Of a stretch of DNA of 64,000 nt, positions 1-64,000 are shown one piece after another (the stretch's first letter is position 1; the number at the start of each line of letters is the position of its first letter). Under the pieces are notes generated by a model, which worked only from the letters and a program-made list of their open reading frames with translations, made no database searches and had not been told where the DNA came from. The translations under genes and the position numbers were made by a program. Source of the DNA: Sedimentisphaerales bacterium (lineage in GTDB: Bacteria; Planctomycetota; Phycisphaerae; Sedimentisphaerales; UBA12454); the NCBI GenBank assembly GCA_016930635.1, contig JAFGGI010000047.1, positions 27,538 to 91,537 on the forward strand. The letters are read 5' to 3'.

Positions 1-2
1 TG

Positions 3-941
3 ATTATAAAAAACAAGCAGCAGTATTTTACTTTGCTTAAAGGTATTATGGTTATAGCCGTTCCCCTGGCAATAATAGGTTTTTATCAGTGTCTTACAGG
101 AGTTAATCCTGTAGGTTTTTTGAAACAATATGCCAGATGGGTAACAACGCCGGAAGACCCATGGTTGAGAGCAGGTTTTTTTCGAGCGGATGTTACATTT
201 GAACATTATATTATGTACGGCTTATTTTTTGCGATGTTTGGGCCTGTTTGTGCAGGGATTTTGCGCAATGTGAAGAAATATAAATCACTGTACTGGATAG
301 GCCTGGGTTTCATGGGCCTTGGCATTTTCTCCTCTATGTCTGCCGGACCTATACTTGTGGCTCTTTTAGCTATCTTCTTTATTCTTTTATATCGTTACCG
401 CAAATACTGGAAGATAATAGCGATTGCGGTTATAGTTTTGTGTGTGGGATTGGAGATTGTGAGTAACCGGCATTTTTATGACTTTGTTGGCGATTTTACC
501 TTCAGCGGCGGCAGTGCCTGGTATCGGAGCAGATTGATTGATGTGGCCATATTTGAGGGTGGCATGTCCGGTCATTGGTTAACCGGCTACGGCCATGGTG
601 TTGACCCCGGCTGGTGTGCCAGGATAGATAAACGCAAGCATACTGATTTAGGAACAAACCAATATTTGTCGATTTTGAGTTCTTTTGGTTTAGTTGGCTT
701 TGTGCCTTTCCTTGCTATAAATATTGTCGCTGCTAAAAGGCTTATTGATGTTTTCAAAACGACTGTTTTAGATTCAGACAGGCGGCTGATCTGGTGCTTG
801 TCTGCAGCATTCTTTGGTTTGGCAGGTGGGTTCATGACTGTCTCGATATTTGGTCAGCCAACTACAATCTATTATATAATGTTGGGATTGGCAGGTATAA
901 TGCCTCTGATCATAACTCAAACCATTCACCAAAGGTTCTAA
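3..941 (+). CDS. O-antigen polymerase/ligase-like (Wzy/WaaL family) polytopic membrane protein, 5'-truncated by window edge
   Basis: The frame is open from nt 3 with no upstream stop, so the gene runs off the left edge. The product is almost all hydrophobic helices with one larger loop. It heads a glycan-assembly cluster. Confidence 0.5.
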   Translation: MIKNKQQYFTLLKGIMVIAVPLAIIGFYQCLTGVNPVGFLKQYARWVTTPEDPWLRAGFFRADVTFEHYIMYGLFFAMFGPVCAGILRNVKKYKSLYWIGLGFMGLGIFSSMSAGPILVALLAIFFILLYRYRKYWKIIAIAVIVLCVGLEIVSNRHFYDFVGDFTFSGGSAWYRSRLIDVAIFEGGMSGHWLTGYGHGVDPGWCARIDKRKHTDLGTNQYLSILSSFGLVGFVPFLAINIVAAKRLIDVFKTTVLDSDRRLIWCLSAAFFGLAGGFMTVSIFGQPTTIYYIMLGLAGIMPLIITQTIHQRF

Positions 942-949
942 AGTACGTA

Positions 950-1900
950 ATGGCTATAGAATATCATACAAAGGAAAATAAAAGTCTCTTCTACCGGTTT
1001 ATGAAGAGCGTAAACAGCAAAAAGACATACTTCTGGTTGGGGGAGAGAGACGCCAATAACGGGGATCGCTTAATCCTGAAAGGAGTACAACGTATCCTTC
1101 GGGAAACCGGGTGTGAGTTGGTAGATTCGCCGGAAGCTGCTGAGCAAATACTAATGAATGGGGGTGGCCGTTTTCAGGACATTTGGCCTAAAGCCTTTGA
1201 GCAGATTGCATATTTCAGGCGGAAATATCCACTTTTGCCGCTTATTATGGCACCGCAAATCTTTAGGATTGGAAAGGTCAATTTTAAGGAAATATGTGAA
1301 ATTAGCCGATCACCTTTGATGCTATTTGCGAGAGATAGTATAAGCCTCAAATCGTTACAGGACTCTAATTTGGGAGCACACTGCAAGGTAGATATAAGCC
1401 AAGACCCTGCTTTCGAGCTAATAGGCAGCGAGTTTATCAGAAATTTGATAGAATCGTCCTCGGAAAAACATGTACTTATAGCTATGAGGAAGGATGAATG
1501 CGGACCCGCCAAAATTCTATCTCGAACACACGGCATGTGGTTGCCGAAAAAGGTGCGCCGTCCTTTGTCATGGGTTAGAGACAGGCTGGTAGCCCGTATT
1601 AGTGGAAACACAATTGAAAAAATCATAAAAGATGAAAAGGGAGCAAAGAAGTTGCCCAGAATTTACAGGGATGTATCATCTTCGGTTAGCTATGAGAAGT
1701 TTGTAAAGGTAATTCGCGATGCCGGTCTTATAATTACGGACCGACTTCACATCTCAATTCTGGGATACCTGCTAAATAAGCGTGTTGTGCTTGTCTGGAG
1801 GCCTGGGCCTCTCGGCGACAAGCTAAAAGGTGTGTATGATTTCAGCATGTCGGGAGCGGATTCGAGAACATCATTATATATGCTAAAAGACTCAAAGTAA
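950..1900 (+). CDS. polysaccharide pyruvyl transferase-like protein
   Basis: ATG at 950 lies 8 nt after the previous stop; the listed 794 start overlaps the upstream gene. The C-terminal ...ITDRLHISILGYLLNKRVVLV... resembles the conserved R-x-H block of pyruvyl transferases. This is a motif-level call only. Confidence 0.4.
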   Translation: MAIEYHTKENKSLFYRFMKSVNSKKTYFWLGERDANNGDRLILKGVQRILRETGCELVDSPEAAEQILMNGGGRFQDIWPKAFEQIAYFRRKYPLLPLIMAPQIFRIGKVNFKEICEISRSPLMLFARDSISLKSLQDSNLGAHCKVDISQDPAFELIGSEFIRNLIESSSEKHVLIAMRKDECGPAKILSRTHGMWLPKKVRRPLSWVRDRLVARISGNTIEKIIKDEKGAKKLPRIYRDVSSSVSYEKFVKVIRDAGLIITDRLHISILGYLLNKRVVLVWRPGPLGDKLKGVYDFSMSGADSRTSLYMLKDSK

Positions 1901-1902
1901 AA

Positions 1903-1980
1903 ATGCAAAGTATAAACGTATTATACAGTTTTCCGCTTAGAGTAGGCACGGCCGGCAATGGTAACAGTCAAGTCGAATAA
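1903..1980 (+). pseudogene. truncated duplicate of the 5' end of the GT4 glycosyltransferase gene at 3290
   Basis: ATG at 1903 encodes MQSINVLYSFPLRVGTAGNG, then diverges and stops after 25 codons. The intact gene at 3290 begins MSKIHVLYSFPLRVGTAGNG. nt 1916-1963 are identical to nt 3303-3350. Confidence 0.7.
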
Positions 1981-2024
1981 TATTATAATATGAATATGAC
2001 GTATTATGCTAGGCGTGAAAACTT

Positions 2025-2201
2025 ATGTTGCTACAATTTTCTAATAGCTGGAACAACTATTATGGCCAAATTAACCAAAACATCATAGTCATAATACCAT
2101 CTGATGCAAAATGTGTACTTTCTGTTGGTTGTGGTGCTGGTGCTACCGAGGAAGAATTGGTAAAACGAGGCCGGCATAAAAGTTGTGAGTTGCAGATATG
2201 A
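2025..2201 (+). pseudogene. N-terminal fragment of a class I SAM-dependent methyltransferase
   Basis: A 58-codon ORF contains ...CVLSVGCGAGATEEELVKRG... (SAM-binding motif I) and stops shortly after it. No downstream methyltransferase motifs follow. Confidence 0.5.
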
Positions 2202-2281
2202 AATATATGATATCAGAGACAGGTTGATATCGATCTGTCTGCTTGGTTTAACAAAGGAGTTTTTAGCATCAAAGGTAAGTC

Positions 2282-3262
2282 TTGTTGGAAGTAAATGAGC
2301 TAATATTGCAGAAAAAGAAGAGATATATATCCGAAATACGTGCTATTAGACATGCCGCAGGAATGTTCAAGCACAAGCTATTGTATAGCTGGCCTTATAA
2401 GGGTATGCAGGCCAAAGCTGCTAAACTGCGGGAGCAATTATATCCGATGATTTCTAATCTTCCGCCAATTGAGGCAACTGCAAAACCTGAAGTTGAGATC
2501 CATATGTTATGTGGTAAATCCCACTTAGATATGGCGATATGGGCAAGCTGGAGCTTTATGAGATTTCTCAAGAACTCCATGCTGTATATTCATTCAGATG
2601 GTACACTCGAAGATAGTGACATAGCTTTGTTACAAAAAATCATATGCCCATCTGTTATTGTAACTAAATCTGAAGCTGATGCTTGTGTTGCAGCCAAACT
2701 TTTCAAACTTGCTCCGCGTCTTTGTCAATTTAGGGATACGAATCTTTTTGCTTCGCAAATAACTTCCATGCAGTTATATGGTAACCTGGATCGTTTTCTT
2801 ATGTTGGATGCAGATGTGTTATGCTTTAGCGATCCCTGTGAACTTCGTGCTGCCCTGATGGCGGACAAACCTGCTTTTAGATGGGGTTCTGACCTGCGGA
2901 CAGCCTATGTAGCATCCGTATCTAAACTTAAGGAGATAACCCAGTTGCAAATTCCAGAGGGGCTTAATCTGGGTAATATGGTTACTCCGAGGATGAATGA
3001 GGAAGATTTTAGATATCTCGAAGAATTAATTCCGAGTTTACAAGCAGATCCTGATGTCGATATGGAGTGTTCTTGGGCACCCCAAACGCTGTTGGCGATA
3101 ATTGCAGGACGTTATCATCAGACCCGGCCTTTATCTCGCGATTACGCGGTAAGCCTTGGTCGAACATCGGATAACGCAATTGTTCGTCACTATATAAGTA
3201 TTCCGGCTACTAGGCCACGTTTCTTCCTCGAGGGCATCCCTAAACTATTGAAAAATTTGTGA
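2282..3262 (+). CDS. hypothetical protein, possible nucleotide-diphospho-sugar transferase (DxD-type)
   Basis: A 326-aa ORF with a ...FLMLDADVLCFSDP... D-x-D-like block, in a glycan locus. The start is uncertain: TTG at 2282/2285, and the AAAGGAG at about 2252 is too far upstream. Confidence 0.4.
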   Translation: MLEVNELILQKKKRYISEIRAIRHAAGMFKHKLLYSWPYKGMQAKAAKLREQLYPMISNLPPIEATAKPEVEIHMLCGKSHLDMAIWASWSFMRFLKNSMLYIHSDGTLEDSDIALLQKIICPSVIVTKSEADACVAAKLFKLAPRLCQFRDTNLFASQITSMQLYGNLDRFLMLDADVLCFSDPCELRAALMADKPAFRWGSDLRTAYVASVSKLKEITQLQIPEGLNLGNMVTPRMNEEDFRYLEELIPSLQADPDVDMECSWAPQTLLAIIAGRYHQTRPLSRDYAVSLGRTSDNAIVRHYISIPATRPRFFLEGIPKLLKNL

Positions 3263-3289
3263 TACGAGGCTGAAAAGAGTTAATTTTGA

Positions 3290-4459
3290 ATGAGTAAAAT
3301 CCACGTATTATACAGTTTTCCGCTTAGAGTAGGCACGGCCGGCAATGGTATGACGGCATGGCACCAGATATCCGGCCTTATACGTAAAGGAGTTGATGTT
3401 CATCTGTATACGGCCAGTTGTGATAAACCTATTGAATCTCTGGCCAGTCTAAAGGAAACCTTACAGCCGTTTGGTGTGAGACTGCCCCTGAGACTTTTCC
3501 CCTGGCGGGCAATGATGTGTCATGATCTTATTGTTGCCGGGAAGTTACCGGGGTTGAAAAATAAAATCGATATTATCCATTGCTGGCCATCCGGTTCTCT
3601 ACAAACCTTAAAGGCTGCCAAAAAACTTAGGATTAAGACTGTTCTTGAACGTCCCAGTTCGCATACGAGATTTGGCTACCAGGTTGTTATTGATGAATGT
3701 AAGAAGCAGAACTTTACAATGCCAAAATCTCATTATACTACCTTTAATAAACGTAATCTGGCAAGAGAAGAAAGTGAATTCGACCTTGCAGATAAGCTGT
3801 TATGTCCGTCCGAGTGGGTAGTTAAGACTTTTCTGGACCAGGGGGTAGATGCTGGTAAGATTGCAAGACATCAGTATGGTTTTGACGGTAAGAAATTCGG
3901 CCTGCCGGTTAATGACGACAGAGACAGCGATGAAATATTTAAAATGGTATTTGTTGCCAGCGGTGAACCGCGAAAAGGACTGCATTATGCTCTTGATGCC
4001 TGGCTGAGTTCTGATGCATGTAAAAAAGGAATATTTTATATTTGCGGATCATACATTAAAGGTTACCGAGAAATGTTAGCAGAGAAGTTGGCTCATCCCA
4101 GCATAAAAGAGTTGGGCTTTAACAATGATGTTGGTTCTTTGATGCGACAGTGCCATGCAATGGTTCTTCCATCTATTGATGAAGGCAGTGCTCTGGTAAC
4201 TTATGAAGCCAGGGCATGCGGGTGTGTGTTACTGGTTTCGGAGGCGACAGGTGCTCGCTGTACACATATGCATGACAGTCTTGTTCATAATGTTGGAGAT
4301 GTGGATACGCTTCGGGAGCATATTGATTTGCTGGCTAATGACAGCAGCTTTTATCAGAAAGTGCGCAAAAACAGTATTGCAGGAATAAACGATTTGACCT
4401 GGGACAGGGCCAGCGAGTTATTGCTGTCTGCTTATCAACGGTGTTTAAATGGCGATTAA
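3290..4459 (+). CDS. glycosyltransferase family 4 (GT-B fold)
   Basis: The N-terminus is ...VLYSFPLRVGTAGNG.... The C-terminal ...PSIDEGSALVTYEARACGCVLLVSE... matches the E-x7-E region of GT4 enzymes. Confidence 0.85.
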   Translation: MSKIHVLYSFPLRVGTAGNGMTAWHQISGLIRKGVDVHLYTASCDKPIESLASLKETLQPFGVRLPLRLFPWRAMMCHDLIVAGKLPGLKNKIDIIHCWPSGSLQTLKAAKKLRIKTVLERPSSHTRFGYQVVIDECKKQNFTMPKSHYTTFNKRNLAREESEFDLADKLLCPSEWVVKTFLDQGVDAGKIARHQYGFDGKKFGLPVNDDRDSDEIFKMVFVASGEPRKGLHYALDAWLSSDACKKGIFYICGSYIKGYREMLAEKLAHPSIKELGFNNDVGSLMRQCHAMVLPSIDEGSALVTYEARACGCVLLVSEATGARCTHMHDSLVHNVGDVDTLREHIDLLANDSSFYQKVRKNSIAGINDLTWDRASELLLSAYQRCLNGD

Positions 4460-4504
4460 GGCTTTCAAACCCTTAATGATAATATTTTTTCGAAGGAACA
4501 ATTA

Positions 4505-5626
4505 ATGCGTAATAGATGTTCACGCTGCATACTGCCTGCGGATTTGCCGGGCATCAGTCTTGATCAGGACGGTGTGTGTAATTATTGCCGGGATTCTAAA
4601 AGCAATGATAATTCTGATACGCCGAGTATGTCCAAGGAACAGATGATAAAGCGATTGGAAGATGTACTTGACAAGCTGAGGGGCAAAGGAAAATATGATT
4701 GCCTTGTGCCTTTAAGTGGCGGGAAAGAAAGCTGTTATATTTTGTATACTCTTGTTAAAAAATATAACATGACTCCTTTGGCTTTTAATTTCAATAATGG
4801 CTTTCAGCATAAAGATGCTGTTGTTAACATTGAGAACCTGGTCGATAAAGCAGGTGTGGACCTGGTCATATATAAACCAAGACGTGATATAATGATGAAG
4901 CTTTTCCGTAAGTTTATGACAGTGGCTGGGGAGTATTGTACTCCCTGTAATATGCTTATTAATGCGACCTCGTTCAGACTTGCCCGTGAGTATAAGATCA
5001 GGGCGGTTATGTCAGGCAATTATGGTGCGATAGACCCCGGCCTGGAAGGGATGAGTCCTTCAAGATATTATGACAGAAGATATTATTTTAATGTGGTTGG
5101 AGACTTGCTTAGTCTGAGAGAGGCGGAGCGTTACGTTGTTCCATCCTATGTACGGACGGCGATAGGAAGACTTGTCGGCACAGCACCGCAGGTTATAAAT
5201 GTTCTGGAATTTCTGCAGCCAAGTTTAGCTGAGATACATAATGTTTTGGATGCTATTGGCTGGAAACGTCCCGGCGGAGCGATACAACACGGAGACTGCA
5301 TAATTAATCCTGTAAAAGAGTATTTGATATGCAGGAGATGGGGATGTACCGAAACCACGGCCTTATATAGCAGTCTTGTCAGAAATGGGGAAATGTCACG
5401 CCAAGAAGCCCTGGAAAAAGATGCTGCTGAGACTGAAGAACAGTCACATTGTCCTTCTGTACTGCCGGAGTTTCTTAAGAATATCGATTTGACAGAAGAA
5501 GAGTTTAATGAAGCTGTAAAGAAGGATTTCAGAGAAATTCCAAATATGCGGAGCAGTCTGTTGTTTCGACTGGCAAAGAAAACCGTCCAAAAAATTGGCC
5601 AATTAAGAGGACGTGAATATAGCTAA
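4505..5626 (+). CDS. N-acetyl sugar amidotransferase (PP-loop ATP pyrophosphatase family)
   Basis: There is an N-terminal Cys pair pattern (CSRC...CNYC) followed by the PP-loop ...VPLSGGKESCYIL.... This architecture is typical of LPS/capsule N-acetyl sugar amidotransferases. Confidence 0.7.
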   Translation: MRNRCSRCILPADLPGISLDQDGVCNYCRDSKSNDNSDTPSMSKEQMIKRLEDVLDKLRGKGKYDCLVPLSGGKESCYILYTLVKKYNMTPLAFNFNNGFQHKDAVVNIENLVDKAGVDLVIYKPRRDIMMKLFRKFMTVAGEYCTPCNMLINATSFRLAREYKIRAVMSGNYGAIDPGLEGMSPSRYYDRRYYFNVVGDLLSLREAERYVVPSYVRTAIGRLVGTAPQVINVLEFLQPSLAEIHNVLDAIGWKRPGGAIQHGDCIINPVKEYLICRRWGCTETTALYSSLVRNGEMSRQEALEKDAAETEEQSHCPSVLPEFLKNIDLTEEEFNEAVKKDFREIPNMRSSLLFRLAKKTVQKIGQLRGREYS

Positions 5627-5683
5627 GCAAGCCATTGTGCCGATCGGGTTATTATCCGTTATAAAGGACATCTGAAAAATATT

Positions 5684-6637
5684 ATGATTGATGTTTCGAT
5701 TATTATTGTTAGCTGGAATGCCAGGAAGTATCTTATTGACTGCCTGAATTCTTTGGTAGAGACTTCCTGTAAATACACCAGTGAAATTATTGTTGTAGAT
5801 AATGCTTCGACTGATGGCAGTGCTGAAGCAGTTGCCAGCCGGTTTCCACAGGTTATATTGATTGAAAATGAAGATAATTTTGGTTTTGCCCGTGCCAATA
5901 ATATAGGGATAAGACAAAGTCACGGCCGATATGTCTGTTTGATAAACTCTGATGTAGTTGTGCTGCCGGGCTGTGTCGAAAGGCTAATAGAATATATGGA
6001 TAAAAACCCTTCTGTTGGAATGACGGGCCCGCAAATACTCAATCCTGACAGGACTCTTCAGGTTTCATGCAGGTGTTTTCCATCGATATGGAACAATCTT
6101 TGCCAGGCTTTAGGCCTAAACTATATTTTTCCTAAGTCACGTTTCTTTTCAGAACCTTTTATGACTTATTGGGCACATGACACCATACGGAAAGTAGATG
6201 CAGTCGGGGGGGCATTTTGGATAGTTAGTCGACAGGCTCTTGATGAGGTAGGATTGCTCGACGAAGATTTCTTCATATATGCAGAAGATGTAGATTGGTG
6301 CAAACGATTTAATGATAAAGATTACGATGTTATGTTTTTTCCGGAGGCGCAAGCTATTCATTTTGGCGGCAAAAGTTCTATAAATGCTCCAATTAGATTT
6401 TATCTTGAAATGCAGAGAGCAGATCTTTTGTATTGGGAAAAACATCGAGGCATCTTTATGGCGGCGGTTTACAAGACGATTGTTCTGCTTCGCCACATAT
6501 TGCGAGCTATAGTGAGAATGATTCAATACCCATTCTGTCGCTCCCAGAAAGAAGTTGTAAAATTCAAGTTGCAGCGATGTACTGCATGTATTCAGTGGTT
6601 ATTTAGCGGGCGGCATAGTAGTTTTAAACAAAGGTAA
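5684..6637 (+). CDS. glycosyltransferase family 2
   Basis: Motifs: ...VSIIIVSWNARKYL..., ...VVDNASTDGS..., ...NFGFARANN..., ...YAEDVDWCKR.... Confidence 0.85.
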   Translation: MIDVSIIIVSWNARKYLIDCLNSLVETSCKYTSEIIVVDNASTDGSAEAVASRFPQVILIENEDNFGFARANNIGIRQSHGRYVCLINSDVVVLPGCVERLIEYMDKNPSVGMTGPQILNPDRTLQVSCRCFPSIWNNLCQALGLNYIFPKSRFFSEPFMTYWAHDTIRKVDAVGGAFWIVSRQALDEVGLLDEDFFIYAEDVDWCKRFNDKDYDVMFFPEAQAIHFGGKSSINAPIRFYLEMQRADLLYWEKHRGIFMAAVYKTIVLLRHILRAIVRMIQYPFCRSQKEVVKFKLQRCTACIQWLFSGRHSSFKQR

Positions 6638-6645
6638 AAGATTAT

Positions 6646-7521
6646 ATGAAAAAAGACTATGTTTTGATCACACCTGTGCACAATGAAGAAGACATTCTTG
6701 AAACTGTGATTGAATCGGTAGTGTCACAAACTATACCTCCTGTAAAATGGGTTATTGTCGATGATGCATCTACAGACAGAACCAGTGATATCGTAAAAAA
6801 ATATTGTATGAATTATGATTTTATAACAAGTATTCGGCTGGAGCCGACACAAATAGAAAGTTATTACGAGCATAAAACTGAAGTTTTTTTAGCAGGCTAT
6901 GCACAGGTCAAAGATTTGCAATACAGTTTTATGGGTAATCTTGATGCAGATATTATTCTGCCTCATGATTACTATGAAAAGATTCTTGAAGAGTTCGAGA
7001 AGGATTCCAAACTTGGCATTGCTTCCGGCATTTATCTCGACAAGATTGATGGTAGACTTCAAAAAGTGCTGTTGGATAAGAACCATTGCCCCGGAGCTCT
7101 TCAGATGTTCAGGCGGGACTGTTATGAGATTATTGGAGGATACAAGCCGCAAAAATATGGAGGGGACGATACATGTGCAGAAATCATGGCGCGAATGTAC
7201 GACAGACATACGCGTTCCTTCTCTGAAATACAAGCAGTTCATCTCAGACCTGCAGGCATGGGGCATAAGAGTTCCCTCTTTCGGGCAAGATTTTACCAGG
7301 GGCTTACCGAATATGGTATCGGCAGTCATCCTTTGTTTATGATGTGCAGATGTCTCAGGCGTGCTTTATTAGAAAGACCTTTTATCACAGGAGGTATTCT
7401 CAGAATGTCAGGCTTTATCTACGGATATCTGATCAGAGTAAAGAGAAAAGTTCCTGTTGAAGTGATAAGATATGTTCGGAAAGAACAAATCAGACGATTA
7501 TTGGATTTGATAAAAATGTAA
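6646..7521 (+). CDS. glycosyltransferase family 2
   Basis: Motifs: ...VLITPVHNEEDIL... and ...WVIVDDASTDRT..., plus a D-x-D-like ...NLDADI.... Confidence 0.8.
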   Translation: MKKDYVLITPVHNEEDILETVIESVVSQTIPPVKWVIVDDASTDRTSDIVKKYCMNYDFITSIRLEPTQIESYYEHKTEVFLAGYAQVKDLQYSFMGNLDADIILPHDYYEKILEEFEKDSKLGIASGIYLDKIDGRLQKVLLDKNHCPGALQMFRRDCYEIIGGYKPQKYGGDDTCAEIMARMYDRHTRSFSEIQAVHLRPAGMGHKSSLFRARFYQGLTEYGIGSHPLFMMCRCLRRALLERPFITGGILRMSGFIYGYLIRVKRKVPVEVIRYVRKEQIRRLLDLIKM

Positions 7522-7551
7522 TTGTGCAGAAAATTTCACAGGAGTTGTTGA

Positions 7552-8559
7552 ATGTTAAAAGGCGGTATAATCGGACTGGGCAAAATGGGTGTATCTCATT
7601 ATTCGATTTTAAACACTCATCCCGAGGTTGAAGTGGTTGCTGTTTGTGATACATCTAATTTTGTTCTTGGGTGTTTAAGTAAGCTGACCAGTATAAGTTT
7701 GTTTAACGATTATAAAAAAATGCTGGATGAGTGCCAATTGGATTGTGTAGTAATTGCCACGCCGACCTCATCTCATATGAAGATAGTAAGTGATTGTTTA
7801 AACAAGGGCTTACACGTTTTTGTAGAAAAACCTTTTTGTCTTAAGTTAGACGATGGCCGGCGAATGATAGATTTGGCTGTGTCAAAAAAACGGGTTAACC
7901 AGGTTGGTTTTCATAATAAGTTTATTGGGGCTTTTCGGAAAGTTAAAGAATTTATTGATAATGGTATTATAGGCGATATTTACCATTTACACGGTTCAGC
8001 TTACGGACCGGTTGTTTTAAAATCGAAAGGTTCGACATGGCGCGCAAAAAAATCTGAAGGCGGAGGATGTCTGCATGATTATGCATCGCATGTTATTGAC
8101 CTGATGAATTATTATGTGGGCGCGCCGAAAAAAGTAAGCGGTACGGTACTGAAAAGGATCTTTTCAAAAGATGTAGAAGATGCGGTCTATTCAACGTTAT
8201 TGTACAACAACGGCTTAACAGGTCAATTGTCTGTGAACTGGAGTGAGGAGACCTATAGAAAGATGTCAACAATGGTTACGATTTACGGTACTAATGGAAA
8301 AATAATCGTAGATCGTCAGGAATGTAAAATATATCTCAAAAAAGCTATACCATCCTGTAAATTGGAGAAAGGCTGGAATGTTTTATACACTACCGAATTG
8401 ACACCGCCGGTATGGTTCTATTTACGCGGGGAAGAATATTCTGCTCAGATGGATTATTTTGTAGGGTGTATAACCGGTAATAAATTGGACAATATCAATT
8501 CTTTTGCCAGTGCTTTAACCACTGATATGGTTATTGATATGCTAATGAAAGATGCTTAA
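7552..8559 (+). CDS. Gfo/Idh/MocA family NAD(P)-dependent sugar oxidoreductase
   Basis: N-terminal Rossmann ...GGIIGLGKMGVSHY... and the conserved ...VFVEKPF... block. Confidence 0.85.
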   Translation: MLKGGIIGLGKMGVSHYSILNTHPEVEVVAVCDTSNFVLGCLSKLTSISLFNDYKKMLDECQLDCVVIATPTSSHMKIVSDCLNKGLHVFVEKPFCLKLDDGRRMIDLAVSKKRVNQVGFHNKFIGAFRKVKEFIDNGIIGDIYHLHGSAYGPVVLKSKGSTWRAKKSEGGGCLHDYASHVIDLMNYYVGAPKKVSGTVLKRIFSKDVEDAVYSTLLYNNGLTGQLSVNWSEETYRKMSTMVTIYGTNGKIIVDRQECKIYLKKAIPSCKLEKGWNVLYTTELTPPVWFYLRGEEYSAQMDYFVGCITGNKLDNINSFASALTTDMVIDMLMKDA

Positions 8560-8579
8560 TAATTAAGTGAGGATTGTAA

Positions 8580-9434
8580 ATGGATAGAATTATATTTGGT
8601 GATAATCAGTTTTTTGGTGTGAATCATATGTCTGAAGAAAAAGCCCGTGCGCAATCAATGAGATTTAAGGATTCACAGGCTATTATGAAAGTTCTCGATA
8701 TCGCTTATGATGCAGGTATTAAAACTTTTATGTGCACGACGCACGACCGGATAGCAGAAATATGTGATATTGTCAGAGATAATCCTGATAGATATGACGG
8801 ATTTAAATTCTATCCATGTATGCCATATGCCCATAAATATGCTAATGCAGTGACGGAGGAAGGTGCCTTGGGGGCGTTGAAAAAGTTTACATCGGGAAGT
8901 ATTTTTTTAACACTTATAAAAGGCGGCAAAGCTGTTGCCCAGAAGGACATGATTACTGTAATGAAGCTTCTTATCGATGCAGAAATGAAAATGTTTGAGG
9001 GCCTGAAGACAGATGTAATTTTCCTTCAAAATGTAACGGTTGATCTGATACTTGGATTAGGATTTGGTCAAGTATTTGCAGAGTATGCAGGGTATATAAG
9101 AGAAAGATATCACGCTGAACCTGGTTTTATTACGATGAATTTGCCGTTGCTGCTGGATATTCTTGAAGATAATGATGTTGATAATCCGATAATTTGCAGC
9201 TCGATTAATAAGATAGGCTTTAGGATGTGTGGCGGCATAGAAAAGTATGAAAAAGATATAAGTGAAAGAAAATTCAGAGCGATAGCAATGTCTATACTTG
9301 CTTCTGGAGCTATTGCTCCTGAAGAGGCTGTGTCATATGTATGTGGGCTAAAAAATGTTGAGTCTATTGTTTTTGGAGCATCTTCCAAAGCACATATACT
9401 TCAGACTAAAGAATTAATAGAAAGGTTTAGTTAA
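8580..9434 (+). CDS. hypothetical protein (unassigned, glycan-locus associated)
   Basis: A 284-aa ORF tightly packed between recognisable sugar-modifying genes. I recognise no motif. Confidence 0.5.
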   Translation: MDRIIFGDNQFFGVNHMSEEKARAQSMRFKDSQAIMKVLDIAYDAGIKTFMCTTHDRIAEICDIVRDNPDRYDGFKFYPCMPYAHKYANAVTEEGALGALKKFTSGSIFLTLIKGGKAVAQKDMITVMKLLIDAEMKMFEGLKTDVIFLQNVTVDLILGLGFGQVFAEYAGYIRERYHAEPGFITMNLPLLLDILEDNDVDNPIICSSINKIGFRMCGGIEKYEKDISERKFRAIAMSILASGAIAPEEAVSYVCGLKNVESIVFGASSKAHILQTKELIERFS

Positions 9435-9437
9435 ATT

Positions 9438-10313
9438 ATGAACAGACAGGAAGAATACAATCCAACTACCTGTTGTAATTGTGGCTCAGAAAAATATTCT
9501 ATGAAAGCTAACGGTGCCGTACCTGTAATAGCTTGTAGAGAGTGTGGTCTTATGCGTCGGGGTTTTCTGCCTGATATTAAACATCCTTCATTTACTTCTT
9601 ACGCAGGAGGAAATGAACGTTTCTTACAACAACGCAAAGACAAAGAGGCTGCACAGCTGGCGGATTTTCTGAAGATTATGCCGCAACTGGATAAGTATAT
9701 GCCTGAAAAAGGGCGCTTACTTGAGATAGGTTGTGCAATGGGTACACTTCTGGACAGAATTAGAAATCTTGGATGGGATGTAACAGGTGTTGAGCCGGAA
9801 GATGGAACTTACCAGATTGCACGTGACGAATATAAACTGAATATTATCAACTCAACGTTTCAGGATGCTGGCCTGGAAGAATCCTCATTTGATGTTGTTA
9901 TTATGCTGCACGTAATTGAACATCTTTTTGACCCTAAAACAGGGTTACAGCAGATTGCTAAACTAATTCGTCCCGGTGGATTTCTTGTTTTGGAAACACC
10001 CCGTTTTGACACGATTTGGTTTCGTCTGATGAAAAGTAAGGAGCGAAGTGTTATTAGAGGACACTATTATTACTTCACTCGGAAAACAATACAGGATTTG
10101 GCGATTCAAGCAGGTTTTGAGGTCGTTCAGCTTGATTCGGTCGGAAGAACTGTCACATTGGACAGACTCTGCTTTTATGCTGCAAAGTTTATAAACTCAG
10201 AAGGCATAACCAGGTTTATTACACGATTTTCTGACAAATTGCATCTGAATAAAGTATCAGTATACATTAATCTTCACGATATGATGAGGGTATATCTTCG
10301 CAGGGTTAGTTAA
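9438..10313 (+). CDS. class I SAM-dependent methyltransferase with N-terminal Cys4 zinc-ribbon
   Basis: N-terminal CCNCGS...CRECG pairs. SAM motif I is ...LLEIGCAMGTLL..., and ...VVIMLHVIEHL... follows. Confidence 0.8.
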   Translation: MNRQEEYNPTTCCNCGSEKYSMKANGAVPVIACRECGLMRRGFLPDIKHPSFTSYAGGNERFLQQRKDKEAAQLADFLKIMPQLDKYMPEKGRLLEIGCAMGTLLDRIRNLGWDVTGVEPEDGTYQIARDEYKLNIINSTFQDAGLEESSFDVVIMLHVIEHLFDPKTGLQQIAKLIRPGGFLVLETPRFDTIWFRLMKSKERSVIRGHYYYFTRKTIQDLAIQAGFEVVQLDSVGRTVTLDRLCFYAAKFINSEGITRFITRFSDKLHLNKVSVYINLHDMMRVYLRRVS

Positions 10314-10359
10314 TATTGTCGAGAATCAGATTTCAGCAGTAGTAGAAGAAAGAATTATA

Positions 10360-10830
10360 GTGAAAAAAGCATTACGTATATGTGTTGGTGCTTCAGCAGG
10401 CGGACATATGAATGAACTGCTGAAACTATTAGATAGTTCTCATAACTGGCCTTATCAGCCGTCATTTTATGTTACCACTTTAGATGCCGTAACTGACAAA
10501 CTAAAACGAAGAGGACAGGTTCATGTTATTGGAGAATGTAATCGCCGATGTCCTATGAAACTATTCGGGGTTTTTGCCAGAAGTCTTAAAATTGTAATAA
10601 AGCATCGCCCGGATGTTGTGATAACCACTGGTTCTTTGCCGCTGGCTATTCTTTGTTTGTCTGCGAAATTATTCGGGGCGAAAATTGTTTGGATTGACAG
10701 TGTTGCTAATATTGAACGTTTTTCTATGAGTGGGCGGATGATGCTGCGTTTTGCAGATCTCTTCCTGACCCAATGGCCTGAACTTGCTGAAAAGTGTGGT
10801 AAAGCTGAATATGCAGGATCCCTAATATGA
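10360..10830 (+). CDS. Alg14-like membrane-anchoring subunit of a split glycosyltransferase (PssD/Cps14F-like)
   Basis: It has ...VGASAGGHMNELLKLL... and is small. Its stop overlaps the start of the Alg13-like partner (ATATGA at 10827-10830). Confidence 0.7.
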   Translation: MKKALRICVGASAGGHMNELLKLLDSSHNWPYQPSFYVTTLDAVTDKLKRRGQVHVIGECNRRCPMKLFGVFARSLKIVIKHRPDVVITTGSLPLAILCLSAKLFGAKIVWIDSVANIERFSMSGRMMLRFADLFLTQWPELAEKCGKAEYAGSLI

Positions 10831-11306
10831 TATTTCTTACTGTTGGAACATATCCTCTTGCATTTGAAAGGCTGATAAGGGTTGTTGATGAGATGGTCAG
10901 AGATGGAGTTATAAAAGAGAAAGTTTTTGCTCAGATAGGGCAGTGTACCTACAAACCTAAAAATATGGATTATGTGGATATGTTAAACAAAGAAGTCTTT
11001 GATGACTATTTCAATAAAGCCTCTGCCGTAATCAGTCATGCCGGCATAGGTGCTATAGAAATGGCTCTAAAAACCAGAAAGCCGCTGCTTATTATGCCGC
11101 GATTGCGAAAATATAATGAAGTTGTGAACGATCATCAAGAAGCCACCGCAATAAAATTTGAACAGATGGGACATGTTCTTGCTGCTTATAATGAAAAAGA
11201 ACTCCGTGAAAAATTTAAAGAGCTTGAGTTGTTTGTTCCGCAACCAAGAGAAGATCGGACAAAAGCAGTTGCAGACCGGATTGCAAGGTTCCTGAATGAG
11301 TTATAA
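10827..11306 (+). CDS. Alg13-like catalytic subunit (GT28 C-terminal domain; PssE/Cps14G-like)
   Basis: The N-terminus MIFLTVGTYPLAFERLI... is the typical start of this family. It is translationally coupled to the Alg14-like gene. Confidence 0.7.
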   Translation: MIFLTVGTYPLAFERLIRVVDEMVRDGVIKEKVFAQIGQCTYKPKNMDYVDMLNKEVFDDYFNKASAVISHAGIGAIEMALKTRKPLLIMPRLRKYNEVVNDHQEATAIKFEQMGHVLAAYNEKELREKFKELELFVPQPREDRTKAVADRIARFLNEL

Positions 11307-13275
11307 AAAAGAAAATATTAAAGCTGTTATACTTGCTGGCGAAAATAATATTTATGCACATTCTATGACAAAATCTCTCTCGACTTTACTGTGGCCGGTG
11401 GTTGGGAAATCTTTGCTTGAACGTTTATTGCTCCATTTATCTGATCAAGGTATAAAGCAAGCAGTTATTTGTTGTGACACTAATAGTGAACTTCTGCGTA
11501 AATTAATTGGTAAGTGTGATTATCCAGAGTTGGAATTTATAGAGGAATCCCTGCCTTTAGGTTCGGCGGGATGTATTCGTGCGGCAGCAGCTAACGACAA
11601 GGAAGCTTTATTATTGGTATTTACTGCCGGCATAATATGTCTACCCAATATTGATTTGCTTGTTAAACAGCATCAACAGGGCAAAGCAGATTTGACGGTG
11701 ATGTTTAATCCGAGCGGTCAGGATAACAAAGTAACAGGTGAATTTGCCGGGGTATATGTTTGTCAGCCCAGTGTTCTGGAATATATACCACAGGATGGTT
11801 ATTTTGATATTAAGGAAGGTTTAATCCCTGGTATGCTTAAGGCGGAAAAAAGTGTTCATGCTGCGGTACTTCCGGAACGAACAGGGAACTTCCGCAATTG
11901 GCAGGAATATTTATATGCTGTAGAAGATTATCTTGAAAATAGAGCAAATAAAGATCTGCATATGCAGATCTTCAAAGAAGATAATTCACGAATTATATGG
12001 ACTGGGGACAAAACAAATATACATTCAAATGCTCGACTTTGTGGGCCGGTTGTTATTATGGAGGGAACAACTGTTTCTGAAAACGCAGTTATCTTTGGAC
12101 CAGCCATACTTGGACGCAATGTTACCATTAATGAAGGATGTGTCATTGTCAATAGTATTCTCTGGGATAATGCAAAAGTCGGGAAAAATTGTGAGATCCA
12201 GCGTTGTGTTGTTGATAACAATATAATTGTGGGAGATAATAAGATTGTCGAAGACGAATTTGTTGGCCGAAACTTAGGTCAAATTATAATTAATTCGACA
12301 AGCAAACATTCTACAGTAAAAAGAAGTATGAATAAGTCGCAGTCAGTATTTTCACCGAAGTTTAGTAAAGCAGATAAACTAATACCTGATGCTTTGCGGT
12401 CTAACAGCAAAATGGCCACCACTTGTCTTGCCGGCGGATTGCTTATTATTGCTTTGCTTTGGTCTTATTGGCCCAACTTTACGGATATCTGGAAGATTTG
12501 GCAAAGCAGCGATGAATATTCTTCAGGTATTCTGGTGCCTTTTTTGGCTATATATATTTTATGGTCAAAACGTGATAAAATCAGCCAGGTTGTTATTAAA
12601 CCGTCTGTTTTCGGTTTGTTTGCATTCGCGGGTACTCAGGCGTTCAGATTTTTCGGCTTATACTATATGTATAGTTCGGCAGAAAGACTGTCAATTGTTA
12701 TGAGTATTGCTGCGTTAGTGCTTTTTATCTTTGGTTGGCGTTTCTTCTGGAAGGTATTTACTGTATTACTTTTCTTATTTCTGATGCTTCCATGGCCCAA
12801 CCGTGTTCAAGCTGCCGTAGCACTGCCGTTGCAGAATTGGGCTACTTCATCGGCAGTATTTTGTCTGGAAACGGTAGGTTATGAAGTTGTTCGAGAAGGT
12901 AATACTATCCATATTGGTCAAACAGTTGTTGCGGTAGCTGAAGCCTGTAACGGTCTGAGGATGATTACAGCATTTCTTGTTATCAGTGGTATGGTCGTTT
13001 TGCTGGTCAATCGTAAATGGTGGGAAAAACTAATTATTCTTATTTCGTCTTTGCCGATAGCATTATTTTGCAATACCGTAAGATTGGTTGTTACCTCAAT
13101 TGCGTTCACAATACTGAAAGGAGAGTACTGGGAGAGGATATTCCATGATTTCGGCGGATACGCTATGATGCCGCTGGCGCTTGGTTTGATTGTTATTGAA
13201 CTTTTACTTTTGACGAAACTAACTACTGAACCGACTAAGCAAGAGACTATAATAGTAAAGAAAAAAAAGTCGTGA
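11296..13275 (+). CDS. fusion protein: degenerate sugar-nucleotidyltransferase-like domain plus LbH (hexapeptide) domain plus exosortase (EpsH/Xrt family)
   Basis: aa 1 to about 330 have ...AVILAGENN...WPVVGKSLL... and hexapeptide repeats (...VIMEGTTVSENAVIFGPAILGRNVTINEGCVIVNS...). aa about 373-659 are polytopic and carry exosortase hallmarks: ...DEYSSGILVPFLAIYILW..., Cys in ...EACNGLRMITAF..., Arg in ...FCNTVRLVV..., His in ...FHDFGGYAMMP.... Confidence 0.85.
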   Translation: MSYKKENIKAVILAGENNIYAHSMTKSLSTLLWPVVGKSLLERLLLHLSDQGIKQAVICCDTNSELLRKLIGKCDYPELEFIEESLPLGSAGCIRAAAANDKEALLLVFTAGIICLPNIDLLVKQHQQGKADLTVMFNPSGQDNKVTGEFAGVYVCQPSVLEYIPQDGYFDIKEGLIPGMLKAEKSVHAAVLPERTGNFRNWQEYLYAVEDYLENRANKDLHMQIFKEDNSRIIWTGDKTNIHSNARLCGPVVIMEGTTVSENAVIFGPAILGRNVTINEGCVIVNSILWDNAKVGKNCEIQRCVVDNNIIVGDNKIVEDEFVGRNLGQIIINSTSKHSTVKRSMNKSQSVFSPKFSKADKLIPDALRSNSKMATTCLAGGLLIIALLWSYWPNFTDIWKIWQSSDEYSSGILVPFLAIYILWSKRDKISQVVIKPSVFGLFAFAGTQAFRFFGLYYMYSSAERLSIVMSIAALVLFIFGWRFFWKVFTVLLFLFLMLPWPNRVQAAVALPLQNWATSSAVFCLETVGYEVVREGNTIHIGQTVVAVAEACNGLRMITAFLVISGMVVLLVNRKWWEKLIILISSLPIALFCNTVRLVVTSIAFTILKGEYWERIFHDFGGYAMMPLALGLIVIELLLLTKLTTEPTKQETIIVKKKKS

Positions 13276-13466
13276 CCTAATAACAGTATAGTTTACAATT
13301 AATGATGAGGATAATTTAGGGGCCTCATAACTATCCGATGATTTACGTAATTTGAATGTGGAAAAAAAGATATATTTACCCTTGAAATGTTTTGCCTATA
13401 TAACATCTTTAGACAGCTATAAATATAATAATATGCGTTTTTATGCCAATAACTACATTAGATAAC

Positions 13467-13495
13467 TTGAATAATTGCAATGATTTTGTTAAAAT
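13467..13495 (+). promoter_or_regulatory. candidate sigma70-type promoter (TTGAAT-17 nt-TAAAAT)
   Basis: -35 TTGAAT is at 13467-13472 and -10 TAAAAT at 13490-13495. Both lie in the 354-bp AT-rich gap upstream of the chain-length determinant gene. This is a pattern match only. Confidence 0.25.
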
Positions 13496-13629
13496 AGTTA
13501 AAATCTACAGTTTGGGTAAATTATAATGAACGATATTAGAGGTCTATCCTTTATAATAGGATCGATTGATAGTGAAATTGAAGTTTCTACAAAACTTGTA
13601 AACAGTTAACGAGTATATGAACTCATAGT

Positions 13630-15945
13630 ATGAATGAATTGGATAAATATAATAATTGGGCGATTGAGCCGGGTGTAACTGAAACTGGAGGATTTCCCGG
13701 ATCTAACAGTGATGCTGTGTTCGGCTTGATAGTGGGAATGCTTCGCCGCTGGTATATTATGCTGGGTATATTTGTTGGGATATGTCTGATAGGAATTCCT
13801 GCAATATGGCTCATAAGGAGACCTGAGTATACCGTAACCGGATTTATAAGAGTCGCGCCAAATCGCACAAATATTCTTTCAGGTGAGCTGGATAAAGGTG
13901 AAATAGCAAATTATAAAAACTTCGTAAATACTGAGGCGATCAGAATAACCAGCAGTGCGGTGGTAGAAAGAGTTGCCGATGAATTAGTAGATAAAAATTT
14001 ACAATTCTTTGAAAGAGGAGCAACAAACTCTGTCGGGAAGATAAAGAACCTAATTGATGGCAGCAAAAAAGGACAGGGTTATGCCTACATATTAAAACAA
14101 GCGATAGCGAATAAAGTTATTACTGCATCAGCGGATCGTGAATCCGAATTGATAAGGGTGACCATGAGAAATGACAATCTCGAAGAAGCTAAACAAATTG
14201 TTGATGCTTTTATGCGCGAGTATATGGCTATTGCTGTTTCGGACTCATCTAATACAGAGAATCAGAAATTAACTCTTCTGGAAAATGAACAGCAGCTGTT
14301 ATTTCAGAAGATGGAAAACTGGCGGGAAACGATTTTTCAGTTAGGGCAGGAATTCGGCGGAACATCCCTTGATGGGCGTTATGATATAAAGTTAGAGCGG
14401 GTTTCCAGTTTGCTTAAGGAACTAACTAAACTGGAATCTGAAAGAGTCCGTCTTGAAATAGAAATGGATTTGCTTGATAAAAGTAAAGATGAAAAAATTG
14501 ATCCTGTAGAATTAGTGCGAATACGCCAGGAATACATTAATTCTGATTCAAGAGTTGATGCCTTAGCAAGAAATGTCACACAGTTTGAACAAGAGCTTAT
14601 TGTTGCTCGTCAAAGATTAGCGCCGCAAAATCCTGAGATTGCGAATAAAGAAGAGTTAATAGCGAAATTCAAAGATCGTCTGGCAGAACTTAAGGAAGAA
14701 GCCGGCCAGGAGTTTGATGCATCTATAGCAACTCAGACATCTAAGTCCAGTGAAGACAGGCGTGTCCAGTTAGAAGCTGCTTTGGGACGTACTAAAGAGT
14801 ACGAAGAGAAATATAGAGAGATGTTGGCGAAAGAGGATACTGAGGCCATAGAAGTTGGTCGTAAACAATTGATTATTCGGGATCTGGAAGATCAATTGGA
14901 TATGGCTAAAGAAAGGTATGACCAGTACACCCTGCGTATACAGGAATTAGAGATCGGGCAGAAACTTCCTGCAAGAATCTCACCTGCGCAGTATGCAGAT
15001 ATCGATTTTGTGGGCGACAAGCGTGTCAAATTTACATTGGCGACAATATTTTTTGCGGCAGCATGCGGTCTGTCAGTATCTTTTTTCTTGACTAAAATGG
15101 ATCAGCGGATGTGGACGCCTCAGGATGTAACCAGGAGTATTGATGTTAAGATAATCGGTACTACTGCTGCCTTTAAGAATGTTGACAAAAAGCCGCTTTT
15201 ACCGGAACAGGTAGAAGAAGATTTCCACACGATTTGTGCTAATCTGGGCTTATTTGGTGAGAATGGCCATGGTGTTCCCAAGAGACTTGTCGTTACAAGC
15301 CCGGGAGCAGGAGATGGCAAGACTACTTCGGCTATTAATCTGGCGGTAAGTTTGTCGAGAACAAATAAGAAAGTTTTACTTGTAGATGGCGATTTGCGGA
15401 AACCTGATATCGCACACTTTTTAAACCTTCCAAAGGGCTCTGGTGGTTTGCAGAGAATGATTGCCGGGGAGGATTTTGAACAGGTCATTTGCCGATTACC
15501 TTCAACCGGATTGGACGTTCTGTCCTCTGACTCCAGCAGTGCACTGCAGGCCATTGAGCTGTTGGCACAGCTTCACAAAGGTCAATATATAGAAAGAATT
15601 TGCAAAAAATATGACCATATTATTATTGATACACCTCCAGTGCTGGCTTTTCCTGATGCAAGATTATGGGCTAAGATGGTTGGTTCGGTGGTATTGACCA
15701 GTTTAGCAGGCCGGACAACCGGATTGGATTTAAAAAGAGCCAGCCAGTTAATTGCTCAGATAGATGTTGATATATTAGGAGTCATTCTCTGCAATGTCCA
15801 GATGGATAGGGGCTACTATGGATATTTTTACAACTATTACACACGAAATGGCAAAGACCAGGTAAGCAAAAAGCGAGCCAGCACAAAGAAATTTCTAATG
15901 CCTATAGATGAATTGAGCAGCAATACCGAGGAGCTTAATTCCTAA
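13630..15945 (+). CDS. polysaccharide co-polymerase / BY-kinase (Wzc/GumC-EpsG-like chain-length determinant tyrosine autokinase)
   Basis: Two TM helices flank a long coiled-coil periplasmic region. The C-terminal ATPase has Walker A ...SPGAGDGKTTSAINLA..., A' ...VLLVDGDLRKP... and B ...HIIIDTPP.... A Tyr cluster ...GYYGYFYNYYT... follows. Confidence 0.85.
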   Translation: MNELDKYNNWAIEPGVTETGGFPGSNSDAVFGLIVGMLRRWYIMLGIFVGICLIGIPAIWLIRRPEYTVTGFIRVAPNRTNILSGELDKGEIANYKNFVNTEAIRITSSAVVERVADELVDKNLQFFERGATNSVGKIKNLIDGSKKGQGYAYILKQAIANKVITASADRESELIRVTMRNDNLEEAKQIVDAFMREYMAIAVSDSSNTENQKLTLLENEQQLLFQKMENWRETIFQLGQEFGGTSLDGRYDIKLERVSSLLKELTKLESERVRLEIEMDLLDKSKDEKIDPVELVRIRQEYINSDSRVDALARNVTQFEQELIVARQRLAPQNPEIANKEELIAKFKDRLAELKEEAGQEFDASIATQTSKSSEDRRVQLEAALGRTKEYEEKYREMLAKEDTEAIEVGRKQLIIRDLEDQLDMAKERYDQYTLRIQELEIGQKLPARISPAQYADIDFVGDKRVKFTLATIFFAAACGLSVSFFLTKMDQRMWTPQDVTRSIDVKIIGTTAAFKNVDKKPLLPEQVEEDFHTICANLGLFGENGHGVPKRLVVTSPGAGDGKTTSAINLAVSLSRTNKKVLLVDGDLRKPDIAHFLNLPKGSGGLQRMIAGEDFEQVICRLPSTGLDVLSSDSSSALQAIELLAQLHKGQYIERICKKYDHIIIDTPPVLAFPDARLWAKMVGSVVLTSLAGRTTGLDLKRASQLIAQIDVDILGVILCNVQMDRGYYGYFYNYYTRNGKDQVSKKRASTKKFLMPIDELSSNTEELNS

Positions 15946-15978
15946 AAAGGAAATTGTTCTGTAAAGTAACTTTTTGTT

Positions 15979-17697
15979 TTGTGCCTTATGTTCAACCTTA
16001 ATAAATCCGAACATTTAGTTGTTATACGTCAAGATGAACTCAGTAAGACAGATGACTGTGTCGAATTACTTCGGTTTGCTGTTTCCAGTGAACCTGTAGC
16101 CGGTATTGTTTTTGATCAACTGAGCAGAAATCCGTTATTACCTGATAAAACAAATACCGTTATTGCTGTCCCGGCCGAATGGAATGCTGCTTCTGACAGA
16201 ACCGCAATTAATATAAAATTTTATACAGCAGGTGAACAGGTTTGTTTTGATGGGCTGAAGGATATCAAACAGAGTCCATGGTTTATTATTTCTAATGGAC
16301 AATTTGCTGTAAAAATCAATGAGGAGGTGCTTAATAAAGTTTTAAACAGCCTTCCGGCCGATGTCATAGCAGTCAATGCTGATTATGGTTTGTTAGCATA
16401 TCGTGAAAAATTAAGATTTATATCCGATGAATGGATAGCGTCCTGCCGTCGGCATTATTCTGATTCAGCGGAACCGATTCCGATACCGAGTGACTGGCCT
16501 CACCATATTTTTATGAAAAAAGCTGTTGCTGGTACTGCTTTGGCTAATGGTGTTTTACCTGACCGTTTTACTGATTTTGTTGACAAATGTTTGTCAAAAT
16601 CATTGAAGTTATGTGCGATTAGTATTGCCGGTATTGCACAGGATTTGAAAACTAAGACGGGATTACTAAATCTTTGCAGGAGGCATCTTGATACTCTGTC
16701 TGAGACGGGTGCTTTAAATAATGGTCAAAATATGTATAAACAAGTATTTGGTACCGACGCAAAAACATCTCAAAAAGCAAGGTTGGTAGGCAAAGTATTG
16801 TTAGGCAAAAATGTTCAACTTGGACAGGATATTGTGATTGTCGGCCCTGCGGTAATATGTGATAACACTAAGATTGGCACTGCTGCTGTTATAAATTCAT
16901 CAATAATCGGCCCTGATCTCTCAGTTCCTGCAAATCAAATGCTGTTCAATCAGGTTGTGCAGGAAAAACAGCCAAACTGGAAAAATCTGGCTCGATATAA
17001 TAAACACAGTTATGAGCAGAAAGTATTTGATGTTTTAGAACGTCGCTTTAAAGCTGATAACGAATTTAAAACCTGGCCGGTAATTTCCTATGCCCGTCTC
17101 ATGAAACCTATAGCAGATTTTATTGTTTCACTGATCGTATTGATTCTATTTGCTCCTATAGTACCTTTCATCATATTAGCAATAAAAATAAATTCGCCTG
17201 GTCCCGTTTTCTTTAAAGATAAACGTCAGGGAAAAAGAGGTAAAGAGTTTTTCTGTTTGAAGTTCAGGACTATGATTGTTGGTGCTGATAAGATCCAGGA
17301 CAAACTAAGATTTGTCAATCAAATCGACGGTCCGCAATTCAAGATGGGGGATGATCCTCGAATCAGTACCGTAGGCAGATTTTTGCGAAATACCTGTATC
17401 GATGAGATCCCTCAGTTTTTTAATGTTTTAATGGGCCAGATGAGTATTGTCGGGCCGAGACCTTCACCAGAATCTGAGAATACAATGTGTCCATCCTGGC
17501 GATATGCCCGCCTGTCTGTTCGACCCGGAATTACAGGGCTTTGGCAGGTATGCAGAACACGTGAACCGATGAAAGATTTTCAGGAGTGGATTTATTATGA
17601 TACGAAATACGTTCAAAGGTTATCACTAAAAACTGATTTATGGGTATGCTGGCGGACGGCCCGGCATATGGCAATCAACTTTATTAAGCAATTTTAA
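15979..17697 (+). CDS. priming phosphoglycosyl transferase (bacterial sugar transferase, EpsB/WbaP-like) with a long N-terminal cytoplasmic LbH-containing extension
   Basis: The C-terminus has ...SPGPVFFKDKRQGKRGKEFFCLKFRTM... and ...DEIPQFFNVLMGQMSIVGPRP.... A hexapeptide-like segment ...ARLVGKVLLGKNVQLGQDIVIVGPAVICDNTKIGTAAVINSSIIGP... lies upstream. An alternative ATG start is at 15988. Confidence 0.85.
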   Translation: MCLMFNLNKSEHLVVIRQDELSKTDDCVELLRFAVSSEPVAGIVFDQLSRNPLLPDKTNTVIAVPAEWNAASDRTAINIKFYTAGEQVCFDGLKDIKQSPWFIISNGQFAVKINEEVLNKVLNSLPADVIAVNADYGLLAYREKLRFISDEWIASCRRHYSDSAEPIPIPSDWPHHIFMKKAVAGTALANGVLPDRFTDFVDKCLSKSLKLCAISIAGIAQDLKTKTGLLNLCRRHLDTLSETGALNNGQNMYKQVFGTDAKTSQKARLVGKVLLGKNVQLGQDIVIVGPAVICDNTKIGTAAVINSSIIGPDLSVPANQMLFNQVVQEKQPNWKNLARYNKHSYEQKVFDVLERRFKADNEFKTWPVISYARLMKPIADFIVSLIVLILFAPIVPFIILAIKINSPGPVFFKDKRQGKRGKEFFCLKFRTMIVGADKIQDKLRFVNQIDGPQFKMGDDPRISTVGRFLRNTCIDEIPQFFNVLMGQMSIVGPRPSPESENTMCPSWRYARLSVRPGITGLWQVCRTREPMKDFQEWIYYDTKYVQRLSLKTDLWVCWRTARHMAINFIKQF

Positions 17698-17732
17698 TAT
17701 ACGGTTTGTATATAGGGAGAAAGGAAATTTAA

Positions 17733-20700
17733 ATGGCCAGAAGATACTTCAATTGGAAATTGGCAGCTGTTTTAGTTATAGGTTTAGCAATTGTGACTAT
17801 AACAGCATACGGTTTGCGCCAATGGCGCAGAAGCAGCAGGTCAGAAAATGCGATTAAAATAGGCAACCAGGCCTATGCCAAAAAACAATGGGAACAAGCT
17901 GCAACACACTTTGGGCGTTATATTGTAGTCAACCCCAGCGATGTTTCAGTGCTGCTTAAATATGCCGATGCACAACTGAATATCAGACCGTTGAAGACAA
18001 ATAATATTCAACATGCTATAGGGTCTTATCGGAATATTTTAAGAATGGAAAAGGACAATCTTGAAGCTGCCCTTAAGCTTACGGAATTATATTTAGGGAT
18101 GCGTATGCCGGGAGAGGCTGAGTTAATTGCTCAAAGAATTCTTGAAGTAAAACCCGATGCCGAGATGCAGCGAATGTTGGCCCTGGCATTTATCGGCCAG
18201 CGAAAGTTTAGCCAGGCAGTATCAGAATTGAATAATATCATAGAAAATGAACCGAATTTTATATCGGCATATGAGACATTATGGCAATTAACAAAGCAAC
18301 GGCCTGAAGTTTCTACCGAAGTACCAGACTATTGGCTTGATAAGGCAGTTGAAAATAATCCATCCTCAGCGATGGCATATATAATTCGGGCTAATTCTCA
18401 TATAATTGACAAGGATATGAAAAAAGCTTTAACAGACTTGGATATAGCAGAAAAACAGGACATGTCTGATTCTAAAATACGCCTGCGGCTGGCAACCGGA
18501 TTTATTAATGCCGAAGCTTTAGATAGAGCTGAAGAACATCTTAAGATACTTCAGGGAATCGAGTCGGACAATTTGGAACTTTGGCAAGCCTGGGCACAAT
18601 TAGCACAGCAAAGCGGATCAGAAGAGAAAATGCTGCAGGTAGCTGAGGCTGGGTTACAGGAGCTTTCAGCTTATCCATGGGATTTTATGATTACAGCTGT
18701 AGAACTCTTTTTACGTGGCGGTAAACCTGATCACGCTGATGAATGTCTTTCACAGTTACGACAGAGAGATATCGCACTTGCATCTGTTGCTTTTTATGAA
18801 GGTCTTGTTGCTGAGCAAAAGGGTTCTGTGCTTAAAGCGATAAAGTGCTGGCAGCGGGCAATAGAATTGGGCAATAAGTCTCCAAGAGTCAGATTAGCAC
18901 TGGCACTGGGCTTTTCACGTTTAGGCGACAATCAGTCAGCACTGCGGGAATTAAAAACTCTGACTCTGGAAAACCCGGATTTCTTTGAGGGGTATTTAAC
19001 GCTTGCCCGGCTCTCGGCGAAAATCGGTGATTGGGAACAAACAGCAGATGTTGCTGACAAAGCAATTCAGCTTGTGCCAACCAATCTTGGTGCTGCATTG
19101 CTGCGTTTGCAGGCCCAGGTAGAGTTGTTATCGACAGGTGCGGAATCCGAGTTAGTGGAAAATATAAAAAGACAATTATCTGCAATGGAAAAAGCCACCA
19201 GCGATGCTGTTAGTGTAAAACTTGTCCGATTCAGACTTGCAATTAAGCAGGGTGAACTTGATTATGCTGAAACATTGATAAATGAATTGAGACAGGACAA
19301 GCCGGACAACCCCAAAATTACTATCGCCCAGCTTGAATTGCTTATTGCTATGAATAAAACCAAAGAGGCAATATCAACATTCAATACACTTATAGAACAA
19401 TATCCTCAGATGACCGAATCGGTAGTAACATTTGCTTCACTTATGGCTCAGCGAAATGATTATGAAAAATGTGAGTCGATTATTAAAGATGCCCTGGTTC
19501 GTATTAAGGAGCCCCAGGCTCAGCAGCGGTTAAGTTTACTGCTTGTCCAGTACTATATGGAATGGAAACAGCAGGATAAAGCGTATAATTTTCTCAATAC
19601 ATTTGTTAAGAAATTTCCTGATGATATTTCTGTTAGACGTCGACTTATAACATTTGAGATAATGAAAAAAAATCTTGAAAAAGCTCAGGAGTATGTTGAT
19701 AAGATTAAGGCTCTCGAGGGTGAAGATGGGTGGCAATGGAGATATGAACAGGCAAGAGTCTGGTATGATAGTGATGATTTCGAAAACCTTTATACCCAAA
19801 TTGTTTCACTGCTGAAGGAGAATCTGCTTCTTGATCTGGATGACCAGGCGAGCCGTATATTGCTTGCTGCAGCATATGAAAAAAGTGGAGATATACAGTT
19901 GTCACTGTCAATGTATCGGCAGGCACTGGAAAGGTCTCCTCGTGATGTTCGTATAATTGTTCCTGTGATATCTGCATTATACAGAGCCGGAGAGTACAAT
20001 GAAGCAGATGAGATTTTAAATCGCACAGTTGTTGAAAAACTGTATCATCCGGATCTACAGGCAATTCAACTGCGAAGTTATCTAAGAGAAGGACAGCTGG
20101 ATTCGGCTTCGAGAATTATGAGTGAGTTACTGGCCAGTGATCCGAACGATAAAGCAGTTATGCTGTCATTTGCTCTACTCAAAATACGGCAGGAAAAATT
20201 TGATCAGGCTGATGAATTGCTTAACAAACTTATAGCTATGGAACCTGATGTACTTCCGGTAATAGTTGCACAAATTCAGTCGAAGATTCTTCAGAATAAA
20301 GATGAAGAAGCGGTTAAAATCTGTGATGAAACAGTAGCTAAACTCAATAATGCTGAAGCATATATCCTTCGTGCCAGAACACTTGCCTCTCTTAAACAGA
20401 CAGATAAAGCGATAAAAGATATAAACTATATTGTATCAGCTGAACCGAACAATGTTAATGTCTGGGTTTCCAGTAGTGATTTCTACCGGTCGATAGGTCA
20501 ACATGATAAAGCTGCTGCGGATATAAAACATGCAATATCTTTAGCTCCGGATAACCTGGCGATACAGAAGAGAGCTATTATGCTGTTTTTAGCATCGAGA
20601 AATTCAGATATGATCCAACAAGGTAAAACTATTTTAGAAAACGCTCTAAAACTTGCTCCTGATGATATTGATTTATTAATGCATAGAGCACGTTTAAATA

Positions 20701-21899
20701 TTGCTGATGGTACAGCTCCGGCTCTTGCAGGTGCTGCCGATATCCTTGAAAAAGTAACCCAGCGACAACCCCAAATAGATGAAGCATGGGTTATGTTGGG
20801 TAATCTCTTATTGAGGCAGGGCCAATCCTCCAGGGCAATGGATACAGCTTTGCGGGGTCTTGTGAATAATCCCAATAATAAACTACTATTGCTTCTCAAG
20901 GCCAATGTTGAAGCAAGCCAGTCACCTGTCCTGGCGATCCCTACTCTTAAATCTCTAAGAGAGATAGAACCGAATGATTTTGAAGTTACCTTAAACCTGG
21001 CTAATGCGTATATTAACGCTGATGAATACGCAAAGGCTGTGAATTTGCTTAAGGAACAATTGAATAATAACGCTGATGACGAAAGCCGTCAGAGATGTAA
21101 TATCGCTCTGGCAGTAGCGATGTTCAAGAATGGTCAAAAAGATGAAGCGGACAAAATTCTTACCTCTCTTGCTCAATCAAGTCCTGATGACAGCAGAATA
21201 CTGCTTGCCCAGATCAATCTGTTAATGGAAGATGGCCGTTATGGTGATATTACCAATAGTGTGACTGATTGGTTCCGGCAATATCCTCAAAATACTCGTA
21301 TCCTAATCGCTATTGCCGATAGATTAATGACAGCAAAAGATCAAAGCCAAAAAGCATATGAAACCGCTGAGAGTATCCTTCGAATGGTTATGGCCAAGGA
21401 TCCTAATGATGCCGCTGCGGCGCAGATGCTTGCTATTATAATGCAGATTAGTGCTCGCAGTACTGAGGCAATTGAGCTGAACCAGAAACTTCTTGAACTT
21501 AATCCTTCTAATGTGGTTGCTATGAATAATCTTGCCTGGATGTTATGCGAGGAAAAGGGTCAGTATCAGCAGGCCATTGACATTGCCAACGAAGGTCTTG
21601 AAATAGCACCACAATATGTTGATCTCATTGATACTCGAGGAATGGTATATTATCGGCTTGGTCAATATGATAAAGCTATAGAAGATTTTACTGTATGCAT
21701 TAAATTGTATCCAACTGATGCACCAGGGCGGGTTAATTCGTTTTTACATCTGGCAAAAGCTTTTATAGGAGCTGAAAAAAAAGACAAGGCTATTGAATAT
21801 TTGAATAAAACATTAAATATTCAAAATCAGTTTGGCGGATTGACGCCGGAAGATTTAGATGAAGCCAGGAGTTTACTGGAAGCATTATCAAAAGAGTAA
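17733..21899 (+). CDS. very large TPR-repeat protein (PrsT-like PEP-CTERM-system TPR protein), N-terminally membrane anchored
   Basis: RBS GGGAGAAAGGA precedes the ATG. One N-terminal TM (...LAAVLVIGLAIVTITAYGL...) is followed by tetratricopeptide-like repeats along 1388 aa. It sits directly after the priming transferase, as in PEP-CTERM loci. Confidence 0.75.
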   Translation: MARRYFNWKLAAVLVIGLAIVTITAYGLRQWRRSSRSENAIKIGNQAYAKKQWEQAATHFGRYIVVNPSDVSVLLKYADAQLNIRPLKTNNIQHAIGSYRNILRMEKDNLEAALKLTELYLGMRMPGEAELIAQRILEVKPDAEMQRMLALAFIGQRKFSQAVSELNNIIENEPNFISAYETLWQLTKQRPEVSTEVPDYWLDKAVENNPSSAMAYIIRANSHIIDKDMKKALTDLDIAEKQDMSDSKIRLRLATGFINAEALDRAEEHLKILQGIESDNLELWQAWAQLAQQSGSEEKMLQVAEAGLQELSAYPWDFMITAVELFLRGGKPDHADECLSQLRQRDIALASVAFYEGLVAEQKGSVLKAIKCWQRAIELGNKSPRVRLALALGFSRLGDNQSALRELKTLTLENPDFFEGYLTLARLSAKIGDWEQTADVADKAIQLVPTNLGAALLRLQAQVELLSTGAESELVENIKRQLSAMEKATSDAVSVKLVRFRLAIKQGELDYAETLINELRQDKPDNPKITIAQLELLIAMNKTKEAISTFNTLIEQYPQMTESVVTFASLMAQRNDYEKCESIIKDALVRIKEPQAQQRLSLLLVQYYMEWKQQDKAYNFLNTFVKKFPDDISVRRRLITFEIMKKNLEKAQEYVDKIKALEGEDGWQWRYEQARVWYDSDDFENLYTQIVSLLKENLLLDLDDQASRILLAAAYEKSGDIQLSLSMYRQALERSPRDVRIIVPVISALYRAGEYNEADEILNRTVVEKLYHPDLQAIQLRSYLREGQLDSASRIMSELLASDPNDKAVMLSFALLKIRQEKFDQADELLNKLIAMEPDVLPVIVAQIQSKILQNKDEEAVKICDETVAKLNNAEAYILRARTLASLKQTDKAIKDINYIVSAEPNNVNVWVSSSDFYRSIGQHDKAAADIKHAISLAPDNLAIQKRAIMLFLASRNSDMIQQGKTILENALKLAPDDIDLLMHRARLNIADGTAPALAGAADILEKVTQRQPQIDEAWVMLGNLLLRQGQSSRAMDTALRGLVNNPNNKLLLLLKANVEASQSPVLAIPTLKSLREIEPNDFEVTLNLANAYINADEYAKAVNLLKEQLNNNADDESRQRCNIALAVAMFKNGQKDEADKILTSLAQSSPDDSRILLAQINLLMEDGRYGDITNSVTDWFRQYPQNTRILIAIADRLMTAKDQSQKAYETAESILRMVMAKDPNDAAAAQMLAIIMQISARSTEAIELNQKLLELNPSNVVAMNNLAWMLCEEKGQYQQAIDIANEGLEIAPQYVDLIDTRGMVYYRLGQYDKAIEDFTVCIKLYPTDAPGRVNSFLHLAKAFIGAEKKDKAIEYLNKTLNIQNQFGGLTPEDLDEARSLLEALSKE

Positions 21900-22083
21900 T
21901 AGTTTCTGATCAGTCAGTTTATTATCGGATTGTGCTTTAGCCTTATCGTAAACAAATCAATACTTACTTTGTAAGTTATAATATCACACACATACCTTCA
22001 CCGTACACTCTTTAAAAACATTACGGGTTAAACTCTATGTAGATACAAAACTGATTTTGGGTTCTACCCCCGTTATGTTGTCG

Positions 22084-22150
22084 AATCCTCTGTCTGACTT
22101 TTACAGTTGATGTTAAGTTCTACATCGTTAATCAGGCAGAGGATTTTTTT
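22084..22150 (+). terminator. terminator-like hairpin with T-run
   Basis: The arms AATCCTCTGTCTGA (22084-22097) and TCAGGCAGAGGATT (22132-22145) pair over 14 bp with one G-U. A run of 7 T follows (22144-22150). The 34-nt loop is long and the site lies about 185 nt after the TPR stop. Confidence 0.4.
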
Positions 22151-22385
22151 AATTTAGTGGTATTTTTTCTTGCAGAAATACAGAAATTTTAACTTTGTGA
22201 GGAAATAAATAAGATGTAGATACGTAGAGATTAGTTCATATAAAGATTTGAAATATCCTGTAATATGCGCAATCGCTTTTATTAACTCTGGTTATGACTT
22301 ATGAAACTCGCAGGCATTTATATTCAGTCTATAGAGAGTAAAAATATAATATTTGGGTAAAATAGGCGAAAAGTTGGTTTTTGTG

Positions 22386-22413
22386 TTGACAAGGGCGTTT
22401 TTATCGGTACTAT
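22386..22413 (+). promoter_or_regulatory. candidate sigma70-type promoter (TTGACA-16 nt-TACTAT)
   Basis: -35 TTGACA is at 22386-22391 and -10 TACTAT at 22408-22413, in the 678-bp non-coding gap preceding the PEP-CTERM gene array. Confidence 0.3.
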
Positions 22414-22577
22414 TGTTACCTGAATTCGGTATCCAGGGAGGGATGTGCGCTTTCGAAAAGGTAAAGCGAGTGCTTTTCTTAACGTAGGTGTCTTTTGTTC
22501 AGAGATTACATACGCAGATGATGTGTGTAGTTAATGCTGTGTTAATAGTAAGATGATTTTTAGGAAGAAGAATCGGA

Positions 22578-23429
22578 GTGCCAGGAAGATATTATAATTT
22601 GTTCGCTGCGTTGTTAGTAACCTTGCTTCTAACTCAGGCAAGTGCAGCTCCGAGTATTAATAACGAGACTGCTTTGTCTTCGCTTAATGCCTTGCAAAGT
22701 GTGAATACATCTGTTCATTTTGATTCACAATTAACCGGAATTGCTGCCTCGGCACAATCAAGATTGGCAGAAATTGGCGAAGAGTTTACAAAGCCGTCTA
22801 TAATAATTTCCGGTTCAACAGGAACTTCTCAGACCAGTACAAGATCATTGCCTGCTATACCTGCAACATTTTTTATGGTACTAACAGGATTTTTCTGCGT
22901 TTCTTTGGTTAAGGATCGTAAAGCTTGGGTAACGGCACTGACGGGTGTTCTGTATTTTGGTCTTGCCGGGATTAATGCAATTCCTCAACTGCTGCCGCAT
23001 CATAATATACGGGAGGAAATTAAACATTCTTCTTCCTGGGAATCTGCCCATAAACTGGAACTTGAAAATTCATTAAGCAGAAGCCTGGATGCTCAGGGCA
23101 TACAATTTACAGGCCTGCTTCATCGTTTGGCATCAATACCTGATAGTGATGGATTTGTTATAATAGACAGGCTGATAAAACCAGCGGGCATACAAAGTCT
23201 TGCTAAAAAGGCTTTGATGGTTTGGCGCATAGAGTATGTACACACCAGAAAAGCAGATGTATTGTCATTAATATCTGCAATAATACACAATTTATATAAT
23301 CTCAATCTTTCACCTGACTGTCTTGCTGTAAAAACAGGGCAGCAGGTTTATTTCTCATCTGAATTTTCGATTAGTTACAGACCCCACGGCCCGCCTAAAA
23401 ATAAATTGGGAATCTTTTTTGTGAGTTAA
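22578..23429 (+). CDS. hypothetical secreted/membrane protein with an internal PEP-CTERM-like segment
   Basis: GTG start. The signal-peptide-like N-terminus (...LLVTLLLTQASAAP...) is followed by a Ser/Thr-rich stretch. Then ...LPAIPATFFMVLTGFFCVSLVKDRK... appears at about aa 91-118, and about 165 more residues follow. Confidence 0.4.
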   Translation: MPGRYYNLFAALLVTLLLTQASAAPSINNETALSSLNALQSVNTSVHFDSQLTGIAASAQSRLAEIGEEFTKPSIIISGSTGTSQTSTRSLPAIPATFFMVLTGFFCVSLVKDRKAWVTALTGVLYFGLAGINAIPQLLPHHNIREEIKHSSSWESAHKLELENSLSRSLDAQGIQFTGLLHRLASIPDSDGFVIIDRLIKPAGIQSLAKKALMVWRIEYVHTRKADVLSLISAIIHNLYNLNLSPDCLAVKTGQQVYFSSEFSISYRPHGPPKNKLGIFFVS

Positions 23430-23506
23430 AACAGGCTCACACATATTTTTAATATAATTTTTAAACTTAAAGTTGAATGCAACAAATGAAAAAAAGGAGT
23501 TTTAGT

Positions 23507-24196
23507 ATGAAAAGATTAATATTATTGACGTTGATGTTCGGCCTTCTTGCAGTTCCGGCCTTTGCTACACCAACGGTTAAATTAACCGGTATTGGTAAAG
23601 GCGGCGTCTACAATGGCTACTTTGCTGGTGAGATGAACTGGCGAGTCAATGACGATGACGGCGGAAACCTCGACGGATATGATACTGGAGATACATTTGT
23701 GAGCTTCTGTCTTGAGCTGCATGAACCTGTATCTATCGGCGGCATTTATGATGCCGTGATAAATACTAGTGCGGTTGAAGGCGGAATCCCGGGCGGCTCT
23801 GATGCTATTAGTCAGGGTACAGCCTGGTTGTACAACGAATATCTGGATAATTATATCGGCGTTAGCAATACACTGGCTAAAGATTATCAGATGGCTGTTT
23901 GGGCTCTTGAAAACGAGATTCCTGTCGGTGATCTGACAGCAGGGGCACAAAGTCTGATAAGCAATATCCCAACAGTATTTACTGCTAAGCAGTTGGTCCA
24001 GATAGGTCTTATCAAAGTTCTCAATTTGTATGTCCAGGGAACATATCCTACGGATAACACCTGTAACTACAGACAAGACATGCTTATCCGTGTCAGCACT
24101 GGTGGTGTTATAGTTCCTGCTCCCGGTTCTATTCTGCTCAGCAGTATCGGAATTGGCATTGTAGGCTGGCTGCGAAGACGAAGGAATATGATGTAA
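23507..24196 (+). CDS. PEP-CTERM ('PAP' variant) sorting-domain surface protein with thioester-domain-like Cys/Gln motifs
   Basis: AAGGAG lies 7 nt before the ATG at 23507; the listed 23477 start adds 10 aa before the signal peptide. The signal peptide is MKRLILLTLMFGLLAVPAFA. Motifs: ...SFCLEL... and ...YQMAVWALE.... The tail is ...VPAPGSILLSSIGIGIVGWLRRRR. Confidence 0.85.
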   Translation: MKRLILLTLMFGLLAVPAFATPTVKLTGIGKGGVYNGYFAGEMNWRVNDDDGGNLDGYDTGDTFVSFCLELHEPVSIGGIYDAVINTSAVEGGIPGGSDAISQGTAWLYNEYLDNYIGVSNTLAKDYQMAVWALENEIPVGDLTAGAQSLISNIPTVFTAKQLVQIGLIKVLNLYVQGTYPTDNTCNYRQDMLIRVSTGGVIVPAPGSILLSSIGIGIVGWLRRRRNMM

Positions 24197-24302
24197 ATGA
24201 AAATTAAACTTAATGGCTTTATGAAAAAGCCAAAGAGAATTACCAATGTGTAATTTTCTCTTGCAACCACGGATTGGCAGAAAAGAAAGGTAAAACATAA
24301 AA

Positions 24303-24998
24303 ATGAAAAAGTTTAGCAGAAATATAATTAAATACTTCGCTGTTGTAATTTTTGTTGCGGCGATGTTTATTTCTTCTGCAGAAGCTGTCCCTACCTATTA
24401 TTTTGGCGGCGTCACTAACAATAATGTTACCAATGTTAGTGCCGGACAGAGTCAGTTAAGTCTTGAAGTGACTCATCCGGACGGCGTTGATAATCAGACG
24501 CTGTTTACTTTCAAAAATACTGGGCCGCAGGGCTTCTCGATTACGGACGTTTATTTCTATGATGGTACTCTTCTGGGTATCTCACAGATTGACAACTCAG
24601 ATCCGGGCGTCTTGTTCGAATCTTCTGCAGTTCCGCAGGAATTGCCGGGTGGAGAGTCTCTTGGTCTTTCGACTGTAAGCTTCTCTCTCGACTCTGGCGC
24701 ACCACCGTTCGATAATGGTGTGGCACCTGGTGAGGAACTGGGTATCCTGTTCGATCTCATAAATGGTGCTGTTTATTCAGATACTCTTGACGCACTTAAC
24801 GGCAGCGGTTTCGTTGATGGTAATCTTATTGTTGCTGTTCAGGTTCAGGGATTTGATGACGGCGGCGTTGAATCATTTGTGACTATTGGTACAGAACCTC
24901 TTCCTGCGACTATTATTATTCCGGCCCCGGCAGCACTTTTGCTTGGCAGTATTGGTGTTACTATGGTTGGCTGGATGAAAAGACGGAACGCAGTTTAA
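24303..24998 (+). CDS. PEP-CTERM ('PAP' variant) sorting-domain protein, unassigned domain, paralog A
   Basis: Signal peptide plus the tail ...IIPAPAALLLGSIGVTMVGWMKRR. It is colinear and highly similar to the next gene. Confidence 0.85.
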   Translation: MKKFSRNIIKYFAVVIFVAAMFISSAEAVPTYYFGGVTNNNVTNVSAGQSQLSLEVTHPDGVDNQTLFTFKNTGPQGFSITDVYFYDGTLLGISQIDNSDPGVLFESSAVPQELPGGESLGLSTVSFSLDSGAPPFDNGVAPGEELGILFDLINGAVYSDTLDALNGSGFVDGNLIVAVQVQGFDDGGVESFVTIGTEPLPATIIIPAPAALLLGSIGVTMVGWMKRRNAV

Positions 24999-25018
24999 TA
25001 TAATAGGAGGTAATTAAA

Positions 25019-25723
25019 ATGGAAAGGTTTAGCGGAAATACAATTAAATACTTTGCTTTTGTTGCTTTGACTATAGCAGTATTTGTTGTTTCTGCAGATG
25101 CTGTACCGACATATTATTTTGCCGGTGTCACTAGCAATAACCTTGTTAATGTCACCGCTGGACAGAGTCAGTTATCTGTTGAAGTGACTCATCCGGACGG
25201 TGTTGACAATCAAACGTTATTTACTTTTAAAAATGTTGGGCCACAGGGATGTGCAATTACAGATATATATCTCTATGATGGTACTCTTTTGGGTATCTCA
25301 CAGATTGATAATTCAGATCCAGGTGTCTCATTTTCACCTTTTGCAAAACCAGATAAACTACCCGGCGGAGAGTATCTTGGGCTTCCTGGCGTAAGTTTTT
25401 CTCTGGATTCTGATAATCCGGCATTTCACAATGGCGTCGGGCCCGATGAAGAACTAGGTATTCTGTTTGATCTCGTAAATGGTGCCGTTTATTCGAACAC
25501 GCTTGATGCACTCAATGGTGTCGGATTTCTTGGCAGTAATCTTGTGATCGGCATACATGTTCAGGGATTTGATGACGGCGGCAGTGAATCTTTTGTAACC
25601 GCTGCTGGCGGACCAACACCAACAAGTATTATTATTCCTGCTCCGTCAGCAATTTTACTGGCTGGTATTGGTGTTAGTTTAGTTGGTTGGATAAAAGGTG
25701 GAAAACGATTTAGTAGGAGATAA
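25019..25723 (+). CDS. PEP-CTERM ('PAP' variant) sorting-domain protein, unassigned domain, paralog B
   Basis: An AGGAGG RBS precedes it. The tail is ...IIPAPSAILLAGIGVSLVGWIKGGKR. It shares long identical peptide runs with 24303..24998 (e.g. VTHPDGVDNQTLFTFKN, YDGTLLGISQIDNSDPGV). Confidence 0.85.
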   Translation: MERFSGNTIKYFAFVALTIAVFVVSADAVPTYYFAGVTSNNLVNVTAGQSQLSVEVTHPDGVDNQTLFTFKNVGPQGCAITDIYLYDGTLLGISQIDNSDPGVSFSPFAKPDKLPGGEYLGLPGVSFSLDSDNPAFHNGVGPDEELGILFDLVNGAVYSNTLDALNGVGFLGSNLVIGIHVQGFDDGGSESFVTAAGGPTPTSIIIPAPSAILLAGIGVSLVGWIKGGKRFSRR

Positions 25724-25726
25724 TAA

Positions 25727-26365
25727 ATGAAAGGATTGATTACAATTTGTTTAGTAGTAACTTTGGTGATTAGTTCGTATGCTTTTGCCAATGGAACTGT
25801 GAAAATGGCAATAGGTCGCTATGGCACTCCTAACTATGGCGTAGATGGTGAATTTATAATTACGGTGCTCAGCGGCCTGCCGGAGCTTCCGACTCAATTT
25901 GGTTCTTTTTGTCTGGAGCTGAATGAGTCTATTAGTGCTGGTACTACTTACAATGCTGTTATTAACACTGAAGCTATTAAAGGCGGAGAGGCAACATCTG
26001 ATCCCCTCTCGCCGAAAACCGCCTGGCTTTACAATCAGTACCTTACCGGTGCTATTACGTTTAACGTAAATTATGATGCTACCCAGTTCCAATATGCCAT
26101 CTGGGCGCTCGAAGATGAAATTGCACCTGGGTATGATGCGGGCAATGGAATTTATTGGAATTCTGTTGCAACAGGTTACTATGACGCTGCTATGGCTTCT
26201 AATTGGCAGAGTATAGGTAATATCCGTGTCCTGAATATGGGAACTGCGGACGACAACTATCAATATCAGGATGTGTTAGCACCTATTCCGGCTCCTGGTG
26301 CGGTTCTGCTCGGCAGTATTGGTGTCAGCATCGTTAGTTGGCTAAAAAGGAAAAGAGTATTTTAA
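25727..26365 (+). CDS. PEP-CTERM ('PAP' variant) sorting-domain surface protein with thioester-domain-like Cys/Gln motifs, paralog A
   Basis: Signal peptide. Motifs: ...GSFCLELNE... (Cys62, TGT at 25910-25912) and ...TQFQYAIWALEDE... (Gln122). The tail is ...IPAPGAVLLGSIGVSIVSWLKRKR. Confidence 0.85.
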   Translation: MKGLITICLVVTLVISSYAFANGTVKMAIGRYGTPNYGVDGEFIITVLSGLPELPTQFGSFCLELNESISAGTTYNAVINTEAIKGGEATSDPLSPKTAWLYNQYLTGAITFNVNYDATQFQYAIWALEDEIAPGYDAGNGIYWNSVATGYYDAAMASNWQSIGNIRVLNMGTADDNYQYQDVLAPIPAPGAVLLGSIGVSIVSWLKRKRVF

Positions 26366-26378
26366 AGGAAATAAAAGA

Positions 26379-27017
26379 ATGAAAAAATTAATTACAATTT
26401 GTTTTGTAATAACTTTGGTGGTCAGTTCATATGCGTTCGGCAATGGAACGATAAAGCTTAGCCTTGGCAGGTACGGTACTCCCAATCATGGGTATGACGG
26501 TGAGTTGCTGGTTACAGTTATGAGCGGTCTGGGTGTTCTTCCAACGCACTTTGGTTCTTTTTGTCTGGAACGAGAAGAAGGTATTGAGCCTCATGTTGTT
26601 TATAATGCTGTTATCAATACCGAAGCTATCAAGGGTGGAGAGTCTGTCTCTGATCCTCTTTCACCCCAAACCGCCTGGCTTTACAATCAGTACCTGACTG
26701 GTGCAATTACATTCGGCGATGATTATGATGCTACTCAGTTTCAGTATGCTGTATGGGCACTCGAGGATGAGATTACACCATATGCGGTAGGTGATGGGAT
26801 TTACTGGAATTCTGTTGCAACGGGTTACTATAACGCTGCTATAGCTTCTAATTGGCAGACTATACGTAATATCTGTGTGCTGAACGTAGGTGATGATCCG
26901 GATTATGTTTATCAGGATGTTTTAGCCCCGATTATACCTGCTCCTGGCGCAGTTTTACTTGGCAGTATCGGTATTGCTTTTGTTGGCTGGTTGAAAAGAC
27001 AAAGAACGCTCGGATAG
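26379..27017 (+). CDS. PEP-CTERM ('PAP' variant) sorting-domain surface protein with thioester-domain-like Cys/Gln motifs, paralog B
   Basis: Colinear with 25727..26365. Motifs: ...GSFCLEREE... and ...TQFQYAVWALEDE.... The tail is ...IPAPGAVLLGSIGIAFVGWLKRQR. Confidence 0.85.
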   Translation: MKKLITICFVITLVVSSYAFGNGTIKLSLGRYGTPNHGYDGELLVTVMSGLGVLPTHFGSFCLEREEGIEPHVVYNAVINTEAIKGGESVSDPLSPQTAWLYNQYLTGAITFGDDYDATQFQYAVWALEDEITPYAVGDGIYWNSVATGYYNAAIASNWQTIRNICVLNVGDDPDYVYQDVLAPIIPAPGAVLLGSIGIAFVGWLKRQRTLG

Positions 27018-27082
27018 AGCAGAACAAATGGATTTTAATTGGATAATTTGAATGGAATGTAATAAGGAGTTAATAGAACAAA

Positions 27083-27936
27083 TGAAAAATAAAGTAATAT
27101 TTACTTTGGTGTTCTTCATTTTTGTAACGGCTAATATTGCTGCTGCCAGTCAGAGCTATATGCTTTTTGATGATTGGGGCGGCAGCTGGTCTGATGCGGA
27201 AAAAACACCGGGTAATTCGCAGGATAACCTGATGTGTTGGGCGGCATCGGCGTCGAATGTACTTGACTGGTCTGGCTGGGGACATGTTGCAGGTCTTAGT
27301 AGTGCAGATGAAATATTTAGTTACTACCAGAATCACTGGACAGACCAGGGCGGCTCAGCATATTATGCTTGGGAATGGTGGTTTACCGGTAATAACAGCA
27401 CCCAGGGCGGTTATTATGCGATGACCGGCTGGTCTCAGGTAGATGTACCCGGCGGAGGATTCTATCCTTCAGAAGGTTTACATGACTACTTTATGTATGC
27501 TTCCGCAGCTACTTCGAACGTAATGCAGGCGATAGACCAGTTTCAACATGCTGGATATGGAACCTCTTTAGGATTATTCTCATCTGCTATAGCTCATGCC
27601 GTGACTGCGTGGGGATTCGACTATAATCCTGACAATCCGACTGAATATTATGGTATTTGGATTACTGACTCTGATGACGGTAAGAATGACTTGACTCCCG
27701 AAGACGAATTATGTTACTACGCCTTGAACTTCAGTAATAATAAGTGGTATCTGGAGGATTATTACGGATACTACGATGTTTATATTGATCATGTTCTCGG
27801 ATTAGGGCGTATGCCAGGATGGGACGATATTCCTAATGAGCCGGTACGTGAGATTTTTATCCCTGCACCCAGTGCATTGGTACTTGGCAGTATAGGTGTA
27901 GGATTTGTCGGTTGGTTAAAAAGAAAAGCACTGTAA
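27083..27936 (+). CDS. IdeS/Mac-like (peptidase C66-like) cysteine endopeptidase with PEP-CTERM ('PAP' variant) tail
   Basis: ATG at 27083 follows AAGGAG (27065-27070) and begins the signal peptide MKNKVIFTLVFFIF...; an alternative start is at 27052. Motifs: ...QDNLMCWAASASNVLDWSGWG..., ...IAHAVTAWGFDY..., ...YGIWITDSDDG.... The tail is ...IPAPSALVLGSIGVGFVGWLKRK. Confidence 0.75.
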
Positions 27937-28050
27937 AAAATGGCAGACAATTAAAGGCGGAATTATTAATTCTGCCCTTGGGATGTTTTGAAGTAGAGTG
28001 GAAAGTAGGAAGATGTATATTTTGCTTCTGTACTTGAAGTAGGTTGGGTC

Positions 28051-28140
28051 AGATTTTATGTTTCGGCCCGTAGTCCTGTTCTGCTAAGCAGAACAGGTGT
28101 TGCTTTTGTCGGCTGGTTACGGACAAAAAGAACTTTATAG
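28051..28140 (+). pseudogene. orphan remnant of a PEP-CTERM tail (no protein body)
   Basis: The frame ending at TAG 28138-28140 reads ...ARSPVLLSRTGVAFVGWLRTKRTL*. This is colinear with the ...PAPGAVLLGSIGIAFVGWLKRQRTLG* end of 26379..27017. There is no upstream signal peptide or start. Confidence 0.5.
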
Positions 28141-28183
28141 AATAACAGGATGGCCGCTACTAAGTTGCGGATGTGGGTATTAT

Positions 28184-29008
28184 TTAAAAAGCTATCATTT
28201 CCGGCAGAGGTTGGCATTGCCAGTTTCCGATACCGTCCCAATATACAGAGATATAATCGACAATAGGGATATTTTGCCTTTTTTTGTCTTTGCAGATATT
28301 CATTGCCATATCATGAAGATGCCGCATGCAGCTTAAGCCCCCGATTTGGCAGGTTTTGACACCGATTTTGGCAATTTCACATTCTGTTTGAAAATTCATT
28401 TTATTGCTTATCAATATTTCAGCAAGTCTTTCAGCATCAGGCAGCAATGTTTTCTGCCAGAGCTGCCGGTTTGATTCTTCATTTGACAGTACTTCTGCTA
28501 ACAATCGTTCTCGATTTTCCTGCATTTCCTGTCGTGTTTTTTTAGCTTCAGCTAATCTGGCAGTACGATGAGCTCGACTTGCAGGTAATAACATTTCAAG
28601 AAAACCTGCTATAGGATCGATAATTATCCATGATAAAAACGTTGCCCCTAATGTACCCAGAGCAATGCCGAGAAGAAATTCGTGTACTACCTGTGTGCCT
28701 GCCATCCCTATAAAACCTGCTAACGCTCCCAAGAATGGACTTATATCATACAGGAATAAATAGTAGTATGCACTGGTCAGCGGATGTTCTATCGACAACT
28801 GTGTCCTGCTGATTTCTCTGAAGATAATAAACAAATACAAGCTTGTCAGCAGTAATAGTATTAGAATGGAATGACCGGAGAAGGAAAAAATAACCCACCA
28901 TTCGATACCGGCTTGCCGCAATGCTAAAGTTAAAATATAGCCGATACATGCAATTAGCCAGATTGCACCGGAGAAATGAATTAATTTTAGCATTCGACGT
29001 AAAAACAT
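28184..29008 (-). CDS. hypothetical polytopic membrane protein with cytoplasmic C-terminal domain
   Basis: A 274-aa ORF with about 5 hydrophobic helices in the first 150 aa, then a charged coiled-coil-like segment and a Cys-containing C-terminus. No family recognised. Confidence 0.5.
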   Translation of the reverse strand: MFLRRMLKLIHFSGAIWLIACIGYILTLALRQAGIEWWVIFSFSGHSILILLLLTSLYLFIIFREISRTQLSIEHPLTSAYYYLFLYDISPFLGALAGFIGMAGTQVVHEFLLGIALGTLGATFLSWIIIDPIAGFLEMLLPASRAHRTARLAEAKKTRQEMQENRERLLAEVLSNEESNRQLWQKTLLPDAERLAEILISNKMNFQTECEIAKIGVKTCQIGGLSCMRHLHDMAMNICKDKKRQNIPIVDYISVYWDGIGNWQCQPLPEMIAF

Positions 29009-29062
29009 TATCGCAAAACCCCTTTAATGTCAGACAAACCTTTTTTAAATGGCTAACATAAA

Positions 29063-29812
29063 TTAAGGACCAGACTGTGTTGATGCAGGGCCTTCCAGAG
29101 TTCTTTGTATGACATTGATAGTTGAGAAGGTACTGTTGATCGGTGTTGTAATCTCCTGTACGGTTTTCCCTATGGAGGCCAATATAGTTGGCGGCACGTA
29201 GATTATGTCGCCTTGTTGTATTAGAACATCTCTGCTGGTATCGCCGGTGGTCATCATTTTTTTGAAGTCCAGTTCAAATACTTTAGGTTTTATATTCACA
29301 TCATTTGATGGTCTTATCACCCGGATGCGTTCGTTCCAGGCTAGGATAGTTGGATTAGCCGAGGCAATAGCTGTAAATGCCGGAACTCTGCCGGTACAAA
29401 GCTTTGGACCCGGATGTTCTACTTCGCCGAGAACATAATAGTAATTACTTTGGTACGTTGATATCTGAATGTCAATTGGATTATCCCCAGATAGTGCGTA
29501 AAGTTCTATAACTTTCATTCGCAGATCGTTTGCTAACTGTTCGGGAGTTTTACCTGCTGCGTATACGCTTCCCAGACTCTCGAAGGTTACATAGCCGTCA
29601 GGTCTGATTTGCTGTTTTTGGAGATTAATTTCAGGGACTTTTAAGCAGTGTATCTCAATCTCATCCGGGGGCATCAGGAAATACTTTTCGGTTGTTACAA
29701 CAGTATCGTTTGGTTTTAAAAATGCGTCGATATCATCTATTTTGGATGACGAGGAACATCCCGCAAACAGGACAAAAGACAAAATAATCACATTTAAAAT
29801 TATTGAACGCAT
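29063..29812 (-). CDS. polysaccharide export lipoprotein (Wza/EpsE-like, Poly_export + SLBB)
   Basis: Lipobox ...VLFAGCSSSS. The motif ...IRPDGYVTFESLGSVYAAGKTPEQLANDL... is typical of the polysaccharide export family. A strong AAGGAGG RBS precedes it. Confidence 0.85.
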   Translation of the reverse strand: MRSIILNVIILSFVLFAGCSSSSKIDDIDAFLKPNDTVVTTEKYFLMPPDEIEIHCLKVPEINLQKQQIRPDGYVTFESLGSVYAAGKTPEQLANDLRMKVIELYALSGDNPIDIQISTYQSNYYYVLGEVEHPGPKLCTGRVPAFTAIASANPTILAWNERIRVIRPSNDVNIKPKVFELDFKKMMTTGDTSRDVLIQQGDIIYVPPTILASIGKTVQEITTPINSTFSTINVIQRTLEGPASTQSGP

Positions 29813-29917
29813 TATACTTACCTCCTTAATATTCTACAGACTGTACTGATTGTACGGACTGTATCGATTATATGACGTTTATCACTAACCAATAATTAAA
29901 CCCAAAGCAAGCGGGTT

Positions 29918-29946
29918 ATTATACCTATTATAGGTCCATATGTCAA
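29918..29946 (-). promoter_or_regulatory. consensus sigma70-type promoter (TTGACA-17 nt-TATAAT) for the export lipoprotein gene
   Basis: On the minus strand, TTGACA (29946-29941), a 17-nt spacer and TATAAT (29923-18) lie about 105 nt upstream of the start at 29812. Confidence 0.5.
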
Positions 29947-30000
29947 GCTACTGCTTATCGGGTTAGATTATCCTCGTTAAAAAGCCTTTGTTTGATGTAG

Positions 30001-30474
30001 TTAGGATAGTATTTTAACCAGCTTATCAGATATTTTTTCAACAGCGTCTTTAACCTCTTTGCTTAATGGACAGTTAAAATCGGTTTGTCCGGGCTGAATG
30101 CCTATAAGAAAAAACTGACATGGGATTTCGCTGGTTATACAATCACAAAAAAGCGTTAAAGAAACTGAATGGGTCGAAATTGAGAAAGACTGGTCCTCTT
30201 GTGGACTGAAGATTTTAAAAGTTCCCGGCTGGGCTGCGAAATCGACCGCATCTATGATAATGATATTTTGCGGAGTTTTTTTTATAACAGGACCGATGAA
30301 ATTCTCTGGTGTTGTGCCAGCGTCAATAACCTCTGATTTTATTCTGTCCTTAAGTAAATCAGAAACTATGCATCCTGCTGCATCATCTCCTTTTAACCGG
30401 TTGCCTATACAGACTATAACCGTTTTATCTGGATTAATATTTTTAACGAATTCTAAAGCTTGCTTGGGAGGCAA
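30001..30474 (-). CDS. [NiFe] hydrogenase maturation endopeptidase (HycI/HybD family)
   Basis: It has ...VIVCIGNRLKGDDAAGCIV... (the GN-x4-DD-x-G signature). It is the last gene of the hydrogenase operon. Confidence 0.8.
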   Translation of the reverse strand: MPPKQALEFVKNINPDKTVIVCIGNRLKGDDAAGCIVSDLLKDRIKSEVIDAGTTPENFIGPVIKKTPQNIIIIDAVDFAAQPGTFKIFSPQEDQSFSISTHSVSLTLFCDCITSEIPCQFFLIGIQPGQTDFNCPLSKEVKDAVEKISDKLVKILS

Positions 30475-30475
30475 C

Positions 30476-31105
30476 TTACAGCCTGATATTTAATTCATAT
30501 TTGCATGAAGGACATAGTATCTTCATGAAATCGCCGGCGACAGCTTCGGCTTTTGTTTCCTGTGTTTGTTTTGCCTGCTGAGTAAGTTCAGAGATTTTTT
30601 TTTGGCTGGTTAAATTCTCTGATTGTGCAATAACCAATGATGGATTTGTATAAGCAAGTGGGCCAAGACGCTCATATATCCAGGCCAGGTGCTTTTTTAC
30701 GCCGACGATAGCACCGCATTTTTCACATATCTGCAATTCATGTTCGTGTATTTCTTTTGTGGTTTCCCTGTCAAGTGTTGCCAGATCCCACTTATCTGAT
30801 AACTTGATACCTTTTTGAGTGGTACAGTTTTCCTGGCAGTTGCCGCAGAAGATGCAGGAGTCATACCGCTGGATTATTTTTCGTACAGGCGGGTTTGCCT
30901 CGAGATCATCTATCATCATAAGAGACTGTGTGGGACAGACATTTACACAAGCGCCACAACCGATACATTCTTTTTCGTCGAATTCAGGCTTGCCGCGATA
31001 CCTTTCAGGAACCTGGCACGGTTTAGCAGGGAAACGCGTTGTAAAACGCGGCGAAATAACAGCGACCACAGCTTCTTTAAGTTCTCTTAGTTTTGGCCAA
31101 CGCAT
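30476..31105 (-). CDS. 2x[4Fe-4S] ferredoxin-type hydrogenase subunit (NuoI/MbhN/EchF-like) with C-terminal extension
   Basis: Motifs: ...CIGCGACVNVCP... and ...CIFCGNCQENC.... An extra roughly 80-aa tail carries CEKCG and CPSCK pairs. Confidence 0.75.
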   Translation of the reverse strand: MRWPKLRELKEAVVAVISPRFTTRFPAKPCQVPERYRGKPEFDEKECIGCGACVNVCPTQSLMMIDDLEANPPVRKIIQRYDSCIFCGNCQENCTTQKGIKLSDKWDLATLDRETTKEIHEHELQICEKCGAIVGVKKHLAWIYERLGPLAYTNPSLVIAQSENLTSQKKISELTQQAKQTQETKAEAVAGDFMKILCPSCKYELNIRL

Positions 31106-31116
31106 TTTAGCTCCGT

Positions 31117-31440
31117 TTATTTTTCTTCTGCATATCTGTCAATAATACTTTTGTCGGTAAGCGATATTCCGGCTGAATGCGCACCTCTGGATATAGCGTG
31201 GGCGGCGGTTGGTGAGGTTATCAGGATAAAAACAGCACAGATAATTGCTTTGCCGGCTATTGCACCTGTTCCTATTATCAAGGCGGTGCCGCCAAGGATC
31301 ATTATAGTTCCTAAAGTTACACATTTTGTCGAGGCCTGCAGGCGGTTGTAAACATCCGGAAAACGTACAAGCCCTATACAGCCGGAGATATCAAAAAAGA
31401 TTCCAACCGAGACCAGCATATAGCCTAAAAAATCAATCAT
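31117..31440 (-). CDS. Mrp/Mnh-type cation:proton antiporter subunit G (MbhC-like)
   Basis: ...GCIGLVRFPDVYNRLQASTKCVTLG... matches the MnhG signature. About 107 aa with 3 TM helices. Confidence 0.8.
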   Translation of the reverse strand: MIDFLGYMLVSVGIFFDISGCIGLVRFPDVYNRLQASTKCVTLGTIMILGGTALIIGTGAIAGKAIICAVFILITSPTAAHAISRGAHSAGISLTDKSIIDRYAEEK

Positions 31441-31690
31441 CGAAATTCCTTCCTTCCAGAAACTTTGCCAGTGCCAGTGATGCGATAAAACTCAAAAGTG
31501 CCCAGGCAAGTGCGACATTGAGATAAAAATCCTGTTTTGTTACGATAGTCATTATTGCACAAAAACCTACTATAACAATACCCATAATATCAATGGATAC
31601 TATCCTGTCGGCGGCGCTTGGTCCTCTGCCGATGCGGTATAAGCACAGCAGCGAGCATGTTATCAAGCTTATATAAAATACAGCTATCAT
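31433..31690 (-). CDS. Mrp/Mnh-type antiporter subunit F (MbhB-like)
   Basis: 85 aa with ...RIGRGPSAADRIVSIDIMG.... It overlaps the downstream gene by 8 nt. Confidence 0.75.
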   Translation of the reverse strand: MIAVFYISLITCSLLCLYRIGRGPSAADRIVSIDIMGIVIVGFCAIMTIVTKQDFYLNVALAWALLSFIASLALAKFLEGRNFDD

Positions 31691-31702
31691 AAAAATTCCT
31701 GT

Positions 31703-32203
31703 TTACTCAAAAATCTTTGCCAGAAAATATTCAAATTTCTTTGCGATATATTCGGTTGCTTCTTCGGTGTCGGTACTTTTTATGTTAATCCAGTGTATAT
31801 ACATAGTGCCGTCATCTTTCAAATCAACAGTTAGCGTGCCCGGCGTCAATGTTATAGAATTTGCAAGTGCGACGCGGGCAGCATCTGTCTTAAGAGACGT
31901 TTTTATTTTGACAATACCGGGCTTTATTGGCAGCTTCGGGTGTAGAGCGCGGTAAACAACATCGAAATTAGCAATGAGTATATAATAGAAAAATACCGGG
32001 ATATAAATAATCGCCCAGAAAACTCTTACAGGCGAGAAGAGGAATTTATACTCAGTGGGCATAACTTCATGGAACATAACCGAAACAATTATTGCAGCGC
32101 CAACACCTGCCAGGATAACCTGCAGGCTGTCGGCGGTGCCGAACGGCCAGGTCAAAACCAGCCATACAACCAGGGCTACTATAAAATAAACTACTCTTCG
32201 CAT
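31703..32203 (-). CDS. Mrp/Mnh-type antiporter subunit E (MbhA-like)
   Basis: 166 aa with N-terminal TM helices and the conserved ...NSITLTPGTLTVD... block. Confidence 0.75.
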   Translation of the reverse strand: MRRVVYFIVALVVWLVLTWPFGTADSLQVILAGVGAAIIVSVMFHEVMPTEYKFLFSPVRVFWAIIYIPVFFYYILIANFDVVYRALHPKLPIKPGIVKIKTSLKTDAARVALANSITLTPGTLTVDLKDDGTMYIHWINIKSTDTEEATEYIAKKFEYFLAKIFE

Positions 32204-32215
32204 AATTAAAACCTG

Positions 32216-33748
32216 TTATTGACCAGTTAAAATCTGAGCACTTAAAACCTTTCCTGCATAAGCAAAGCCGTCTGAAAGAGCATTAACGGCGTTATCGAGA
32301 ACGACAACACGGAAAGGTTCGTAAATAACGAGTGCTCCCATAAACACACAAAGAATCGCAAGCAAAATCATCGCACAAGCCATAAGACCGCGATGTTCAG
32401 CAGTGGATTTTAAATTTTCAGGCAATTCACCAAGAAATACGTATCTTTGAACTTTCAAAAACGATATAAGTGTTACAATACTTACCAGAACGGTAACAGC
32501 TGCAAGGCCGTAAAGGCCGGCTTGTACCGCGGCAATTACTAATATCAACTTGCTCCAGAAACCATTAAAAGGCGGTACCCCTGCAATAGCAGCAGAAGCA
32601 ATTGTGCATGTCGAGCGGGTAACAGGCAGCCTTTCAGCAAGACCGCCAAGCTCTTTAAGCTGCCTTGTGCCGGTTGACATCTCGACAGAGCCGCTTGTTA
32701 AGAACAACAGCGATTTGAAGACCGCATGATTCATCAGGTGGAACAGCCCGCCGAGCAATGCAAGAGATGCCCAGGCAGGATTGCCGCCATTAGAAAGAAT
32801 AAGTGCCGCCATTCCAATACCGAGTATGACATAACCCATTTGGCTGATACTGTGATAAGCCAGAAGACGTTTGAAATCCCACTGGCCGACAGCGAGAAAG
32901 ACGCCTATGACCATACTTAAAACACCCAGGGCAATTAACACCCAGCTTATCTGCACCGATATTCCTAATACGTTGAAGATAACTCTCGAGAGAGAATAAA
33001 TCCCTAAAGCCTTGATCAGGACGCCTGAAAGCATTGCTGAAATTGGTGCCGGTGCCGAAGGATGTGCATCAGGCAGCCAGGCATGGAAGGGTACAAGAGC
33101 GGCCTTTAAGCCAAAACCTGTTGTAAATAATGCAAGGGCAAAGGCAAGACCGGTATTGATACCATTTTCGGCAACATATCTTGAAATAACAGCCATGTTC
33201 AATGAACCGGTATTACCGTAAACAACTCCTACGCCGAACAGCACAAACATTGATGCTACGGTTCCCAGTGTCATATATTTGAAAGCCGCCTCAAGTTCTT
33301 CATGCTCACAGCCGAACCCGACAAGGGCGTAAGAGGCAATAGAGGCAATCTCGAGAAATACAAACAGATTGAAGATGTCGCCGGACAGTACCACGCCGTT
33401 CATTCCGGTAACCATCAGCAAAAACAGGCTCAGATACTTGTTCTTGGAAGTATACTGCTCCATGTAACGATTACTGAAAAGCATAGCTGTAAAGCTGACA
33501 GTACTTATAGTTGCCAGCATTAATGCACTTAGGCCGTCAAGGACCAGATTTATGCCAAGAGGTATTGTCCAACGACCGACGATATAAACATCAAATCTGC
33601 CAAAGGATAATATTGACATAACAAGCAGGACAGCTATTACCACGGTTGCAGCAAGAGAAGCAAATCCCTTGAATTTTTTACCACACAACGGCAGCAGAAA
33701 GGCCGAAGCTAATGGCAGAGCAATAAATAAAGGCAGAGGAATACTCAT
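32216..33748 (-). CDS. Mrp antiporter subunit D / NuoM-N-like proton-translocating subunit (MbhH-like)
   Basis: A 510-aa polytopic protein with ...HAWLPDAHPSAPAPISAMLSGVLIK... and ...LLAYHSISQMGY..., typical of the NuoL/M/N-MrpA/D family. Confidence 0.85.
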   Translation of the reverse strand: MSIPLPLFIALPLASAFLLPLCGKKFKGFASLAATVVIAVLLVMSILSFGRFDVYIVGRWTIPLGINLVLDGLSALMLATISTVSFTAMLFSNRYMEQYTSKNKYLSLFLLMVTGMNGVVLSGDIFNLFVFLEIASIASYALVGFGCEHEELEAAFKYMTLGTVASMFVLFGVGVVYGNTGSLNMAVISRYVAENGINTGLAFALALFTTGFGLKAALVPFHAWLPDAHPSAPAPISAMLSGVLIKALGIYSLSRVIFNVLGISVQISWVLIALGVLSMVIGVFLAVGQWDFKRLLAYHSISQMGYVILGIGMAALILSNGGNPAWASLALLGGLFHLMNHAVFKSLLFLTSGSVEMSTGTRQLKELGGLAERLPVTRSTCTIASAAIAGVPPFNGFWSKLILVIAAVQAGLYGLAAVTVLVSIVTLISFLKVQRYVFLGELPENLKSTAEHRGLMACAMILLAILCVFMGALVIYEPFRVVVLDNAVNALSDGFAYAGKVLSAQILTGQ

Positions 33749-34128
33749 CCTTTAAGTCTCCTGATCTTTGTTATGTCGAAAGTGCCATATTTTTCATATA
33801 TTCTTATACATATCGCAACCATAAGAGCCAAAGAGCCCAGGCCGATTACGATCGAAGTAAGTACAAGAGCTTGCGGCAGGGGGTCAACCGCTCTGGATAC
33901 GAACAATTGCGAAACGGTCCCTGCCTTGTCGAGCAAATCGCCGCCTGCGGCAATTGGAGCAACAGCTTCCTCAGCAAGCTTTCGCCAGCCCAGCATTACC
34001 AGAAAGAGGTTAACGGCATATTCCATAAGCAAAATGCCTATAACGATCTTGATCATGTTCTTTTTGACCAGAACACAATAAAGACCGATCATAAATAACA
34101 AAAAGCAAAGCGAATATAACATTTCCAA
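33745..34128 (-). CDS. Mrp antiporter subunit C / NuoK-like (MbhG-like)
   Basis: 127 aa with 3 TM helices. Its position and 4-nt overlap with the MrpD-like gene fit. Confidence 0.7.
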   Translation of the reverse strand: MEMLYSLCFLLFMIGLYCVLVKKNMIKIVIGILLMEYAVNLFLVMLGWRKLAEEAVAPIAAGGDLLDKAGTVSQLFVSRAVDPLPQALVLTSIVIGLGSLALMVAICIRIYEKYGTFDITKIRRLKG

Positions 34129-34584
34129 TTACTCCTGGCTCTCCAGCCTGAAAGCTGAAAGAACAAGTGTTACTAAGAATAACGACGCTGCAACTTTTAT
34201 GCCGATAAATATATTATATAGTGGTATTGCCCCGGCACTTACAAGCTCACCGGCAGACTCATACTCAACTAAGAATTTTTGTTGAATGAAATTATAAAAG
34301 AAAAATCCTGCTCCATAAATAAAGCCGCATAAAGCCAAAGCTATAAATAAGAACGCAGCAATACAATCTAATTTCGAAGCTAATGATATCGGAAGATTTT
34401 CTTCGGCATATTCTTTGCCGAACGCAAGCAGCAGAAGGATATAAGAGCCGGCAAGTATAACGCCGCCGGCAAACCCGCCGCCGGGTGTTAAATGACCGAA
34501 AAGGATAATATAGATACCGAACAAAAAGACCAGTACCTTTATCCAGCTTGCTATCGTTTTTACTATTATTGTCATACCCTTCAT
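34129..34584 (-). CDS. Mrp antiporter subunit B (MnhB domain; MbhF-like)
   Basis: It has ...HLTPGGGFAGGVILA... (the MnhB signature). A GGAAGGAGG RBS precedes it. Confidence 0.75.
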   Translation of the reverse strand: MKGMTIIVKTIASWIKVLVFLFGIYIILFGHLTPGGGFAGGVILAGSYILLLLAFGKEYAEENLPISLASKLDCIAAFLFIALALCGFIYGAGFFFYNFIQQKFLVEYESAGELVSAGAIPLYNIFIGIKVAASLFLVTLVLSAFRLESQE

Positions 34585-34669
34585 CCCGTTAGACCTCCTT
34601 CCCTACGACAAACGTCATTTTTATTTGAAGGGGTATCAGTACGAATTAATTTAAAAGTTCTAACGGGAT

Positions 34670-35224
34670 TCATAGCGGGTCCTCTTCAAACAGGAGTTTT
34701 CTGCTTTTTTTACGAAGTATCACAATTGCTCCGACTACAGAAGTAAACAGCACTGTAGCTTCACCCAGCGTATCATATACACGATAGTCAAGATAAACTG
34801 CTGTAACTATGTTTGCTGCTCCGGTGTCTTTGACGCCGTTTTCAAGATAAACCTGTGATGCAGAATCAGGTATTCTTGCAAAGGCGGCATCACCGAACGG
34901 GGGCATATCGGCAAAAATCCCGGTTCCAATTACAAAGATTAAGAACAGTATAACTACAGAAACTACCACGGCGAAAAACTCTCTGTCGCCGCTTATAAAA
35001 CTTTTTTCACGTGATATGGTAGCCCTTATCAAAATCACCAGTCCCAGCACTTCGACAACAGTTTGTGTCAGGGCAATATCTGGAGCCTTGAGGAAAAGAT
35101 ACATAACTGCTGAGCCGAAACCAACCGCACCGACGCAAATAACAGCACTGAGAAGGTTCGTTGTTTCGACGGCGATTATACCGGCGATCAGCATCAGAAC
35201 CATTAATATATAGAAAATTTCCAT
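34670..35224 (-). CDS. MrpA C-terminal-like membrane subunit (DUF4040; MbhD/E-like)
   Basis: I chose the start at MEIFYILMVLM... (35224) because it avoids overlap with the upstream gene ending at 35232. The product is hydrophobic and sits where MbhD/E would in Mrp-Mbh operons. Confidence 0.6.
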   Translation of the reverse strand: MEIFYILMVLMLIAGIIAVETTNLLSAVICVGAVGFGSAVMYLFLKAPDIALTQTVVEVLGLVILIRATISREKSFISGDREFFAVVVSVVILFLIFVIGTGIFADMPPFGDAAFARIPDSASQVYLENGVKDTGAANIVTAVYLDYRVYDTLGEATVLFTSVVGAIVILRKKSRKLLFEEDPL

Positions 35225-35231
35225 AACAGTC

Positions 35232-37100
35232 TTACCAGATTTCACATAAAATAAATAATAGCACAAGCAAACCGATTGTTACCCAGTTCATATATATTGG
35301 CAGAATACCATTATGCAGCCATTTCAACATGTTAGTTAATCCGCTGCCGCTTTTGCCGGCCTGAGTATAAGGGTCAAACACCTCTTTTTCCTGCCAGGAA
35401 TAAAGCTGTTTAAGACCTTCAAGAGAAGATACCGTTTTATAAAAAGCAGTTCCCGGTATTATCATCGAATCATTCGGCTGAATTTCACCACAGGTCCATG
35501 TCGGAACTTTTCTTGCTTTTTTACCGATGCTTACAGCGGCAATTATTACAGCGCCGACGCACAAGCCGATCATAAGCATTAACGTTGCAAAGGACGAATC
35601 CCAAAAACCGAGAACCTGCAAATCTCCTTTAAATCCAAGTGCAGGATAAATAAATATCTTCAAAGGCAATGTATAAAGTATGCCGAAAATCACGCATAGG
35701 GCCGCAAGTATCATCATAGGCACAAACTTGAAAGCAGATACTTCCTTTGTTTCCCTTAATGCATCAGGCATACGGGACAGGAATACAGAATGAAGGATTT
35801 TTACAAACGAGGCAAGGGTCAGAGCGCTTGCGAACATTGCTGTCACAAGCCACAATGGCCAAAGTATTGCAGCAGTGGTTGTTGTGTCTTTGCCCATTTG
35901 AATTATGCCCTGATACACGAGCCATTTCGATGCGAAGCCGTTAAAAGGCAAAACGCCTGAAATACTCATCGCCGCTATGAAGCAGGCCATAAATGTCAGC
36001 GGCATTTTTTTGCCCAACCCGCCGAGTTGTTCGAGTTCAGCGGTGCCGGTACTTTCTTCAACAGCGCCGCCGCAGAGGAACAGGCAGGATTTATATATCG
36101 AGTGGTTCAGCATATGGAAAAGTCCGCCTGCCAGACCTATAGGATTCATCGTTGCAATGCCGAGAACCATATATCCTACCTGGCTGATAGCGTGATAAGC
36201 GAACAGCTTTTTTATATTATGCTGAACCATCGCGATCATCACAGCTATCAATACCGTTGCTGCTCCGATTATTGCCAGGACAAGTCTCAGGTCCCAGGCT
36301 ACCATTGCAAATAATCCCTTTTGCGGCAGAACAAGCACAACAAGTAAATAGATACCGAGAAGCTTATCGATAGAAGCGGGCAATATCGCCATCACCGCGG
36401 CATTACTGTACTGGCCGCTTGTGGGCAGCCAGGTATGTAACGGAAATGCTCCTGCCTTAGTAAGGGCTGCGACCGCCATAAGCAAAAATGCTGCTATCGC
36501 CAGCGGCTCATTTTCCGTGATAGCAATATGAGACATCTGGAATGTCCCGCATATCTTATAAGTAAATAATATTCCCAATAGTAATGCCCCGTCGCTTGCC
36601 CCAAGCATCGCAAAAGTCTTTGTAGCGGCAAAGTTCGATTTTTCCTGGCCGGTGGTTATCATAAGATATAGTGCGACAGTAACAATCTCCCAGAAGAACA
36701 GCAGTACAAGAAGGTGGTCAGCCAGGAGAACGCCAATAGAGCCGCCTGCCGTCAGCATTATCGCGCCGTAGAAGATATTTGCAGCCTTGTTGTCCATAGA
36801 CGATTTGACCGAGTAGATTGCGATCAAAGAGGTAAAACCTGCGGCAAATAGTATCATAAATGACGACAGCGATGTGTTTCTGAGCAATAAATCAAAACTG
36901 ATTTCTTGTATATTGAAAATAGGCACACTGTAGCTTAGAGTCTTATCCTGGAAAATACCAACTGCCCCGAGAAAGACCAATGCGGTGACCAGCAGTGTCA
37001 AAGGAGCTGTAAAATACCTCAAAGCCCTGGGCAGGAACAACGTTATAAAGCCCAGAACTATTGGAGCAAAAACAATAATAGGCAGTAATTCGTTACTCAA
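35232..37100 (-). CDS. NuoL/MrpA-like proton-translocating membrane subunit
   Basis: A 622-aa polytopic protein with ...LFAYHAISQVGYMVLG... and ...GGLFHMLNHSIYKSCLFL.... It overlaps the large-subunit gene by 8 nt. Confidence 0.85.
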   Translation of the reverse strand: MSNELLPIIVFAPIVLGFITLFLPRALRYFTAPLTLLVTALVFLGAVGIFQDKTLSYSVPIFNIQEISFDLLLRNTSLSSFMILFAAGFTSLIAIYSVKSSMDNKAANIFYGAIMLTAGGSIGVLLADHLLVLLFFWEIVTVALYLMITTGQEKSNFAATKTFAMLGASDGALLLGILFTYKICGTFQMSHIAITENEPLAIAAFLLMAVAALTKAGAFPLHTWLPTSGQYSNAAVMAILPASIDKLLGIYLLVVLVLPQKGLFAMVAWDLRLVLAIIGAATVLIAVMIAMVQHNIKKLFAYHAISQVGYMVLGIATMNPIGLAGGLFHMLNHSIYKSCLFLCGGAVEESTGTAELEQLGGLGKKMPLTFMACFIAAMSISGVLPFNGFASKWLVYQGIIQMGKDTTTTAAILWPLWLVTAMFASALTLASFVKILHSVFLSRMPDALRETKEVSAFKFVPMMILAALCVIFGILYTLPLKIFIYPALGFKGDLQVLGFWDSSFATLMLMIGLCVGAVIIAAVSIGKKARKVPTWTCGEIQPNDSMIIPGTAFYKTVSSLEGLKQLYSWQEKEVFDPYTQAGKSGSGLTNMLKWLHNGILPIYMNWVTIGLLVLLFILCEIW

Positions 37101-38307
37101 ATTTAAATCCTTCTTTATATCCCATCTGTTTTTTCATTTGTTCTGTCCTGGCCCGGCTCAATCTCAAAAGCTCTTTGCCGTCGCATATGACTTTATCATT
37201 ACGGCCAACCACTGCCAAACGTTCGGTACAGCTATAGCACGGGTCGACAGAGGCAAGCGTAATTGTCGCATCAGAGATATTTGCACCTACGCATGATGCC
37301 TTGAATGACGGCACGTTTACATAGCTTGGAGCCCTGACCTTATGCCTTACAGGCCTGTTTCCGCCGTCGCTTCTTACATAATGGAAAGTCTCACCCCTCG
37401 GTGCTTCAGTATGCCCCATTGCTTCGCCGGGAGGGATTTCTTTGACTTCGACTGCGATAGGTCCGCCGGGCAGTTTCTTCAGTGCTTGGCGGGTAATTTT
37501 TATAGCTTCCATTGTTTCAAGCAGCCTTACGACGGCCTTTGCAAATACATCACCTTCGGGTTGTACGATAACATTCCAGTCGAGCTCGCCGTAAGCGGCA
37601 TAAACATCATCCCTGCGAACATCAATCGGAACACCACTGCCCCTGGCGGTCGGGCCTGTAACGGCGTATTTGATAGCATCTTCATATGTAAGGACGCCCA
37701 CACCTTTAAGCCTTGCCTGCAAAATAGGGTCGTCAAGCACAGCTTTTATAAGCATATCCATTTTCTTCTCGATTTCATCAAGCTCCTTAAGAATTTCAGG
37801 TATCATCGAATCATCAATATCCTCTCTGCAGCCGCCGACTTTTACATTGCCGTAGTTGTTCCGGTTGCCGGTGATTTTTTCAAGGATATCGAGAATCGGC
37901 TCGCGATATTTCCATGCCCACATAAAGACGGTATCATATCCAATGAAATGGCCCGCCAGGCCTACCCAGAGGACATGGCTGTGGATACGCTCAAGCTCGT
38001 TAATGATTGTTCTTACATACCTTGCTCTGTCAGGTACTGTTACGCCTGCCAATTCCTCGACAGCCTGGACAAAGGCGAGCGGGTGCGAAGCAGAGCAAAT
38101 CCCGCATATTCGTGAAATAAGATACGGTACCTGGTCGAACTGCAAAGTCTCGCTGATTCCTTCAATGCCCCTGTGGTTGAAGCCGATTCGAACATCGATA
38201 TCAGTTACAATTTCGCCGTCAACAGTAAGCTGGAAAAACTCCATTTCTTCCTGCAGCGGATGAAGCGGCCCGATAGCCAAAACAGGTTTTTTAGGTGATA
38301 TTTTCAT
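37093..38307 (-). CDS. group 4 membrane-bound [NiFe] hydrogenase large subunit (MbhL/EchE/HycE/NuoD-like)
   Basis: Both Ni-Fe ligand motifs are present: N-terminal ...RICGICSASH... and C-terminal ...DPCYSCTER.... A roughly 40-aa extension follows, consistent with processing by the endopeptidase encoded at 30001. Confidence 0.9.
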   Translation of the reverse strand: MKISPKKPVLAIGPLHPLQEEMEFFQLTVDGEIVTDIDVRIGFNHRGIEGISETLQFDQVPYLISRICGICSASHPLAFVQAVEELAGVTVPDRARYVRTIINELERIHSHVLWVGLAGHFIGYDTVFMWAWKYREPILDILEKITGNRNNYGNVKVGGCREDIDDSMIPEILKELDEIEKKMDMLIKAVLDDPILQARLKGVGVLTYEDAIKYAVTGPTARGSGVPIDVRRDDVYAAYGELDWNVIVQPEGDVFAKAVVRLLETMEAIKITRQALKKLPGGPIAVEVKEIPPGEAMGHTEAPRGETFHYVRSDGGNRPVRHKVRAPSYVNVPSFKASCVGANISDATITLASVDPCYSCTERLAVVGRNDKVICDGKELLRLSRARTEQMKKQMGYKEGFKFE

Positions 38308-38756
38308 CTTAATTTCTTGAATTCATAATCTTTTTTTAACGGGCATATACCTTGAGGCCAATCATCGGCCAAAATAAGCCTTTTCATATTCGGATGATTA
38401 TTAAACTCTATTCCGAAGGTATCGTGCATTTCTCTTTCGATCCACTCGGCGCCCGGGATGATCGGTGTTATGGACTCTATCAGCGGCTTATTGCGGTCAC
38501 GGATAAAGGCCTTTACGTTTATAAATGTGCTGAGCTGATCGTATGCGAAATGATGTATAACTTCATAGCAGTTATCTGCATCAATAGCTGTAGAAATCAC
38601 AAACCTTGCTTTTACGTCCTCGAAGAGGAATTTACATATGTTATAAACTTTTTCCGCTTCACAGGAGAGGTAAACCCTTGTAGGTGCAGTCTCTTCTATC
38701 TTTATCAGTTGATCTGATATTGAATTAATCTTATTTTTCAGTTCTTCAAGATTCAT
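38304..38756 (-). CDS. NuoC-like hydrogenase subunit (MbhK-like)
   Basis: 150 aa with ...IPGAEWIEREMHDTFGIEF..., typical of the 30-kDa NuoC family. Confidence 0.8.
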   Translation of the reverse strand: MNLEELKNKINSISDQLIKIEETAPTRVYLSCEAEKVYNICKFLFEDVKARFVISTAIDADNCYEVIHHFAYDQLSTFINVKAFIRDRNKPLIESITPIIPGAEWIEREMHDTFGIEFNNHPNMKRLILADDWPQGICPLKKDYEFKKLR

Positions 38757-39191
38757 TTAAATTGCCTTTAGAGCAGCTACAATTCCTGATATCATCGCTT
38801 CCGGCTTGGGCGGACATCCCGGTACGTAGGCGATTATCGCATTAGGATCGATTTCTTTAATTACTTTATCTACAGGACCTACCATATGATAGCCCGGCAT
38901 AAAAATACCGCTGTCACACGCACAGGCGCCGATAGCAAAAACCACACAGGGTTTTGCCGCCTGGCGATATGCTTCCTGCAGCCGCGGCTTGGCCTGGGCG
39001 GTTACAGCGCCGGTAACCAAAAGGGCATCAGCGTGACGCGGAGAACCGACAAGCTTTACGCCTAAACGTTCTACATCGAAGCGGGGCGTCAGACAATCGA
39101 CGATCTCTATATCGCAGTTATTGCATGCCCCTGTGTTGACGTGGAACACCCAGGGCGATTTCTTCAATCCGTATTTCATCCAAAAACTCAT
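38757..39191 (-). CDS. NuoB-like [NiFe] hydrogenase small subunit (MbhJ-like)
   Basis: Cys ligands lie in ...GACNNCDIE..., ...IGACACDSG... and ...VPGCPPKPE.... Confidence 0.85.
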   Translation of the reverse strand: MSFWMKYGLKKSPWVFHVNTGACNNCDIEIVDCLTPRFDVERLGVKLVGSPRHADALLVTGAVTAQAKPRLQEAYRQAAKPCVVFAIGACACDSGIFMPGYHMVGPVDKVIKEIDPNAIIAYVPGCPPKPEAMISGIVAALKAI

Positions 39192-39200
39192 ATCTTGTTC

Positions 39201-40148
39201 CTATAGCCAGCCGATACCGAGAAAATTACCAACAACAGCAAGAACCAAAGCGATAATCAGTATAGGCGAACAATAATACCAGAAGAATTTCATTATCTGG
39301 TCAATCCTCATACGCGGATTGGTATTCTTGATAAGTATTAATAGAACGACAACCACAACATATTTTATGATTCCTAAAATTATAGAGTCAAACCCGCCTA
39401 AGAACAACTCGACTACGAACACGGGCAATGCTACCAGCAGCATCGCGTGTTCCAATGTCCACATCGCAAGCAGGGGGCCCGAATATTCGATTATAACTCC
39501 ACCTGCTAGTTCCGTTTCAGCCTCTGCTACATCAAAAGGCACAAGCCCGAGTTTTGCCTGAATACATAAAATAGATACTAAAAAGGCCAAACATCCGGAA
39601 ATGCTCATTATGGGCTTAAGCCCGGACAACGCCGCCAGTGAAAGAAGCTGGGACTGTTCGATTTGGCCGCTTGCTTTGATAAGGACAATGGTAAAGGCCA
39701 ACAGCAGCGGCAGCTCATACGAGATCAAAAGCTTCATCTCCCTTGCCGAACCTATCGATGCATGCGGGCTGGCGCTGGCAGATGCTCCGAGTATCAAAGC
39801 AAGGGAGGGCATTGCCAGTAAATAGAGTACTACGATAACATCGCCTGCAAAATAGCCTTCCTTTTGCAATGCGATCCTAAGCAGCATTGTTGACAGCAGT
39901 ATAACTGAACTTAACGCAACCAGCGGGGCCAAGCAGAAAACAAAGCCGTTTGCCTCTTCGGGAATTGTCTGCTCCTTACCCAGAAGTTTTATAACATCAT
40001 AGAAAGGCTGCATAAAAGGCGGGCCGACGCGGTATTGAACTTTCGCGCTGACCTTGCGGACTATCCAGCTTGCAACGAGTCCTACGACCGCTGTAAGCAA
40101 AAAGCCTAAAAGTAAAAGTTCAATAATACTTTGACCTAAACTATTCAT
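39201..40148 (-). CDS. NuoH-like membrane subunit (MbhM/HycD/EchB-like)
   Basis: A 315-aa polytopic protein with ...VQYRVGPPFMQPFYDVIKL..., typical of the NuoH family. Confidence 0.8.
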   Translation of the reverse strand: MNSLGQSIIELLLLGFLLTAVVGLVASWIVRKVSAKVQYRVGPPFMQPFYDVIKLLGKEQTIPEEANGFVFCLAPLVALSSVILLSTMLLRIALQKEGYFAGDVIVVLYLLAMPSLALILGASASASPHASIGSAREMKLLISYELPLLLAFTIVLIKASGQIEQSQLLSLAALSGLKPIMSISGCLAFLVSILCIQAKLGLVPFDVAEAETELAGGVIIEYSGPLLAMWTLEHAMLLVALPVFVVELFLGGFDSIILGIIKYVVVVVLLILIKNTNPRMRIDQIMKFFWYYCSPILIIALVLAVVGNFLGIGWL

Positions 40149-40678
40149 CCGGACGCCTCATTTTTCTTCGGCAGAAACGGCTCCCAAAGGTCACCGCCTG
40201 CCACCTTTACAACTACGCCATCGAAAACTTCTATCATATCCGCATTCTGTGAGACATCTACTTCGTACCAGTCCAGAGCACCGTTTTTACAGGTTCCTAC
40301 ACAGAGCGGTTTGCCGTTGCTTTCCAGCCTGTCCCTGCACAGATCGCAGACATCATCGACAAATTGTATAAGTTCGGTATAAACCGTGCCGAAAGGACAG
40401 GCTATCGCACATGTCCCGCAGCCGGTACAGAGCATATCAGCTCTTTTGAGTATCTTTTCGCCGTCGCCCCGGCCGGAGTCAATCTTTTCTAAAGCATTTC
40501 TGGGACAAGCTTTTATACACGGAGCTGTTTCACATTTCCGGCAGATAAGGGCAAAGCGGATTTTCTCGAGCAGGGCCTTTACACCATTATTTTCAGGATG
40601 GTGCTTATACGAACATTGCGTATCGCACTGAGCACAATCTTTGCATTTCATCAGGTCTATTATCAGTTTTGCTGCCAT
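40145..40678 (-). CDS. multi-[4Fe-4S] ferredoxin-like electron-transfer subunit (HycB/HydN-like)
   Basis: Four Cys clusters: CKDCAQCDTQC, CRKCETAPCIKACP, CTGCGTCAIACP and CDLC...CVGTC. Confidence 0.75.
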   Translation of the reverse strand: MAAKLIIDLMKCKDCAQCDTQCSYKHHPENNGVKALLEKIRFALICRKCETAPCIKACPRNALEKIDSGRGDGEKILKRADMLCTGCGTCAIACPFGTVYTELIQFVDDVCDLCRDRLESNGKPLCVGTCKNGALDWYEVDVSQNADMIEVFDGVVVKVAGGDLWEPFLPKKNEASG

Positions 40679-40679
40679 A

Positions 40680-41507
40680 TCATTCCCAGATCTTCGGGTA
40701 ATCCTTTATCTGATCATAAGTAAATACAGGCCCATCCTTACAGACGTAATATTTTCCAATCATACAATGGCCGCACATGCCTATTCCACAACTCATATTC
40801 TTTTCCATTGAAAGGTATATCTGCTCCGCCTTGAAACCGAATTCGAGCAGCTTCAAAGTTACGAATTTCATCATTATCGGCGGCCCGCAGACAACCGCAA
40901 CAGAGTTATTGATTTTCACATCATCCGGGCTCAATATCGTCGTTACAACACCAACATTATGTTTCCACTGGTCATTACCTTGATCAGCAGTAAGTTTCAT
41001 ATTGACGCCATCGATATTCGGCCATTCGTTGAATGTTGTATGTTTATAGATAAAATCTTCCGGCGTTCTGGCGCCATATCTGCATACGATGCCGGCAAAA
41101 TCATTCTTTCTTTCCACAAGTGCCAGAAACAGAGAGCGAATCGGGGCGAGCCCGACACCGCCGCCGACTATATAAACCTGCTTGCCGGCAAATTTATCCA
41201 GCGGATAACCATTACCCAATGGCCCGCGAATACCCAACGTAGTGCCTTTTGGTATATCATGCAATTGCCCGGTTACCCTGCCTGCCTTCATAATGCTGAT
41301 TTCCATTGTTTCCTTCTGTGATGGTGAAGAAGAAGGTGTAAAAGGGGCCTCGCCGCTGCCCGGCAGTGTCAACTCGACAAACTGCCCAGCCTTAAACGGT
41401 ATGGGCTCGGCGGGTTTGAGCACAAAGCTCTTTATCGTCGGCGATTCATCGATAATATCGATGACCTCGGCGTCTATAGGCTTATATGGATTTTTGTGCT
41501 GTGTCAT
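40680..41507 (-). CDS. FAD/NAD(P)H-binding [2Fe-2S] oxidoreductase subunit (HydG/AsrB/PyrK-like)
   Basis: A ferredoxin-reductase-type fold with the NAD(P) motif ...VYIVGGGVGLAPI.... The C-terminal cluster motif is ...CGIGMCGHCMIGKYYVC.... Confidence 0.8.
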   Translation of the reverse strand: MTQHKNPYKPIDAEVIDIIDESPTIKSFVLKPAEPIPFKAGQFVELTLPGSGEAPFTPSSSPSQKETMEISIMKAGRVTGQLHDIPKGTTLGIRGPLGNGYPLDKFAGKQVYIVGGGVGLAPIRSLFLALVERKNDFAGIVCRYGARTPEDFIYKHTTFNEWPNIDGVNMKLTADQGNDQWKHNVGVVTTILSPDDVKINNSVAVVCGPPIMMKFVTLKLLEFGFKAEQIYLSMEKNMSCGIGMCGHCMIGKYYVCKDGPVFTYDQIKDYPKIWE

Positions 41508-42520
41508 TTCCTGTTCACTTCATCGTTTAATTCTCTCAGTAATCGGCGCAAATCCATTTTGCCCGATTCAGCATCAATACACCTGCCGCAGCCTACGCAC
41601 ATATTAATGCCGTATCGCTGCAGATAATATGAAAATTTATGCAGCAGACGGTGTTTTATCCGTTCGCTGATTGCTTTTCTCGGGTTCTCACCTCCTGCCA
41701 CAGCGGCATAGCTCATTCTCATACAACTGTCCCACATCTTCATCTTGCCGTAATAGTCCTTAAGCTTTGTATCCTGCAGATAGAAGCAGTGGCAGGTAGG
41801 ACAGACCCTTGTACAGGCCTGGCATTCCACGCATCCTTCGGCTTGGGCGGTATAAAGCTGTTCGCCGTCAGCACCTTCGACAATTTCCTGAACAGGTCTG
41901 TCGAGCTTGAATTTGGCATTATTCTCAGCAAGAATCTGGTCAGCTTTTTTACGGTTTTCATCGCGCTGAGCTATCTGCCCCGGCTGGACCTGGGCAAAAT
42001 GTGCTTTGGCGAGAAAATCATTTCCTGTATCTGAACCTGACTCGACTAAAAAACCGCCTTCGACAGGTGAAACATTCATATCAAAGCCTTTTTCTGCCCA
42101 GCTTTTACCGCCGAAAAGATAGCAGAAACAGTTCTCTGCAGGTTCGGTGCAGTCCGAAGCGATGATAAACATCTTTTCACGCCTGCTTATATACAGCGGG
42201 TCCTTGAAATCATCTTCTTTGAAGACATTATCGAGGATTTCTATTGAACGCAGGTCACAGTCCTTAAGACCAAAGACCGCAAAAGGCTTTACCTCAAACT
42301 GGTCTTCTTCCTGCGGGAAAACCGCGGCAAGCTCGCGTATCGGAAAGAGAAATTCTTTTATAGGTGTGCAAACACGGACTTCGTTGAATACAGCTTCCTC
42401 GTCCGGACGGTAGAGTTTATAGACATAATGGGCGCCGGCGTTTTTGGGAATGTACAATTCCCTCTCAGCCGAAACGGCGTCGAATAAAGCCTTCAGGTTT
42501 TCAACAAAAACAGTTCCCAT
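41504..42520 (-). CDS. Fe-S subunit (HydB/AsrA-like) partner of the NAD(P)H oxidoreductase
   Basis: Motifs: ...CVECQACTRVCPTCHCF... and ...CVGCGRCIDA.... It overlaps the HydG-like gene by 4 nt. Confidence 0.7.
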   Translation of the reverse strand: MGTVFVENLKALFDAVSAERELYIPKNAGAHYVYKLYRPDEEAVFNEVRVCTPIKEFLFPIRELAAVFPQEEDQFEVKPFAVFGLKDCDLRSIEILDNVFKEDDFKDPLYISRREKMFIIASDCTEPAENCFCYLFGGKSWAEKGFDMNVSPVEGGFLVESGSDTGNDFLAKAHFAQVQPGQIAQRDENRKKADQILAENNAKFKLDRPVQEIVEGADGEQLYTAQAEGCVECQACTRVCPTCHCFYLQDTKLKDYYGKMKMWDSCMRMSYAAVAGGENPRKAISERIKHRLLHKFSYYLQRYGINMCVGCGRCIDAESGKMDLRRLLRELNDEVNRK

Positions 42521-42543
42521 CTGTCTGTCCTGACAATTTTTAT

Positions 42544-43167
42544 TTATGCCGAACGCAAATAATAAGACAGAGTCGCAAGGTCCATTGCAATATCGATGTT
42601 GATTACTTTAACCTTCTTAGGCGTAGTCAAAGTGCAGGGTGCGAAATTCAGTATACCGTTGACTCCTGCCTTTACAAGTTTATTAGTAACGTCTTGTGCA
42701 GCATCCGCAGGTGTTGCAACAATCGCAAGTTTTATATTTTTTTTCTTAAGGGAATTAATTTGTGAAGCATTTTTTATAGTAAGATTGCCTATTTTCTTGC
42801 CTATCTTACGCTTGTCATTATCTATTGCACAGGTAATCTTGAAATTATAGCTTCCAAAACCGGGGTAACTTAAAACGGCTGAACCGAGTCTTCCTGCTCC
42901 TACAAGGGCAACCTGTCTTGTAGATTCCAGTTTGAGTATTCTTTTTATCTCTTTTATTAGTTTTTTGACGTCATACCCTTTGCCCCTGACGCCGAAATCG
43001 CCGAAATACGAAAAATCCTTCCTTATCTGGGAATCTGGGATATGTACGAGGTCTGAGAAATTATGGCTTGAAACGTTTGTGCAGTCTTTCTGGCAAAGCA
43101 GCATTAGCTGCCGCAGATAAACGGGCAGTCGCCTGATTGTTTCCTCCGGTATTTTGTGGTACCGCAT
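42544..43167 (-). CDS. rex: redox-sensing transcriptional repressor Rex
   Basis: The N-terminal winged helix is ...IPEETIRRLPVYLRQL.... The Rossmann motif is ...VALVGAGRLGSAVL.... It lies 23 nt upstream of the hydrogenase operon on the same strand. Confidence 0.85.
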   Translation of the reverse strand: MRYHKIPEETIRRLPVYLRQLMLLCQKDCTNVSSHNFSDLVHIPDSQIRKDFSYFGDFGVRGKGYDVKKLIKEIKRILKLESTRQVALVGAGRLGSAVLSYPGFGSYNFKITCAIDNDKRKIGKKIGNLTIKNASQINSLKKKNIKLAIVATPADAAQDVTNKLVKAGVNGILNFAPCTLTTPKKVKVINIDIAMDLATLSYYLRSA

Positions 43168-43189
43168 AGGGCCAACCCTTACCTAAAGC

Positions 43190-43207
43190 TTGTGTTCACA
43201 TTCACAA
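43190..43207 (-). promoter_or_regulatory. Rex operator-like inverted repeat
   Basis: The minus strand reads TTGTGAATGTGAACACAA. The Rex consensus as I recall it is TTGTGAA-N4-TTCACAA. The left half is perfect and the right half has 2 mismatches. It lies 23 nt upstream of the rex start. Confidence 0.55.
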
Positions 43208-43328
43208 ACTCAACTTATAGTAAGATTAAGATATTTATGGGTATAGTCAAGTGTATTTTTGAGAAATTGCGAAAAAACAGCCGTGCAGTTTACCTATATT
43301 CACATAGGAAAATGCTCATTTGATTATT

Positions 43329-45749
43329 TTACTGTACTTTTTCGTAAGGCCACATTTCCAGCCCGCCGTCAAGTACCCTTACATTACTGAAACCTTCTTT
43401 TTTCAGTATAAATGCCGCTTCGTAGGCTCTTAAAGAGTAGGAAGAAAAGATCACAGTGGATTTTTCCCTGTCCAGTTCGCCAAAGCGGGTTCGCAGCGAA
43501 ACAAGCGGTATCAGCGTGGAATCAGCCAGTCTTATCTGGTGATACTCAGCCGGTGTTCTTACATCCAGCAGCGTACAATCGTTGTTTTCATCTATTAACT
43601 GGCGAAGCTGAATCGGAGATATACCGTTCATCAGACCGTCGAGCTTGTTACGGGCGACGTTGGCCGCTGTTATGAGATTATCAATTACCGGCGAATAAGG
43701 CGGAGCGTAACACAGGTCAAGATTTGCTATCTGGTCAACTGTCATACCAGCTGTAATCGCGGTAGTGGCAACATCGATACGCTTATCAGCATTGCCCCGG
43801 CTTATACCCTGGGCGCCGAGCAATTTCCTGCTCTTTTTGTCAACGACAAGCTTTAACATCAAAACTTCTGCGCCGCGTACAAAATGTTCCCTGTCAGGCG
43901 CGGGAACAAGGACTGTAACAACATCGAAGTTGGCCTGTTTTGCAGCCCGTTCGGTAAGGCCTGTTACCGCAACGTTGTAATCAAAGACCTTACAGGCCAC
44001 GGCACCGAGAATCGGTGAAAAGGCGTCATTGCCGCCGCAGATATTGATAGCAGCGACTCTGCCTTGCTTATTTGCCGTTGAGCCCAAAGGCACATAGACG
44101 GGTTTTTGAGTGATCAGGTCAATATTTTCGACACAGTCGCCGGCAGCATATATATCCTTGTCAGATGTCTGCATCTGCGGGCTGACTTTTATCGCCCCGG
44201 TCGTGCCTATTTCCAGAGCTGCCTGTTGTGCTAAAGCTATATTGGGCCTGTTTCCTACCGCGACTATTACGAGATCGGCCGGGAAAGTACCCTTATCTGT
44301 CATAACCGATTCGACCTTGTCAGTGCCCTGGAATCTTTTCACTTCTGTGCTGGTAAGAACCTTTATACCGTGCGATTCAAGATGATTATCAACAAGCATA
44401 GCCAGTTCTCTGTCAAGTACACGCAGAATCTGCGGAAGTTTTTCGATGATAGTTACCCTGCAGCCTCTCATAACCAGCGCTTCTGTCATCTCTATACCTA
44501 TAAGACCGCCGCCGACGATAACAACATCGCGGGCCTTACCTTTATCGAGAGCAGCCTTTATTCCTTCAGCGTCACTGACACCATGAAGTGTGAATATATT
44601 GCTTAGATTATTTCCTTCTATGTTTGGAATAATCGGCTCTGAACCTGTCGCAAGTACAAGCTTATCATAATCGAGCAGTGACTCTGTGCTGTCGATCAGA
44701 TGTTTGACGCGGACCTGTTTTTTATCGCGGTCTATTTCAACAGCTTCGGTCTGATTCATAATATGAACGTTTTTGACCTGTTGGAAGAATATCGGGTCCC
44801 GCACAACGCCCGCAGGTGAGCTCATCAGTTCGCCCTGACTTTTGACAACGCCGCCGATATAGAAAGGAAGTCCGCAGCCTGCATAAGACAGCAGCGTTCC
44901 CTTTTCTACGATCGTAACGTCGGCATCAGGGTCAAGGCGATTGATCTTGGCAGCTACTTTTGGACCTGCTGCCACTCCGCCGATTATTACCACTTTTACT
45001 GGTCTTTCCATTTTCTTATCTCCTGGTATTTGCTCTGCTGCAACTTTAGGCGCAGCTTTTAGATTTACTATTAATTCTGTTCCGCCGAGATGTGATTTTT
45101 CGATATGTACGTTTCCGCCTGCAGCTTCGACCATCGTTTTTACGAACGCAAGACCCAGGCCTGTGCCCGGCCGGGATGATGCATGAGCTCCGGGTGTCCT
45201 GTAAAAAGGCTCGAAAACCTTTTGGCGGTTCTTCTTCTGGATTCCTATTCCGGAATCGCCGATTTTTAACTGATATGTATCAGTTGAGTTATTATATAAA
45301 AGGTGTACTTCGATGCTGCCGTTGTCGGGTGTATATTTGATTGCATTTGAAAGAAGTGCCTCAACCACTTCGGGAATTGCAGCTTCATTACCGATCGCCT
45401 GGGCGGGTTCGACATCGATTTTTGTTGTGAAATTAATGTTGTGTGCCCGGGCCTGCTCGCTCCATGCGACCGAACTTTTGCGGACAATTGAAACAAGCTC
45501 TACCACTCCGCCGAAAGCCTTGGGGTCATTGAGAGCCTTTGAGATATTAAGCACCCTCTGAGCTGCTACCAGGGCCTCATCACATCTGGCAATTGCTCTT
45601 TGCAGCATATCTTTTTGCTTGGGCGAAAGCGGACCGGCAAATTCACCGAGAAGCGTTTGAAGAATTGTGCTTATCGAGGCCACCGGCCCCTTGAGCTGAT
45701 GTGCCATTAATGAGGCAAATTTTAATGGGTCTGATATAAGATTCTTCAT
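43329..45749 (-). CDS. fusion protein: histidine kinase core (HisKA + HATPase_c) plus CoA-disulfide reductase/NADH-oxidase-like flavoprotein plus rhodanese-like domain lacking the catalytic Cys
   Basis: H-box ...LMAHQLKGPV..., N-box ...LSNAIKYT..., G-boxes ...GDSGIGI... and ...GTGLGL.... Then the FAD motif ...VVIIGGVAAGPKVA... and the redox Cys ...SYAGCGLPFYIGG.... The C-terminal rhodanese fold has ...VIFSSYSLRA... where C-R-x-G-x-R is expected. Confidence 0.85.
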   Translation of the reverse strand: MKNLISDPLKFASLMAHQLKGPVASISTILQTLLGEFAGPLSPKQKDMLQRAIARCDEALVAAQRVLNISKALNDPKAFGGVVELVSIVRKSSVAWSEQARAHNINFTTKIDVEPAQAIGNEAAIPEVVEALLSNAIKYTPDNGSIEVHLLYNNSTDTYQLKIGDSGIGIQKKNRQKVFEPFYRTPGAHASSRPGTGLGLAFVKTMVEAAGGNVHIEKSHLGGTELIVNLKAAPKVAAEQIPGDKKMERPVKVVIIGGVAAGPKVAAKINRLDPDADVTIVEKGTLLSYAGCGLPFYIGGVVKSQGELMSSPAGVVRDPIFFQQVKNVHIMNQTEAVEIDRDKKQVRVKHLIDSTESLLDYDKLVLATGSEPIIPNIEGNNLSNIFTLHGVSDAEGIKAALDKGKARDVVIVGGGLIGIEMTEALVMRGCRVTIIEKLPQILRVLDRELAMLVDNHLESHGIKVLTSTEVKRFQGTDKVESVMTDKGTFPADLVIVAVGNRPNIALAQQAALEIGTTGAIKVSPQMQTSDKDIYAAGDCVENIDLITQKPVYVPLGSTANKQGRVAAINICGGNDAFSPILGAVACKVFDYNVAVTGLTERAAKQANFDVVTVLVPAPDREHFVRGAEVLMLKLVVDKKSRKLLGAQGISRGNADKRIDVATTAITAGMTVDQIANLDLCYAPPYSPVIDNLITAANVARNKLDGLMNGISPIQLRQLIDENNDCTLLDVRTPAEYHQIRLADSTLIPLVSLRTRFGELDREKSTVIFSSYSLRAYEAAFILKKEGFSNVRVLDGGLEMWPYEKVQ

Positions 45750-45809
45750 ATAAGCCGGCTAAACAGACTCCTTTTTTACAGCATATCTTATATAAAAACA
45801 CAATAAAAA

Positions 45810-45894
45810 CGGAGGAGGGAGGATTCGAACCCCCGGTACCTTTCGGCACAACGGTTTTCAAGACCGCCACCATAAGCCACTCGGTCACTCCTCC
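45810..45894 (-). tRNA. tRNA-Ser (anticodon UGA)
   Basis: The minus strand reads GGAGGAGTGACCGAGTGGCTTATGGTGGCGGTCTTGAAAACCGTTGTGCCGAAAGGTACCGGGGGTTCGAATCCTCCCTCCTCCG. It has a 7-bp acceptor stem, anticodon loop CT-TGA-AA, a long variable arm and a GTTCGAATC T-loop. CCA is not encoded. Confidence 0.9.
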
Positions 45895-46007
45895 AAGTTA
45901 TCGAGTCGCAGGGTAATTTATACAAAAATCGGCGATATTGCAAGCGCATAAAACGCGATATTACCGACCGAATATAGATATCAGCCGGGATGAAAATTAT
46001 AGGGCAT

Positions 46008-46118
46008 CTCTAAAAATGTCATTGCGAGGAGTGAAACGACGAAGCAATCTTTATTATGGCTTAAAAAACGAGATTGCTTCGCTTTGCTCGCAATGACAAG
46101 CTTACTTTCTTTTTAGAG
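46008..46118. repeat. palindromic intergenic repeat element (REP/MITE-like)
   Basis: The arms GTCATTGCGAGGAGTGAAACGACGAAGCAATCT (46017-46049) and AGATTGCTTCGCTTTGCTCGCAATGAC (46070-46096) are imperfect reverse complements. The outer CTCTAAAAA/TTTTTAGAG arms extend the palindrome. A related unit recurs at 48296-48329. Confidence 0.7.
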
Positions 46119-46263
46119 GCAGCCCGTAAAATTTGGTTGACTCTAGGCCCAAATCACGTTAAATAAGGGGCTCTAAATTGTTTCTTAAGTGCTGCTGCGG
46201 CCAGCATCTTGCGTACAGAAGCGAAAAATTAAGGTTAATTTTTAGATAACGGAGAAGATTATT

Positions 46264-47481
46264 ATGGTTAAATTGGCAATGATAGGGGCAGGCGGATATG
46301 CATTTAATTTGATTAAATGGATGTGGGGCATACCGGATAAAATAGAGGTAGTGGCAGTTACATCCCGGCCGAAGAAGGAAAAATCTACCGGAGTATTAGA
46401 GTGCGAAAAAAGAGGCATTCCCGTTTATGACGATATAGACCAGCTTATGGCCAATGTTAAGGATAAGGTGGATGTCATATATGTCCCGACACCTATCCAG
46501 ACTCATTTTGCCTATGCCAAGAAGTGCATAAACGCAGGCTATGACATATTCCTCGAAAAACCCCCCGTATCCACAATTCAGGATATGGACGCTCTTATGC
46601 AGTTCGTAGCCGACAAAGGCCTTGCCCAAAGGGTCCCTATCGGTTTTCAGTCTCTCTATTCACGCTTAGTGCAGGAGCTCAAAAAGCGTATGGTCGAAGG
46701 CACGCACGGCAAAGTAAAACGCATCAAGGCTATGGCAGGCTGGCCCAGACTCGATACCTATTACAACAGGAGCAGCTGGAGCGGCAAAATAAAGATGGAC
46801 GACGGCTGGGTGCTCGACGGCACTATCAATAATCCGCTGGCTCACGCAGTGGCCAACCAGCTATATTTCGCCTCCAGCGAGCCGGGCAAAATGGCCAGCC
46901 TCGTATCTATCGAAGCCGAACTGTACCACGGCCACGATATCGAAAGCGAAGATACGAGCAGCGTCCGGGCCATAACCGATACAGGCGTCGAAATACTGTT
47001 TAACGCCTCGCTCTGCTCCGATGAGAGAATGGATCCGTTGATCACCCTCGAATGCGAAAAGGCAACTATCGATTATTACAACTACAAACAGGTAACGGTA
47101 AAGTCCCTCGACGGCAAAGTCGAGGAGGAAATGGCTGATGATACCGAACCCCGCGCAAATATGCTAAAGAGCATGGCAGAGTCCTACACGAACAATACAC
47201 CTTACATCGTTCCGCTGGAAATGTGCAGGCCGTTTATAGAGTTCGTAAATGGCGCCTTTGAATCCGGCGACGGTATAAGTGCCATCGACAAGCAATACGT
47301 AAAACGTGTTGAGCAGGAAGACGGCGATGTAAAGACCATCATCGATGATATCGATAACGTACTCAAAACCTCCCACGCCGAAGGTAAACTGTTCTCAGAA
47401 GTCGGCGCAAAATGGGCCAAGAAGAGCAAAGTATATGAACTGGCAGGCTACAAAAAATTCCCGTCAGATGTAAGCTTCTAA
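46264..47481 (+). CDS. Gfo/Idh/MocA family oxidoreductase
   Basis: N-terminal ...LAMIGAGGYAFN... Rossmann and ...IFLEKPP.... Confidence 0.8.
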   Translation: MVKLAMIGAGGYAFNLIKWMWGIPDKIEVVAVTSRPKKEKSTGVLECEKRGIPVYDDIDQLMANVKDKVDVIYVPTPIQTHFAYAKKCINAGYDIFLEKPPVSTIQDMDALMQFVADKGLAQRVPIGFQSLYSRLVQELKKRMVEGTHGKVKRIKAMAGWPRLDTYYNRSSWSGKIKMDDGWVLDGTINNPLAHAVANQLYFASSEPGKMASLVSIEAELYHGHDIESEDTSSVRAITDTGVEILFNASLCSDERMDPLITLECEKATIDYYNYKQVTVKSLDGKVEEEMADDTEPRANMLKSMAESYTNNTPYIVPLEMCRPFIEFVNGAFESGDGISAIDKQYVKRVEQEDGDVKTIIDDIDNVLKTSHAEGKLFSEVGAKWAKKSKVYELAGYKKFPSDVSF

Positions 47482-47502
47482 AAAAATATAGAATCAAAAA
47501 CC

Positions 47503-47534
47503 AGGGGACGTTTAGAAACAGCTAAACGTCCCTT
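47503..47534 (+). terminator. rho-independent terminator-like hairpin
   Basis: GGGACGTTTAG (47505-47515) and CTAAACGTCCC (47522-47532) form a perfect 11-bp stem with a 6-nt loop, followed by TTGTTTTATT. It lies 22 nt after the stop at 47481. The right arm overlaps the last codons of the convergent gene. Confidence 0.6.
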
Positions 47535-48145
47535 GTTTTATTCCATTTAATAGAGTTTATCATCTCTATAAATATTGGTTCATGTTCTTTTAATCCCCAA
47601 AAAGACGCGTAAAATCCAAACTCACTTGCAATACCGATAGTAATAGATGGCATATCGGTCTTGATAGTTTTTTGTGCATTTGGTCCGTAGGTACATATCA
47701 TTCTGTCTCCTTCATAACGATACAAAATTAATTCACGTCCATCTACTTCAATTATCTTTCTAGGAGAATTCGCATCTATCAAAAGTTTCCCAATATAGGT
47801 CCGCAGAAAAGCTTCTTCTGTTTTTTGCCCCAAGAACAGTTGAGCGGTAGGAAATTCATTAATTGGAAAAGCTTTCCGATGTTCATCAAAAAGTTCCGTA
47901 TATACAGAAATGAGTTCTGGGTGGTTATTTAGATCGTATTCAGGATTTACAATACTTCCCCATCCTTCCGGCAAATTGATGTCAAACACAGCCAGCGACA
48001 AGTTGCTTTGTGGGTACTTATTTACCCAATCAGACTTTGTTTTAGGCCTCCGATAATCCAACTCCAGTGCAACTATAACACCAATTATGCCAATTATTGC
48101 TATAGTTAATATAATTGCAAAAAGTTTAATTATTCGACTTTTCAT
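47522..48145 (-). CDS. hypothetical membrane-anchored protein
   Basis: A 207-aa ORF with one N-terminal TM (...LFAIILTIAIIGIIGVIVAL...). No recognisable motif. Confidence 0.5.
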   Translation of the reverse strand: MKSRIIKLFAIILTIAIIGIIGVIVALELDYRRPKTKSDWVNKYPQSNLSLAVFDINLPEGWGSIVNPEYDLNNHPELISVYTELFDEHRKAFPINEFPTAQLFLGQKTEEAFLRTYIGKLLIDANSPRKIIEVDGRELILYRYEGDRMICTYGPNAQKTIKTDMPSITIGIASEFGFYASFWGLKEHEPIFIEMINSIKWNKTRDV

Positions 48146-48202
48146 ATATTCATCCTATCCAATATCGGCTCTGATTTCACTGAAAAACTTCTGCCCTATA
48201 CA

Positions 48203-48291
48203 GTCATTCTGAGGCGTAAGCCGAAGAATCTGGCTGGATTCTTCACTTCCATCTTCGCCAAGGCTACGATGGACAAGTCGTTCAGAATGAC
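48203..48291. repeat. palindromic intergenic repeat element, second family
   Basis: GTCATTCTGAGGCGTAAGCCGAAGAATC ... GATTCTTCAC ... GTCGTTCAGAATGAC: the terminal arms (GTCATTCTGA / TCAGAATGAC) and inner arms (GAAGAATC / GATTCTTC) are reverse complements. Confidence 0.6.
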
Positions 48292-48295
48292 AATG

Positions 48296-48329
48296 AGATT
48301 GCTTCGTCGCTTTGCTCCTCGCAATGACA
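48296..48329. repeat. solo copy of the 46017-46096 repeat unit
   Basis: GAGATTGCTTCGTCGCTTTGCTCCTCGCAATGACA matches AGATTGCTTCGCTTTGCTCGCAATGAC (46070-46096) apart from two small indels. It also matches the reverse complement of 46017-46049. Confidence 0.65.
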
Positions 48330-48369
48330 GGATTGACAAGGACTTACTCTGTTTGGCGTAAAATGTAGC

Positions 48370-49227
48370 CTATATATTAGCCGTTTTAAACTGCATTGGA
48401 CTTGACTTATATTCTCTCTTAAACGCTCGATAGAACGTAGATAAGTCCTCATAACCGACCTCGAAGGCGATTGCCGCAGGCGGCATAACGGTATCTGTAA
48501 GCATTGCAGCGGCCTTTTGACAGCGTATAGAGTTTAACAGTTTTATATAACTTTTGCCGGTAAGTTTCCTGCATAGATTTGTAAATTGTCTCTGCGATAC
48601 CTTCGCCAGTCTTGCAGCATCGGAAAGGCTGTATTGTTCGTGGCAGTTTTGAGCGATAAAATGTATTGTGGCCTTGACTCTTTCGCTACTGTTGACAGGC
48701 TCGTCAGATGTTTTGTGTTTGATCTGATATTGTTTGGCCCGGTGCATTTGCAGTATAGCTAAACTCAAATTTTGCTTTATTGATAATTTGTAGCCTGCCT
48801 GGCGGGTGTTTTGCTCGTGCAGCATCTGTCTTAAATGTCTTTTGATATTTTCAGAATAATACAAGGGCAGCTCGAACGGCTCTGGCCGGGCGAAAAGATA
48901 ATCGACGATATATTTATTCAAATCGGAGGATTCGGTATCGAAGTAGAGCGAATAGACCGTCATTGGTTTTCGGGGTTTGTCTGAGAGCCTGTGGACCTTG
49001 TCTTTTTCGAGCGTGATAACAGAATTTGCATCTACATCGAAGCTGTCATCGGCAAACTCCAATAGCCCATGCCCCGAGACTACATACAGGATACTCAAAT
49101 GATTGTGCCTGTGTGCGATATTGGCAGAGGAAGGCCTTTCCAGCCGGCTCTCTACCAGTACGCCGTAGTCGGGCAGTTCGATATTCGGGTTAAAAATCTG
49201 CCATTTTTGTCTATTTTTACTTGCCAT
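48370..49227 (-). CDS. AraC family transcriptional regulator (cupin sensor + AraC HTH)
   Basis: The C-terminus has ...YSLSDAARLAKVSQRQFTNLCRK... and ...IAFEVGYEDLSTFYRAFKREY.... It is divergent from the catabolic cluster starting at 49386. Confidence 0.85.
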   Translation of the reverse strand: MASKNRQKWQIFNPNIELPDYGVLVESRLERPSSANIAHRHNHLSILYVVSGHGLLEFADDSFDVDANSVITLEKDKVHRLSDKPRKPMTVYSLYFDTESSDLNKYIVDYLFARPEPFELPLYYSENIKRHLRQMLHEQNTRQAGYKLSIKQNLSLAILQMHRAKQYQIKHKTSDEPVNSSERVKATIHFIAQNCHEQYSLSDAARLAKVSQRQFTNLCRKLTGKSYIKLLNSIRCQKAAAMLTDTVMPPAAIAFEVGYEDLSTFYRAFKREYKSSPMQFKTANI

Positions 49228-49385
49228 AAGTGCCTATTATAACATAAGTTTCAAAAATTTCAAGAAAAATTGCCGAAAACGCCAATGAACATTTTCCGCA
49301 TTTACAAAGACTAAACCGCGTTTTCGGTTAAAATCTGCGTTTCGTTTGGACTATTTTATTAACCCTATATTAGAAATTCGGGAAT

Positions 49386-52067
49386 ATGGAAGCATTAAGA
49401 ATAAGACCAAAGAAACAGAACGCATGGGATTTTGATCTGAGCAGTGTCGAGCAGCTTAAAAAGCTCGCAGATTCGCTTTCGGTCAAGATCGAAACAAGTG
49501 ACGATTTTTCAGTTTTAGCTCAGCCGGTAAAGATCGGCAACCGCACCGCGCCGAACTCCTTCGCGACACAGGCGATGGAAGGCTGTGACGGCGATTCGCA
49601 GGGCAGGCCCGGGCCGTTGACTGTCAGGCGGTACAAACGTTTCGCAGCAGGCGGGGCGGGCATCATCTGGTCTGAAGCTATAGCGGTAGTTCCGGAAGGG
49701 CGTGCCAATCCTCGTCAGCTCTGGCTGAACGAAGACAGCAAAGAGGCCTTTAAGGATATGATAACAAAGGTTCGTGCTGCAGCTCACCAGCGTCTCGGCA
49801 AGGACCACAATCCGATCATAGTCGCTCAGCTTACACACAGCGGAAGATACTCGAAGCCTAAAGGTGTATCAGAGCCGATAATCCCTCAGCACGACCCATA
49901 CAGAGATGTGATGGTTCCTCAGAATCCGCCAAACAAAGATGCCAAGAAGAATTTAGCTCCTGATTGGCCTGTTGCTACAGATGAATATTTCGACCAGCTC
50001 CAGGGGCGTTTTGTCGAGGCCGCTAAAATAGCGTTTGAGGTCGGTTTTGACGCTGTTGATGTAAAGGCTTGTCACGGCTATCTGATAAATGAGGTATTTG
50101 CATGCTTCAATCGTCCCGGCAAATACGGCGGAAGTTTTGAGAACCGCACAAGAATACTGATTGAAACGATAGAGAAAATCCAGAATAAACTGGGCAAGGA
50201 TAAATTAGTTACCACACGCTTCCCGATGTACGATGCGATACCGTATCCGTACGGCTGGGGCGTTGATAAAGACGATTATAAAAAGCCCGATTTCACAGAG
50301 CCTAAAAAACTTCTCAAGATTCTTCAGGAAAAGGGCGTAAAGTTCATCAATACAACGGTTGGCAATCCTTATTATAGCCCGCATATGGGCAGACCTTTCA
50401 ACGAGCCTATTCTCGGCGCTTATGAATCACCAGAGCATCCGATGATAGCACTTGCGAGAATACTCGATATTACCGCTGAGATCCAAAAGGCCGTTCCTGA
50501 TATGGTAGTTGTCGGTACAGGATATAGTTGGCTGCGGTCGCTGCTGCCTTATGTCGGTGCTGCAAGCAAGAAGAACGGCAGGGTAACGGTCGTCGGTGCA
50601 GGCAGAATGAGTTTTGCTTATCCTGATTTTCCGTATGACATTATCAAGAAGGGCAAACTGGACCCGGAAAAAAGCTGTATAGGCTGCAGCGCCTGTACGC
50701 AGATTATGCGTGACGGCGGAATGGCCGGCTGTGTTGTTCGTGATAATAAAGTTTACGGCCCTATATACGAACGCGGCAGAATGTCCGACAGGACAAACCT
50801 TGTTCGTCTGGCAGATGCCTGCCGTGAATGCGGCGATGCAAGCTGTAAGACAGCGTGCCCAGCCGGTATCGATATCCCCAAGTTTATCAAGCTGTTCCTG
50901 GATGGCGACGACAAAGCTGCTTATGAAGTTATAAGAGAAGCGAATATATTGCCGGAAGTTTGTGCCTGGCTATGTCCGGCAAAGGACCTTTGCGAGGGCG
51001 GCTGTATGCAGAACTTCCTCGGAGATATGGCGATGTCCATTTCAGATATTCAAAGATACCTGGCGGTTCAGGCTAATAAGAACGGCTGGTCAAAACTGCG
51101 TATACCTGCCAAGTCGACCGGCAAGAAAATCGCTGTTATTGGTGCAGGCCCTGCAGGACTGGCCTGTGCGGCAAGACTGGTTGAATTAGGACATAAGGTA
51201 ACGGTTCTCGAAGCAAGAAACGAGTCTGGCGGAATGGTCAAAGGTGTTATCGCCCGCGAAAAACAGGGCACCAGTCTCGAGAACGAGCTGAAAGCAATAT
51301 TCGAATCGGCCCCGGCAGAGGCACTTCAATTTAAATATGGAACACCTCTTACAGCCCAGAACAACCTTGATAAGATAATGGCACAAGGTTTCGATGCTGC
51401 CTTTATAGGTATGGGTCTTTGGGAATCGAAGACTCTGCACAAGGGCGGCAAACTCGAAGGCCTGACAGGCGCCTTGGAATTCTTAGGCGATATAAAGTCC
51501 GGCAAGGCGGTGGACCTTACAGGTAAACGTATAGCGGTCATCGGCGGCGGAAATACCGGAATGGATGTCTGTGTCGCGGCAAAAGAGGCAGGGGCCGAAA
51601 GTGTCTATATGATCTGCTTCGAATCATTTACAACAATGCCCGCCTGGCTCAGCGAACGCCAGCACACACTGACCGAAGACATATCGTTTATGAATCAGTT
51701 TATGCCGAAGGAATACTTAAACGGCAGCGGTAAGGTAACAGGCGTTAAGATCAATCACGTAAATCTTGCACCGCCTGATGAAACCGGCTTCCGCGCACCG
51801 ATCGAGATTCCGGGAGCAGAGCTAAAAGTTGATGTTGATATGATTATCGAGGCTTTGGGCCAAAAGGCCCCGGATGATTTGAAAGCTGTTTTGCCCGGCG
51901 TTGATCTTCTTAAGAATAATCTCGTAGCTGTTAAGAACGGCAGCCTGGCAACCAGCAAAAAGGGCGTATATGCAGGCGGCGACATTATCAACGGCGGAAA
52001 AATGGTCGTGACAGCAGTAGCCGACGGCACAAAAGCTGCCGAGGAAATAAATCAGTTACTTAAATAG
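49386..52067 (+). CDS. fusion flavoprotein: Old-Yellow-Enzyme-like FMN oxidoreductase plus Fe-S linker plus GltD/PreT-like NAD(P)H:FAD domain
   Basis: OYE motifs ...AQLTHSGRYSKP... and ...DAVDVKACHGYLINEVF.... The Cys cluster is ...CIGCSACTQIMRDGGMAGC.... GltD-like motifs are ...CRECGDASCKTACPAGIDIP..., ...CPAKDLCEGGC... and ...IAVIGAGPAGLACAARL.... Confidence 0.75.
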   Translation: MEALRIRPKKQNAWDFDLSSVEQLKKLADSLSVKIETSDDFSVLAQPVKIGNRTAPNSFATQAMEGCDGDSQGRPGPLTVRRYKRFAAGGAGIIWSEAIAVVPEGRANPRQLWLNEDSKEAFKDMITKVRAAAHQRLGKDHNPIIVAQLTHSGRYSKPKGVSEPIIPQHDPYRDVMVPQNPPNKDAKKNLAPDWPVATDEYFDQLQGRFVEAAKIAFEVGFDAVDVKACHGYLINEVFACFNRPGKYGGSFENRTRILIETIEKIQNKLGKDKLVTTRFPMYDAIPYPYGWGVDKDDYKKPDFTEPKKLLKILQEKGVKFINTTVGNPYYSPHMGRPFNEPILGAYESPEHPMIALARILDITAEIQKAVPDMVVVGTGYSWLRSLLPYVGAASKKNGRVTVVGAGRMSFAYPDFPYDIIKKGKLDPEKSCIGCSACTQIMRDGGMAGCVVRDNKVYGPIYERGRMSDRTNLVRLADACRECGDASCKTACPAGIDIPKFIKLFLDGDDKAAYEVIREANILPEVCAWLCPAKDLCEGGCMQNFLGDMAMSISDIQRYLAVQANKNGWSKLRIPAKSTGKKIAVIGAGPAGLACAARLVELGHKVTVLEARNESGGMVKGVIAREKQGTSLENELKAIFESAPAEALQFKYGTPLTAQNNLDKIMAQGFDAAFIGMGLWESKTLHKGGKLEGLTGALEFLGDIKSGKAVDLTGKRIAVIGGGNTGMDVCVAAKEAGAESVYMICFESFTTMPAWLSERQHTLTEDISFMNQFMPKEYLNGSGKVTGVKINHVNLAPPDETGFRAPIEIPGAELKVDVDMIIEALGQKAPDDLKAVLPGVDLLKNNLVAVKNGSLATSKKGVYAGGDIINGGKMVVTAVADGTKAAEEINQLLK

Positions 52068-52120
52068 GTAAAACAAAATTGTTTAACGGTCGCCGGTATG
52101 GCGATAATAGGAGTAAAAAA

Positions 52121-52918
52121 ATGGCAGATAAACCAGTCGCGATAGTTACCGGCGCAAGCCGCGGTATTGGAAGAGGAATTGGGCTTGAATTGGCAAATCT
52201 CGGATTTGACATTGTAATAAGTCATTATGACTTTGATAAAGACGGCAAACCTGATGAGGCACCGGGTCAAAAGACTCAAAGCGATATAAAAGCAACAGGC
52301 GCTGAATGTGAAACTATTCGTGCCGATGTCTCAAATGCTGCTGACAGGACAAAACTTATCGATTTGACAAAGGAAAAGTTCGGCAGATGTGACATGCTCT
52401 GCAATAATGCAGGTGTTGCGCCATCAAAGAGACTTGATATCCTCGAAGCAACCGAGCAGAGCTATGACAGGGTTATGAACATCAATCTCAAGGGCCCGTA
52501 TTTCCTTACACAAGCCGTTGCAAACTGGATGGTCGAACAGAAAAAACAATTCCCTGACAGGAATTACAGGATTTGTAATACAAGCAGTATGTCGGCTTAC
52601 ACATCCAGTCCTGCACGAGGTGAGTATTGCCTCAGCAAGGCTGGTATAAGTATGATGACAATGCTTTATGCCGACAGGCTCGCAGAGTTCGGCATCGGCG
52701 TTTTCGAGATCCGCCCCGGTATAATAATGACGGATATGACAAGCGTTGTTAAGGGAAAATATGACAAGCTTATCGGTGAAGGTCTTTTACCGACAAAGCG
52801 GTGGGGTTATCCTGAAGATATCGCCAAGGCAGTTGGTGCGATTGCGGAAGGACGATTGGATTATTCAACCGGACAGGTAATAAATGTGGATGGCGGTTTT
52901 CACTTTAGAAGATTATAA
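52121..52918 (+). CDS. short-chain dehydrogenase/reductase (SDR)
   Basis: ATG at 52121 lies 7 nt after AGGAG (52109-52113). Motifs: ...VAIVTGASRGIGRGI... and catalytic ...YCLSKAG.... The listed 52079 start adds 14 aa with no RBS. Confidence 0.85.
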   Translation: MADKPVAIVTGASRGIGRGIGLELANLGFDIVISHYDFDKDGKPDEAPGQKTQSDIKATGAECETIRADVSNAADRTKLIDLTKEKFGRCDMLCNNAGVAPSKRLDILEATEQSYDRVMNINLKGPYFLTQAVANWMVEQKKQFPDRNYRICNTSSMSAYTSSPARGEYCLSKAGISMMTMLYADRLAEFGIGVFEIRPGIIMTDMTSVVKGKYDKLIGEGLLPTKRWGYPEDIAKAVGAIAEGRLDYSTGQVINVDGGFHFRRL

Positions 52919-52929
52919 GGGATAAAACA

Positions 52930-54957
52930 ATGAATATGAAATTGAAGCAAATTGGCAACCAGAAGGTAAGAATACATACATATAACACTGTGATAGTCGG
53001 CAGCGGCGCGGCAGGAATGAATTGTGCCAAGAAACTCTATGAGTTCTTTGAGACAAAAGGTGTCAAGGACCCTGAGTTGAAAATAGCAGTCGTTACTCGC
53101 GGCCTGCCGTTCGGTGCTTCCCGTATGAGTGGTTCAGATAAACAGACATATTACAAGATGGGTACAAGCCCTGATGTTGCTGATAGTGCTGAAAGTTTTT
53201 CCAAGTCGCTGACCGCTGCAGGCTGCTGTCATGGTGATTTAGCTATTACCGAAGCGATCGGTTCGCTTCGCGGCTTTTATAATCTTGTCGAGGCAGGCGT
53301 TCCTTTTCCACACGATCCGATGGGTACTTACATTGGCTACAAAACCGACCATGACCCTTATGAAAGGGCAACGTCAGCAGGGCCTAAGACCAGCAAGTTT
53401 ATGAGCGAATGTCTCGAAAAGATCGTTCGCAGATATGGTATTGAGATTTGCGACAATCAGGAACTCGTTGAACTTCACGCTGTAAATGAAGAAGGAAACA
53501 AACGTATAACGGGCATTGTTACGGTGAACAGTAAATCTGTTTCTGACGAAGACCTTGGCATTAACATATTTTATTGTGAAAATCTTGTCCTGGCGGCAGG
53601 CGGTCCCGGCGAATTATACGAAACAAGCGTATATCCTCGCGGCCAGGTCGGTATTCATGGCCTGGCTTTCAAGGCAGGTCTTGCCGGTGCTAATCTTACA
53701 GAGTCGCAATTCGGTCTTGCCAGCACAAAATTCCGCTGGAACGTCTCCGGTACATATATGCAGGCTGTGCCGAGAATCTTCAGTACTGATGCCGAGGGTA
53801 ACGACGAACAGGAATTTCTGACCCCATTTTTCCCGTCAATGAGCAAAATGGCTACGGACATATTCTTAAAAGGCTATCAATGGCCTTTCGACCCGCAGAG
53901 AATTGGGAACTACCAGTCTTCACTTGTTGATGTTATCGTCTTTAACGAAAACCAGAAGGGCAGACGGGTATTTATGGACTTTTTGCACAATCCTGTCGGC
54001 GGCGAAGGTATGTCTGAGTTCAAGCTTGAGGAACTCGAACCTGAAGCACTGGATTACTTAAAAGCAACCGGTGCGATGCAGAAGCTGCCCATAGAACGGC
54101 TTGAGCATATGAATCCTCCGGCAATCGAAATTTACAAGGAGCACAACATAGATTTATATTCTGAACCGCTGGAAATCTCCGTTTGTGCACAGCACAACAA
54201 CGGCGGTTTCGCGATAAATCGCTGGTGGGAATCGAATATAAAGCATACATTTGTAATTGGTGAAATGGCCGGCTCACACGGCATCAAACGTCCGGGCGGC
54301 TCAGCATTAAACGCCGGCCAGGTCGGTGCCTCCAGAGCCGCTGAATATATCGCGAATGTCTACGGCGATGCAGTTCCGGACATCCCAGCCGACCAGTCAC
54401 AAGCCAGGTCTATCATAGAGAAAGTTGAAGAGTTGAGTAACTCAGACAGCGACCTGGTTCCTCAGGAGATAATCGCTCAGATACAGCAGCGAATGACAAC
54501 TTACGGCGGCCATATCAGAAAAATGGAGAATGCCGAAAAGGCCCTGGCTGATGCTGTCTCGCTACATGAGCAGATACAGAAGAAAGGCCTCAAGATAGAA
54601 GAGCCTAAGAATCTTATATCAGCAATACAGGCTGAACACCTTGCTTTTGCAAGTATTGGTTATTTAACAGCGATTGTTGAACTGCTCAAGGCCGGCGGCG
54701 GCTCACGCGGCTCACATCTTGTTCTTACTGCTGATGGCATAGAGGTTCATCCTGATATTAAAGACCCGGACACCGGCAAACCATTGAAACTCAAGCCGGA
54801 AAATGAGGACTTGAGAAATACTATAATCGAAGTACAATTCGATGAAGGCAGCGGTGAATTTAAGTGTAAATCAGTTCCAGTCAGGTCCGTGCCCAAAGAC
54901 AGAAAAGCCTTTGAGCCGGCCTGGACTGATTATAGAGAAGGTAAGATATATTCGTAA
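52930..54957 (+). CDS. FAD-dependent oxidoreductase of the fumarate reductase/succinate dehydrogenase/L-aspartate oxidase flavoprotein superfamily
   Basis: The N-terminal dinucleotide motif is ...VIVGSGAAGMNCA.... The size (675 aa) fits, and ...GEMAGSHGIKRPGGSALN... resembles the conserved C-terminal FAD region. Confidence 0.65.
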   Translation: MNMKLKQIGNQKVRIHTYNTVIVGSGAAGMNCAKKLYEFFETKGVKDPELKIAVVTRGLPFGASRMSGSDKQTYYKMGTSPDVADSAESFSKSLTAAGCCHGDLAITEAIGSLRGFYNLVEAGVPFPHDPMGTYIGYKTDHDPYERATSAGPKTSKFMSECLEKIVRRYGIEICDNQELVELHAVNEEGNKRITGIVTVNSKSVSDEDLGINIFYCENLVLAAGGPGELYETSVYPRGQVGIHGLAFKAGLAGANLTESQFGLASTKFRWNVSGTYMQAVPRIFSTDAEGNDEQEFLTPFFPSMSKMATDIFLKGYQWPFDPQRIGNYQSSLVDVIVFNENQKGRRVFMDFLHNPVGGEGMSEFKLEELEPEALDYLKATGAMQKLPIERLEHMNPPAIEIYKEHNIDLYSEPLEISVCAQHNNGGFAINRWWESNIKHTFVIGEMAGSHGIKRPGGSALNAGQVGASRAAEYIANVYGDAVPDIPADQSQARSIIEKVEELSNSDSDLVPQEIIAQIQQRMTTYGGHIRKMENAEKALADAVSLHEQIQKKGLKIEEPKNLISAIQAEHLAFASIGYLTAIVELLKAGGGSRGSHLVLTADGIEVHPDIKDPDTGKPLKLKPENEDLRNTIIEVQFDEGSGEFKCKSVPVRSVPKDRKAFEPAWTDYREGKIYS

Positions 54958-55089
54958 ATTGTTTATAGGTTGCGAAGCTCGTTTCGGTTAGGTTGTATGT
55001 TCAACGATAGACAAAACGAGCATCGTAACCGCGACTCGACCGAGCTCGTCGAAGTCAACCGTTTAACGTTTATTTGAGAGGGTAATATT

Positions 55090-55767
55090 ATGGCCAGACA
55101 TTCAAGGCTTGATGTATTAACCGCGATGAAGCGGACGGGTCTTATCCCGGTTTTTTACAATAACGATTTTGAAATCGCAAAAAATGTCGTATCTGCCTGC
55201 GTTGACGGTGGGGCCGCATGTGTCGAATTTACCAATCGCGGCGACAGGGCGGTTAATGTATTTACAAAACTTGCTGAGTACAGAGACGCCCAGAAACCAG
55301 AGATGATTTTAGGTGTCGGCTCAGTTTGTGATGCACCTGCCGCGGCAATGTATATTTCTGCCGGTGCCGATTTTGTCGTTAGCCCGATGCTGGATGAAGA
55401 AACCGCCAAAATCTGCAACAGAAGAAAAATCCCATACTCTCCCGGCTGCGGCAGCGTGACCGAAATTCACCAGGCCCATATTCTCGGTGTTGAAATCGTA
55501 AAGATTTTCCCGGGTGCCCAGGTTGGCGGTCCAACATTCGCAAAGGCAGTTAAGGGCCCTTGCCCGTGGACTGATATTATGCCTACCGGCGGTGTTTCAC
55601 CTACGAAAGAAAGCCTTACTGAATGGTTTGGTGCAGGAATTGCCTGTGCTGGTATGGGCTCGAAATTGATTACTAAAGAACTTGTTGCTGCCAAAGACTG
55701 GGCCGGTATAACAAAAAAGGTTAGTCAAACAATCGAACTGATAAAACAAATCAGGGAAGGGAAATAA
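55090..55767 (+). CDS. eda: 2-dehydro-3-deoxyphosphogluconate (KDPG)/4-hydroxy-2-oxoglutarate aldolase
   Basis: Motifs: ...GLIPVFYNN..., ...GADFVVSP..., ...VKIFPG..., ...MPTGGVSP.... It is about 225 aa. Confidence 0.8.
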   Translation: MARHSRLDVLTAMKRTGLIPVFYNNDFEIAKNVVSACVDGGAACVEFTNRGDRAVNVFTKLAEYRDAQKPEMILGVGSVCDAPAAAMYISAGADFVVSPMLDEETAKICNRRKIPYSPGCGSVTEIHQAHILGVEIVKIFPGAQVGGPTFAKAVKGPCPWTDIMPTGGVSPTKESLTEWFGAGIACAGMGSKLITKELVAAKDWAGITKKVSQTIELIKQIREGK

Positions 55768-55768
55768 A

Positions 55769-56869
55769 ATGTCCGCACTTAATCTTAGACCTGCCGAGGA
55801 TTGTAAGTATGATATTCTGTCGCTTGGCGAAATAATGATTCGTCTCGACCCGGGTGATAACAGAATTCACACAACCCGCAATTTCAGAGTATGGGAAGGC
55901 GGCGGCGAATATAATGTCGCAAGGGGTCTTCGTCGTTGTTTTGGCAAACGTGCTGCTGTTATAACTTCCATACCGGACAACGCTGTCGGCAGACTGCTCG
56001 AGGATTTAATGCTCCAGGGCGGCGTAAATCTTGAATATGTAAAGTGGGTGCCATTCGACGGTATCGGCAGAGAAGTCCGTGTCGGTCTGAACTTTACAGA
56101 AAAAGGCTTTGGTGTAAGAGCTGCCAAGGGCTGCTCCGATAGAGGCCTTTCGGCGGCATCACAGTTGAAAAAAGGAGACATAGACTGGGAAAGGATTTTC
56201 GGCAAAGACGGTGTCCGCTGGTTTCATACCGGAGGGATATTTGCCGCTCTGTCAGAGACTACTTCAGATGTTATCATAGAAGCGGTAACAACTGCAAAAA
56301 AGTACAGTACAATTGTTTCTTACGACCTTAATTATCGTGCAAGTTTGTGGAAATCTATTGGCGGCCAGAAAAAAGCGCAGCAAGTCAATCGCGATCTTGC
56401 TCCGTATATTGATGTTATGATGGGCAATGAAGAAGATTTTACTGCCTGCTTAGGCCTTGAAGTTCCCGGCCTTGATAAACATTTGTCAAAACTTGATGTT
56501 TCCAATTTCAAGAAAATGATCCTTGAAGCTGCCAAACAATTTCCGAATTTTAAAGCAGTAGCAACAACTCTTAGAAATGCCAAAACGGCAGGAATAAACG
56601 ATTGGGGTGCAGTGCTGTATGTTGACGGTGAATTTTATGAAGCAACATTGCGGGAAAATCTTGAAATTTATGATCGTGTAGGCGGTGGAGATAGTTTTGC
56701 TTCCGGCCTGATCTATGGTCTAATGGAAGGCAAACCACCTCAACAGGCCGTTGAATATGGAGCGGCTCACGGTGCTTTGGCAATGACTACGCCAGGAGAT
56801 ACAACTACGGTATCACTGCCTGATGTTGAAAAGGTAATGGCAGGCGGTACGGCAAGAGTGGATAGATAA
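55769..56869 (+). CDS. kdgK: PfkB-family sugar kinase, 2-dehydro-3-deoxygluconokinase-like
   Basis: N-terminal ...DILSLGEIMIRLDP... and the C-terminal ATP motif ...VGGGDSFASGLIYG.... It starts 2 nt after eda. Confidence 0.75.
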   Translation: MSALNLRPAEDCKYDILSLGEIMIRLDPGDNRIHTTRNFRVWEGGGEYNVARGLRRCFGKRAAVITSIPDNAVGRLLEDLMLQGGVNLEYVKWVPFDGIGREVRVGLNFTEKGFGVRAAKGCSDRGLSAASQLKKGDIDWERIFGKDGVRWFHTGGIFAALSETTSDVIIEAVTTAKKYSTIVSYDLNYRASLWKSIGGQKKAQQVNRDLAPYIDVMMGNEEDFTACLGLEVPGLDKHLSKLDVSNFKKMILEAAKQFPNFKAVATTLRNAKTAGINDWGAVLYVDGEFYEATLRENLEIYDRVGGGDSFASGLIYGLMEGKPPQQAVEYGAAHGALAMTTPGDTTTVSLPDVEKVMAGGTARVDR

Positions 56870-56920
56870 TTGCTGTTTACGGCATATAAATTTTGATTAT
56901 CTGATTAAGCCTGTCAGCTT

Positions 56921-58762
56921 TTACTCATAAGGATTTGGTGTTAACGATCTGCCGAATTCAGTTGATGTGGTTGTTGGGCCTCCTTTTGTATTAAGAATGA
57001 CAAGCTCTCTGGCTTCAGCATCCTCGATTTTTTTGTATATTTGCACGGTTTCTTCCGGCCAGAATGTTGACTTGATAGGTGTATTTTGAATAGGCTCTCC
57101 AGATTTGCAATATAGCAGTTCATGAAACTCCCTTGGCCTCAAATAGCTGGTACCTGTCCATTTTGTGACTGTTCTTGTGTCAACCATTACAAAGCCTGTC
57201 GATAAATCTATTGACTCTACAGGAATATCTGTGTCCCTAAGACGTGTATCCGCTATGTCGATAACCGCGCCGATTTCGTCGCCGCTTCTTACAGTAAAAG
57301 TTTTTGTTACCCAATTCCCGAGAGTATATCGGGCTACTTTTATATCAACGGTTTTGTCAACAAAATTACTTCTTTTTATATCTCTGCTGCTGACGGCAAA
57401 GAAGTGAATGCGATGAGGTATTTCAACAGCCTCGGTCGGCTCACTAAAATCACTGTATAGTACAGCTTGTTTCTGCAAGTCTTTTTGATCCTCACTAAAC
57501 CAGTCTTTACCTGCAATAGGATTAAAAACGCCTAATCTAATACGATATTGATATGTATCGCCCGGCTTTGTGGTTTCGTCATGCGCCCAGAAAATTAGTT
57601 TTTCCAGATTTTCCAGTTCAGTTTCTTTAGTTAATCTTATAGCATTGAATTGACTTTCAATAGTAACAGTTGTTGGCTCAGTTGTACCGAGTCCGGGTCG
57701 TCTTATTAGTTCTTCTGCAGGTCTTCGTGTTCTGCCTGGTAACGGCCTGACTAATTCTTCCTCTGCTTCATCACTTACTCCGGGTTGCCGACGAGTAGTA
57801 CGGGTGGAGGAAGATCTGCTTCTTAACCTTTCAGCTCTCTCAGCTTCAATCCGTCTTCTTTCCAGCTCTTCCTGTTCTCTTGCAAACTGTTGTTCTCTTT
57901 CTTTGTAAAATGATGGGCTTACCCACTGTTTTGAGGGTATAGCATTAAAGTAAACATCAGGCTGAAGGATTTCTTTTCTGCTTTCAGGCTTTTCAAATTG
58001 TACCAGAGCAATCTGGATTTTATATTCATCAGGTTCTTCTGGAATTTGCAGTACCTTGTCTAAATGGTAGAGCTTAGTTTTAGGAATTTTCTCCCATTGG
58101 TTCCACGAACCATCTTTTTGCAGGGTTCTTCGCTGTAATTCCACCTTTGCGAAAACAGGTTTTGCATAATCTTTGATTCTCCACTCAATTGGAAGATGTC
58201 TGCCGGTAAAGGCAGTTTTAAAGTCTTCATAAAGCTTTTTTACATCGATGCTGGATTCTACTGTAACCAGGTCTACATCAGCGAGCTCTGTTTTGGCATT
58301 GGCATAGCTGGTGGTCTCGGAAAGCTTTTCTGTGGGAACAAATGCAGCCATTGGGACAACGATTATCGATGGTTTTTCAACTTTGTTAATAGCCGGTAAT
58401 GAATATACAGGTTTTTCTTTCGCTTCAGCTAAATAGCGAGGAAGAGGAAAATCAATATTTGTATCTACACCTTGAATACTGTCCCTGAGAACATCGAGAT
58501 ATTTCGGTTCTTGAGGCTTGTAAGAATTACTATCCTGTGGTGTTTCCTTTAGCTTCTCCTGCAATTTGCCTGATCTGTTGTTGATGTATTCAATAAGCTG
58601 ATTTGGAGAAAACTTTTTGCCAACATGTTCAATGGCATTAGGCTTACCAACAACAAAAATAAAGAGTATTACTAATGCCGCTATTGCTACACCGGCAAGT
58701 ATAATTTTGTCGATGAAAAGTAAGATGAAATTACCCTTCAGTTTTCTTATTTTCCACTTCAT
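56921..58762 (-). CDS. hypothetical single-pass membrane protein with Arg/Glu-rich central segment
   Basis: A 613-aa ORF with an N-terminal TM (...ILAGVAIAALVILFIFVV...). A charged low-complexity block (aa about 287-357, nt 57692-57904) reads ...REQEELERRRIEAERAERLRSRSSSTRTTRRQ.... It is the last gene of the PilM-led unit. Confidence 0.55.
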   Translation of the reverse strand: MKWKIRKLKGNFILLFIDKIILAGVAIAALVILFIFVVGKPNAIEHVGKKFSPNQLIEYINNRSGKLQEKLKETPQDSNSYKPQEPKYLDVLRDSIQGVDTNIDFPLPRYLAEAKEKPVYSLPAINKVEKPSIIVVPMAAFVPTEKLSETTSYANAKTELADVDLVTVESSIDVKKLYEDFKTAFTGRHLPIEWRIKDYAKPVFAKVELQRRTLQKDGSWNQWEKIPKTKLYHLDKVLQIPEEPDEYKIQIALVQFEKPESRKEILQPDVYFNAIPSKQWVSPSFYKEREQQFAREQEELERRRIEAERAERLRSRSSSTRTTRRQPGVSDEAEEELVRPLPGRTRRPAEELIRRPGLGTTEPTTVTIESQFNAIRLTKETELENLEKLIFWAHDETTKPGDTYQYRIRLGVFNPIAGKDWFSEDQKDLQKQAVLYSDFSEPTEAVEIPHRIHFFAVSSRDIKRSNFVDKTVDIKVARYTLGNWVTKTFTVRSGDEIGAVIDIADTRLRDTDIPVESIDLSTGFVMVDTRTVTKWTGTSYLRPREFHELLYCKSGEPIQNTPIKSTFWPEETVQIYKKIEDAEARELVILNTKGGPTTTSTEFGRSLTPNPYE

Positions 58763-58839
58763 AATTTAAAAATTAAATTTACTTATCTTTTTATATTTTA
58801 TCTCTTTTGTTAGGTAACAATTTATTCCTTTATTACTTC

Positions 58840-60057
58840 TTAATCCCACATTATTACTTCTTTTGGCTTATTGCCCTTTATTTTTACATCGATTTCCTTT
58901 TTGACTGATTCCGGCTTTATTATTTCATAACCTTCCTTATTAAAGATATACTCGCAAACGAGATTTAAATAGACAATAGTATCCTGTCCATAATAATATC
59001 TTTTAGAATCCGGGGTTCCTTCCTGGACTGACTCAATATTACTTTTAAGAATTGTGATTTGATTATGTTTATATAGTTGTCTTGGCAGGTCATTCCTGTA
59101 ACCCGAAAAATAGTGCTCTTTTTCGCTGCAGAGCTGTTCCATAAACTTGAGTATGTCATCGGCTCTAATAATAACTGCCATACTAAATGGTATAATATCA
59201 ATCTGATTATTGGTTTTTCTTCCGGTCCATGGATTACAAAGATATGAGCTTCCTGCATCATAAATCGGCATTTTGCTGAAGTTGCTGGTGGTTTCGTCTG
59301 ATATAGCATCGCTACTTTGAAATTTTACACTAATTAGTCGTTTAACTGAAGAATTTGCAACAGAATCTGAGCCGGAATTTATAGAGATTATTGTATCAGC
59401 AACGTCTTTATGTATCCAATAAGCTAATTGACAGTACCAGCAATCTTCTATGGCATTCTGGGGACCTCTATATCTCCAATTGTTCCAGAAACCGTAGCCG
59501 CTGAATGCTGTGGGGTTTGCATAAACCGATATTTCTTTACTTCTTTTTTCACACATCAAATCAAAGATTTTTTCGCCGCTTGTGTCTAATGATGAACCTC
59601 CTCCTGTTTGTGTTGATCCTGCTTCCTGCCAAATTTCGATATCTGTAGGAGCATCAAGAGCATTCATGTCGTTTATCAGTTGTGTGATACCCTGCTCGTA
59701 TGCCCTTCTGAATTCGTGAAAAATCTGAACTGAAGTTTCGTTTGTGTCTGGAAAAATCTTATAGCTTAAGAGCTCCCGTTGTGTTGTCTGTGCTGCCAAT
59801 TGTTGTATAGAATTCGCATCATTTTGATGCATATCCTCATAAGATCTTATTGCTTCAGCCTGTTCGACAGGAATAGCAGATTTGATTGTTGATTCAAGGT
59901 CTGCTCCGAGCTTTTTAGTCTCTGCGAGCTTTTGGCTGATCTTTTTCCGCATCATGGTAGTTGGTATAAATAACAATATTGCCACAATCGCTATTGAAGC
60001 GGGTATTATTGCTACATGTTTTTTTAATATCTTGCCTATGTTCATATAAAATTTCAA
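58840..60057 (-). CDS. hypothetical single-pass membrane protein (possible PilO-like role)
   Basis: A 405-aa ORF with an N-terminal TM (...VAIIPASIAIVAILLFIPTT...) followed by a coiled-coil-like segment. The role is inferred from position only. Confidence 0.5.
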   Translation of the reverse strand: MKFYMNIGKILKKHVAIIPASIAIVAILLFIPTTMMRKKISQKLAETKKLGADLESTIKSAIPVEQAEAIRSYEDMHQNDANSIQQLAAQTTQRELLSYKIFPDTNETSVQIFHEFRRAYEQGITQLINDMNALDAPTDIEIWQEAGSTQTGGGSSLDTSGEKIFDLMCEKRSKEISVYANPTAFSGYGFWNNWRYRGPQNAIEDCWYCQLAYWIHKDVADTIISINSGSDSVANSSVKRLISVKFQSSDAISDETTSNFSKMPIYDAGSSYLCNPWTGRKTNNQIDIIPFSMAVIIRADDILKFMEQLCSEKEHYFSGYRNDLPRQLYKHNQITILKSNIESVQEGTPDSKRYYYGQDTIVYLNLVCEYIFNKEGYEIIKPESVKKEIDVKIKGNKPKEVIMWD

Positions 60058-60130
60058 AAATTCAAAATTTTAGAATCCATAATTAACAGAATTTCTTCTA
60101 TTTTCATATAATATAACCTATATATTGTTG

Positions 60131-64000: not shown

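Follow-up and report, generated by a model that had tools for sequence, protein, structure and literature searches.

An exosortase fused to a degenerate nucleotidyltransferase-like module that has a homologue on the phosphoglycosyl transferase of the same operon

Results

A fusion gene within an EPS locus

The window, the whole stretch of DNA analysed here (64,000 nucleotides), contains an intact open reading frame, translated in a single frame from an ATG start. Its product consists of a GMPP/eIF2B-type nucleotidyltransferase (NTase)-like domain with a left-handed β-helix (residues 1–325, hereafter the N-module), a linker (residues 326–372) and a complete exosortase (Table 1). The fusion gene begins before the upstream Alg13-like gene has ended, with an overlap of 11 nt. 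In the gap 3′ of the fusion gene (13276–13629) no terminator was found, and promoter-like matches were not above chance.

Table 1. Features of the fusion gene and of its neighbours, in window coordinates
Feature	Position	Strand	Remarks
Alg14-like half of split glycosyltransferase pair	10360-10830	+	Directly upstream
Alg13-like half of split glycosyltransferase pair	10827-11306	+	Overlaps fusion gene
Whole fusion gene: pseudo-NTase/β-helix module, linker, exosortase	11296..13275	+	659 aa
NTase-like α/β domain, catalytically degenerate (residues 1-222)	11296..11961	+	Pfam PF00483, HMMER, column counts, AF2/Foldseek
Short left-handed β-helix, GMPPB_C/eIF2B-epsilon type (residues 223-325)	11962..12270	+	PF25084, PF24894, PF00132
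Basic, disordered cytoplasmic linker (residues 326-372)	12271..12411	+	pLDDT <50, family comparison
Exosortase membrane core (residues 373-659)	12412..13275	+	PF09721, TIGR02602, triad, topology
Catalytic triad codons	Cys551 12946-12948; Arg596 13081-13083; His617 13144-13146	+
Wzz/Wzc-type chain-length determinant and tyrosine autokinase	13630..15945	+	771 aa
Priming monotopic phosphoglycosyl transferase (PGT)	15979..17697	+	572 aa, TTG start; two genes downstream of fusion
PrsT-like TPR protein	17733..21899	+	1388 aa; TIGR02917 309.6 bits vs cut-off 312.2
Six tandem candidate substrates	23477-24196, 24303-24998, 25019-25723, 25727-26365, 26379-27017, 27052-27936	+
Wza-like polysaccharide export lipoprotein	29063..29812	-	Poly_export + SLBB_2; TIGR03027 below cut-off

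Much of this neighbourhood recurs in the 80 related loci. The Alg14-like/Alg13-like pair lies upstream of the fusion gene in about 42–46 of them, the Wzz/Wzc-type gene follows it in 78 and the PrsT-like TPR protein is kept in 62. No PrsK or PrsR was recognised among the window ORFs scanned, a subset of all ORFs. EpsI was likewise not found within 10 kb of the fusion gene; unfused relatives of the clade carry a separate EpsI gene, whereas in the fused ones no EpsI gene lies within that distance.

Each of the six candidate substrates has an N-terminal signal-like segment and ends in (I/V)PAP(G/S)A, followed by LLGSIG...VGWL and a basic cluster. This tail is a PEP-CTERM variant with Ala replacing Glu, and only the first of the six passed TIGR02595 (17.1 bits versus a cut-off of 16). 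Evidence for the sorting motif comes mainly from the six genes of the window, few tails lying within the fetched flanks of related loci.

The exosortase core

The membrane core was matched by Exosortase_EpsH (PF09721, residues 385–636) with 192.2 bits against a cut-off of 25.7, and by the NCBIfam model TIGR02602 (8TM_EpsH) with 148 against 105.55. Residues C551, R596 and H617 are invariant in 28 of 28 and in 52 of 52 aligned sequences. The helices of the AF2 model are consistent with a polytopic core, at a pLDDT of 40–60, and a hydropathy scan gave no clean count of membrane segments. The positive-inside rule puts the Cys-Arg-His triad at the outer face and the N-module on the opposite side of the membrane.

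The protein does not fall into any of the named Xrt types. The XrtA-specific model TIGR03109 failed (143.5 versus 208), and XrtD, the top-scoring model for the core (157 versus 400), XrtW (144 versus 425) and XrtB (73 versus 275) all stayed below their cut-offs. The fusion defines an unnamed exosortase type.

An N-terminal domain that has lost the catalytic residues of its fold

Residues 9–142 match Pfam NTP_transferase (PF00483) with 35.6 bits, above the cut-off of 21.2. In the AF2 model of the fusion protein an α/β domain is followed by the β-helix (pLDDT ~70–89), a disordered stretch (residues 326–373) and then helices. The best Foldseek matches of this model were GMPP/VTC1, tlr0611, GMPPA/GMPPB, AGPase and eIF2B-epsilon (E from 1e-18 to 1e-15), with E = 4e-18 to VTC1 and with VTC1–KJC2 also among the best fold matches.

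Four catalytic positions are replaced throughout the family: the Thr-Arg of G-x-G-T-R, the Lys of P-K-P, the Asp of G-D and the Asp of W-x-D-x-G. Where NTases have LAGGxGTRL, the window protein reads LAGENNIYAHS, with neither the Gly-rich turn nor the Arg. The family consensus at this signature loop is x-R-D-F-G-R-C-P, in which Thr has become Phe and Arg has become Gly (HMMER alignment to 8x7s_B and 7whr_B). At P-K-P, the Lys has given way to T, R, P and others across the family, G-D has become P-A (T-A in the window protein), and the Asp of W-x-D-x-G is N, S or T (Asn198 in the window protein). By contrast, the window module retains E84-x-LP-x-G(S/T)AG-x-x-R95 and G168-Y-F-D171-I-K173-E174; in the family column counts G89, G92, D171 and E174 never vary, and 51 of 52 sequences have K173.

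Because the four catalytic NTase positions are missing across the family, the N-module is, as far as sequence can tell, most likely a pseudoenzyme. In most of the family, an Arg in the D-F-G-R-C loop stands one position off the canonical place, and some residual chemistry may persist in these members, the window protein apart, which is without that Arg. Since the nucleotide- and sugar-pocket motifs (GTAG and G-Y-x-D-I-K-E) have been kept, the module may bind a nucleotide-sugar as a signal, although the conserved pocket residues could instead be structural in role.

The β-helix and the linker

The β-helix is only ~100 aa long, and its best models are LbH_EIF2B and GMPPB_C. The LbH_EIF2B/Hexapep match in Pfam (residues 234–323) scored 55.8 bits against a cut-off of 54, and the AF2 model has a ladder of β-strands at residues 224–319. 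It does not resemble the long trimeric helix of GlmU-type acetyltransferases with its acetyl-CoA site, and GlmU matches reach its first turns only. The linker behind it is rich in positive charge (nine K+R versus two D+E) and varies across the family both in sequence and in length (20–67 aa). Its dN/dS is near neutral, and no stop occurs in the linker region in any of 77 aligned loci.

A preliminary description of this DNA, made from the letters and their open reading frames, had read the gene as one 659-aa frame joining a GMPP/GlmU-like module to a full exosortase with Cys, Arg and His hallmarks. Pfam, NCBIfam, AF2 and the family alignments bear this out, and the motifs quoted there are all in the translation: KAVILAGENNIYA (residues 9–21), EACNGLR (Cys551), FCNTVR (Arg596) and FHDFGG (His617). 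The degenerate nucleotide-binding loop that it noted (ENNIYA) proved, by HMMER alignments and column counts, to be part of a replacement of the whole catalytic set across the family. Its suggestion of acyl-CoA sensing found no support and was rejected, the β-helix being of the short GMPPB_C/eIF2B type and not of the GlmU acetyltransferase type.

The fusion is conserved in a large planctomycetal clade

Database searches matched at least 120 proteins of 620–682 aa, aligned over 94–100% of the length. The fusion lies in one frame in all 80 of the best species-representative genome loci; another 51 sequences, each representing a cluster at 50% identity, have both halves, with the Cys/Arg/His triad invariant. 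All carriers belong to the Phycisphaerae or Sedimentisphaerales, and within a large clade of these bacteria the fusion is the usual form of exosortase. Identity of the N-module among family members goes down to ~26%; by dN/dS (0.13–0.40, against a near-neutral linker) it is under purifying selection.

The preliminary description had contrasted this N-terminal fusion with exosortase fusions to C-terminal EpsI-like domains, and had said that a common and already annotated architecture would count against its reading. In part this applies, for the fusion is not rare. However, no dedicated family model for the architecture was found among the NCBIfam models, and we found nothing specific in the literature on this exosortase fusion or on pseudo-NTase–PGT fusions. 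It is common in one clade, where the databases name it only ‘exosortase'.

The same description had also raised the possibilities of a frameshift or stop separating two genes at the junction and of a stand-alone exosortase made from the in-frame ATG at 12412. More than 130 independent assemblies show the gene in this one frame, and the junction is no assembly artefact. The ATG is there (Met373), but Met at that position is unique to the window protein (1 of 52 family members) and no Shine-Dalgarno-like motif was found upstream of it, which speaks against a conserved short product.

A homologous module on the priming PGT

The catalytic Bac_transf domain of the PGT occupies residues 376–564 (PF02397, 195 bits), with a single re-entrant helix at ~377–400 by hydropathy. 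Its N-terminal ~370-aa module is homologous to the N-module of the exosortase (hhalign 98.8%, E = 1.3e-16), a match driven mostly by the β-helix, with homology of the first ~100 PGT residues not established. The β-helix is correspondingly the part of the exosortase N-module that aligns best to the PGT module. The latter has lost the GTAG motif. The AF2 model of the PGT is poor (mean pLDDT 50.3), and this model and its Foldseek matches lend the homology of the modules weak structural support. PglC and WbaP are among the Foldseek matches. Full-length homologues of the module-bearing PGT exist, and a PGT with an N-module is present in every related locus with enough flank.

Mirror-tree comparisons gave a modest partial correlation of 0.39 between the exosortase and PGT N-modules, all genes here sharing one operon history. 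The exosortase N-module and the PGT catalytic domain gave 0.35, and the exosortase core and the parts of the PGT 0.17–0.28.

Split genes and free modules

In three loci (L081, L082 and L083) the module has a gene of its own (326–327 aa), which shares its operon with an unfused exosortase. A more distant family of free modules was also found: 64 of its 80 loci adjoin an N-module PGT, either directly or with one Wzc gene between. Loci that pair a free module with an N-module PGT occur in Planctomycetota, Gemmatimonadota (Gemmatimonadaceae) and Acidobacteriota. Since an exosortase lies within the fetched flank of only 4 of the 80 free-module loci, the primary partner of the module may be the PGT or Wzc, and the exosortase fusion a lineage-specific convenience. 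New here are the homologous N-module of the PGT, the split-gene versions and the wider free-module family paired with PGTs.

Discussion

Exosortases have been known in EPS loci since 2006. The present locus bears on how PEP-CTERM sorting is linked to polysaccharide synthesis and on the acceptor of the presumed exosortase transpeptidation. It offers a Rosetta-stone hint, an exosortase fused to a module whose homologue sits on the EPS-initiating enzyme; in other lineages a gene next to that of the EPS-initiating PGT encodes the module as a free protein. Because the exosortase and the priming PGT of one operon bear related modules, these results suggest that sorting and EPS initiation are physically or regulatorily coupled.

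We propose, at roughly even odds, that the exosortase N-module acts as an adaptor or regulator by pairing with the N-module of the PGT, and so links sorting to EPS initiation. The outer-face Cys-Arg-His site would presumably cleave the (I/V)PAPGA-CTERM tails of the candidate substrates ~10 kb downstream, as expected from membership of the exosortase family. With the active site on the other face of the membrane, the N-module could take no part in cleavage. It would instead pair with the homologous PGT module, as GMPPA does with GMPPB, eIF2B-gamma with eIF2B-epsilon and KONJAC with VTC1, and might retain the ability to bind a nucleotide-sugar as a signal. By such pairing the exosortase would be tethered to, or regulated together with, the first membrane step in making the EPS repeat unit. 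What the analysis demonstrates is the fold of the N-module and the loss of its catalytic residues; we infer the pairing of the modules, the binding of a ligand and the effect on exosortase activity.

This proposal predicts that the two N-modules bind each other, a nucleotide-sugar or both. Besides the unnamed exosortase type, the analysis delimits an unnamed family of PGT-associated pseudo-nucleotidyltransferases; members of the two are now annotated as ‘exosortase', ‘sugar transferase' or, wrongly, active uridylyltransferases. Of the role first suggested in the preliminary description, sensing or scaffolding that couples sorting to glycan synthesis survives as the best reading, greatly strengthened by the PGT module, the split genes and the free modules; glycan attachment is speculation. 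A bolder version, in which the pseudo-NTase modules form a hetero-oligomeric cytoplasmic hub that assembles sorting and priming into one machine and keeps sorting in direct register with the initiation of Und-P-linked glycan, the lipid-linked glycan possibly being the transpeptidation acceptor, is a tentative idea that we consider rather doubtful. On that version, the free-module/PGT-module pair of Planctomycetota, Gemmatimonadota and Acidobacteriota would be an unrecognised and widespread two-subunit regulator of EPS initiation.

The N-module might instead be an autonomous sensor of a nucleotide-sugar or nucleotide that gates the exosortase allosterically by way of the linker and first helix and makes no contact with the PGT, the PGT module independently reading the same metabolite pool. 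This would account for invariant GTAG and G-Y-x-D-I-K-E motifs in a protein without catalytic residues, and it has parallels in GMPPA, which binds GDP-mannose without catalysis (PMC11228364), and in the accessory domain of WbaP, which senses nucleotides (PMC10942596). We regard it as unlikely: a disordered linker of 20–67 aa that evolves near neutrality is ill suited to carry an allosteric signal, in the split loci the module works as a polypeptide of its own, and the PGT module has lost GTAG.

A scaffold whose β-helix and NTase domain dimerise or trimerise the exosortase itself, the likeness to the PGT module reflecting common descent only, strikes us as quite improbable. It leaves unexplained both the split loci and the free modules encoded beside an N-module PGT with no exosortase in the flank, even though members of the fold family (GMPP, GlmU, AGPase) are obligate oligomers and accessory elements hold WbaP together as a homodimer (PMC10942596).

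There is very little room for an active enzyme that makes NDP-sugar at the membrane and feeds it to the PGT by substrate channelling. One database source does label a homologue (P0025) ‘UTP--glucose-1-phosphate uridylyltransferase', Pfam NTP_transferase passes its gathering score and an Arg survives in the D-F-G-R-C loop of most members; yet the four catalytic positions are replaced family-wide, the window loop ENNIYAHS has neither Gly-rich turn nor Arg, and the best NCBIfam NTase score of the fusion protein is 87.6 against a cut-off of 440. An artefact, or a short product from ATG 12412 as the only one made, is scarcely credible despite the in-frame ATG and the split versions in a few genomes, given the single frame in so many assemblies, the stop-free linker region, the uniqueness of Met373 and the lack of a Shine-Dalgarno-like motif before it.

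The preferred reading, a regulator that pairs with the PGT module, can be compared with several known systems. One of the closest is the XrtA/PEP-CTERM-EpsH system (Haft et al. 2006, PMC1569441; models TIGR02602 and TIGR03109). Shared with it are an 8-TM-type exosortase with the Cys/Arg/His triad inside an EPS locus, a PrsT-like TPR protein, a chain-length/tyrosine-kinase protein, a Bac_transf PGT, a Wza-like exporter and multiple substrates with a P-x-P motif, a transmembrane segment and a basic tail. The fusion gene is best read as the exosortase of an XrtA-like EPS/PEP-CTERM-type locus, differing in its (I/V)PAPGA instead of PEP, in its N-terminal cytoplasmic pseudo-NTase and in having no EpsI nearby. 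Exosortases with a fused C-terminal EpsI domain (TIGR02914/PF11984) include XrtD, XrtW, XrtT and others. They too carry an accessory domain on the exosortase core, but the window fusion is N-terminal and cytoplasmic, and its fold is unrelated to EpsI.

The same NTase-like fold with a short left-handed β-helix is found in the GMPPA–GMPPB, VTC1–KONJAC, eIF2B gamma–epsilon and AGPase large–small pairs, in which one inactive partner acts as regulator or scaffold. By the PDB titles of the Foldseek matches, the GMPP-fold families likewise have inactive paralogues as regulatory partners, and GMPPA is such a partner (PMC11228364). A paralogous pair is co-encoded in the window operon too; unlike in those pairs, both paralogues look inactive here, and the membrane enzymes to which they are tethered, or beside which they are encoded in the split loci, are functionally unrelated. 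The window ORFs scanned yielded no active NTase partner.

On the side of the PGT, the large PGT WbaP has a cytoplasmic accessory domain that is a nucleotide-sensing regulatory domain (PMC10942596), and the Bi-PGT fusions described are with active acetyltransferases or glycosyltransferases (PMC11626204). As in these proteins, the monotopic Bac_transf core of the window PGT stands behind a cytoplasmic, non-catalytic-looking domain that plausibly has a regulatory effect on it; in contrast to WbaP, it has a degenerate NTase-like domain and β-helix in place of the four-helix transmembrane bundle and PF13727.

Conservation of the exosortase fusion

The preliminary description had reported an exosortase joined in one frame to an N-terminal nucleotidyltransferase (NTase)-like and left-handed beta-helix (LbH) module. 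All the motifs it quoted (LAGENNIYA, EACNGLR, FCNTVR and FHDFGG) are present in the 659-aa translation, and both halves share one ORF across database proteins and related genomes. At least 120 database proteins of ∼620–680 aa, from metagenome bins of Planctomycetota, Phycisphaerae and Sedimentisphaerales, showed 54–66% identity over 94–100% of the query; all but one of those named are labelled 'exosortase'. A relative is encoded in 369 species-representative genomes, and both halves lie in one ORF at 80/80 of the best loci among them. Searching exhaustively with only the N-module (residues 1–325) gave 111 cluster representatives at E≤1e-30. The 51 longest hits (616–688 aa) were aligned, and the exosortase Cys/Arg/His triad was found in 51/51, with N-module identity down to ∼26%. 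In closely related pairs, dN/dS was 0.13–0.40 for the N-module, mostly 0.09–0.25 for the exosortase core and near neutral for the linker (residues 326–372). The N-module is under purifying selection.

With its ATG, the fusion gene begins ahead of the stop of the upstream Alg13-like gene, an overlap of 11 nt. The in-frame ATG at 12412, raised earlier as a possible start of a stand-alone exosortase, is unlikely to yield a conserved product, since Met occupies position 373 in 1 of 52 sequences and the codon lacks a preceding Shine-Dalgarno-like motif. Among NCBIfam exosortase models, the protein passes only the generic TIGR02602 (148 versus a cut-off of 105.55), failing the named types XrtD (157 versus 400), XrtW (144 versus 425) and XrtA (143.5 versus 208).

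Two bins carry two separate fused-exosortase operon copies each (loci L015 and L026 in MohnsGC08_bin191; L036 and L055 in CSMAG_2034). On a 4.1-kb contig (L018:8-4156), one ORF of at least 1382 aa covers the exosortase fusion and a Wzc-like protein; this is either another fusion or else an error of assembly or read-through.

Features of the exopolysaccharide (EPS) locus, the fusion protein and the hydrogenase-like cluster
Feature	Position	Strand	Remarks
Wzy-like protein, pyruvyl transferase, glycosyltransferases			first in locus order
Alg14/Alg13-like pair			next in order, directly before fusion gene
Fusion gene	11296-13275	+	intact ORF, ATG start, 659 aa
NTP_transferase	residues 9-142		fusion protein, Pfam
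LbH_EIF2B/Hexapep/Hexapep_GlmU	residues 234-323		fusion protein, Pfam
Exosortase_EpsH	residues 385-636		fusion protein, Pfam, 192 bits
Wzz + tyrosine-kinase protein (Wzc)	13630-15945		after fusion gene
Bac_transf priming phosphoglycosyl transferase (PGT)	15979-17697	+	starts TTG
PrsT-like TPR protein			1388 aa; 309.6 bits versus cut-off 312.2
Six tandem genes, small secreted proteins	23477-27936	+	tails (I/V)PAP(G/S)A - LLGSIG..VGWL - basic cluster
Wza-like exporter		-	last in locus order
Membrane-bound group-4 [NiFe]-hydrogenase/Mrp-like cluster	30001-42520	-	subunit family matches

Loss of catalytic residues in the N-module

An AlphaFold2 model, with 28 homologues as alignment input, gave a confident alpha/beta domain and beta-helix at residues 40–320 (pLDDT ∼70–89), a disordered stretch at 326–373 and a low-confidence helical membrane domain. 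Foldseek matched the soluble part to GDP-mannose pyrophosphorylase VTC1, tlr0611, GMPPA/GMPPB, ADP-glucose pyrophosphorylase and eIF2B-epsilon (E 1e-18 to 1e-15), and a PDB-sequence profile search agreed with this placement. The beta-helix is of the short GMPPB_C/eIF2B type, which led us to reject the acyl-CoA sensing previously proposed for the module.

The family profile was aligned with HMMER to the solved nucleotidyltransferases 8x7s_B and 7whr_B. LAAGKGTRVRP corresponds to LaGsrdfgrcp in the family (Thr to Phe, Arg to Gly), IPKPMIP to lptaLWp (Lys to Thr), VLCGDAL to lvlpasi (Gly-Asp to Pro-Ala) and WIDIG to agnfR (Asp to Asn); in column counts over 52 divergent fusions, the canonical residues are never restored at these positions. 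Most members conserve a distinct loop, G-x-R-D-F-G-R-C-P, which the subclade of the window lacks in favour of ENNIYAHS, bearing out the degenerate nucleotide-binding loop noted beforehand. Invariant in 52 sequences are G89 and G92 (E-x-LP-x-GTAG), D171 and E174 (G-Y-x-D-I-K-E), Y205, G268 and P269, and K173 is kept in 51/52; in this enzyme family, the pocket for nucleotide and sugar phosphate is lined by these two motifs. The N-module is, on this sequence evidence, most likely a pseudoenzyme. In its dead catalytic loop and kept pocket it resembles GMPPA; that paralogue, itself non-catalytic, binds GDP-mannose and acts as a regulator of GMPPB (PMC11228364).

A homologous module on the priming PGT

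The N-module of the PGT takes up its first ∼370 residues, where WbaP-type enzymes instead have a four-helix bundle and a PF13727 domain; a single re-entrant helix follows, with the catalytic domain. The beta-helices of the two modules are 28–31% identical (pairwise BLAST), and profile–profile comparison of the families (98.8% probability, E 1.3e-16, 219 columns) extends into the alpha/beta domain, showing homology of the modules at the sequence level. Conservation of the PGT family (∼565 aa, 98–99% coverage) equals that of the exosortase family. Although the AlphaFold2 model of the PGT is poor (mean pLDDT 50), the order of secondary structures mirrors the exosortase module, and its top fold matches are the same GMPP-type structures, joined by PglC and WbaP as matches to the catalytic domain.

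The PGT gene call of the source contig (database protein P0271) is only 394 aa, although homologues extend over 98–99% of the 572-aa ORF; apparently, then, the start was mis-called and the N-module missed. Some PGT fusions (P0233, P0257 and L086:4808-6607) have an N-module nearer the exosortase type with a less degenerate loop (GGEGSALHPLT...SKPMLP), and may be transitional forms linking active NTases to the degenerate module of the PGT.

Split and free modules

The module is a separate gene in three genomes. Two closed Sedimentisphaerales chromosomes (L081, L082) encode, in order, a 326-aa module, an EpsI-family protein (PF11984), an unfused 299–308-aa exosortase, Wzc, a PGT with N-module and PrsT; in L083, a 327-aa module gene is followed by a 128-nt spacer and an exosortase in another frame. 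Such fused and split forms are classical Rosetta-stone evidence, suggesting that module and exosortase cooperate whether or not they are covalently joined. An EpsI-family gene adjoins the unfused exosortases of L081, L082, L140, L166, L176 and L209; the window and the 10 kb around each fused locus (L001–L080) yielded none.

More distant stand-alone modules (consensus LAGVHxWG...) occur in Phycisphaerae, other Planctomycetota, Gemmatimonadaceae and Acidobacteriota, in 265 species genomes altogether. At 64 of the best 80 loci, the free module precedes a PGT, directly or after a Wzc gene; these PGTs (580–650 aa) have their own hexapeptide-containing N-module. An exosortase lies within the fetched flank (≤8 kb) in only 4/80, and may be elsewhere in the genome. 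What is conserved is thus the pairing of a free module with the module of a PGT. In the clade of the window, the free module has become fused to the exosortase.

Locus, topology and possible function

The EPS locus around the fusion gene is complete and XrtA-style. Fusion, Wzc, PGT and PrsT genes follow one another in this order in essentially all related loci whose flanks are long enough (in 80 loci: Wzc 78/80, PGT 65–67/80, PrsT 62/80). The 354-nt gap between fusion and Wzc genes (13276-13629) is unusually long (∼30–300 nt in related loci); no terminator was found in it, and promoter-like matches were not above chance. The six tandem-gene products end in a variant PEP-CTERM tail in which Ala replaces Glu; TIGR02595 is passed by only one, leaving five unrecognised. 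These products are the obvious candidate exosortase substrates.

The linker is basic (K+R 9, D+E 2), as are the loop 572–579 (NRKWWEKL) and the C-terminal KKKKS. Applied to these segments, the positive-inside rule would make them cytoplasmic and put the triad Cys551, Arg596 and His617 on the outer side, a topology that the AlphaFold2 model is too weak to confirm in its membrane part. The N-module, probably cytoplasmic, would then lie across the membrane from the active site, making a direct contribution to catalysis impossible.

The N-module may pair with the PGT module, on the model of GMPPA–GMPPB, VTC1–KONJAC, eIF2B gamma–epsilon and AGPase subunits, which the structural comparison placed among its best matches. 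Through this pairing it would tether the exosortase to, or co-regulate it with, EPS initiation, and it may still bind a nucleotide-sugar. Among PGTs there is a precedent in WbaP, whose accessory domain senses nucleotides (PMC10942596). Mirror-tree analysis gives only modest support (partial r 0.39 between the two modules, 0.17–0.28 between exosortase core and PGT parts). The scaffold or sensor role coupling sorting to glycan synthesis, as first proposed, has gained from the homologous PGT module, the split forms and the wider pairing of free modules with PGTs, while its pairing and ligand binding are what we infer. That the module, with its kept pocket, senses a ligand by itself is conceivable though unlikely, and a homo-oligomerisation scaffold for the exosortase somewhat less likely again. 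Residual enzyme activity is highly improbable beside the replaced catalytic positions. An artefact or internal start is barely credible.

The fusion architecture is common in its clade, and hence no rarity, but the literature search found no paper on an NTase-like exosortase module, nor on a pseudo-NTase partner of PGTs. Exosortase fusions in Haft's 2006 description are to C-terminal EpsI only (PMC1569441), whereas the partner here is N-terminal and NTase-like; monoPGT fusions are reported to active acetyltransferases or glycosyltransferases (PMC11626204), whereas this PGT bears a degenerate module. The fusion proteins are abundant in databases under generic names, no NCBIfam type model captures them, and their architecture is mechanistically suggestive. 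The operon is intact in Anaerohalosphaeraceae bacterium U12dextr (L267), whose record has no MAG label and which may offer a culturable model.

Other features of the window

The hydrogenase-like cluster includes two Proton_antipo_M subunits, a Complex1_49kDa protein that also matches NiFeSe_Hases, a NuoH-like subunit and a 4Fe-4S protein. In a further ORF of the cluster the N-terminus, read by eye from the sequence, looks like that of a hydrogenase maturation protease. The GC skew changes sign here, along with the gene-strand switch. A PilM-like protein (60131-62335, minus strand, 734 aa) has roughly double the length usual for PilM, and neither of two neighbouring ORFs (56921-58762 and 58840-60057) had a Pfam match. 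An 806-aa protein (43329-45749, minus strand) has an unusual architecture, with N-terminal HATPase_c, pyridine-nucleotide-disulfide oxidoreductase and C-terminal rhodanese.

Follow-up and report, generated by a model that had tools for sequence, protein, structure and literature searches.

The characterised C66 enzymes (IdeS, IdeC, IdeZ, IdeSsuis and T-Mac) all come from host-associated pathogens, and their targets are antibodies or complement. The window analysed here, a stretch of 64,000 nucleotides of Sedimentisphaerales (Planctomycetota) DNA, carries a gene for a protein that resembles them, at the end of a row of genes for putative surface proteins. What would such an enzyme do in a sediment bacterium? 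The best explanation, to which a probability of about 0.78 is given, is that its product is a cysteine endopeptidase of the IdeS/Mac-1 lineage (MEROPS C66, clan CA), secreted and then sorted to the cell surface or matrix. The protein is probably a genuine C66-like protease, predicted to be active and surface-sorted; it most likely acts on extracellular proteins, either of the matrix or of the surroundings.

The gene for the precursor (284 amino acids) occupies 27082..27936 on the + strand, stop codon included, as judged from the open reading frame, its translation and its homologues. The preliminary description had correctly recognised the gene but placed its start at 27083; the frame opens one base earlier, at the ATG at 27082, and reading from 27083 encounters 17 stops. 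The enclosing frame in the open reading frame listing is longer (27052..27936, +). Translation nevertheless appears likely to begin at 27082, because a Shine-Dalgarno-like AAGGAG lies 12 nt 5' of this ATG (27064..27069, +), homologues align from the same methionine in the family alignment, and the resulting MKNK n-region fits a signal peptide; inspection found no Shine-Dalgarno-like site at the alternative ATG at 27052. There are 289 homologues, the closest being 60-64% identical over the full length; a cultured carrier of a more distant one is Desulfobacter curvatus DSM 3379 (L083, 36% identity). An exact-sequence look-up of the window protein found no record. Downstream, a terminator-like hairpin (28075..28097, +; a 10-bp stem with 6 G-C pairs and a T-rich tail, by consensus match) closes the + strand array ahead of the convergent genes. 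Three metatranscriptomes from the same study contain no contig that covers 22000-29900; this is weak evidence and does not show silence, because the runs exist as contigs only.

The assignment to the IdeS/Mac-1 type, with its Cys/His/Asp arrangement, is supported by profile, fold and active site alike. It had first been proposed from three blocks of sequence, all of which are present in the translation: DNLMCWAASASNVLDWS (containing C52), IAHAVTAWGFDY (H172) and GIWITDSDDG (D196 and D198). HMMER pairs these with the IdeS blocks named in the preliminary description, DDLLCGAATAGNMLHW, INHVINLWGADF and AIYVTDSDSN. In a search of 177,635 PDB sequences with HMMER, the lone protein gives a weak match to IdeS (2au1; E=0.0079); a profile built from 29 family members finds the same structure at E=4.1e-9 and also matches Mac-1, IdeC, a further IdeS entry (8a47) and T-Mac. 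The Pfam Mac-1 profile (PF09028), which had been suggested as a check, gives a divided answer. Taken alone, the protein falls below the gathering threshold (11.5 bits, cutoff 20.3, E=0.14), yet 22 of the 29 family members match at E≤0.01, the best at 1.5e-7. No NCBIfam model matches the protease, even at E≤10. Because the protein misses the PF09028 cutoff by itself and its family nonetheless connects to Mac-1 and IdeS, sequence comparison places it on an outlying branch of C66 rather than among the core members.

The predicted structure points in the same direction. The AF2 model (pLDDT 87.8, pTM 0.80) was compared with known folds by Foldseek, and the 12 best matches are all C66 enzymes (T-Mac, IdeC, Mac-1 and IdeS), with E-values from 1.8e-9 to 8.9e-8 and a probability of 1.00. 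The next fold, staphopain, follows at 7e-3. Other families of clan CA were rejected, since the Foldseek E-values of staphopain, calpain and SpeB are poorer by six orders of magnitude or more; a chance resemblance to IdeS is ruled out by the profile and fold statistics. The solved C66 enzymes share only 14-17% identity with the protein, and normalisation over the full precursor gives TM-scores of about 0.5. The searches thus assigned the protein to no other clan and revealed no mismatch of the catalytic positions, the two outcomes that the preliminary description had named as counting against its proposal.

Five residues are invariant across the 29 family sequences, and HMM alignment pairs each with a residue of IdeS: K41, C52, H172, D196 and D198 correspond to K84, C94, H262, D284 and D286. 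Their codons lie on the + strand at 27202..27204 (Lys41), 27235..27237 (Cys52, TGT), 27595..27597 (His172) and 27667..27675 (Asp196-Ser197-Asp198). Cys52 is the predicted nucleophile, also by its place in the AF2 model; Asp196 is the equivalent of the triad residue, and Asp198 that of the residue that forms a salt bridge to the Lys. What each residue does in IdeS has been described (PMC12418751, PMC11833123), including the part of Lys84 in the oxyanion hole (PMC12418751). In the AF2 model, C52 opens helix 52-64, H172 lies in strand 171-182 and D196 comes just after strand 185-195. This placement is, in the model, the arrangement of the two-lobed papain fold, in which the nucleophilic Cys heads a helix and His and Asp belong to the beta-lobe; equivalence to IdeS is judged by alignment and secondary-structure position. 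The papain fold with a Cys/His/Asp triad is also used by other types of enzyme. By analogy with IdeS, Cys52 and His172 would form the catalytic pair of an enzyme without a prosegment and Asp196 would orient it; Lys41 and the backbone amide of Cys52 would provide the oxyanion hole, with Asp198 holding Lys41 in place.

With IdeS/Mac-1 of S. pyogenes, IdeC, IdeZ and IdeSsuis (C66, PF09028), the protein shares the papain-like fold and the order Cys-His-Asp, as well as the family-specific oxyanion Lys and second Asp. Like IdeS, it is predicted to be secreted without a prosegment. It is more compact, with 29 residues before the Cys as against 64 in IdeS and 120 rather than 168 between Cys and His. 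The motif at the Cys is CWAA, as in papain, where IdeS has CGAA. It further differs from IdeS in its PEP-CTERM tail, in its diderm host and in its location at an exosortase/polysaccharide locus. The best structural match is T-Mac, the C-terminal domain of TDE0362 from Treponema denticola (9arc, 9mdk; Foldseek E=1.8e-9). T-Mac contributes to virulence and cleaves complement proteins; it has Asn as the third triad residue where the window protein has Asp, and it possesses two N-terminal Ig-like domains and a prosegment, whereas the window protein has no extra domains and carries a sorting tail instead. T-Mac, a C66-type enzyme of a diderm, does not cut IgG (PMC11833123), and the C66 family is therefore not restricted to antibody cleavage.

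The precursor has a simple layout. A Sec-type signal peptide (residues 1-22; 27082..27147, +), MKNKVIFTLVFFIFVTANIAAA, shows on inspection MKNK, a hydrophobic core and an AAA-S cut, with cleavage before SQ; the AF2 model has a helix at residues 2-17. The papain-fold peptidase domain, assigned by profile, AF2 and Foldseek, follows directly (residues 23-245; 27148..27816, +), some 225 amino acids without a prosegment. A linker (residues 246-258; 27817..27855, +) is unconserved in the alignment and modelled with low confidence (pLDDT below 50 at 256-259). The last element is a PEP-CTERM-type sorting tail of the PAP variant, FIPAPSALVLGSIGVGFVGWLKRKAL (27856..27933, +). Both the signal peptide and the PAP-type tail that had been described are thus present in the translation. 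Inspection identifies, besides the N-terminal signal peptide, the Pro-x-Pro motif, hydrophobic helix and terminal basic cluster of PEP-CTERM cargo (PF07589). The lone protein scores below the Pfam threshold for PF07589 (13.4 bits, cutoff 20.7; E=0.086), and 17 of 29 family members match that profile at E≤0.01. Its identity to the tails of the five upstream genes is 50-70%; six consecutive + strand genes, with the protease gene as the last, end nearly alike. Only part of the earlier phrase 'delivered by an exosortase signal' can be kept: the tail is there as a sorting and anchoring signal, but export depends on the Sec signal peptide.

A candidate for the sorting enzyme is encoded 14 kb upstream, within a polysaccharide locus. 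The gene at 11296..13275 (+) encodes an exosortase (residues ~380-652; TIGR02602, 148 bits against a cutoff of 105.55) fused to an N-terminal sugar-nucleotidyltransferase/left-handed beta-helix module; none of the named Xrt subtypes reaches its own cutoff on this protein. It is presumed to be the processing enzyme for the PEP-CTERM tails. The exopolysaccharide genes that follow span 13630..21899 (+) and, by profile matches, encode a tyrosine autokinase/chain-length determinant (13630-15945, +), a priming sugar transferase (15979-17697, +) and a PrsT-like TPR protein (17733-21899, +). In the gap at 21900-22577, tblastn found no decayed LuxR/GerE regulator. Beyond the array, two convergent genes (28184..29812, −) are conserved in syntenic loci, one for a membrane protein of 274 amino acids (28184-29008, −) and one for a polysaccharide export protein (29063-29812, −); both share 50-56% identity with the corresponding genes of two such loci (L088 and L089). 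The setting resembles that of PEP-CTERM systems in which side-by-side genes with the same tail lie near exopolysaccharide genes and an exosortase. It departs from the typical case in the PAP motif, which leaves the tail below the PF07589 threshold, and in an exosortase that lies outside the named subtypes and is fused to a nucleotidyltransferase. After transport over the inner membrane by Sec and removal of the 22-residue signal peptide, the upstream exosortase would recognise and cut the tail of PAP motif, transmembrane helix and Lys/Arg cluster, as in other PEP-CTERM/exosortase systems, and an enzyme of about 235 residues would remain on the cell envelope or the exopolysaccharide layer.

The preliminary description also put the protease at the end of a row of putative adhesin genes, and the locus supports this position. 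The word adhesin itself suits three of the five neighbours, which are thioester-domain (TED)-like; the other two form a B family. The three TED-like PEP-CTERM proteins are encoded on the + strand at 26379..27017 (212 amino acids, immediately upstream of the protease), 25727..26365 (73% identical to the former) and 23477..24196 (37-41% identical to the other two; PF07589, 17.5 bits). The B-family pair lies between them, at 24303..24998 (+) and 25019..25723 (+), the latter 71% identical to the former; searches of Pfam, NCBIfam and the PDB gave the first of the pair nothing above chance level. PDB sequence searches with a B-family protein and with p283 gave chance-level results only (HIV reverse transcriptase at E ~0.04-0.1; a GDSL lipase at 0.32), and NCBIfam has no match for the protease's neighbours, even at E≤10.

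A fold search was needed to place the TED-like family, because its profile found nothing better among PDB sequences than a streptococcal pilin at E=0.11; Pfam PF08341 and the NCBIfam TQXA model do not match these proteins. For the protein at 26379-27017 (AF2, pLDDT 85.2), the 14 best Foldseek matches are all TEDs, headed by 5a0g (E=4.9e-5), then 4c0z and 6fwv. TEDs are marked by three motifs: [YFL]C-hydrophobic-hydrophilic, TQxx-hydrophobic-W in a helix and hydrophobic-Q-hydrophilic-hydrophobic-hydrophobic in a strand (PMC4450167). The conserved counterparts in the window are FC62LE, FQ122YAVW126 (helix 115-128) and YQ179DVL (strand 179-184). On this modelled fold and these motifs, the proteins at 23477-24196, 25727-26365 and 26379-27017 can be regarded as TED-like, with a putative thioester. 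A true TED thioester (Cys-Gln) lowers the mass by 17 Da relative to the calculated value. An exact-sequence look-up of the closest TED homologue (P0124) found no record. To our knowledge, TED adhesins have been reported only from Gram-positive bacteria, and the literature search found nothing on TEDs combined with PEP-CTERM; the neighbours suggest that covalent 'harpoon' adhesins may extend further.

This proximity raises the strongest of the rival explanations, that the enzyme is a dedicated protease for the co-encoded PEP-CTERM cargo, notably the TED-like proteins, which it would trim, mature or detach; processing of the neighbours had already been suggested in the preliminary description. 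Among the closest relatives (47-64% identity) six loci are informative, and in five of them a TED-like gene adjoins the protease gene: that of the window, L002, L003, L005 and L016. The six proteins, with one kind of tail, would meet on the same surface, and a covalent adhesin would plausibly need a protease for its detachment. A model for such release is LapG/LapA of Pseudomonas, in which a papain-superfamily cysteine protease is encoded near a surface adhesin; LapG is periplasmic, transglutaminase-like (C93), controlled by c-di-GMP and unrelated to C66, and the likeness is one of analogy only. The count of adjacent genes is biased, because the search that led to the five positive loci started from the protease. 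Viewed from the other side, the syntenic loci L088 and L089 keep the TPR, p283, B-family, TED, membrane-protein and export genes and have no C66 gene. A dedicated role is weakened by these two loci, and an obligatory pairing of protease and TED is ruled out by them. No full TED-like neighbour occurs in the other 79 loci scanned (L001, L004, L006-L084), with L037 giving only 1.6e-4. Another PEP-CTERM gene lies within 8 kb in 16 of the 47 small-architecture loci and is absent from that range in 31. The Desulfobacter homologue stands alone, and the peptidase domain is also found inside giant multidomain proteins. Dedicated processing of the neighbours is on balance unlikely. In the preferred reading, that of a surface-sorted endopeptidase, the protease would be an exchangeable member of the cargo array, not a factor that its neighbours require for maturation.

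A more specific idea, rather speculative at present, is that of an attach-and-release module: the TED proteins would bind their target covalently, and the co-anchored C66-like enzyme would cut them or their tethers and so free the cell. If true, a Gram-negative bacterium would have an exosortase-based parallel to the covalent adhesion of Gram-positive bacteria, complete with a dedicated enzyme for release. In an alternative form, the enzyme might recognise the PAPxxLLG(G/S) tail itself. This tail, common to the protease and the TED proteins, resembles the IgG1 hinge sequence PAPELLG-GPSV that is cut by IdeS.

It is very improbable that the protein is a papain-fold enzyme other than a peptidase, such as a transglutaminase-like cross-linker, an amidase acting on polysaccharide or the cell envelope, or an acyltransferase. 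Clan CA-like folds with Cys, His and Asp do include non-peptidase enzymes (PMC10318531), and the gene is surrounded by others for polysaccharide and surface proteins; but all significant sequence and structure matches are C66 endopeptidases, the C66-specific Lys and second Asp are invariant, and relatives bear a P-domain typical of secreted proteases. An immune-evasion factor that degrades immunoglobulin or complement, like IdeS or T-Mac, is scarcely credible: every relative that has been characterised cleaves IgG, IgM or complement proteins (PMC11833123, PMC12418751), but the DNA is from a sediment metagenome, the genome belongs to an anaerobic member of the Sedimentisphaerales that carries genes for a membrane-bound hydrogenase, the family is widespread among free-living Planctomycetota and Desulfobacterota, and the domain lacks some 80 residues in comparison with mature IdeS and has the reduced Cys-to-His spacing given above. 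Immunoglobulin is an implausible substrate for a free-living sediment anaerobe.

The protein belongs to a large family. At 50% identity the profile search yielded 2,134 clusters, of which 522 reach E≤1e-30; the family occurs mainly in the two phyla just named. Their architectures include PEP-CTERM, dockerin, P-domain and giant multidomain forms. A proprotein-convertase P-domain follows the peptidase domain in six of nine large relatives scanned, and further relatives bear dockerin, PKD, Ig-like or cadherin-like domains. The gene in the window shows that a compact form of the C66 catalytic machinery exists in free-living sediment bacteria. The enzymes known from pathogens may have specialised from within a far larger set of environmental surface proteases. 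Enzymes of C66 classically make one cut, in the hinge of an immunoglobulin; IdeS owes its use as a licensed drug and laboratory reagent to its single-site specificity, and the family represents a pool of candidate narrow-specificity endopeptidases for biotechnology. A PEP-CTERM cargo protein would also gain a predicted enzymatic function; no such cargo with a recognisable enzyme or protease fold was described in the literature searched, and no paper was found that describes environmental or PEP-CTERM C66 enzymes. In the databases, members of the family are named 'hypothetical', 'PEP-CTERM sorting domain-containing' or 'dockerin type I domain-containing', and never peptidase.

The protein encoded at 27082-27936 on the + strand can be read as an exported, exosortase-sorted cysteine endopeptidase of the C66 (IdeS/Mac-1) type, and to this molecular description as a whole a probability of roughly 0.78 is assigned. 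It is built on observed elements, namely the gene, its homology, fold, active-site residues and tail, the exosortase and the locus. The precursor would be exported by Sec, with cleavage of its signal peptide; the locus exosortase would then recognise and process its tail, so that the protein is retained at the surface, in the cell envelope or the polysaccharide layer; and the sorted, prosegment-free enzyme would act as a C66-type endopeptidase on extracellular proteins.

The open reading frame (27052..27936, +) holds two in-frame ATG codons, one of them at 27082. This ATG is likely the start codon, because AAGGAG (27064-27069) precedes it, because the resulting N-terminus, MKNKVIFTLVFFIFVTANIAAA/SQ, is tripartite like a Sec signal peptide, and because the homologues in a 29-member family alignment begin at the same position. 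The start of 27083 given in the preliminary description is one base off, in a frame with 17 stops. All three sequence blocks quoted there are nevertheless present in the 284-residue precursor: C52 lies in DNLMCWAASASNVLDWS, H172 in IAHAVTAWGFDY, and D196/D198 in GIWITDSDDG. The gene had also been described as the last of an array; a terminator-like hairpin lies downstream (28075-28097) and the genes beyond it are convergent, so the gene does end the + strand array.

By itself, the protein shows a borderline sequence match to IdeS. It scores 11.5 bits (E=0.14) against the Pfam Mac-1 model (PF09028; cutoff 20.3), and an NCBIfam search gave no match; phmmer against all PDB sequences gave E=0.0079 for IdeS (2au1) and 0.011 for IdeC (9hb1, 9hb2), in alignments that span both blocks, Cys and His/Asp. 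A large protein collection contains 289 homologues (closest 60-64% identity), many with precomputed PF09028 matches, and 29 of these make up the family alignment. The Pfam check proposed for the IdeS likeness is thus missed by the protein alone and succeeds in its relatives, 22 of the 29 reaching E<=0.01 (best 1.5e-7); the missed threshold places the protein in an outlying branch of the C66 lineage. The alignment profile finds IdeS among PDB sequences at E=4.1e-9; Mac-1, IdeC and IdeS 8a47 follow (about 3e-7), then Treponema T-Mac (4e-5). With an AlphaFold model built from the same alignment (pLDDT 87.8, pTM 0.80), the best 12 Foldseek matches in the PDB are all C66 enzymes, each with probability 1.00, including T-Mac 9arc (1.8e-9), IdeC 9hb1, Mac-1 2avw, and IdeS 8a47 and 1y08; the first non-C66 fold is staphopain (7e-3). 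TM-scores against C66 enzymes are about 0.52; they are normalised on the full precursor, of which about 50 residues, in the signal peptide and tail, lie outside the domain. Profile and model together bear out the suggested likeness to IdeS/Mac-1, and by fold and active site the protein belongs to the C66 lineage.

In the HMM alignments, K41, C52, H172, D196 and D198 stand opposite positions 37, 47, 215, 237 and 239 of the 2au1 chain, which with a chain offset of 47 are Lys84, Cys94, His262, Asp284 and Asp286. Cys94, His262 and Asp284 form the catalytic triad according to the IdeC paper, the oxyanion hole consisting of Lys84 and the Cys94 backbone amide, with Lys84 salt-bridged by Asp286 (PMC12418751); superposition in the T-Mac paper agrees on where the triad lies (PMC11833123). 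All five residues are invariant across the 29 sequences, and the earlier alignment of the Cys, the His and the Asp pair with those of IdeS appears sound at this level. In the model, helix 52-64 begins with C52, H172 lies within strand 171-182 and D196 directly follows strand 185-195, with pLDDT 89-97 around the three residues; judged from secondary structure, this predicted placement is the papain-fold arrangement. The chemistry is expected to be that of IdeS or T-Mac. The domain is compact and has no prosegment: 29 residues separate the signal-peptide cut from the Cys, compared with 64 in IdeS, and the Cys-to-His spacing is 120 residues rather than 168. No characterised C66 member shares the protein's size, anchor, host lifestyle or genomic setting, and its substrate must differ from theirs as well.

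The final 26 residues, FIPAPSALVLGSIGVGFVGWLKRKAL, are arranged like a PEP-CTERM tail, in which a Pro-x-Pro motif precedes a helix and a basic terminus. Despite a score of 13.4 bits against the Pfam PEP-CTERM model (PF07589; cutoff 20.7), assignment of the tail to this type, as the preliminary description had held in naming it PAP-type PEP-CTERM, is supported in three ways: 17 of the 29 relatives match PF07589, near-identical tails end five upstream genes (23477-27017) whose bodies belong to two unrelated families, and an exosortase is encoded upstream of the array (11296-13275). The latter matches the general model TIGR02602 (148 bits, cutoff 105.55), reaches no cutoff of the named Xrt subtypes, and is fused N-terminally to a module of about 335 residues, a sugar-1-phosphate nucleotidyltransferase with a left-handed beta-helix (GlmU-like). 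Around it lie genes for glycosyltransferases, a tyrosine autokinase, a priming sugar transferase and a PrsT-like TPR protein, and a polysaccharide export protein gene is convergent with the cargo array; together these make up a complete locus for exosortase and exopolysaccharide functions, cargo array included.

The shared tail, ...PAPGA(V/I)LLG(S/G)IGV... (27856-27933 and the tails of 23477-27017), resembles the lower hinge of human IgG1, PAPELLG/GPSV, which IdeS cuts at the slash. Leu is reported at P2, and at both P1 and P1' none but Gly or Ala (PMC12418751). Since PEP-CTERM helices are Leu/Gly-rich and would sit in the membrane, the likeness probably arose by chance.

The label 'putative adhesins' for the five upstream neighbours suits three of them, which are thioester domain (TED)-like PEP-CTERM proteins of 212-239 aa by fold and motifs (23477-24196, 25727-26365 and 26379-27017); the other two (24303-24998 and 25019-25723, the B family) are unassigned. 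The three keep the motifs FC62LE, Q122xxxW126xxE and Q179D, matching the three TED motifs of Walden et al. (PMC4450167) in predicted strand, helix and strand contexts. One of the three was modelled (pLDDT 85.2), and the best 14 Foldseek matches of that model are all TEDs, including those of Clostridium perfringens (5a0g, 4.9e-5), Streptococcus pyogenes Cpa (4c0z, 3e-4) and Bacillus anthracis TIE (6fwv, 1.7e-3), and the first unrelated match has E=0.58. No Pfam or NCBIfam model matched the three, and full-length relatives number only about 35 among 5.8 billion proteins. Walden et al. place TEDs exclusively in Gram-positive bacteria, in LPXTG proteins (PMC4450167), whereas those described here occur in a Planctomycete, without a stalk and with a PEP-CTERM tail.

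It is unlikely that the protease has a specific role on this co-encoded cargo. A TED-like gene does directly adjoin the protease gene in five of the six informative closest-relative loci (the window, L002, L003, L005 and L016), with a B-family gene in its place in the sixth, L087, but the count is biased because the loci were ascertained through the protease. Approached from the TED side, the two readable syntenic loci, L088 and L089, hold a TPR protein, regulator, array-heading protein, B-family protein, TED, membrane protein and exporter, and lack the C66 gene. Another PEP-CTERM gene lies within 8 kb in just 16 of 47 loci of the small architecture, and the Desulfobacter homologue stands alone amid housekeeping genes. 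The protease is therefore not an obligatory partner of the cargo; it is an item open to exchange, placed where an otherwise conserved cargo array varies, at its end. The probability that a cargo role leaves over is assigned to general substrates from the matrix or the environment. Immunoglobulin as substrate is ruled out by habitat.

In all syntenic loci the array is headed by a conserved protein of about 270-283 aa (window 22578-23429; L002 4695-5525; L088 5293-6105; L089 4551-5333). A PEP-CTERM-like segment (LPA[IV]PA, hydrophobic helix, DR[KR]) lies inside this protein, conservation continues for about 170 residues beyond it (GLLHxLAGIP ... FSPAFIF ... RGPP), and no library searched gave a match. 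L002, L088 and L089 encode a regulator of the LuxR/GerE type (about 135 aa) at the place matching window 21900-22577; these 680 nt contain no ORF of at least 45 aa (the sole ORF at a minimum of 40 aa has 44 aa), and tblastn found no remnant of the regulator in the window. In every syntenic locus, the neighbour of the polysaccharide exporter is a 274-aa multi-pass membrane protein without family assignment (28184-29008, -), with 52-54% identity in L088 and L089; L087 and L003 have it too.

When each GTDB species was represented by one genome, a scan gave 234 loci with a C66-like domain. Among the best 80, the majority are Planctomycetota (Planctomycetaceae, Pirellulales, Thermoguttaceae, Phycisphaerae, Brocadiia) and Desulfobacterota are also common (Desulfobacterales, Syntrophales, Smithella), with Desulfobacter curvatus DSM 3379 as a cultured carrier. 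HMMER against 1.84 billion representatives gave 2,134 clusters at E<=1e-3, 1,383 at 1e-10 and 522 at 1e-30. The small architecture (260-320 aa) consists of signal peptide, C66-like domain and PEP-CTERM tail; in the large one (up to 7,391 aa) the domain is embedded, in some cases in 2-3 copies. A proprotein-convertase P-domain follows it in six of nine large members scanned, and other relatives carry dockerin, PKD, Ig-like, cadherin-like, Calx-beta or F5/8-type-C domains; as companions of secreted degradative enzymes, these support a hydrolytic, extracellular role. Source names are limited to 'hypothetical', 'PEP-CTERM sorting domain-containing' and 'dockerin type I domain-containing', and a literature search found no paper on environmental C66 enzymes. 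Environmental relatives of a papain-fold protease will not greatly surprise a specialist; worth following up are the size of the unannotated family, an enzymatic PEP-CTERM cargo, and the TED-like association outside Gram-positives.

The domain also occurs mid-protein in giant Planctomycetota proteins of 4,700-7,400 residues; giant or embedded cases are loci L068, L030, L046, L057, L059, L081, L045 and L074 (match at ~8001 in each) and proteins P0245, P0288 and P0328. Proteins P0234 and P0236 have two or three copies, and in mid-sized relatives a P-domain and an SdrD_B domain follow. On archaea-binned contigs (L056, L075, L077; Thermoplasmata, Hodarchaeota, Bathyarchaeia) it lies within proteins of 700-2,300 residues, which could reflect real transfer or mis-binning. 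In a Planctomycetaceae MAG (L006, CAZBLD010000001.1), the gene lies within 14 consecutive + strand genes for proteins of 210-290 residues with PEP-CTERM-type tails, the largest such array seen.

The window DNA was found in a sediment metagenome. All named top matches are from Sedimentisphaerales or Planctomycetota, and the hydrogenase large subunit (37096-38307) shares 90% identity with that of a Sedimentisphaerales MAG; by sequence, the host is assigned to the Sedimentisphaerales (Phycisphaerae, Planctomycetota). The surrounding cluster (30476-38307, -) is of a membrane-bound, Mrp-antiporter-linked [NiFe] hydrogenase or complex-I-like type, with ferredoxin, two antiporter-like subunits and the large subunit. 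Elsewhere, a single 806-aa ORF (43329-45749, -) combines a histidine-kinase-like N-terminal part (PnpS/PhoR-like, residues 11-230) with a CoA-disulfide reductase (252-700).

Follow-up and report, generated by a model that had tools for sequence, protein, structure and literature searches.

The gene at 43329..45749 on the minus strand of the window, which is the 64-kb stretch of DNA analysed here, encodes a histidine-kinase core fused to a complete flavoenzyme, and there is about an even chance that its product is a cytoplasmic enzyme-based ("trigger-enzyme") redox sensor histidine kinase. A more far-reaching proposal, which we put forward only tentatively, is that the fused family is the first of the two-component sensors to respond to reactive sulfur species and to NADH poise, which it would do through a working persulfide reductase. 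The kinase would then report the turnover of its own enzyme (sulfane sulfur or another oxidant versus NADH), with control exerted via a flexible tether by a domain placed after the ATP-binding domain, while variants lacking the rhodanese cysteine would be narrowed to NADH/NAD+ or to small oxidants such as O2.

Domain organization

The gene was taken from the list of open-reading frames and is supported by Pfam, NCBIfam and more than 120 full-length homolog clusters. The frame begins with ATG, ends with the stop codon at 43329-43331 and specifies a protein of 806 amino acids, made of a HisKA/HATPase_c kinase core that begins at residue 8, a disordered linker of 19 residues and a complete Npsr/CoADR-rhodanese flavoenzyme. 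The sequence-only reading had placed the kinase core at the very N-terminus, with no TM segment and no PAS or GAF domain, and had described a complete pyridine-nucleotide-disulfide oxidoreductase with its redox cysteine, followed by a rhodanese fold. Both descriptions hold, with HisKA starting at residue 10, the phospho-acceptor at His17, and the Pfam domains and Cys292 accounting for the remainder.

No PAS or GAF domain was detected in the protein by Pfam and no TM segment is present, the Kyte-Doolittle 19-mer maximum being 1.8 and located on the Rossmann motif. The gene for tRNA-Ser(tga), found by ARAGORN at 45809-45895 on the minus strand (Rfam tRNA, 53 bits), lies 59 nt upstream and thus leaves no room for an N-terminal extension; the N-termini of the homologs are consistent with the assigned start. 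An Rfam scan around the gene revealed nothing besides this tRNA. Since Pfam detects no other input domain and the N-terminus is bounded by the tRNA, the flavoenzyme is, judging from the sequence, the sole candidate input domain of the kinase. The longer homologs L025, L038, L070 and L033 contain no extra N-terminal domain by Pfam, and their extensions are probably over-called ORF starts.

Kinase core

The DHp (HisKA) helical hairpin comprises residues 8–74 (45528..45728, minus strand) and is defined by Pfam HisKA at 10–71 and by helices 8–34 and 43–74 in the AF2 model. Its HisKA score of 25.3 bits is slightly below the Pfam cut-off of 26.9, while the homologs score 28–35 bits and pass. The phospho-acceptor His17 (codon 45699-45701) is placed in the H-box AHQLKGP and is kept in 145/145 fused sequences. 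The CA domain, residues 82–232 (45054..45506, minus strand), is supported by Pfam HATPase_c at 121–232 (78 bits), by motif conservation and by the AF2 model, and contains Asn135, the G1 box DSGIG (165–169) and the G2 box GTGLGL (195–200). Asn135, DSGxG, FxPF and GxGLGL are conserved family-wide, and the Asn135, G1 and G2 elements are found in essentially all 145 fused sequences; to judge by this conservation, the kinase motifs are under selection.

A further cysteine of the DHp, Cys56, is conserved, and its replacement by Ile or Leu in variants indicates a position that is probably buried in the DHp core. A disulfide or persulfide relay between Cys56 and either Cys292 or the rhodanese cysteine at position 769 was rejected, as Cys56 and Cys769 are lost independently of each other (both present in 108 fused homologs, only Cys56 in 21, only Cys769 in 12, neither in 2).

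Free-standing homologs of the kinase core, 239 residues long and without a sensor, also exist, so the core should be able to work without a covalently attached enzyme. One of them, P0126, was considered as half of a split kinase and enzyme gene pair, which was rejected as its gene is not adjacent to an Npsr gene. The remaining short matches to the kinase core are truncated fusions.

Flavoenzyme module

The Npsr/CoADR-type flavoprotein body spans residues 252–700 (43650..44996, minus strand), with Pfam matches to Pyr_redox_2 (252–546, 227 bits), Pyr_redox (74 bits) and Pyr_redox_dim (585–690, 64 bits). The closest solved structure is that of Npsr from Archaeoglobus fulgidus (PDB code 6PFZ), with which residues 252–800 of the window protein align end to end (E=7e-150). 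The same residues align end to end with CoADR-RHD from Bacillus anthracis (3ICS; 5e-102 for 3ICR), Npsr from Shewanella loihica (3NTA; ~1e-94 for 3NTD/3NTA) and CoA-persulfide reductase from Enterococcus faecalis (8A56; 2e-93). The window protein shares with 6PFZ, 3NTA, 3ICS and 8A56 the FAD and NAD folds, the single flavin-adjacent redox cysteine in S-x-x-x-C, the dimerization domain and the C-terminal rhodanese domain. Unlike the window protein, all characterized Npsr, CoADR-RHD and CoAPR enzymes lack the 245-residue N-terminal histidine-kinase core.

The FAD motif GGVAAG is located at residues 257–262 and the NAD motif GGGLIG, with its associated Glu436, at 413–418. The acidic Glu436 would favor NADH. 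The redox Cys292 (codon 44874-44876) lies in SYAGCGLPFYIGG (SYAGCGLP) and aligns with the active-site cysteine of 6PFZ and 3ICR; both Cys292 and Glu436 are invariant in 198/198 sequences. The lid loop SSPAGVVRD (309–318), with invariant Gly314, Arg317 and Asp318, is of the AfNpsr type and, like Glu436, gives indirect evidence of tightly bound CoA and of NADH-dependent reduction of persulfides and polysulfides. The CoA lid loop of AfNpsr has been described, and this closest characterized enzyme is NADH-specific and reduces per- and polysulfides (PMC7969121). The window protein misses the NCBIfam equivalog cut-offs for CoA-disulfide reductase (423.7 vs 578.8 and 391.9 vs 458 bits, TIGR03385 / NF007123); by these scores it is related to CoA-disulfide reductase and is not called an equivalog. 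The retention of Cys292, the FAD and NAD motifs and the CoA lid loop makes the module look like a working (trigger) enzyme rather than a dead sensor shell.

Rhodanese domain

The rhodanese domain comprises residues 706–806 (43332..43634, minus strand; Pfam Rhodanese 713–800, 44.6 bits). Its active-site loop reads F-S769-S-Y-S-L-R, and the alignment places Ser769 (codon TCT, 43443-43445) at the position of the catalytic cysteine of 6PFZ (loop VCAIGLR) and of most homologs. The sequence-only reading had correctly noted the missing cysteine, but had measured the loop against CRxGxR, whereas the reference loop of the fused family is C-[NKQ]-[YI]-S-L-R. The window protein carries the lineage-specific changes A767I/C769S/N770S, and the rest of the loop (Ser772, Leu773, Arg774) is conserved.

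The cysteine is kept in 120/143 fused homologs (84%), in all 36 closest relatives and in 52/52 stand-alone enzymes. Sequence comparison thus identifies the Cys-less loop as a trait of the window's lineage and not of the fused family. The loss occurred approximately 10 independent times, always in fused proteins and in 0 of the 52 stand-alone enzymes, a skew with P ~0.008 on a rough NJ tree under the assumption of equal rates per unit branch length. Such a pattern is consistent with the fused proteins depending less on full catalysis. In the E. faecalis enzyme, EfCoAPR, the rhodanese cysteine, for which the window protein has Ser, is one of two cysteines that are both required for turnover.

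The absence of the cysteine had been taken, together with the attachment to a kinase, as the mark of an enzyme repurposed as a redox sensor. The fusion and the flavoenzyme as the sole candidate input agree with that idea; the loss of the cysteine cannot be its defining step, since most fused homologs and all of the closest relatives retain it. Most members of the family keep all catalytic residues, and from its sequence the fused protein may be an enzyme first.

Distribution of the fusion

Homologs were collected from NCBI, JGI, ENA and Logan assemblies. The layout noted in the sequence-only reading (HisKA+HATPase_c+Pyr_redox_2+Rhodanese) recurs in at least 145 sequence clusters and in the genomes of 30 species, mostly from Planctomycetota, Verrucomicrobiota and Lentisphaerota. 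Over 120 database clusters preserve the fusion at full length. The exact sequence of the window protein stands alone in the database, as a singleton. A single origin of the fusion was considered as well, but the rough NJ tree requires six changes of state.

Every named homolog is annotated only as "FAD-dependent oxidoreductase" or similar, which conceals the kinase portion of the fused family from users of public databases. Literature searches found no published characterization of the fused architecture, and nothing relevant on a precedent for it or on the hydrogenase and Rex context in Sedimentisphaerales. The fused design is conserved yet unstudied, and may prove to be the first sensor of two-component type for the redox or reactive-sulfur state of the cell.

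Response-regulator partner

In the window a REC domain is absent at thresholds as loose as E<=50, in agreement with the earlier remark that it holds no response-regulator gene, and a second kinase is likewise absent from it. A single-domain REC gene adjoins the fused gene in four divergent loci (L023, L038, L068 and L070), and its ortholog is found 5.8 kb from the fused gene in L002. These REC proteins are 50–85% identical to one another. Gene order at these loci indicates that some members of the fused family are encoded in genuine two-component operons, next to a REC gene. Around 26 of the 30 fused loci have no nearby REC gene and no conserved neighborhood. A REC family specific to the fused kinase was rejected: the family found next to the fused genes also occurs widely in phyla without the fusion, and is thus to be regarded as a candidate class of partners only.

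Comparison with known sensors

The flavin- or thiol-based redox sensor kinases include the FAD-PAS sensors NifL and MmoS, ArcB and RegB, which use redox cysteines or quinone, and SrrB. Their kinase activity, as is proposed for the fused protein, is thought to track redox state via a flavin and/or a reactive cysteine. However, the known redox-sensing kinases carry small PAS, flavin or Cys modules ahead of the kinase, and in NifL, MmoS, ArcB, RegB and SrrB a small PAS or Cys module N-terminal to the DHp is joined to it by a helix, while in the window protein the candidate input is a complete oxidoreductase of 560 residues, located C-terminal to the CA domain on a disordered tether. In CheA, the P5 regulatory domain is C-terminal to the P4 kinase domain, which provides a precedent for the control of a kinase by a domain following the ATP-binding domain. 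CheA nevertheless belongs to the class II kinases, has its HPt domain as a separate unit, receives its control from receptors via CheW, and has no relation in sequence or fold to the Npsr module.

To our knowledge, the well-studied bacterial persulfide and polysulfide sensors (CstR, SqrR, BigR and FisR) all bind DNA and act as one-component regulators. The persulfide and polysulfide chemistry that they would sense is that proposed for the fused protein, and in E. faecalis such regulation controls the CoADR-RHD enzyme, but they sense through their own cysteine pairs, there is no two-component kinase among them and in none does the reductase serve as the sensor. CstR in particular has been described as a one-component regulator (PMC9405070). 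Rex reads the same NADH pool, and its gene shows linkage to the fused gene in the window and in L005, L085/L086 and L023, but the two proteins share neither ancestry nor mechanism.

If the sensor reading is correct, a whole NADH-dependent persulfide reductase placed after the catalytic domain would constitute both a new class of input and a new wiring geometry for two-component signaling, and would offer a tractable soluble model for the conversion of enzyme turnover into phosphorylation. It would also hint at an unrecognized layer of regulation, by redox or sulfur, in the anaerobic members of Planctomycetota, Verrucomicrobiota and Lentisphaerota, groups that are mostly uncultured and that abound in sediments and digesters. 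On the more far-reaching proposal, the Cys-less variants would give strict anaerobes a kinase-based counterpart of Rex.

Proposed coupling of the two modules

In the proposed mechanism the input would be the C-terminal Npsr module, a homodimeric NADH-dependent persulfide/polysulfide reductase of the CoADR-rhodanese type, whose redox state (FAD, Cys292 thiolate versus a Cys292-S-S(n)-CoA adduct, NADH occupancy) would mirror the balance between NADH and oxidant. In most members of the family the oxidant would probably be sulfane sulfur, taken up by the rhodanese cysteine and carried by bound CoA to Cys292. Ser769 would close this entry in the window copy, leaving it to respond in the main to NADH/NAD+ and to any small oxidants with direct access to the Cys292/CoA/FAD site. 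The flavoenzyme dimer may relay its state via the flexible tether of ~19 residues or by direct docking, altering the access of the CA domain to His17 on the DHp dimer in a manner akin to the control of CheA by its C-terminal P5 domain. We infer that the phosphoryl group would be passed to a small response regulator of the single-domain type, whose gene would lie elsewhere in the same genome.

The linker, residues 233–251 (44997..45053, minus strand), has AF2 pLDDT <50 for residues 236–247, and the AF2 model shows two confident modules with the disordered linker between them. Among the 145 fused proteins its length is 15–24 residues, with a mode of 19–20, while its sequence is variable, with the lowest identity of all segments. 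Signals in kinases are usually carried by rigid helical connectors, and the disorder and variability of the linker count against the sensor reading.

The same features would suit a bifunctional fusion in which sensing is not coupled to the kinase. Npsr would then be a persulfide/polysulfide (or NADH) oxidoreductase, the kinase would be controlled otherwise, by a partner protein or a response regulator, and the fusion would serve co-expression, co-localization or dimer stabilization. Such an arrangement is also suggested by the enzyme motifs that are all intact in 84% of fused members, by the sensor-less free-standing homologs of the kinase core, and by locus L006, where the fused gene occupies the CbiA-Fer4 / Nitro_FeMo-Co / ARMT1 neighborhood common to many stand-alone enzymes. 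It would not, however, lead one to expect a constant linker length and two intact modules over several phyla at 42–80% identity; the loss of the rhodanese cysteine in fused proteins only suggests changed selective demands on the enzyme, and neither a further input domain nor a conserved partner gene was observed. We hold an uncoupled fusion to be unlikely.

A reversed direction of control, in which the kinase regulates the reductase through ATP binding, phosphorylation of His17 or docking of a response regulator, would make the protein a signal-controlled enzyme and not a sensor. The kinase is N-terminal to the enzyme, the usual place of a regulatory module, and L023 encodes a GAF-sensor kinase and a REC protein just upstream that could feed signals into the fused protein. 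Yet the full set of H, N, G1, F and G2 motifs is conserved as in ordinary transmitter kinases, and the adjacent REC proteins are single-domain, as is typical of kinase substrates. No case of a HisKA core that controls a fused oxidoreductase is known to us, and the literature searches found none. We consider such a reversal quite improbable.

There is only a slight chance that the gene is drifting toward loss of function in the window genome, with Cys769Ser having disabled an enzyme for which both cysteines are needed, to judge by EfCoAPR, and having left a protein of no further use. The rhodanese domain has diverged faster, with 65.7% vs 73.4% identity in comparable relatives, and the window-specific changes are clustered on the active-site loop. 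However, the frame of 806 codons is intact, the kinase, FAD, NAD and Cys292 motifs are all retained, the other domains show normal identity to relatives, and Ser772, Leu773 and Arg774 remain in place; Cys-less variants also survive in small clades in other parts of the family, which indicates that they are viable. An assembly or frameshift artefact at the domain junctions is to all intents ruled out by at least 145 independent sequences with colinear junctions, and no composition break was found along the gene.

The rex and hydrogenase neighborhood

The fused gene was described earlier as lying directly upstream of rex and a hydrogenase operon on the same strand, and the coordinates bear this out. 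The gene for the redox-sensing (NADH/NAD+) repressor Rex is located at 42544..43167 on the minus strand (NCBIfam Rex models, e.g. NF003995, 246.8 bits vs cut-off 126), and is followed on that strand by the operon at 34129..42520. The Rex-operator-like palindrome TTGTGAATGTGAACACAA (43190..43207, unstranded), with two mismatches to the consensus, lies between the stop codon of the fused gene and the start of rex, and L005 and L085 carry the identical 18-mer in the corresponding place. That Rex controls the fused gene was considered and rejected, as the only good Rex box is downstream of the fused gene and before rex; this position places the fused gene probably outside the Rex unit here. A Rex box upstream of the fused gene was found in 0/30 fused loci.

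The linkage to rex and hydrogenase is limited to relatives at ~79% identity (L005, L085/L086) and to a rearranged Sedimentisphaerales locus at 59% identity, L023, where an operon behind a Rex box includes the fused gene, rex, the GAF kinase and the REC gene. Relatives at 70–76% identity and most other fused loci have other neighborhoods.

The operon itself, assigned by Pfam and NCBIfam, encodes a group-4 [NiFe]-hydrogenase with sulfhydrogenase beta/gamma-like NAD(P)H-module subunits. Its genes specify Fer4_22, FAD/NAD, Fer4_11, NuoH-like, NuoB-like, 30 kDa, NiFe large subunit, antiporter-like, MbhD/E and MnhB proteins. An Mbx/Mbs-type sulfane reductase was considered for this operon and rejected, as the large subunit retains both NiFe cysteine motifs, RICGICSASH and DPCYSCTER.

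Domain architecture and proposed function

The fused gene (43329..45749, minus strand, 806 codons) encodes a protein in which Pfam matches a HisKA domain at residues 10–71 (25.3 bits, narrowly missing the cut-off of 26.9), followed by HATPase_c (121–232), Pyr_redox_2 (252–546), Pyr_redox_dim (585–690) and Rhodanese (713–800) domains. The kinase motifs listed in the sequence-only reading are present, namely His17 in AHQLKGP, N135, DSGIG and GTGLGL, and so are the redox cysteine of the flavoprotein, Cys292 in SYAGCGLPFYIGG, and the rhodanese loop F-S-S-Y-S-L-R. The protein has neither a PAS nor a GAF domain, nor a transmembrane segment. Only 59 nt separate its gene from an upstream tRNA-Ser(tga) gene on the same strand (45809–45895, minus), so the N-terminus cannot be extended; the DHp helix begins at residue 8. 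The GC content shows no break along the gene. Upstream of the tRNA gene, a perfect 12-nt intergenic inverted repeat, TGTCATTGCGAG / CTCGCAATGACA, with arms 58 nt apart (46017–46098), has no match in Rfam.

It is the combination and order of known modules that is unusual. At the N-terminus stands an ordinary HisKA transmitter, and the only candidate sensor is a whole oxidoreductase placed behind the CA domain. Control of a kinase from the C-terminal side of its catalytic domain has its nearest precedent in the P5 domain of CheA. Full-text literature searches on the fusion architecture, its possible precedent and the Sedimentisphaerales hydrogenase/Rex context gave no description of the fusion. 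The fusion will be surprising to specialists in two-component systems or reactive sulfur, and the soluble protein is directly testable.

The chances are roughly even that the fused protein is an enzyme-based sensor kinase, a reading that for now draws only on comparative sequence evidence. From the observed architecture, conservation, pattern of Cys loss and, in some loci, adjacency of a REC gene, we infer its coupling, signal and partner. No input other than the flavoenzyme is possible for the kinase, and each half is an obligate dimer. Redox changes and ligand binding in the Npsr dimer would alter the access of the tethered CA domain to His17, with the phosphoryl group passing to an unlinked single-domain REC. 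Sulfane sulfur, taken in through the rhodanese Cys, would serve as the oxidant in most of the family; the Ser769 variant of the window would respond to NADH/NAD+ or to small oxidants that act directly on Cys292/CoA/FAD.

The kinase module

The kinase half carries all transmitter motifs, with His17 found in 145/145 fused sequences and N135, G1 and G2 kept in essentially all of them. Modelling by AlphaFold2 with 68 family members gave a confident structure (mean pLDDT 85.8), with DHp helices at 8–34 and 43–74, a CA domain at 82–232 and a well-defined flavoenzyme body, joined by a linker whose pLDDT falls below 50 at residues 236–247. The conserved Cys56 of the DHp was considered as a redox residue, an idea that was dropped.

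A search with residues 1–245 against 1.84 billion representative proteins gave only 79 matches at E≤1e-30. The top non-fused matches, the proteins P0126 and P0127, are complete 239-aa proteins that comprise nothing but the kinase core (44% identity); the gene of P0126 is whole and has no adjoining Npsr gene, and thus the core can exist without a covalently attached enzyme. An uncoupled bifunctional fusion, in which each half works for itself, is a less likely reading than the sensor kinase. The inter-module linker has 15–24 residues (mode 19–20) across the 145 fused sequences. Free-standing, sensor-less 239-aa cores (DHp and CA only) were seen in P0126, P0127, P0143, P0156 and locus L089 (466–1185); they are 36–44% identical to the fusion's kinase module, and P0126 adjoins a prepilin-peptidase gene.

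Candidate response regulators

As the sequence-only reading had it, the window lacks a response regulator: no REC domain was found even at E≤50, and the 64-kb window contains no second kinase. A single-domain REC gene directly adjoins the fused gene in four loci (L023, L038, L068 and L070), and in L002 an ortholog lies 5.8 kb away. The REC proteins of L070, L068, L038 and L002 are 50–85% identical to each other, and that of L023 is 32% identical to these. This REC family is broad, being found also in Myxococcota, Acidobacteriota, Pirellulales and Brocadiia, and is therefore a plausible partner class for the fused kinase, not a specific partner. In L070 (12476–14585) and L068 (5537–7643), a Cys-less fused kinase is followed by a single-domain REC, a cNMP protein (386 aa, two cNMP-binding domains) and an ArsR-type regulator, which may form a complete signalling cassette.

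The enzyme module

Residues 252–800 match solved CoADR-rhodanese enzymes end to end. Npsr from Archaeoglobus fulgidus (6PFZ, E=7e-150) is the closest of these, and B. anthracis CoADR-RHD, Shewanella Npsr and E. faecalis CoA-persulfide reductase come next. Reverse coupling, by which the kinase would control the enzyme, is improbable. The C-terminal part shares the fold family of the Npsr/CoAPR enzymes and would probably work alike; unlike them, the window copy lacks the defining rhodanese Cys, and its top NCBIfam models, which are for CoA-disulfide reductase, both stay under their equivalog cut-offs (423.7 vs 578.8 bits). An acidic Glu at the end of the β2 strand of a Rossmann fold favors NADH; Glu436, invariant at this position in 198/198 compared sequences, would by this usual rule favor NADH in the fused protein.

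AfNpsr is NADH-specific, acts on persulfides and polysulfides, not on disulfides, and also shows NADH oxidase activity (PMC7969121). Its bound CoA is covered by an unusual lid loop, TTYGAVR (PMC7969121), which aligns with SSPAGVVR of the window protein; G314, R317 and D318 of this region are invariant across the family. Stand-alone CoADR-rhodanese genes (e.g. L031, L042, L043, L056 and L078) are frequently flanked by a recurrent cluster, present also at the fused gene of L006, of a CbiA/MinD-type ATPase with 4Fe-4S motifs, Nitro_FeMo-Co (NifX-like) proteins, an ARMT1-like phosphatase, DUF5320, MBL-fold and radical-SAM proteins and a small ArsR-type regulator.

Loss of the rhodanese cysteine

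The catalytic Cys of 6PFZ aligns with residue 769 of the window protein, a Ser (codon TCT). The Cys-less rhodanese of the sequence-only reading is thus real in the window, but as a lineage feature only: the fused proteins (n=143) have Cys in 120, Gly in 13, Ser in 9 and Asp in 1, and all 52 stand-alone enzymes have Cys, with no Gly, Ser or Asp. The loop is F-C-N-Y-S-L-R in 36/36 of the closest relatives, so that by this alignment the change of Cys769 is confined to the window's lineage. Three lineage-specific changes (A767I, C769S and N770S), together with a rhodanese domain whose divergence somewhat exceeds that of comparable pairs (65.7% vs 73.4% identity), show that the loop was truly remodelled and that the Ser is no single-base error. 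Turnover by E. faecalis CoAPR requires both Cys residues (PMC9405070), and by this analogy the window protein is unlikely to run the full sulfur relay from rhodanese to CoA to Cys292. Functional decay of the fused protein in the window's lineage is a very unlikely reading. S772, L773 and R774 are conserved even where the Cys is absent.

A neighbour-joining tree built on the enzyme part places about 10 independent losses of the Cys, all on fused branches (total length 17.9) and none on stand-alone ones (10.9), with P ~0.008 under equal rates. Since such a tree is rough, the excess on fused branches is suggestive only.

Distribution of the fusion

Database searches found the same fusion in more than 120 full-length clusters (798–839 aa, 55–80% identity) among 5.8 billion proteins and in 30 distinct loci. 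The clusters come from NCBI, JGI, ENA and Logan assemblies and are named only "FAD-dependent oxidoreductase" or by a JGI string on sulfur-reductase-like or rhodanese-related enzymes. When 185,579 species were scanned, each by a single genome, 80 loci came up; together with separately fetched loci this makes 30 distinct fused loci and 52 for the stand-alone CoADR-rhodanese enzyme, of comparable identity (55–64%). Fused genes occur in Planctomycetota (Phycisphaerae, Sedimentisphaerales, Pirellulales and Brocadiaceae) and, outside it, in Verrucomicrobiota, Lentisphaerota/Victivallales, Krumholzibacteria and a few other bins. An assembly or frameshift artefact, to which a negligible chance is left, is excluded by this recurrence in independent assembly sources and 30 loci.

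Split or truncated ORFs of the family (L084, 9017–11571; P0122, P0124, P0125, P0130, P0131 and P0144) run from the kinase into the start of the flavoprotein, where the frame changes; they probably reflect frameshifts from assembly or sequencing, or else pseudogenes. In L033 (9380–11752), a 790-aa ORF carries the Npsr-rhodanese part after a stretch of about 235 residues in which Pfam matches neither a kinase nor any other domain, which may reflect an over-called start in a high-GC genome.

The rex and hydrogenase neighborhood

Downstream of the fused gene and on the same strand lie, as first noticed from the sequence, rex (NCBIfam Rex models over cut-off) and a hydrogenase operon. At 34129–43207 (minus strand) the order is Rex box, rex and group-4 [NiFe]-hydrogenase operon. 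The operon encodes sulfhydrogenase β-like and γ-like subunits, a ferredoxin-like subunit, NuoH-, NuoB- and NuoC-like subunits, antiporter-like subunits and an [NiFe] large subunit with both RICGICSASH and DPCYSCTER, which retains all four NiFe Cys ligands. The first two genes resemble the NAD(P)H-module subunits of sulfhydrogenase (β/γ) or AsrA/AsrB, and the operon encodes a hydrogenase of group 4 whose input module is of the NAD(P)H type. A Rex-operator-like palindrome, TTGTGAATGTGAACACAA, with 2 mismatches, lies 23–40 nt upstream of the rex start and downstream of the fused-gene stop, and the arrangement suggests that the hydrogenase is NAD(P)H-linked, translocates ions and is controlled by Rex.

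The order fused gene, rex, hydrogenase is shared with the ~79% identical relatives L005, L085 and L086, and L005 and L085 have an identical 18-mer palindrome at the corresponding position. Relatives of 70–76% identity are without this linkage (L087 and L088 adjoin carAB; L001, L006 and L008 lie elsewhere), as are the distant members L002 and L003. No Rex box lies directly upstream of the fused gene in any of the 30 fused loci. The exception in linkage is L023 (Sedimentisphaerales, 59% identity), where a single unit comprises rex, a GAF kinase, the REC and the fused kinase. This unit diverges from a like hydrogenase operon, and the promoter region that the two share contains a Rex box. This hydrogenase operon of L023 has an extra 586-aa subunit (4069–5829, minus strand) with weak molybdopterin-oxidoreductase matches, a hint that the complex may be a formate-hydrogenlyase-like variant.
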